20,094 nucleotides of DNA. It comes from Elusimicrobiota bacterium (GTDB lineage Bacteria > Elusimicrobiota > Elusimicrobia > UBA1565). Location of the stretch: positions 1 through 20,094 of the forward strand of contig JBDREN010000003.1 of the NCBI GenBank assembly GCA_043819795.1, read 5' to 3'. Under the pieces are notes generated by a model that was not told the origin of the DNA, ran no database searches, and was given only the letters and a program-made list of their open reading frames with translations. How positions within the stretch are numbered: the first letter of the stretch is position 1; each line of letters opens with the position of its first letter. A program made the translations under genes and the position numbers. Positions 1 to 20,094 of this stretch are shown here, one piece after another.

Positions 1-402
1 CCGGACGATCTGGCCGACGAGGAGCCCGGCGCCGGTGATGAGAAGGGCAAGGGCAAAGGCAAGGTCGCGGCCGCGGCCGGGGCCGACCCGGCCTTCGCGC
101 TGCGCGACCTCTACGTGTTCCCCAACCCCGCGGTGGGCGGGACCGCGCCGACGATCCACTTGGCCGTGGGCATCGCCGACAAGGTGACGATCCGCATCTA
201 CAACGTCGCGGGCCAGCAAGTGCACCAAGCCACGTTAGAGTCCTCGCCCCCGGTCATCAACGACGGAAGCGGACCCAAGTACGCCTACGAGTACGCGTGG
301 GGCGACCGCATCCCGAGCGGGGTCTACCTCTACACGGTCGTAGCCGAGAAGTCCGGCGAGGCCGCCATCCGCAAGGCCGGCAAGTTCGCCGTGGTGCGGT
401 AA
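1..402 (+). CDS. C-terminal fragment (5'-truncated) of a secreted protein ending in a FlgD-Ig / T9SS type-A-like sorting domain
   Basis: Frame 1 is open from base 1 (PDDLADEEPGAGDEKGKGKGKVAAAAGADPAFALRDLYVFPNP...) to TAA at 400-402. Motifs: YVFPNP, IRIYNVAGQQV, W..IPSGVYLY and terminal KFAVVR. Confidence 0.85.
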   Translation, partial: PDDLADEEPGAGDEKGKGKGKVAAAAGADPAFALRDLYVFPNPAVGGTAPTIHLAVGIADKVTIRIYNVAGQQVHQATLESSPPVINDGSGPKYAYEYAWGDRIPSGVYLYTVVAEKSGEAAIRKAGKFAVVR

Positions 403-511
403 TCAACGCCGCAAGCCCGCCTTGCGGCGCTTACACCTTCCAGTCATAAGGAACTCCGTCCCAGCGCCGCTGTTGCCGTTTTAGCACCGCAGGGCAAGCC
501 TGCGGCGCTAA
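403..511. repeat. Pair of related palindromes in inverted orientation (REP-doublet-like)
   Basis: Hairpin 1: CGCCGCAAG-cccgc-CTTGCGGCG (407-429). Hairpin 2: TTAGCACCGCAGG-gcaag-CCTGCGGCGCTAA (481-511, one mismatch). The reverse complement of 403-433 matches 481-511 at 23/31 positions. Confidence 0.6.
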
Positions 512-668
512 TACCGCTGACATTTCGGCATCCCCGGGACAGCCCCCCTCCGCGAATTTCCGACGGGAGCCGAAAGAAAACTTGCCAAATGGTCGGTTTC
601 GGGCTGACAAAAATTTTTTGTGCTTATTTTTAAAGCGTTATTTCTATATCTTTGTCAGCGTGCTGTCA

Positions 669-718
669 TTGACTTTGGGCACATTCCGGGTCACAATGAA
701 AGTACACAGTATCAGGAG
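669..718 (+). promoter_or_regulatory. Sigma70-like promoter and RBS of porV-like copy 1
   Basis: TTGACT (669-674), 17-bp spacer, CACAAT (692-697). AGGAG at 714-718 lies 8 nt before ATG 727. An AT-rich tract lies upstream (610-650). Confidence 0.6.
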
Positions 719-726
719 CGTATGCC

Positions 727-1686
727 ATGAAAAAGCAGACCCTTCTAAAACACAGCGCCTTGATCCTTCTCGCGGCCGCCCTTTTGGCCACCCCAGGCTG
801 CCTGCTGATGGCGGCCATCAACTCCGGGGCGGCGTTCCTTAAAATCGGCACCGGAGCGCGTCCGAGCGCGATGGGCGGAGCCTACACGGCGATCGCCAGC
901 GACGTGGACGCCATGTACTACAATCCTGGCGGGCTCGCGAATCTTACCCGCCGCGAGCTGGGCGCCACGCACGCGGAGTGGCTGCTGGACACGCGCTTCG
1001 ACTTCCTGGGCTACGCGCACCCCACCCAGTTCGGCACCTTCGGCCTGGGCGTCACTCGGCTCGCGGCCGGGAATCAGGACGGCCGGGACGCCAACCGCCA
1101 GGCCACGGGCTCCTTCGAAGCCTCGGACGCGGCCTACACGGCCAGCTTCAGCCGCGCGGTCACCCCGGGCGGGATCCTGGCCTCGGGGCGCACGAGCCTC
1201 GGCGTGAACCTCAAGTACCTGCAGAGCCGCATCGGCGCCTACTCGGCCGAGACCGTGGCCTTCGACCTCGGCGCCCAGCACCAGCTGAGCGGGACCCCGC
1301 TGTCGTTGGGGATGTCGGTGCTGAACATCGGCAAAGGGATGCAGTTTTTGCAGCAGGTGGATCCTCTGCCTCTCACGGTGTCGGCGGGCGCGGCGTACCG
1401 CTTCGGGGGGACGCTGAACATCGTGCTGGACGTGAGGCACGAGGTCTACGACAAGAGGACCGACGTGGGCGTGGGCACGGAGTACGCGCTTCTTCCGAGC
1501 TTCGCGCTGCGGGCGGGCTACGCGTCGCAGTTCTCGGGGACGAGCGGGAGCGGGACGCTCGCGTCGCTGGGCGGCCTGGGCGCGGGCTTCGGGATCAACA
1601 TGAGGAACTACCGGGCGGACTACACGTTCACCCCGTTCGGGGACCTGGGCAACGTCCAGAGGATCTCGCTCGGCGCGAGGTTCTAG
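727..1686 (+). CDS. PorV/PorQ-family (UPF0164-like) outer-membrane beta-barrel protein, copy 1
   Basis: Signal-peptide-like N-terminus, family motif GAAFLKIGTGARPSAMGGAY...YYNPGGLA, amphipathic beta-strands, DY..TPFGDLG near the end, C-terminal Phe (GARF), good RBS. Confidence 0.85.
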   Translation: MKKQTLLKHSALILLAAALLATPGCLLMAAINSGAAFLKIGTGARPSAMGGAYTAIASDVDAMYYNPGGLANLTRRELGATHAEWLLDTRFDFLGYAHPTQFGTFGLGVTRLAAGNQDGRDANRQATGSFEASDAAYTASFSRAVTPGGILASGRTSLGVNLKYLQSRIGAYSAETVAFDLGAQHQLSGTPLSLGMSVLNIGKGMQFLQQVDPLPLTVSAGAAYRFGGTLNIVLDVRHEVYDKRTDVGVGTEYALLPSFALRAGYASQFSGTSGSGTLASLGGLGAGFGINMRNYRADYTFTPFGDLGNVQRISLGARF

Positions 1687-1704
1687 TCGGAGCGGCCGGA
1701 CACA

Positions 1705-1748
1705 CGAGGCGAGGAATCCTCCGAGGATTCCTCGTCTCGCGCTTTTTC
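1705..1748 (+). terminator. Intrinsic terminator-like hairpin between convergent porV-like and rluD-like genes
   Basis: CGAGGCGAGGAATCCT-ccg-AGGATTCCTCGTCTCG: 16-bp stem with one G-U pair, followed by cgcTTTTT. Confidence 0.7.
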
Positions 1749-1755
1749 CAAGAGT

Positions 1756-2691
1756 TCAGCGGACCGCCTTCCAGTATACCAGGAAGTCTTTGGGCACGCT
1801 CGCCGTGAACGAGACTTTCTTCTCCGTCCGGGGGTGGGCGAAGCGGATGCGATACGCGTGGAGCATCATGCGGGGCGGCGGCGGCAGGCCCAGCTCCCGC
1901 AGGCGCTCCCTCTCGCGATCGCCGAACGCCTCGGGGTCCCCCAGGACCGGATGGCCGAGCAGCGCCAGATGCGCGCGGATCTGGTGGGTCCGTCCGGTCA
2001 GAGGCTTGGCATTGACGAGGCTCAGGCCCCGCGCCGTCTTGACAGGGGTGAAAGACGTGCTCGCCTCCTTGCCCCAGGGGGACACCCGGACCCTGCGCCG
2101 GCCGGGAAGCCGGCCGATCGGAGCCTCCACCGTCGTCTTCTTCAAGTCCCCGAGCACGACCGCGCGATAGACCTTGTCGACGCGCCGCTCCCGGAAGGCC
2201 GCCAACAGGCTCCGCTCGGCTTCGGTATTCTTGACCGTCACCAGGACGCCGCTCGTCTGGCGATCGAGCCGATGCACGATCCCGCAGCGCGACACGCCCG
2301 ACTCGATCAAGGCCGGCCTGAACTTGACGAGGAATCCCGCGACGCTCGCGTCGCTGTCGGAGAGGGCCGCCTCCGGACGCTGGAGCCAGCTTTCGCCCAT
2401 CGGATGCGTCAGGATGCCCGACGGCTTGCGCAGCACCAGCAGGTCGCGATCCTCATGGATCACCCATCGCTCGAACGGGACGTCCGCCCACCCGGCCTCG
2501 CCCATGCGCAGGCTGAGCACCTCGCCCCCTCGCAGACGGAAATCCGGGAGACAAGCCGCGCCGTCCACGCTGACCAGGCCGCGCCGGATGAGGTCCTTGA
2601 AATAAGAGCGGCTGTAGCCGGAGAACCGGAGGGTCAGATACCGGTCCAAGCGGACGCCTCCGGCGTCGACGGTGACGCGCGTTTCCTTCAT
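1756..2691 (-). CDS. rluD: RluA-family 23S rRNA pseudouridine synthase with N-terminal S4 domain (RluD-like)
   Basis: Starts MKETRVTVDAGGVRLDRYL (ATG 2691 overlaps the lgt stop, ATGA). Motifs: KPSG, HRLDRQTSG (catalytic Asp), TGRTHQIRAHL, HPVLGD, LHAYRI.F.HP. The upstream part of the 756-aa track ORF is off-frame shadow. Confidence 0.9.
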   Translation of the reverse strand: MKETRVTVDAGGVRLDRYLTLRFSGYSRSYFKDLIRRGLVSVDGAACLPDFRLRGGEVLSLRMGEAGWADVPFERWVIHEDRDLLVLRKPSGILTHPMGESWLQRPEAALSDSDASVAGFLVKFRPALIESGVSRCGIVHRLDRQTSGVLVTVKNTEAERSLLAAFRERRVDKVYRAVVLGDLKKTTVEAPIGRLPGRRRVRVSPWGKEASTSFTPVKTARGLSLVNAKPLTGRTHQIRAHLALLGHPVLGDPEAFGDRERERLRELGLPPPPRMMLHAYRIRFAHPRTEKKVSFTASVPKDFLVYWKAVR

Positions 2692-3464
2692 GGCCGGCGG
2701 GCGCGGCGGACGATGAACGCCGCGGCGGCCAGGAGGCATCCGAGCGCGACCCATTGCGAGACCGACATCGCCAGGAAGAACCCGCCCCGGTCGTCGCCGC
2801 GGAAGAACTCGATCACGAAGCGGACCGCCGCGTAGAGGCCGACGTACGCGGCCAAGACCGTCCCCGGGGGAAGCTGTCCGCGCTCGCCCCGGCGCAGCAG
2901 CCGGTAGAGCGCCGCCGCGATCAGCCCCTCGGCCGCCGATTCGTAGAGCTGAGTGGGGTGCAGCGGCACTCCCGCGAGGCGGGGGTCCACGAGGCACTCG
3001 GGATGGTCGAACCGGATCCCCCACGGCAGCGTGGTCGGCCGGCCGGCGCAGCAGCCGGCGGCCAGGCACCCGAGACGGCCGAGCGCGTGGCCGAACGCCG
3101 TGGCGAGGGCGAAATAGTCGGCCGTTTTCAGGTAGTCGAAGCCGGTCCTCCGCTGATAGAGCCAAGCCGTGAAAAACGCGCCGAGCAGCCCTCCGAAGTA
3201 GACGAAGCCGTACCGGAAATCCCTCAGCAGGCGCAGGTCCCCGGCGAGCAGGTCCCGCCATTCGACGGCCCAGTAAAGAAGCTTGCCCCCGGCGATCGCC
3301 CCGAAGAACGCCGCGTAGACCACCCCCCAGAAGTGCTTCTCGCTGAGGCCCATCCTCTCGCGCTGGGTGTTCAGCCACCAAAGGCCCACCAGGTAGCCGG
3401 CGGCCACCAGGAGGCCGTAGGTCGCGATCCGGAAGTCGCCGAAGCGTATCAGGGTGGGAAACAT
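2688..3464 (-). CDS. lgt: Prolipoprotein diacylglyceryl transferase
   Basis: Multi-TM protein with TYG, GFVYFGG, GRLGC...GCC.G.P, HPTQLYE and RFVIEFFRGD motifs. Confidence 0.93.
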   Translation of the reverse strand: MFPTLIRFGDFRIATYGLLVAAGYLVGLWWLNTQRERMGLSEKHFWGVVYAAFFGAIAGGKLLYWAVEWRDLLAGDLRLLRDFRYGFVYFGGLLGAFFTAWLYQRRTGFDYLKTADYFALATAFGHALGRLGCLAAGCCAGRPTTLPWGIRFDHPECLVDPRLAGVPLHPTQLYESAAEGLIAAALYRLLRRGERGQLPPGTVLAAYVGLYAAVRFVIEFFRGDDRGGFFLAMSVSQWVALGCLLAAAAFIVRRARRP

Positions 3465-4100
3465 CTAGGGACCGACGAGTCTCCGGAACTCGTCCGCGCT
3501 GGCCCGGAGGCTGGCGCGGATGTAGGGATTGCGCTCGCGCTCGGCGCCGAGAAGGGCGCTCTTCTCGGCGGAATAGTCGTGGCCCGGCAAGACCCGTACC
3601 GCGTCCTCGAGCGCCGCCAGCCGGCGGAGGCTGTGGTACATCTTCTCGGGATCGGAGCCCGCCAGGTCGACGCGCCCGCAGCCCCCGATGAACAGCGTGT
3701 CGCCGGTGAGCAGGTGCCCGCGCACGAGCAGGCACTGCGAGCCCTCGGTATGGCCCGGGGTATGGATGCAGGCGATCTCCATTTCCCCGAGCCGGACCTT
3801 CTCCCCGTCGGCCGACTTCCTGAGGCCCTCCCCGACATGGCGAAGCGCGAAGGCGTCTGCCTCGTGCACGTGGACGGGAACGGCGTGCTCGCGGAGCACG
3901 GCCTCGACGCCGTTGATGTGGTCTGAATGGCCGTGGGTGAGGAGGACCTTCGTGATCCGGTACCCGTCGGCCCGTGCCGCCTCGAGCAGGGCCGGCACGT
4001 TCCAGGCGGGGTCGACGACCGCGCACTCCTTGGTCTCCGGATCGCCGATGAGATAGACGAAATTGGCCATCGGCCCCAGCTCGAGCTGTCTTACATACAT
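3465..4100 (-). CDS. MBL-fold metallo-hydrolase (glyoxalase II / ETHE1-like)
   Basis: THGHSDH (HxHxDH), HTPGHT, TGDTLF.GGCGR and PGHDY motifs. Likely start ATG 4100 (MYVRQLELGPMANF); an alternative GTG is at 4154. Confidence 0.88.
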   Translation of the reverse strand: MYVRQLELGPMANFVYLIGDPETKECAVVDPAWNVPALLEAARADGYRITKVLLTHGHSDHINGVEAVLREHAVPVHVHEADAFALRHVGEGLRKSADGEKVRLGEMEIACIHTPGHTEGSQCLLVRGHLLTGDTLFIGGCGRVDLAGSDPEKMYHSLRRLAALEDAVRVLPGHDYSAEKSALLGAERERNPYIRASLRASADEFRRLVGP

Positions 4101-4155
4101 ATCCCCGCCCTCGTCGAGAAGGCCGCCGCCTTGGTCGGGCCGGTCCGCTATCACG

Positions 4156-4464
4156 TCACTTGGGCGGCGGGAAGCGGTACTCGACCTCGCCGGGCCTCTG
4201 GAAACCCAGCTCCTTGCGCGCCGCCCGCTCGAGCGCGAGGTCGTCGGTGCGCACGGCCTCGATGCGATCCTTGATGTCCCGCTCCTCCCGCTCGAGGGCC
4301 GCGAGATCCGCCTTCAAGACGCGAAGGCGCAGCGAGTTCGAAACGAGGCTCCGGAAGCCCCTGTTGCCCAGCAGGACGGCCGCGACCGCCGCCGCGGCCG
4401 CGATGTAGAGCCAGCGCCGGCCGAACCGCTTGAGGAAGGCGGCGCGCCCGAACGCCTTAGGCAC
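4156..4464 (-). CDS. ftsB: Septum formation initiator, FtsB/DivIC family
   Basis: Single TM segment, then GNRGF, a coiled coil and [21 protein letters not shown]. Directly downstream of eno, a common arrangement. Start uncertain; GTG 4464 overlapping the eno stop was chosen. Confidence 0.8.
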
Positions 4465-5755
4465 CCGCCCCCACGCCCGCAGGTCGGAACGCGGCGTCGC
4501 CGGCGTAGCGCGCCCGGCCGCCCAGTTCTTCATGGATGCGCAGGAGCTGGTTGTACTTGGCGAGCCGCTCGGAACGGCACGGCGCGCCCGTCTTGATGGC
4601 CCCGGCGTCGAGGGCCACCGAGAGATCGGCTATGTAGGAGTCCTCGGTCTCTCCGGAGCGGTGCGAAATGACCGTCGTGAACCCGGCCTTGTGGGCCTTC
4701 ATTACGGCGCGCACCGTCTCGGTGACCGTCCCGATCTGGTTGAGCTTGATGAGGATCGCGTTGGCCGACCGCTCCCGGATGCCGCGATCGAGGCGCTCCA
4801 GGTTCGTCACGAAGAGGTCGTCGCCGATGACGCGGATGCGCCCCCCCAACGCGGCTGTGAGGGCGGAATACCCCTTCCAATCGTCCTCGGCGAGGGGGTC
4901 CTCGATCGAGACGATGGGGTGCTTCTGCACCCAGGCCGCGTAGCGCCCGGTGATGTCCTCGGACGAGAGCTCGGACCCCTCGAAACGGTACTTGCCGTCT
5001 TGGAAGAACTCGCTGGCGGCCACGTCGAGAGCCAGACGTATCTGCTTCTCGTAGCCGGCCTTTCGGACCGCCTCGAGCACCGTATCGAGGGCCTCGTCGT
5101 GGGAACCCAGCCGCGGCGCGAAGCCCCCCTCGTCGCCAACGGCGGTCGAGTACCCGCCGGCCTTGAGCAGCTTCTTGAGAGCCTGGTAGACTTCGACCCC
5201 CATGCGCATGGCCTCGGGGAAGGAGGAGGCCCCGACCGGGACGATCATGAACTCCTGGACGTCGAGGCCGCTGTCGGCGTGAACGCCTCCGTTGACGATG
5301 TTGAGCATCGGGGCAGGAAGCAGGTACTCCCCGTCCTTCATGCCGAAAGCCGCGCGGAGGTGCCGGTAGAGCGGCTCCCGCCGGCCGGCGGCCGCGGCCC
5401 GCGAGACGGCCATCGAGACGCCGAGCAGCGCGTTCGCGCCCAGCCCGCTCTTGTTGGGCGTCCCGTCCCGGGCGATGAGCTTCTCGTCCGCGGCCTGCTG
5501 GTCCGCCGCGTCCGATCCCCGGAGGGCCGGCCCGAGGACGTTGACGACGTTTCCGATCGCCTTCGTCACGCCCTTGCCGCAGTATCGCGCCGCGTCCCCG
5601 TCGCGCAGCTCGAGGGCCTCATGCTGCCCCGTCGAGGCCCCGCTCGGCACGGCGGCGCGGCCCACCGATCCGTCGTCCAGGATGACCTCGACCTCCAGCG
5701 TCGGAAACCCGCGGGAATCGAGGATCTCGCGCGCCCGCACCTCTTTGATCTTCAT
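4457..5755 (-). CDS. eno: Enolase (phosphopyruvate hydratase)
   Basis: [73 protein letters not shown]. Confidence 0.97.
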
Positions 5756-5823
5756 CGAAACGCCCCCCGTGACTCCCTCCTCGCTTCTCGAGGAGGACAC
5801 TTTCCCTCTTCGGGTACGAAAAT

Positions 5824-6020
5824 CCCCCTCGGCGGCGAGGGGGCTGCCCCTTCATTATGAAAGGAAGGCGCGTCCCCTCTCAGGGACGCCCCCCCTCAAC
5901 GGAGAGGGGGCCACCCTATATTAAAGTAACCGTGCCCCCCCAAAACCCCCTCAGCGGCGAGGGGGCCACCCTATATTAGAGTAACCGTGACCCCCCAAAA
6001 CCCCCTCAGCGGCGAGGGGG
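5824..6020. repeat. Four CCCCCTC-N6-GAGGGGG hairpins, three of them within a 55-bp tandem repeat
   Basis: Hairpins start at 5824, 5891, 5946 and 6001. Units 5891-5945 and 5946-6000 match at 51/55 positions. The last hairpin overlaps the pgm stop codon. Confidence 0.9.
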
Positions 6021-7493
6021 CTTCCCTTGTATGATCCGCTTGCCGGCTTCGACCATCCCCTTGAGCCCCTTAGGGTCGAAGGCCTCGGCATAAAGCCGGA
6101 CAACCGGCTCGGTCCCCGAGAACCGCAGCCCGAGCCAACGGCCGTCCTTCAGGATGAACTTGAAACCGTCGGTATCGTCGATGCGCCAGACCGAAGCGCC
6201 GGCCAGCTCCATCGGCGGCTTGAGCCGCAGCCGGTCGTTGAGGTCTTTCATCAGCCGGGGCCCCTCCAGCGCGAAGTTGATGCGGACGTTGTGGTAGGCC
6301 CCGTGCTGCTTGAAGAGCTCCTGCCGGATCTTCGCGAGGGGCTTGCCGGCGAAGGCCACGAGCTCCGCCATCAGCAGGCACGCCAGCACGCCGTCCTTCT
6401 CCGGAGCGTGCCCCCGGATCGAGAGCCCCCCGGACTCCTCGCCCCCGATCAAGAAGTTCCCGGTCCGCAGCAGCTCCCCGACGAACTTGAAGCCCACGGG
6501 CGTCTCGCGGACGCGCAGGCCGTGCGCCTTGGCGATGGCGTCTACGAAGTGCGAGGTCATCAGGCTCCGCGCGACGTTCCCCTTCCAGCCCTTGTTGACG
6601 ATCAGGTGGTGCAGCGCCAGCGCGAGCACGTCGTTGGCCGAGATCCACACGCCGCCGGCGTCCAGCACCCCGAAGCGGTCCCCGTCGCCGTCGCAGGCGA
6701 GCCCGAGATGGAGGCGCTGCTTCTTCATCAGGGCCGCCAGCTCCGAAAGCCGCTCCGGGGTGGGCTCCGGAGAATGCCCGCCGAAGAGCACGTCCCGCCC
6801 CTCGCGCAGGGCCGCGACGTGCACGCCCAGACCCTCGAGGAACGGACGGAGATAGCTCCTGGCCGCTCCGTGCATAGCGTCGACGCCGATCCTCAGCTTC
6901 GAGGCCTTGAGCTTCTCCGTGTCCAGGAGCCTGCGCAGCTGCTTGAAGTAGGAGGCGCGGAAATCCGTCTCCACGATCCATCCCTCCCGGAGGGCCTTGT
7001 TGTAGTTCATCACGCGCACCGCATGGTGCCCGCCGCTCGCCAAGCGGCGCTCGATGTCATCGGTGACCCCCGGCGTGGCCGGCCCGCCCCAGTAGGGAGC
7101 CCACTTGACGCCGTTGTAATGACCCGGGTTGTGGCTGGCCGTCACGACCACGCCGCCCACGGCCTTGGCCTCCAGGACCGCCCAGGCCACCACCGGCGTC
7201 GGCGTATCGCTCTTGGCGAGCAGCACCCGTACGCCGTCGGCCGCGAACACGGCGGCGGCCTCGCGGGCGAACTCCTCCGACAGGAACCGGGTGTCGTAGC
7301 CCACGACCACGGTCGGACCCGGGCCGTCGGCGGCCTTGCCGGCCTGCTCGCGGTAATCCTGGCTGGAGAAACCGAACTCCGGGTGCTCCTTGACGTGGCC
7401 CGCAATGGCGTGGATCAGCTTGCAGACGTTGGCGAACGTGAACTCCTCGGATATGACCGCGCGCCAGCCGGAGGTCCCGAATTTGATTGCCAT
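6006..7493 (-). CDS. Phosphoglucomutase/phosphomannomutase family protein (alpha-D-phosphohexomutase)
   Basis: IKFGTSGWR, TASHNP (phospho-Ser), CDGDGDR (metal loop), GGEESGG, R.SGTEP..RLYAE. Confidence 0.95.
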   Translation of the reverse strand: MAIKFGTSGWRAVISEEFTFANVCKLIHAIAGHVKEHPEFGFSSQDYREQAGKAADGPGPTVVVGYDTRFLSEEFAREAAAVFAADGVRVLLAKSDTPTPVVAWAVLEAKAVGGVVVTASHNPGHYNGVKWAPYWGGPATPGVTDDIERRLASGGHHAVRVMNYNKALREGWIVETDFRASYFKQLRRLLDTEKLKASKLRIGVDAMHGAARSYLRPFLEGLGVHVAALREGRDVLFGGHSPEPTPERLSELAALMKKQRLHLGLACDGDGDRFGVLDAGGVWISANDVLALALHHLIVNKGWKGNVARSLMTSHFVDAIAKAHGLRVRETPVGFKFVGELLRTGNFLIGGEESGGLSIRGHAPEKDGVLACLLMAELVAFAGKPLAKIRQELFKQHGAYHNVRINFALEGPRLMKDLNDRLRLKPPMELAGASVWRIDDTDGFKFILKDGRWLGLRFSGTEPVVRLYAEAFDPKGLKGMVEAGKRIIQGKPPRR

Positions 7494-7498
7494 GAGCG

Positions 7499-7531
7499 AC
7501 TATATATAGCATAAGAGTCCATCATTTTCAA
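7499..7531 (-). promoter_or_regulatory. Sigma70-like promoter of the pgm gene/operon, probably giving a near-leaderless mRNA
   Basis: Minus strand: TTGAAA (7531-7526), 17-bp spacer ending TGC, then TATATATAGT-cgctc-ATG. No Shine-Dalgarno sequence. Confidence 0.5.
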
Positions 7532-7594
7532 TGCTTTTCTTGGCGACGCCGAATAGCGGCCCGCGCGTCCGGCCGCAAAAACGCCTGTTTTCTA

Positions 7595-7674
7595 TGGTAT
7601 AATAACCTGGGTCCTTCGGCCTATTGCCGTATAGGCCGTTGGGTCTTGCGCTCACAAGAGCCCGCCCCTATACT
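7595..7674 (+). promoter_or_regulatory. Two candidate promoters and an inverted repeat upstream of the orphan secreted protein
   Basis: Extended -10 TGgTATAAT (7595-7603); TTGCGC-17bp-TATACT (7646-7674); CGGCCTAT-N6-ATAGGCCG (7617-7638). Confidence 0.55.
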
Positions 7675-7691
7675 ATGGGGACGAAAGGCCT

Positions 7692-8873
7692 ATGACGACA
7701 AAGCGCGCGTTCACCCTCTTCACGATCACGGGACCGCTGATGGCGGCCCTGTTGCTTTGCTCTCCTACGCGTGCGCACGCGCAGATCGACAACGATTGGT
7801 CGCCCCAGCCGCAGGCCAATCCATACATGCGCATCACCACTCCCGACGGCGGGGACGTGGTTCTTCCAGACGAAGTCGACAACAGCGCTGTGTTCGAGCA
7901 GTATCCCCTCGAAGAGTGGACCCAGCGGAAGGACGCCAACGGCAAGGTCCTGGGGCTCTGCCACCCCGTGGGTCTTTGCACGTGGCCCCCAAAGGACCTC
8001 GAGAACGACGGGGAGACCGCGGCGGACGCTTTGGACAGAGCCGGGACCAACACGGCCCAGAAGGTCCAGGAGCAGAACAACGGCAAGGAATGCGTCCCTG
8101 GGGAAACCTGCTTCATCGGCCCCTTGCCCGCGGACTTCGGCGAGCTCAACGACCGCGATCTTGAAGAGGAGGCGGAAACGCCCTGCGATGCCGGCACGGA
8201 CTACTGCGATTCGGACGGCGAAAAGCTGACGCCGGAACAATTCGCCCAAGACAAGGACAGCGCCACCGAAGCCCTCCAGAACCGGTATAACCAGCGCGGA
8301 CGCAGTGAGGTCATCTCCAAAGAGGAGGCCGGGACCTTCGGCCACGACGGGCAGGACCCCGATAAGCTGGCCTTCAACGGGCCCGCCCCGGAGGGCGGCC
8401 CGACCGGCGGAGAAATCCGCGGCGCCGAGGTCAATTGCGCCGAGACCGGCACATGCGAGGATTTCGCGGAAAGCTACCAGGGCATGATGAAGGGGATGGC
8501 CGCAGGGCCCGAGGGCCCTGCCGGAGCCCAAGTCGGGACCTATCCCGGCGCCCGGAACGTCGCCCAGACGGCCGTCGAGGTCGAGAAGGCCCTCGGCGAG
8601 GAGAACAAAGCCGGCGGCATCTCCCCCACGCTGACCCGGCTCAAGGGCCTGCGCGACGACTTGATCCACGCGATCGTGGGCCTGGGCGTCTCCGCCGAGG
8701 ATAAAGCCCTCGACGACCAGGCCGCCTCGCTGGCCGGCAAGGCGTACCAGAACAACCGCGCCGACCGGCGCGAGATCCAGGTCAGGCGCTGCAAAGACCA
8801 GCTGCAAGGCGCCGGCGACGACGCCGCCTACCTCTGCCCGGAGCTGGACCCCGCCCCCGTCACCACGCCTTAG
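7692..8873 (+). CDS. Hypothetical secreted, acidic, cysteine-paired protein
   Basis: Sec signal peptide ending AHA|Q, D/E-rich mature part, five Cys pairs, promoter motifs upstream. No family recognised. Confidence 0.75.
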   Translation: MTTKRAFTLFTITGPLMAALLLCSPTRAHAQIDNDWSPQPQANPYMRITTPDGGDVVLPDEVDNSAVFEQYPLEEWTQRKDANGKVLGLCHPVGLCTWPPKDLENDGETAADALDRAGTNTAQKVQEQNNGKECVPGETCFIGPLPADFGELNDRDLEEEAETPCDAGTDYCDSDGEKLTPEQFAQDKDSATEALQNRYNQRGRSEVISKEEAGTFGHDGQDPDKLAFNGPAPEGGPTGGEIRGAEVNCAETGTCEDFAESYQGMMKGMAAGPEGPAGAQVGTYPGARNVAQTAVEVEKALGEENKAGGISPTLTRLKGLRDDLIHAIVGLGVSAEDKALDDQAASLAGKAYQNNRADRREIQVRRCKDQLQGAGDDAAYLCPELDPAPVTTP

Positions 8874-8880
8874 CCCGACC

Positions 8881-9846
8881 TCAGAACCTCACCAGAACGC
8901 AATAGCGGAAGGTGTTTCCCAGCTCCCCGAAGGGGATCCAGGCGAAATCGAAATCCAGGCGGCCGTAGCCGACGCCGGCCCCGAACGTGACGCCGTCGAA
9001 CCCGTCGGCGTCGGTGTTCGACGCGTTGTAGCCGCCGCGCACGGACCCTGAGAGGACCTCCCCGAACCGCTTGCGGTACTCGGTCCCCAAGCCGAGGCGC
9101 ACCGCGTCGTCGCGGGGCACCCGGATCTCGACGGCCGCCAGCCACCGGGGACCCGGCCGGAAGCCCGCCCCGGCGTAGAACATGAACGGCAGGGGATCGG
9201 CCTCCGAACGGAACCGTACCTTGCCGCCCAGGTTCCGAACGCCCCCCCCGGCCGAAAGCCGGCCCCTCCGGCGCAAAACGCCCGCATCCAGGGCGAACGC
9301 CCTGGCGCCCACCGAATCGATCTCCTGATCGATGAGCTTGCCGGCGACGCCCGCCGACCACTCTTCGGAGAAAGCGCGGCCGTAGGCGAGCGTGTAGGCG
9401 AGGTCGCTGGCCCCGAAGGTCCCCTCCGGCTGGTCGGTCTCGATGAGGCCCCGGCGCTCGATATCGCCGACCGAGAGGCTCGTCAGGGAGAAAGCGAAGA
9501 CCCCGAGAGCGTTGCGCTGCCGGCGGGTGTCGACCCAGGAGAGCACGGGGACCGCGATCGCCCCGAAGTTGTGGCGGATGCCCTGGAAGTGGGAGTTGTG
9601 CATGGCCGCGGCCTCGAGCCGCTTGAGGTGGCCCAGGCCGGCGGGGTTGTAGTAGACGGCGTGAACGTCGTCGGCCACTCCTCCGAACGCCTCGCCCATG
9701 GACGCCGGCCGCGCGCCCGGCGCGAGCTTCAAGAACTGCGCTCCCGAGGTCCCCTTATGGCCCCGGCCGAAGGACCACGCGGGCGCCGCGCCGCCGCCTA
9801 CAAGGGCCGCCGCCATCATAAGGGCTGTTGTCCGCCGTGTCGTCAT
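8881..9846 (-). CDS. PorV/PorQ-family (UPF0164-like) outer-membrane beta-barrel protein, copy 2
   Basis: Start ATG 9846 (MTTRRTTALMMAAALVGG..AWS). Motifs GTSGAQFLKLAPGARPASMGEAF...YYNPAGL and DFAWIPFGELG; C-terminal Phe (LVRF). Confidence 0.85.
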   Translation of the reverse strand: MTTRRTTALMMAAALVGGGAAPAWSFGRGHKGTSGAQFLKLAPGARPASMGEAFGGVADDVHAVYYNPAGLGHLKRLEAAAMHNSHFQGIRHNFGAIAVPVLSWVDTRRQRNALGVFAFSLTSLSVGDIERRGLIETDQPEGTFGASDLAYTLAYGRAFSEEWSAGVAGKLIDQEIDSVGARAFALDAGVLRRRGRLSAGGGVRNLGGKVRFRSEADPLPFMFYAGAGFRPGPRWLAAVEIRVPRDDAVRLGLGTEYRKRFGEVLSGSVRGGYNASNTDADGFDGVTFGAGVGYGRLDFDFAWIPFGELGNTFRYCVLVRF

Positions 9847-9865
9847 TCTATTTTCTCTGCGATGA

Positions 9866-9904
9866 GGGCTCTTGCGGAATTCGGTACGAATTCCGCAAAA
9901 GCCC
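9866..9904. other. Strong intergenic stem-loop between the giant gene and porV-like copy 2
   Basis: TTGCGGAATTCG-gta-CGAATTCCGCAA is a perfect 12-bp stem, extended by GGGCT/AGCCC after one mismatch. No U-tract follows it on the coding (minus) strand. Confidence 0.7.
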
Positions 9905-9910
9905 GACACT

Positions 9911-12900
9911 TCACTTAATTACCGCCATCTTGAAGAATGTCGACTGTCCGCCTATCTTTATCTGGGCTATGTACACGCCGCTGGCCACGTCGCGCCCGGA
10001 GTCGTTCCGCCCGTCCCAGGGCTGATAGTGGTACCGCCCCCCGGTGAGCGCGCCCAGGTCCATCGTCCGGACCCTCTCGCCGGCCACGTTGAAGATGCGC
10101 AGGAACCCAGCCCCCCCGAGGCCCCCGGGCACCGCGAAGCGGATCATGGTCCCGCGCACCGTGTGGTTCGGGCCTCCGGCGCTGCCGTGGATGGCCTGCA
10201 CCGTCTTCGGCGCCAGGTCAAAGGGGTTCGGGAAGTTGAAGGCCTCGATCGTTCCCCCGCCGAAGCCGCCCCCCGAGATGACCGCCACCCCGGTGTCGAA
10301 CAGGACGAACGTCGAGAAATGGTCGATGTTGAACGTGATCGTCCGGTTGCCGGCGTCGATGACCGGAGACGCGCCCGTGACGTCCTGCTGGAGGATGTAG
10401 GAGTTGGCCGCCGCGTTGTACCAGTAGAGGTTCAGGTCCGCCGGGTCGATCCCCGTCGGATAGCTCACCGTCAGCTGCGCCGGCTTGGCCAGCGCCCTCC
10501 TAACCCCGTCGGGCAGCAGGACATCGTAGAAGGGGCTAAAGGGGTTCACCTCGGGCGGGGTCGCGGCCAACGCCCGAAAGACGTCCGAGGGATAGGCCTG
10601 CGGCGCGTAGCGCAGCGACCGGATGTTCGCCTGGCTCCCGAACAGCCCCCCGGCCCGCAGCGCCTGCGCCCCTTCCAGAAGCTCGTCGGAGCGCTGCAGC
10701 GCCACCCGGACAGATGAGGACGCGTCCACGAAGAACGCTCCCTGCGGGAGCGTCACGCGCCCGCCGTCTCCCTCGATGACGAGCGAGCCTCCGGTGAGGT
10801 TCGGGATGCTGGTCTTGTGATAGCCGTCCACACCCGAATAAAACGTGAACGCCGAGTCTATCACGAACTCGGGATCGTCCGCGTCGATGGAGTCGGGGTC
10901 CCTGAGCGCGCTGAACGCCCGCGCCCGGAGAGTGAAGCTCGACTCGCCCACGGCCGGAGCGTAGACGGCGCTCAAGGCCAGGCGGCTCTCGGAGAGCTCG
11001 CGGGCGCTCAAGCTCCCCTGGGCCGCGGCCGTCGCGAGGATCAAGTCCAGGTCGTCGTCATCGGCCGTGCGCGAGCGCAGGGGGTGGCTGAACCGGAACT
11101 CGAGGAGGAAGTCGCCCCCCTCCCGCCGGGACTTGGCCAGCACGAACGGCGGCGCGCGCCGGAAGACGAGGTCGATCGCGCGGGCGTCGACGCTGCTCTC
11201 GAAGACGACGTAACGGCCCTCCTCGGGCGTCATGAGCTCGCCGTTGCCCGTCACCAGGACGACCCGGTAGCCCACGCCCGGCCGGAACCCGCTCAAGCTG
11301 TAGCCCGACACCGTCCGCGTGACCGGGTCGGATGCGAGGCTGCCGCCGAAGACCTCGACCATGCCGGGCGTGGCCGCCAGGATCCGGACGATCTCATCCT
11401 CCCCGGGGGACGTCCCGTCGGAAGCGCGTATGCCCCCCGTGAGCCTCGCTCCCGAGCCGAGCGTGAGCGTCCCCATGTCCACGGAGGCCGTGGAGATCGT
11501 GACGGCCCTCGCGGCCGGCGCGTAGCCGGCGGCGGCGGCCGTGAGCCGGTAGGTCCCTGTCGCGAGGTCCGGGACCGTGAACCGGCCGTCCGGCCGCGTC
11601 CGGACCAGGATGTCGGCCACCGGGTTGCGGACCGGGATGATGTCCTCCCTCTGGACGTACAGCAGCGCTCCAGCCCTCGCCTCGGACCCCCCATCCGAGA
11701 AGAGCGTCCCGGCGTCCGGGGCCGCCACGCGCCCCGAGACCGAGAAGGCGGCCGGGGCGAGCGAGACGTCGAGCGTCGTCGTGCTCCGGATGTCCACCGA
11801 CGGGAGGAGCCTCTCCTTGTAGGCGGCCGGCCGGCGCCCGCCCGGGTCCTCCTCGCGGGCGGCCACGAAGATGTCGTAGAAGCGCGCCTCGACATCCAGG
11901 CCCCGGAGCTGATAACCGCCGCCGGAATCAGTCGCCGTCTCGGGGGGACGCCGCCGCGGGCTGTCCTCGCCGGGCGCCTTCGCGGCCCGCCGGGCCAGTA
12001 TCGTGATATTGGCGAGCCCCTCGCCGGTGGCCGCGTCGGTCACGCGGCCGCTCAGGGTCGCCGACGCCCGCACCCGGACCGTCCCGATATCGGCCGTCCG
12101 GCCCTCGACCACCGTCACGCCCGAGCGGACGCCGGAGAGGAGGTCGAGGCTCCCGCCGCGAGTGTTCTCCGTGCTGTTGAATACGTTGAACTCGACGTCG
12201 TAGAGGCCCGGAAGCACCGCCGGGATCGTGAACTGGCCCTGGGCGTCGATCAGGACGCCGCCGTCCGCCGCGGCTTCCGCGAGGCCGCGCGCCGGGAAAA
12301 AACCGCCCTGGAACCACGGGTTCGCGACGGCGAACATCCGGAAATCTGGGGGCAGCAGGCTCCTGTTGTCGGCGGCGACCAGTACGAACTCGCGGCTCCC
12401 GTCCGGCGCGGTCCGCTCGACGGCGATCCTGCCCTTGATGTTCCCCCCGGAGTACAGGAGGATGTCATGGTCCTCGATGTCCGCTCCGGCCACCTCGACG
12501 AGCCTCGGCTTGGCGGAAAAAGCCTTCGGGTAGCCCAGATCCGCGGCCACGACCGAATAGGCGCCGTCGGCCACCTTGTCGAAAACATAGCCGGCGGAGC
12601 TCTGGTTGTTGAAGTTGAGCACCGCCTCCCGCAAGCTCCTGCCCCTCCCGTCGGCCAGCGAAACGGAGAACGGGCGGCTCGCCAGCCGTCCCTCCGGAAG
12701 GCGGACGCTGCCGCCGACCCTGACGCCGCCGGTGATCTCGAGGTCCGCCCGCGTGTCGCCGGAGACGCGCAGCGCCATGGAGGCCGACGCCGCCTCGGCC
12801 CCGTTCTCGGCCCGGCCGTCGAGGTCCTCCGGGACGCGCAGCAGGTAGGCGCCGGGCGGGACCCCCTCTATCCGGAAATCCCCGTCGGGCTCCAGCTCTC

Positions 12901-13435
12901 CCAGGTACGCGACGAGGCTCGGCGGGAGCCCCTCCGCGTGCTCCACCTCATAGTCCAGGCAGCTCCCCGTCGAAGTCCGAAGCTCCCCCGCGCGGTCCCC
13001 CTCGTGCCGGCCGACGGGGATCAGCTCCACGTGCGCGGCCGAGAGCGTCACCGGCTCGCTGGATGAGAGCAGGCAATAGCTAGCGGAAGGCGACTGCGCC
13101 AGCAGCCCCGGGACCGAGCTGACGCTCACGCTGAAGACCCCCTGGCTCAAGTGCACGTCGCCCGACACCGAGACCTTGCCGGATACCGTGAAGGTGGAGC
13201 CCGAGAGGTCGATGACGGCCGAGGCCGTGGCGCCGTCGGCCAGAGCCAGAAACACGTCGGCGGCGTTGCCCGAGGGGCCGTGCATGAGCTGGAAGTTGTA
13301 GAAGCCGGTCCCGAGCGGAGGAGACAGGAAGCTCATGCTGGAGGCGTGATACTGGAACGTCGTCTGCGCCGCCAGCGTCGTGACGTCGGCCACGGCCCTC
13401 GGCGCGGTATCCGGCCCTTGCAGGAAGAATCCCAC
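9911..13435 (-). CDS. C-terminal part of the giant surface protein: carboxypeptidase-regulatory-like beta-sandwich repeats, ZU5-like HFS domain, FlgD-Ig/T9SS-A-like CTD
   Basis: Repeated (L/V)SG.V...G.F/Y....L..G.Y modules; GRVTLPQGAF...LYWYN...IDHFSTFVLF; FNFPNPF...IFNVAGERVRT...WDGRNDSGRDVASGVY...KMAVIK. No signal peptide or RBS at 13435, and the frame reads sensibly back to the C8 run, so this is probably the continuation of the upstream ORF. Confidence 0.85.
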   Translation of the reverse strand: MGFFLQGPDTAPRAVADVTTLAAQTTFQYHASSMSFLSPPLGTGFYNFQLMHGPSGNAADVFLALADGATASAVIDLSGSTFTVSGKVSVSGDVHLSQGVFSVSVSSVPGLLAQSPSASYCLLSSSEPVTLSAAHVELIPVGRHEGDRAGELRTSTGSCLDYEVEHAEGLPPSLVAYLGELEPDGDFRIEGVPPGAYLLRVPEDLDGRAENGAEAASASMALRVSGDTRADLEITGGVRVGGSVRLPEGRLASRPFSVSLADGRGRSLREAVLNFNNQSSAGYVFDKVADGAYSVVAADLGYPKAFSAKPRLVEVAGADIEDHDILLYSGGNIKGRIAVERTAPDGSREFVLVAADNRSLLPPDFRMFAVANPWFQGGFFPARGLAEAAADGGVLIDAQGQFTIPAVLPGLYDVEFNVFNSTENTRGGSLDLLSGVRSGVTVVEGRTADIGTVRVRASATLSGRVTDAATGEGLANITILARRAAKAPGEDSPRRRPPETATDSGGGYQLRGLDVEARFYDIFVAAREEDPGGRRPAAYKERLLPSVDIRSTTTLDVSLAPAAFSVSGRVAAPDAGTLFSDGGSEARAGALLYVQREDIIPVRNPVADILVRTRPDGRFTVPDLATGTYRLTAAAAGYAPAARAVTISTASVDMGTLTLGSGARLTGGIRASDGTSPGEDEIVRILAATPGMVEVFGGSLASDPVTRTVSGYSLSGFRPGVGYRVVLVTGNGELMTPEEGRYVVFESSVDARAIDLVFRRAPPFVLAKSRREGGDFLLEFRFSHPLRSRTADDDDLDLILATAAAQGSLSARELSESRLALSAVYAPAVGESSFTLRARAFSALRDPDSIDADDPEFVIDSAFTFYSGVDGYHKTSIPNLTGGSLVIEGDGGRVTLPQGAFFVDASSSVRVALQRSDELLEGAQALRAGGLFGSQANIRSLRYAPQAYPSDVFRALAATPPEVNPFSPFYDVLLPDGVRRALAKPAQLTVSYPTGIDPADLNLYWYNAAANSYILQQDVTGASPVIDAGNRTITFNIDHFSTFVLFDTGVAVISGGGFGGGTIEAFNFPNPFDLAPKTVQAIHGSAGGPNHTVRGTMIRFAVPGGLGGAGFLRIFNVAGERVRTMDLGALTGGRYHYQPWDGRNDSGRDVASGVYIAQIKIGGQSTFFKMAVIK

Positions 13436-16400
13436 CTCGTCGAAATCGTCGGCGCAGCGGCACGGGGGGGGCCGGCGGCGGGATCCAGACCGCGAACTCC
13501 GCGCGCGCGGAGTCCGGGGAGAACTCCAGCCCCACGACGCCCGGCGCGCTCGTCGAGACCTCCACGGTCGCGGGCCCCGGCGGGGTCTTGCGATACCCCC
13601 TCAGCAAGGCGTCCACCCGATAGCTGCCGGGCTCGAGGCCCGTGATCGTGAAGGTCGCGGCCGTCACGGTCGCGGCCGTCGAGAGACGCACGTACTCGCC
13701 GCAGCTCCGCCGCGTGGCCGGGTCCAAGGCCTCGACGAAGACGGCGAAGGCGCCGGGGTCCGCGAAGGCGGGCCCCGAGCCCGCGGCCGCGCCGGCCAGG
13801 AGCGCGGTGTCGCCCGTGACGCTCACCGTGCCCCGGATCACGAGGCCCTGGCCCAGCGGCAGGTCGAGGTTGCCGGCGCCCGTCTGCGGGTCGCCGATGT
13901 CGCCGTCGTCGGGAACGTAGAGGACGGTCGTCGTCGAGACGAAACCCCGGCTCTCGGCCCGGATCGTCCAGCTCCCGACGTCGAGCCCGAAGACCGTATA
14001 CGGGGCGCTGGTCGGGACGACCCCCCCGGAGGCCGGCTCCACGAAGGCGCCCTTGAAGCGCGCGGGCGCCCGCTCGCCCGGACGCGTAGCCATCACCGAT
14101 ACCCAGGCCCCGAACGGCTTGGTCGAGGGGAGGACCACAGAGCCGTAGACGTTCGCCTTGCGGCGCAGCGGCACGACCACGTCCGTGAACGTGGAGACGG
14201 CCACCCCGGTGACGCGCGTGCTGATCCCGATCGCGGCCAGGTCGATCTCCAGCTCGTAGGTATCGGGCGGGAGGCCCAGGACCGTCCAGGTGCTCGCCGT
14301 GCGTCCCAGCGTCTGGGCCCCGTCGTCCGAGCTGGCGGCGCTCCGCGCGAAGTGAAGCGTTCCCTCCGTCTTCCGGGAGTAGCCGGCGTTGCGCGCCCGG
14401 ACCCGCCCCCAGAACTCCTCCGGCGCCAGAATGGGAATGCCGACCGAGACCCTGATGAAGGCGGGGGCCGGGAAGCCCAGCGTCCCCACGTCCGTACCGC
14501 TCGTGCTGGCCCAGACGCCGAACGCCCCGGTGCTCAGGCTCAAGACCTGTCTCTGCGCGAAGGTCTCGGTCGCGGCGATCACGTTATACGCGCGGCCCTC
14601 GGCGAGCCCGAAGATCCGGAACGCGCCGCTCGAGTCGGCGAGAGCGAAGTTCCCCAGGCCCGCGCCCGGACCTTCGGCCCGGACGACCGCTCCGGCGCCC
14701 GATATCCCCAGGTCGCCGAACACCCACGGAGTCGTCGACACGCGCACTTCGAGCGAGTTGTTCTCCACTGCCCCCCCCGCCGCCGCGATGCGGACCTTGT
14801 AGACGCCGGGCGCAACGAAGCGGCAGACCGATCCCGCGCACGCGATGCCGTCGAAGGTCACCTGGATGGGGCGGTCCGGGTCGCCGGGACCGGATGCCCG
14901 GAAGACCGTCTGGGCGGCGCCCGGGCCGGTCGCGACGGACATCTCCCAGTCGACGGAGCTGTCGGAAAGGCCGAAGCGGATGAACGCATTCAAGTCCCTG
15001 ACCCCGGGCACGAGCACGACGCTCGTGGCGCCCGGGGCGAGCGTCCCCGTGTCGATCGAGACGCCGCTCAAGGCGGCCGGCGCGGCCCGCCGGCCGACCA
15101 GCCGGCTCGCCTCTGCCGAGGTCCCGGAGACGGTCGCCGTGGCCCGTACGAACTCGGAGCCGGCCACGGCGCTCGAGGTCCTGTAGCGGAACTCGGGCGA
15201 GACCGACAGGCCCGCCGCGACCGTGACCGAGCCGGTGCTGATCCCGCCGGAAAGAAGGAACTCGACGCCGGAGTCCCGAAAGAACCCGGTCGCGCTGACG
15301 GTCCCCACGGACAGGGCCGCCTCCACGTTCCCGGCGGCGGCCTGCTGGTTGCCGCAGGCGTCGGTCACCACCAGCTGCATGGTCGGCGAGAGCTGCAAAG
15401 GCCCCAAGGACAGGCGCCGGTACTCGCTGAACCTCAAGGACCGGGCGGCGCCCGCCGTGAGCGATATCTTCGGGACCGTGGATATGCTCACCAGCGACCC
15501 TTCCGCGTCGCCCTGCGTCCGGAGGTCGAAGGTCTGCTCTCCCAGGCCGGCCGGGCCGGCCGGCGGCAGGCCCTTGTAGATGAAGCGTATCTCCTCGTCC
15601 GGCTTGAGCGAGTTCGGAGCCCCGTCTTTCAGGCGCAGCGCCACCCAGTTGTCGCCCAGGGTCACGCTCCCGATCGAGGGCGGGTTGAAGAGGACCTCCG
15701 AGGACCCCGCGACCGTCCACGCCGTGGACGTGGATTCGATCGTGACGTAGCCGGTGGGCGGCACCGGCCCCGCGTGCAGACCCTGCGGACGCGTCCAGCC
15801 CTCCGGCACGCGAAGGCCCACGGCCCCTCCCGGCCCGATCCCGGAAGGACCCACAGTGAAGGCGCTCGTGACGACCAGCGCCTGGCAGCCCGCGGTGGAG
15901 GGAGTAGACGCCCAGGCCGAGCCCTCCCCGTCGCCCACCCCGAAGATGAGGGCGCCCGCGTCGAAGGTGAACGTCGATACCAGGGTGGACGTGAATGCGG
16001 CCGGGTCCGCGATGGAGGACGGGTTCGTCGCCTTGACGACGACGTAGTAGTCGTTGCCGTTGGTCAGGCGGGCGTCCGCGATCGCGATCGTCCACTCGAC
16101 GTCGGGCTCGCGGAAGGGCGTCACGGTGGCCTGCTCCTCGTCGGGGCCGACCAACGAGAACGTCTCGGCGCTCCAGTCGAAATACCGGCCCGCCCGCACG
16201 TCCTTGAGCGCCACGGCCACTCCGGCCACCGAGACCGAGTCCTGCGCCCGCCCGGCCAGCCTCCCGCTCAGAGTCCCGACGGTCGCGTTCAGGGGGATCG
16301 AGAACGTGAGCGTGGGCTTCGACTCCGATATCCTGAAGACCGGGAAGATCGTGCTCGCGTCGGGCAGGATGACGACGTTCGAGACGTCGCTCGCGGTGAT

Positions 16401-19400
16401 CGTGAACTGCCCGGGCTCGTAGACGAGGATCCCGGCGAAGGCCGTGGCCCCGGCCGCGAGGGTCTGGGCGCCGGGCAAGGTGAACGAGGAGGATGTCGTC
16501 TCCGTCAGCGCCACGGTGTCCGTGGCGCCGGAGATGAGGTTCCAGAACCTGTCGGTCCCGCGGACCGTCAGCCCGAAGGGCAGGCCCGTGATCTGCTGGT
16601 CCGGCACGCCCGAGAGCCCCGACGCCGAGCCCGGCAGGGGGGACTCCCCGGCGAGCACCACCTGCAGGCGGTCGAAGCCGGTGGGGACCACGGGCACGAT
16701 CGCGCCCGCGCTCGCCGCCCCGCCCGGAAAAGTCGAGACGCTCAAGACCGTCGGACGCGGGCCCGGCTCGGCCGTCACGAGCGTCAAGGAGAGCTGCGTC
16801 GTGCCGCCCGCGAGCGGCGCCGTCGCGGGCTCGACGTCGAACGGATCGTCCGACGTTATCTTCACGGTGTCGGTGGCGGCCGTCACCCTCGTGAAGTTAT
16901 GCGAGACCGCCAGCACGGTGACCGTGAAGGTGGAGCCCGCCACCTGCGTATCGGCCGAGCCGCTCTTGCCCGCGCCCTCGCTGAAGGACTCGCCCGGGGC
17001 CACGATGAGCATCTCCGGAGAGAACTCCCATCCCGGGTTGTTGCCCCGGTCCACGCTGCGCCCGTCGTTGGCGTAGACCACCGGTCCCGGCGTCGCGTCC
17101 GAGTCCCGGACGTCCGCGGCCGTCACCGTCGAGACCGTGACATCGAGCCGGAAGGCCGCGCCCGGCCGCGAGCTTCTGATGACCACGGGGTCCGAGACCT
17201 TCTGTCCGTTGATCCTGAGCGCTCCGATCGTGTAGAGCTCTCCCGGCTCGAACTCCAGGAGCGTCCCCGGGTTTTGCGCCTCGAACACGTCCGCGCTCAA
17301 GGCCGAGTTGAAGGTCTTGGTCCCCGCGGAGACCGTCAGGATGTGAAGCTGCTGCCGCGTGGCGTCCGCGTAGGTCTGCGTGGACGAGGGGTTCGTGAAG
17401 GCCACGGTGCTGCCCTCCCCCACGAACCTCCCCCCCGTTCCGGTCCAGTCGCCGGCCAGGGAGACCAGGCCCCCGCCCCCCCGCAGGGTGCCCGAGGTCA
17501 GAAGCAGGCTGTCTTGCACGGACAGGGTGTTCGTCGAGGTCAGGACCACGCTGCTGGAGGAGTCCACCTCGAAGACGGAGAACGTCTCCGTGCCGTTCAT
17601 CCGGACCCGCTGTTCGGCCGATCCCGTGAAGCTCACGGTGCTAGCTCCCTGCGAGACGTAGTCGAACCCGCCGCCCGTGTTGATGAAGTCCCCCTTGATG
17701 GACAGCGTCGCGTCCGCGGCCCCCACGACGCGCCCGCCTTCGATCACGAGGTCCCCCTCAAGGAACAGGTCGCCCAGGAGGAAGCTGTCCGACGGGCCGA
17801 CGGGATCGAACCGGACGTTAGCCAATGGTCCGCTCGAAAGCGCCGCCCCCCGGCCCGCGCCCCCGCCCTCGAACACGATCCACGAGCCCGCGTCGAACCG
17901 GTACCCGGAGCCTCCGTCGAATACGATGTCGGAGCTTTCCCTGAGAGTGATCGTGCTCCCGGCCGCGTCAAGGGTCTGGCCGGCCAGCACCCGCAGGGTG
18001 TTGCTCGACCCCGCCACGAAGAGATCTCCCTGGAGGACCGCCGTCTCGTAGACCTCCACCTTGGCGTTCACCGTGCTGCCGGCCGCCACGAATACGCTCT
18101 CGCCGGCGGGCGGCTGCCACCGGACGGTGTGGGCGTCGTTCTCGAAGGAGGTGTAGCCCGCCCCCGCCGTGTCCCACAGGGCCCCGGCTCCCTGCAATGC
18201 GAGGACCTTGTCCCTTCCGTCGAACGCGGCCCCCGGCAGGACCTTGAAGCTGCGCTCGACCGCATGGTTCGCCGTCAAGAGGACCCCGCCGCCCATGTTC
18301 GCGATCACGAGGCGCTCCGTCGCGAAGGAGGCGAAGTCCAGGGACTGGGCTCCGGCGCCGCTCATCGTGACCGTCGATCCGGCCCGCACGAAGGCGTCGC
18401 CTCCGCCGTCGCGCAGGTCGCCTTTGACCTCCACGGCCCGGCCGGCGATGTCCAGCCGCCCCCCGTTGAGCTCCAGGTCTCCGGTCACGACCAGGCCGCT
18501 CGACACGAAGACCGTCGCGGAGGGGAAGCCCGTATTGGAGAAGGCCAGATCATGGAACGTCGACCCCGCCCCCGAGAATATCCGCTGATCCGAGGCCCCG
18601 TCGAAGACGACGGCGCTCGTCTCGCCGTCCACCGACCCGCCCCCGACCGTCCAGTCCCCCCGCACCAGGTGCGTCTGGTTGCCCAGCTTGAGCAGCCCGC
18701 TCGCGACCGTGACGCCGCTCGAGATCCTGGTCGCCGTCGCCAGCACGACGACGTTCGCCGACCCCTGAACGACCAGGTGAGAGAAGCGCCCTCCGGCGAT
18801 GACCGTCTGAGTCGCGCCGGCCGCCGTGAAGGCGACCGTGCCGCCGGGCGCGTTGAACGTCCCCCGGTTGTTCCAGTCCCCGCCGACGTCGAACTCGACG
18901 TCCGCCGCGTTGAGGGCCGCGCCGCTGTTGATCGTCATGGTGGACAGAACCGCGACGGACAAGGGGGCCGGGAACGTGACGCCGGCGGCGTTGGCGATCC
19001 GCAGCCTGCCGAACCCCCCGATGGTCACCGTCTGGGGCCCCGTCCCGTCCAGGAAGGTCTCGTGGCCGGCCGTCGCCGTGAGGCTGCCGCCCCCGGTGAT
19101 CGTGCTGGAGGCGCGCAGGACGTTCGCGCCCGTCAGCGAGAGCTGCCCGCCCGGCTTGATGGTGATCACGCCGTTGACGTCCAGGTCGGAGATCGAGCTC
19201 ACCGACGCCCCTCCGTAGATGTGGAAGTTGTTGAACTTCGCGAGGGGATGCACCGAGACAGACTGCGCCGCGGAGCCGTTGAAGGCGACCGTGCCCTGGC
19301 TCAGCTCGAGCGTCCCGGCGGTCTGCGTCCAGTCCCCCTGGATCTTGAGCTCGATGTTGCCGACGCCGAACTGCCCCCCGGACATCGTCAGATCGCCCGC

Positions 19401-20094
19401 GATCTCGCTGGTCAGGTTGTTCCAGAACACGAGCGCCGAGAAGTCCGGCCCGATGCTCAGCGAGCCGATCGACAGGCTGTCGAAGTCGAATGTGCAGTTC
19501 TTCGTCGTCCCGGTGGAGCCGAAGACGACGTTCTCAGCGTCCCGCGGCGTCTGGTTGTTGACCCAGTTGGCCGGATCCTTGCAGTCGGCCGCGCCCAGGC
19601 CGGTCCAGACCTTGGGCTCGATGAAGGTCGTGCCCGCGCCCCCGTCGGCCCCGCCGTTGGTGCCGACGCCGCGGGCCCCTCCCGCCGCCGACAGCGTGAT
19701 GGTCGAGCGGTTGACGCCGGTCGTCAGCAGGGCGATCCGTCCGCCGGCGCCCCCGCCCCCGGAGTTGAGCCCGTCGGCGCCGTTTCCGCCGTCGGCGGAG
19801 AGCGACCCGCCCCCGTAAAGGCTGCCGGCTTCGATCCGGATCGAGCCTCCGGCCCCGCCCCCGCCGCTGTCGTTGCATCCCGCGCTGCCCGGGGCCCCGT
19901 CGGTCGTGATCGAACCGTCGACCGTGGCCGTCTGCGCCTTCACCCGGAACAGGCCCCCCCCCGCCCCTCCGGGGCAGGGCGCGAGCCCTCCGCCTCCGCC
20001 GCTGCCCAAATCCGCCGGGGCGGGCGCCGTGCCGTAGGCGCCGCCGCCGTTCGTCCCCCGGCCGCCGGCCCCGCCGGCGCCCCCGTAGCCGCCC
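13080..20094 (-). CDS. N-terminal/central part (5'-truncated) of a giant secreted adhesin-like protein: Gly-rich repeats, beta-helix-like repeats, Ig-like domains
   Basis: The frame is open to the window edge (GGYGGAGG...AYG..P.DLGSGGG). It carries ~75-aa GD(W/L/F)...G(S/G)TV.F.G...Q repeats. After about 13464 the translation turns into Arg-rich off-frame sequence, so the real coding part ends at the frameshift. Confidence 0.88.
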   Translation of the reverse strand, partial: GGYGGAGGAGGRGTNGGGAYGTAPAPADLGSGGGGGLAPCPGGAGGGLFRVKAQTATVDGSITTDGAPGSAGCNDSGGGGAGGSIRIEAGSLYGGGSLSADGGNGADGLNSGGGGAGGRIALLTTGVNRSTITLSAAGGARGVGTNGGADGGAGTTFIEPKVWTGLGAADCKDPANWVNNQTPRDAENVVFGSTGTTKNCTFDFDSLSIGSLSIGPDFSALVFWNNLTSEIAGDLTMSGGQFGVGNIELKIQGDWTQTAGTLELSQGTVAFNGSAAQSVSVHPLAKFNNFHIYGGASVSSISDLDVNGVITIKPGGQLSLTGANVLRASSTITGGGSLTATAGHETFLDGTGPQTVTIGGFGRLRIANAAGVTFPAPLSVAVLSTMTINSGAALNAADVEFDVGGDWNNRGTFNAPGGTVAFTAAGATQTVIAGGRFSHLVVQGSANVVVLATATRISSGVTVASGLLKLGNQTHLVRGDWTVGGGSVDGETSAVVFDGASDQRIFSGAGSTFHDLAFSNTGFPSATVFVSSGLVVTGDLELNGGRLDIAGRAVEVKGDLRDGGGDAFVRAGSTVTMSGAGAQSLDFASFATERLVIANMGGGVLLTANHAVERSFKVLPGAAFDGRDKVLALQGAGALWDTAGAGYTSFENDAHTVRWQPPAGESVFVAAGSTVNAKVEVYETAVLQGDLFVAGSSNTLRVLAGQTLDAAGSTITLRESSDIVFDGGSGYRFDAGSWIVFEGGGAGRGAALSSGPLANVRFDPVGPSDSFLLGDLFLEGDLVIEGGRVVGAADATLSIKGDFINTGGGFDYVSQGASTVSFTGSAEQRVRMNGTETFSVFEVDSSSSVVLTSTNTLSVQDSLLLTSGTLRGGGGLVSLAGDWTGTGGRFVGEGSTVAFTNPSSTQTYADATRQQLHILTVSAGTKTFNSALSADVFEAQNPGTLLEFEPGELYTIGALRINGQKVSDPVVIRSSRPGAAFRLDVTVSTVTAADVRDSDATPGPVVYANDGRSVDRGNNPGWEFSPEMLIVAPGESFSEGAGKSGSADTQVAGSTFTVTVLAVSHNFTRVTAATDTVKITSDDPFDVEPATAPLAGGTTQLSLTLVTAEPGPRPTVLSVSTFPGGAASAGAIVPVVPTGFDRLQVVLAGESPLPGSASGLSGVPDQQITGLPFGLTVRGTDRFWNLISGATDTVALTETTSSSFTLPGAQTLAAGATAFAGILVYEPGQFTITASDVSNVVILPDASTIFPVFRISESKPTLTFSIPLNATVGTLSGRLAGRAQDSVSVAGVAVALKDVRAGRYFDWSAETFSLVGPDEEQATVTPFREPDVEWTIAIADARLTNGNDYYVVVKATNPSSIADPAAFTSTLVSTFTFDAGALIFGVGDGEGSAWASTPSTAGCQALVVTSAFTVGPSGIGPGGAVGLRVPEGWTRPQGLHAGPVPPTGYVTIESTSTAWTVAGSSEVLFNPPSIGSVTLGDNWVALRLKDGAPNSLKPDEEIRFIYKGLPPAGPAGLGEQTFDLRTQGDAEGSLVSISTVPKISLTAGAARSLRFSEYRRLSLGPLQLSPTMQLVVTDACGNQQAAAGNVEAALSVGTVSATGFFRDSGVEFLLSGGISTGSVTVAAGLSVSPEFRYRTSSAVAGSEFVRATATVSGTSAEASRLVGRRAAPAALSGVSIDTGTLAPGATSVVLVPGVRDLNAFIRFGLSDSSVDWEMSVATGPGAAQTVFRASGPGDPDRPIQVTFDGIACAGSVCRFVAPGVYKVRIAAAGGAVENNSLEVRVSTTPWVFGDLGISGAGAVVRAEGPGAGLGNFALADSSGAFRIFGLAEGRAYNVIAATETFAQRQVLSLSTGAFGVWASTSGTDVGTLGFPAPAFIRVSVGIPILAPEEFWGRVRARNAGYSRKTEGTLHFARSAASSDDGAQTLGRTASTWTVLGLPPDTYELEIDLAAIGISTRVTGVAVSTFTDVVVPLRRKANVYGSVVLPSTKPFGAWVSVMATRPGERAPARFKGAFVEPASGGVVPTSAPYTVFGLDVGSWTIRAESRGFVSTTTVLYVPDDGDIGDPQTGAGNLDLPLGQGLVIRGTVSVTGDTALLAGAAAGSGPAFADPGAFAVFVEALDPATRRSCGEYVRLSTAATVTAATFTITGLEPGSYRVDALLRGYRKTPPGPATVEVSTSAPGVVGLEFSPDSARAEFAVWIPPPAPPVPLRRRFRRGGILPARAGYRAEGRGRRHDAGGADDVPVSRLQHELPVSSARDRLLQLPAHARPLGQRRRRVSGSGRRRHGLGRHRPLGLHLHGIRQGLGVGRRALEPGGLQRERQLGPGAAGAVAFR

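Follow-up and report, generated by a model that had tools for sequence, protein, structure and literature searches.

PorV-family barrels paired with type-A-like CTD cargo suggest a pared-down type 9-like pathway for export and surface display in Elusimicrobiota

A type 9 secretion system (T9SS) has been reported from the Bacteroidetes (10.1101/031039) or from the FCB group (PMC11205867), and we found no report of one in Elusimicrobiota in the literature searched. In the Flavobacterium johnsoniae literature, type A tails (CTDs) all use a single PorV; in the type B system, where a PorP/SprF barrel gene lies directly behind the cargo gene, there is pair specificity, orphans use one barrel and similar tags crosstalk (PMC12618676, PMC9143113). 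CTDs bind the loops of PorV, in a pocket that is plastic and hydrophobic, and release from SprA in Flavobacterium takes energy (PMC10994853); it is the complex of carrier and cargo that is freed, for which the GldKLMN energy chain is required there. In the Porphyromonas gingivalis attachment complex, PorZ-PorQ and PorU-PorV each comprise a protein that retains a type-A-like CTD and is held on a PorV-family barrel (PMC5562754). Finally, Treponema pallidum has UPF0164 proteins described as "PorV/FadL-like" (PMC13749626).

We analysed a stretch of 20,094 nucleotides (hereafter, the window) from an Elusimicrobiota bacterium, a taxon outside the FCB group and, as the first-pass annotation of this DNA had supposed, outside Bacteroidota. 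That annotation had described two modules in which a gene with a CTD is followed by a co-oriented PorV-family barrel gene; both are present, as are the CTD motifs that it had read in the two cargo ORFs (Table 1). Two points about the cargo genes had been missed. Firstly, cargo 1 is a contig-end fragment, the 3' end only, of a member of a 16-copy CTD family. Secondly, cargo 2 continues past a frameshift to the contig end, forming one gene of ~3,500 aa (9911-13462 plus 13482-20094), and its orthologues are uninterrupted ORFs of ~3,540-3,725 aa. The frameshift may be an assembly error or a real lesion; the sequencing-run contigs searched have no cover of 13213-13613. Barrel and cargo genes are separated by 324 nt in module 1 and by 64 nt, counted to the ATG at 9846, in module 2. 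The long gap before barrel 1 and the promoter-type match in it (one, versus a shuffle mean of 0.2) are a weak hint that barrel 1 might be transcribed separately. An Rfam search of the window gave no match.

Table 1. Features of the window (positions in nucleotides)
Feature	Coordinates	Strand	Remarks
Cargo 1 gene, 3' end	1..402	+	Truncated by the contig start; a type-A-like CTD spans about 91-399; TIGR04183 score 28.9 (cut-off 23)
Sigma70-like promoter match (9/12)	669..697	+	Inside the 324-nt gap before barrel 1
PorV/PorQ-family barrel 1, 319 aa	727..1686	+	Signal peptide judged by eye; last residue F
RluD, Lgt, metallo-hydrolase, DivIC, enolase, phosphomutase, 393-aa unknown	1756-8873		No link to the modules seen
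PorV/PorQ-family barrel 2, 321 aa	8881..9846	-	Model pLDDT 92, best structural match PorV; predicted partner, CTD of the upstream gene
Giant cargo 2, 3' part	9911..13462	-	Carboxypeptidase-regulatory-like Ig repeats; type-A-like CTD at 9914-10249 (listed ORF 9911-13435)
Frameshift in C-rich run	13462..13482	-	Splits cargo 2
Giant cargo 2, 5' part, >2,200 aa	13482..20094	-	Runs off contig end

The two barrels, said to be homologous yet diverged, are 36% identical, and their assignment to PorV rather than to FadL-type proteins is upheld. Both pass the PorV/PorQ family model NF033709 (157.3 and 147.3 bits for barrels 1 and 2; cut-off 90), and the barrel profile matches PorV at 5.7e-32 versus 2e-3 for TodX. 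In a Foldseek search, the model of barrel 2, a FadL-fold barrel with a hatch, has PorV as its top match (8gl6_F and 6h3i_F, TM 0.77-0.79) and FadL at no more than 0.67. For the FadL/TodX family PF03349, barrel 1 scores 22.3, below the cut-off of 29.7, and barrel 2 is unmatched. We therefore reject a FadL transporter identity, PorV being ahead in both the profile and the structure comparison. Both barrels fall below the equivalog cut-offs (PorV, 55-63 against 250; PorQ, 73-99 against 220; PorV2, 60-65 against 325), neither matches the PorP/SprF-type model PF11751, and both match PF03687 (UPF0164), as do the Treponema proteins.

The two CTDs have also diverged, as claimed, with 30% identity. CTD 1 passes TIGR04183; CTD 2, at 20.3, lies just below its cut-off and exceeds that of FlgD_ig. 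Of 23 CTD members, 20 match TIGR04183 at E<=0.01, at the extreme C-terminus. The best profile matches are PorZ (1e-9) and PorU (6e-9), followed by FlgD (4e-7), and the fold search places PorZ first (2e-4) by a narrow margin over FlgD (9e-4), with PorU at a TMq of 0.63. Judged by sequence, both tails are type-A-like T9SS CTDs, nearest to the uncleaved tails of PorZ and PorU. Domains in the 20 cargo ORFs scanned are PKD, Ig, Fn3, cadherin, LamG, NHL, kelch, FG-GAP, S8 and thermolysin-propeptide.

The adjacency seen twice in the window is enriched throughout the genome, which has 28 PorV/PorQ-type barrels and 41 CTD genes. A co-oriented CTD gene lies directly upstream of 22 of the 25 assessable barrels, versus 15 of 3355 other genes in a set from a simple in-house gene caller (Fisher p 6e-44), and 10 of the 22 pairs overlap by 4 nt; 17 of the 41 CTD genes have no adjoining barrel. 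A 29th jackhmmer match (C134:9154-10419) belongs to the TraF_2 family and was left out of the barrel count. The same genome holds three pairs of type-B-like tags and PorP/SprF-family barrels, with TIGR04131-type tags beside PF11751 barrels at C158 and C172 (51 and 40; cut-off 22.3). In relatives, the module 2 arrangement is kept in 19/19 orthologous loci; for homologues of barrel 1, a CTD lies upstream at 26 of the 29 loci and is of the same class at 24. In a phylum sample, a CTD lies upstream of 39 of 60 barrels and none upstream of the other 21; in two complete genomes, a barrel comes directly after only 4/8 (G041) and 3/9 (G030) CTD matches, and family f11 has a conserved group of stand-alone barrels. 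Nor is the pairing of a type-A CTD with an adjoining PorV-family gene peculiar to this lineage: it occurs in FCB lineages too, the matches listed including Ignavibacteria, Marinimicrobia, Eisenbacteria, Rhodothermales, Gemmatimonadota and Bacteroidota. This breadth comes from one motif scan, in which 80 of at least 120 stretches were examined.

The window resembles the F. johnsoniae type B pairs in gene order and differs from them in that its tags are type-A-like and its barrels PorV-family. Tags and barrels co-diverge: within this genome, their divergences correlate with a Mantel rho of 0.60 (p 5e-5, the permutation floor; the CTD tree being a quick version), and the nearest neighbour is the same for CTD and barrel in 16 of 22 pairs. 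Rho is 0.58 after dereplication to 16 pairs and 0.38 across 56 phylum pairs below 45% identity. For 25 of 39 phylum pairs, the partner of the nearest barrel in this genome ranks among the top 3 of the 22 CTDs (~5 expected). Co-divergence of this kind is, however, obtainable from co-duplication alone. A predicted complex of CTD 2 and barrel 2, the cognate pair being the only one modelled, scored 0.90, with 0.00 for the best control; the mark used is reached by 116 of 157 solved pairs and 2 of 215 mismatched ones. At least 99% of contacts agree between runs, with a partner pLDDT of at least 84, and the predicted contacts fall on hatch and loop residues of the barrel, which agrees with the binding of CTDs to PorV loops (PMC10994853). 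Contact between CTD 2 and the adjoining barrel's loops is a prediction, and the pass may reflect memorisation by the predictor, since the complex resembles solved CTD-PorV structures.

Would each barrel accept every type-A tag, in the manner of PorV in Bacteroidota? The system would then still be T9SS-like, a barrel copy in each cargo operon would serve dosage and co-regulation, and co-divergence would follow from co-duplication. Module 1 speaks for this: CTD 1 is one member of a family with 16 copies (median aa identity 81% over the last 100 aa) for which barrel 1 is the sole barrel of the matching class in the genome, a ratio of 16:1 versus ~1:1 in relatives. The orphan CTDs, the stand-alone barrels of f11 and the plastic PorV pocket (PMC10994853) point the same way. 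At the predicted interface, covariation (23 of the top 50, versus a shuffled mean of 14 and maximum of 22) is equalled by a phylogeny-only proxy and so is not separable from shared ancestry, and no signal at the level of contacts (mean percentile 0.60) emerged from inter-protein mutual information over 124 pairs (127 minus 3 PorP-type; Meff ~52). Against it, pair classes are kept phylum-wide, as the top-3 ranks show, and same-class pairs are carried by cargo bodies that have no BLAST match to one another (C138/C83, and C151b/C218/C56 near the CTD). Among paralogues, conservation is also lower in the predicted interface columns (0.19) than in the other columns (0.28), though loops vary anyway. 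On balance, we regard general promiscuity as unlikely. The pairing had been proposed as specific to each paralogue; adjacency and co-divergence agree with this, and strict dedication fails for module 1 in this genome. Specificity by class, with near-identical tags sharing one barrel, is the most likely arrangement, cognate recognition itself being something we infer.

How complete is the system around these pairs? The genome encodes an SprA-like protein of 1,838 aa, whose profile matches SprA (5.7e-20) along four stretches that are colinear, and such a protein was found in 114 of 121 phylum genomes. It is ~560 aa shorter than SprA (2,403 aa), passes the TIGR04189 cut-off in 0/121 genomes and has no PF14349 match in this genome, where the SprA_N search had no positive control. 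Four small genomes have neither SprA nor PorV matches; in G021, which lacks CTDs as well, a barrel survives as a remnant containing 3 stops. PorV matches persist in three genomes that have no SprA match. The likeness to the Bacteroidota T9SS extends to an SprA homologue, PorV- and PorP-family barrels and both CTD types; PorU, GldL, GldM, GldN and an orthologue of GldK were sought as well and went undetected. GldL exceeds its cut-off in 0/121 genomes; GldM was found in 0/41 and again went undetected in a search with a positive control (G157 detected); GldN has no match in this genome, and GldK gives only sub-cut-off matches of a kind also seen in Bacillus, with no orthologue found. The PorU sortase (C25) has no match in this genome, with controls detected, and found in 2/121 across the phylum.

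A complete but very divergent T9SS, its ring and motor missed by profiles or replaced throughout by FliF-FliG/MotAB and its barrels acting as recycled shuttles, would fit the energy requirement of release from SprA in Flavobacterium (PMC10994853). The Gld models also fail to match genomes G160 and G159, and the GldM and GldN models miss an Ignavibacteria genome with full SprA, so that the motor-less appearance may partly reflect model insensitivity. A flagellum-free FliF-FliG/MotAB operon does lie behind some modules, and a PorV-TPR barrel is directly upstream in 20/20 chosen FliF-FliG-TPR loci. However, besides the near-total non-detection of GldL, GldM and C25, a phmmer --max search queried with an actual GldKLMN locus yields only generic sulfatase-modifying-type matches, no ring or motor gene neighbours the SprA-like gene in 16 loci, and families f4 and f11 include 71 genomes in which FliG_C is absent although the SprA-like gene is retained in most of them. 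We hold this reading to be quite improbable and take the FliF-FliG/MotAB operon as a candidate energiser of one module class only.

That the modules do not serve secretion, the barrels being FadL-like uptake barrels whose partners end in a FlgD-type Ig domain and act, for instance, as binding proteins of the periplasm or surface, can be given very little credence. The barrels do share the FadL fold, the CTDs match FlgD models and a FadL-like nature is discussed for the UPF0164 relatives in Treponema (PMC13749626), but PorV ranks above FadL in sequence and structure, an SprA homologue co-occurs, this genome also pairs type-B-like tags with barrels of the PorP/SprF family, and the cargo, the largest of 12,270 aa, carries adhesin domains.

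Since CTD-tagged cargo adjoins PorV-like barrels, an SprA relative is present, and motor and sortase are undetected, we consider a simplified type 9-like pathway of export and display likely, in which cargo would pass an SprA-like pore and be held, with its CTD uncleaved, by matched barrels. By analogy with PorZ-PorQ, PorU-PorV and the type B/PorP pairs, the tagged protein would leave by Sec, cross the outer membrane via the SprA-like pore, bind by its tag, as the model predicts, to loops on the barrel of the neighbouring gene, according to class, and stay anchored there permanently on the cell surface. As PorU is undetected, the cargo would probably remain uncleaved. The barrels had been cast as shuttles or anchors; an anchor fits better, a shuttle less so, there being no sortase detected to receive the cargo. 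PorZ-PorQ and PorU-PorV are two housekeeping components, in contrast to the ~20 pairs with adhesin- or protease-like cargo here. A bolder version, which we offer tentatively and think doubtful as a whole, would see a stripped-down and possibly ancestral T9SS, with an SprA-type pore and a combinatorial tag-barrel code (type A/PorV-like, type B/PorP-like) but neither sortase nor Gld motor; every barrel would serve its cargo class both as address and as permanent anchor, and the largest adhesins would be powered by flagellum-free FliF-FliG/MotAB coupled to the periplasmic TPR extension of the barrel.

These findings extend T9SS parts to a phylum outside the FCB group and would break the rule of one general PorV for all type A tags. 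With ~20 natural tag-barrel pairs, a single genome offers material for a recognition code, and it becomes testable whether a pore of the SprA type is able to function when the GldKLMN energy chain is lacking. For the organism itself, CTD ORFs take up ~4.6% of the genome, and the route therefore probably makes much of the cell surface.

The four ORFs and the motifs that the first-pass annotation had claimed for the window are present (see table), and its reading of the two modules as type-A-like CTD cargo with an adjacent PorV paralog agrees with profile and structure comparisons. Both barrels pass NF033709 (PorV/PorQ; scores 157 and 147, cut-off 90), and neither passes the PorV, PorQ or PorV2 equivalog cut-offs. 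A profile of 22 paralogous barrels reached 5.7e-32 for PorV of F. johnsoniae and 2e-3 for TodX, and the predicted structure of barrel 2 (pLDDT 92) matched PorV chains first (TM 0.77-0.79) and FadL next. A profile of 23 CTDs likewise placed PorZ (1e-9) and PorU (6e-9) ahead of FlgD (4e-7). At E<=0.01, TIGR04183 was matched by 20/23 CTDs and the type B model TIGR04131 by 4/23; in a fold search, PorZ ranked first and FlgD a close second. Cargo 1 is truncated by the contig start. Cargo 2 is one frameshifted gene of ~3,500 aa, since relatives carry the orthologue in one ORF (3,540-3,725 aa). Contigs from the sequencing runs gave no match over the frameshift. Adhesin- and protease-type domains were found in the cargo ORFs scanned (20/41). 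The window also encodes an acidic protein of 393 aa whose N-terminus is signal-like; it has paired cysteines and no Pfam or NCBIfam match.

Coordinates of the features discussed (C, contigs of the genome containing the window, G000; L, individual loci)
Feature	Location	Strand
Module 1, cargo end with CTD 1	window, 1-402	+
Module 1, barrel 1	window, 727-1686	+
Module 2, barrel 2	window, 8881-9846	-
Module 2, cargo 2 with CTD 2	window, from 9911	-
Frameshift in cargo 2	window, 13462-13482	
393-aa acidic protein	window, 7692-8873	+
SprA homologue	C134:13009-18525	
TraF_2-family barrel	L006:9154-10419 (C134)	
lptF/lptG and SprA-like gene	L006:10525-18525	
Barrels fused to caspase-like domain, HEAT repeats, or coiled coil with weak LysM match	L012:1-1950, L010:589-2238, L301:40-1440	
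Flagellum-free operons	L306:2189-8201; L308 (C218:38988-45979); L307:12507-19439 (C56)	
Class-I CTD genes next to giant genes	C2:1264-23709, C52:1-13895, C15:2-30040, C160:15118-24804	
Stand-alone barrel group	L249, L256, L257, L259, L260, L262, L270, L271	

Iterative searches of the whole genome (4.99 Mb assembly, 90.3% complete, with the window as contig C3) retrieved 41 CTD ORFs and 29 barrel matches, one of which was excluded as TraF_2-family. Three of the remaining 28 barrels lie at contig starts, one of them followed by a CTD gene; among the 25 with an upstream neighbour, 22 have a co-oriented CTD gene directly upstream, compared to 15/3355 other genes, so that the adjacency is enriched genome-wide. 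Counted from the CTD side (n = 41), 22 genes precede a barrel, one follows a barrel, one stands in tandem ahead of a pair, and no barrel adjoins the other 17. Type-B-like tags occur in three pairs, two of whose barrels pass PorP_SprF. At L013, L014 and L024 such tags sit on small proteins (~140-210 aa) beside ~4,000-aa genes, and the PorP/SprF-family partner barrels bear ~335-aa TPR extensions. C-terminal extensions (TPR, HEAT, caspase-like or LysM-like) are common on barrels.

CTDs and barrels co-diverge: their similarities correlate (rho 0.60; 0.58 once six close duplicates are removed), and the nearest neighbour is common to both in 16/22 pairs. Module 2 is kept whole at 19/19 orthologous loci. 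Homologues of the module-1 barrel have a CTD upstream at 26/29 loci, of the same class in 24; two of the other three are at contig edges and one lacks an upstream CTD. Of 60 high-scoring barrels chosen across the phylum, 39 lie downstream of a CTD; in 25 of these pairs the class pairing seen in the window's genome held within the top 3 of 22. ESMFold2 scored the module-2 CTD with barrel 2 at 0.90 (best control 0.00), with contact agreement of at least 99% and partner pLDDT of at least 84. The mark it passed is reached by 116/157 solved and 2/215 mismatched pairs, and the pass may reflect memory because similar complexes are already solved. A phylogeny-only proxy accounted equally well for covariation at the predicted interface. 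Cognate tag-barrel specificity is therefore an inference.

Module 1 complicates this picture. Its CTD is one of 16 copies in the genome (class I; median identity 81%), with a single barrel of the corresponding class found. The proposal of paralog-specific shuttles thus stands as to adjacency (22/25 barrels) but not, for module 1 in this genome, as one-to-one pairing. In four other genomes (G090, G131, G133 and G126), every closest CTD copy has its own adjacent barrel (5, 3, 2 and 1 pairs, respectively). Cargo seems to have multiplied on a single barrel in the lineage of the window's genome, which fits the longer module-1 gap with its promoter-like site; a second barrel of this class may also be missing from the assembly. 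One class-I copy, on C197, looks degenerate. Giant genes (3,000-10,000 aa) without a detected CTD often adjoin class-I CTD genes in this genome. A stand-alone barrel group (60-94% identity), conserved in small genomes, is a candidate general carrier for orphan CTDs.

We then turn to the other T9SS parts. The genome encodes a SprA homologue of 1,838 aa with final residue F, below the SprA cut-off (profile E 5.7e-20, four colinear stretches), whose close named homologues are from Elusimicrobia. Searches of the genome for GldL, GldM, GldN and C25 gave no match, with a positive Bacteroidota control, and GldK gave generic matches only. These negatives carry a caveat, in that an Ignavibacteria genome with full SprA (L053/G160) is likewise missed by the GldM and GldN models; T9SS lacking the Gld parts may be frequent among deep FCB groups. 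In Bacteroidota, porU adjoins porV. Across 121 phylum genomes, SprA matches occur in 114, none reaching the cut-off, and PorV-family matches in 117; the four without a PorV-family match also have no SprA match, and three more keep barrels with no SprA match. GldL passes in 0/121 and C25 in 2/121. One genome, G021, lacks CTDs, and its barrel remnant contains three stops. Neighbours of the SprA-like gene at 16 loci include lptF/G (13), a ComF-like gene (14), barrels resembling PorV or TraF (8) and a CTD protein of the M6-peptidase type (6); lptF/lptG and the SprA-like gene are divergently transcribed at 13/16. The excluded TraF_2-family barrel has a PorV-like hatch motif, recurs near lptFG and the SprA-like gene, and is a possible further component.

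Release requires energy, according to PMC10994853. FliF_C-FliG fusions and motA-motB come immediately after the PorV-TPR barrels of the two largest cargos (12,270 and 6,602 aa), in the order giant CTD cargo, PorV-TPR barrel, FliF_C-FliG fusion, coiled-coil protein, FlbD, MotA, MotB. The fusions in these flagellum-free operons carry TPR or histidine kinase, and the operons are conserved across the phylum. At 20/20 loci hand-picked from the ~650-aa FliG class, a PorV-TPR barrel lies upstream, with a CTD gene also within the retrieved stretch in 16. FliG_C occurs in 45/121 genomes and FlhA in 4/121, the window's genome not among the latter. The operon is a candidate energiser; it is not a general motor, because families f4 and f11 within Elusimicrobiota lack FliG_C. 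Neither window module is linked to such an operon.

Among the motif-scan matches listed for all GTDB genomes, a CTD gene lies upstream by no more than 600 nt at 24 of 80 loci, of which six are labelled Elusimicrobiota, 13 come from named FCB-side lineages and five from others. The gene arrangement itself is thus widespread. SprA is above cut-off in five tested genomes from outside the Elusimicrobiota-labelled loci. In the accessible parts of the literature, T9SS is described as confined to Bacteroidetes (10.1101/031039) or to FCB (PMC11205867); PorV serves all type A CTDs, type B CTDs go by cognate shuttles and orphans have one in common (PMC12618676, PMC9143113); and PorQ anchors PorZ, whose CTD is retained (PMC5562754). 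The Elusimicrobiota tag-barrel pairs may be likened to both the PorZ-PorQ and the type B/PorP anchoring pairs. A giant-gene preprint names Elusimicrobiota with no T9SS or PorV term in its accessible text, and PMC7031533, PMC12204202 and PMC8542988 do not link Elusimicrobiota with T9SS in theirs. We found no published report of the system in the main texts searched, which mostly exclude subscription journals. Set against a canonical T9SS, the Elusimicrobiota system falls outside on motor, ring and sortase. The paired CTD-barrel feature is real and is a variant of T9SS; what is unusual is the expansion of this arrangement in a host without the Gld and sortase parts.
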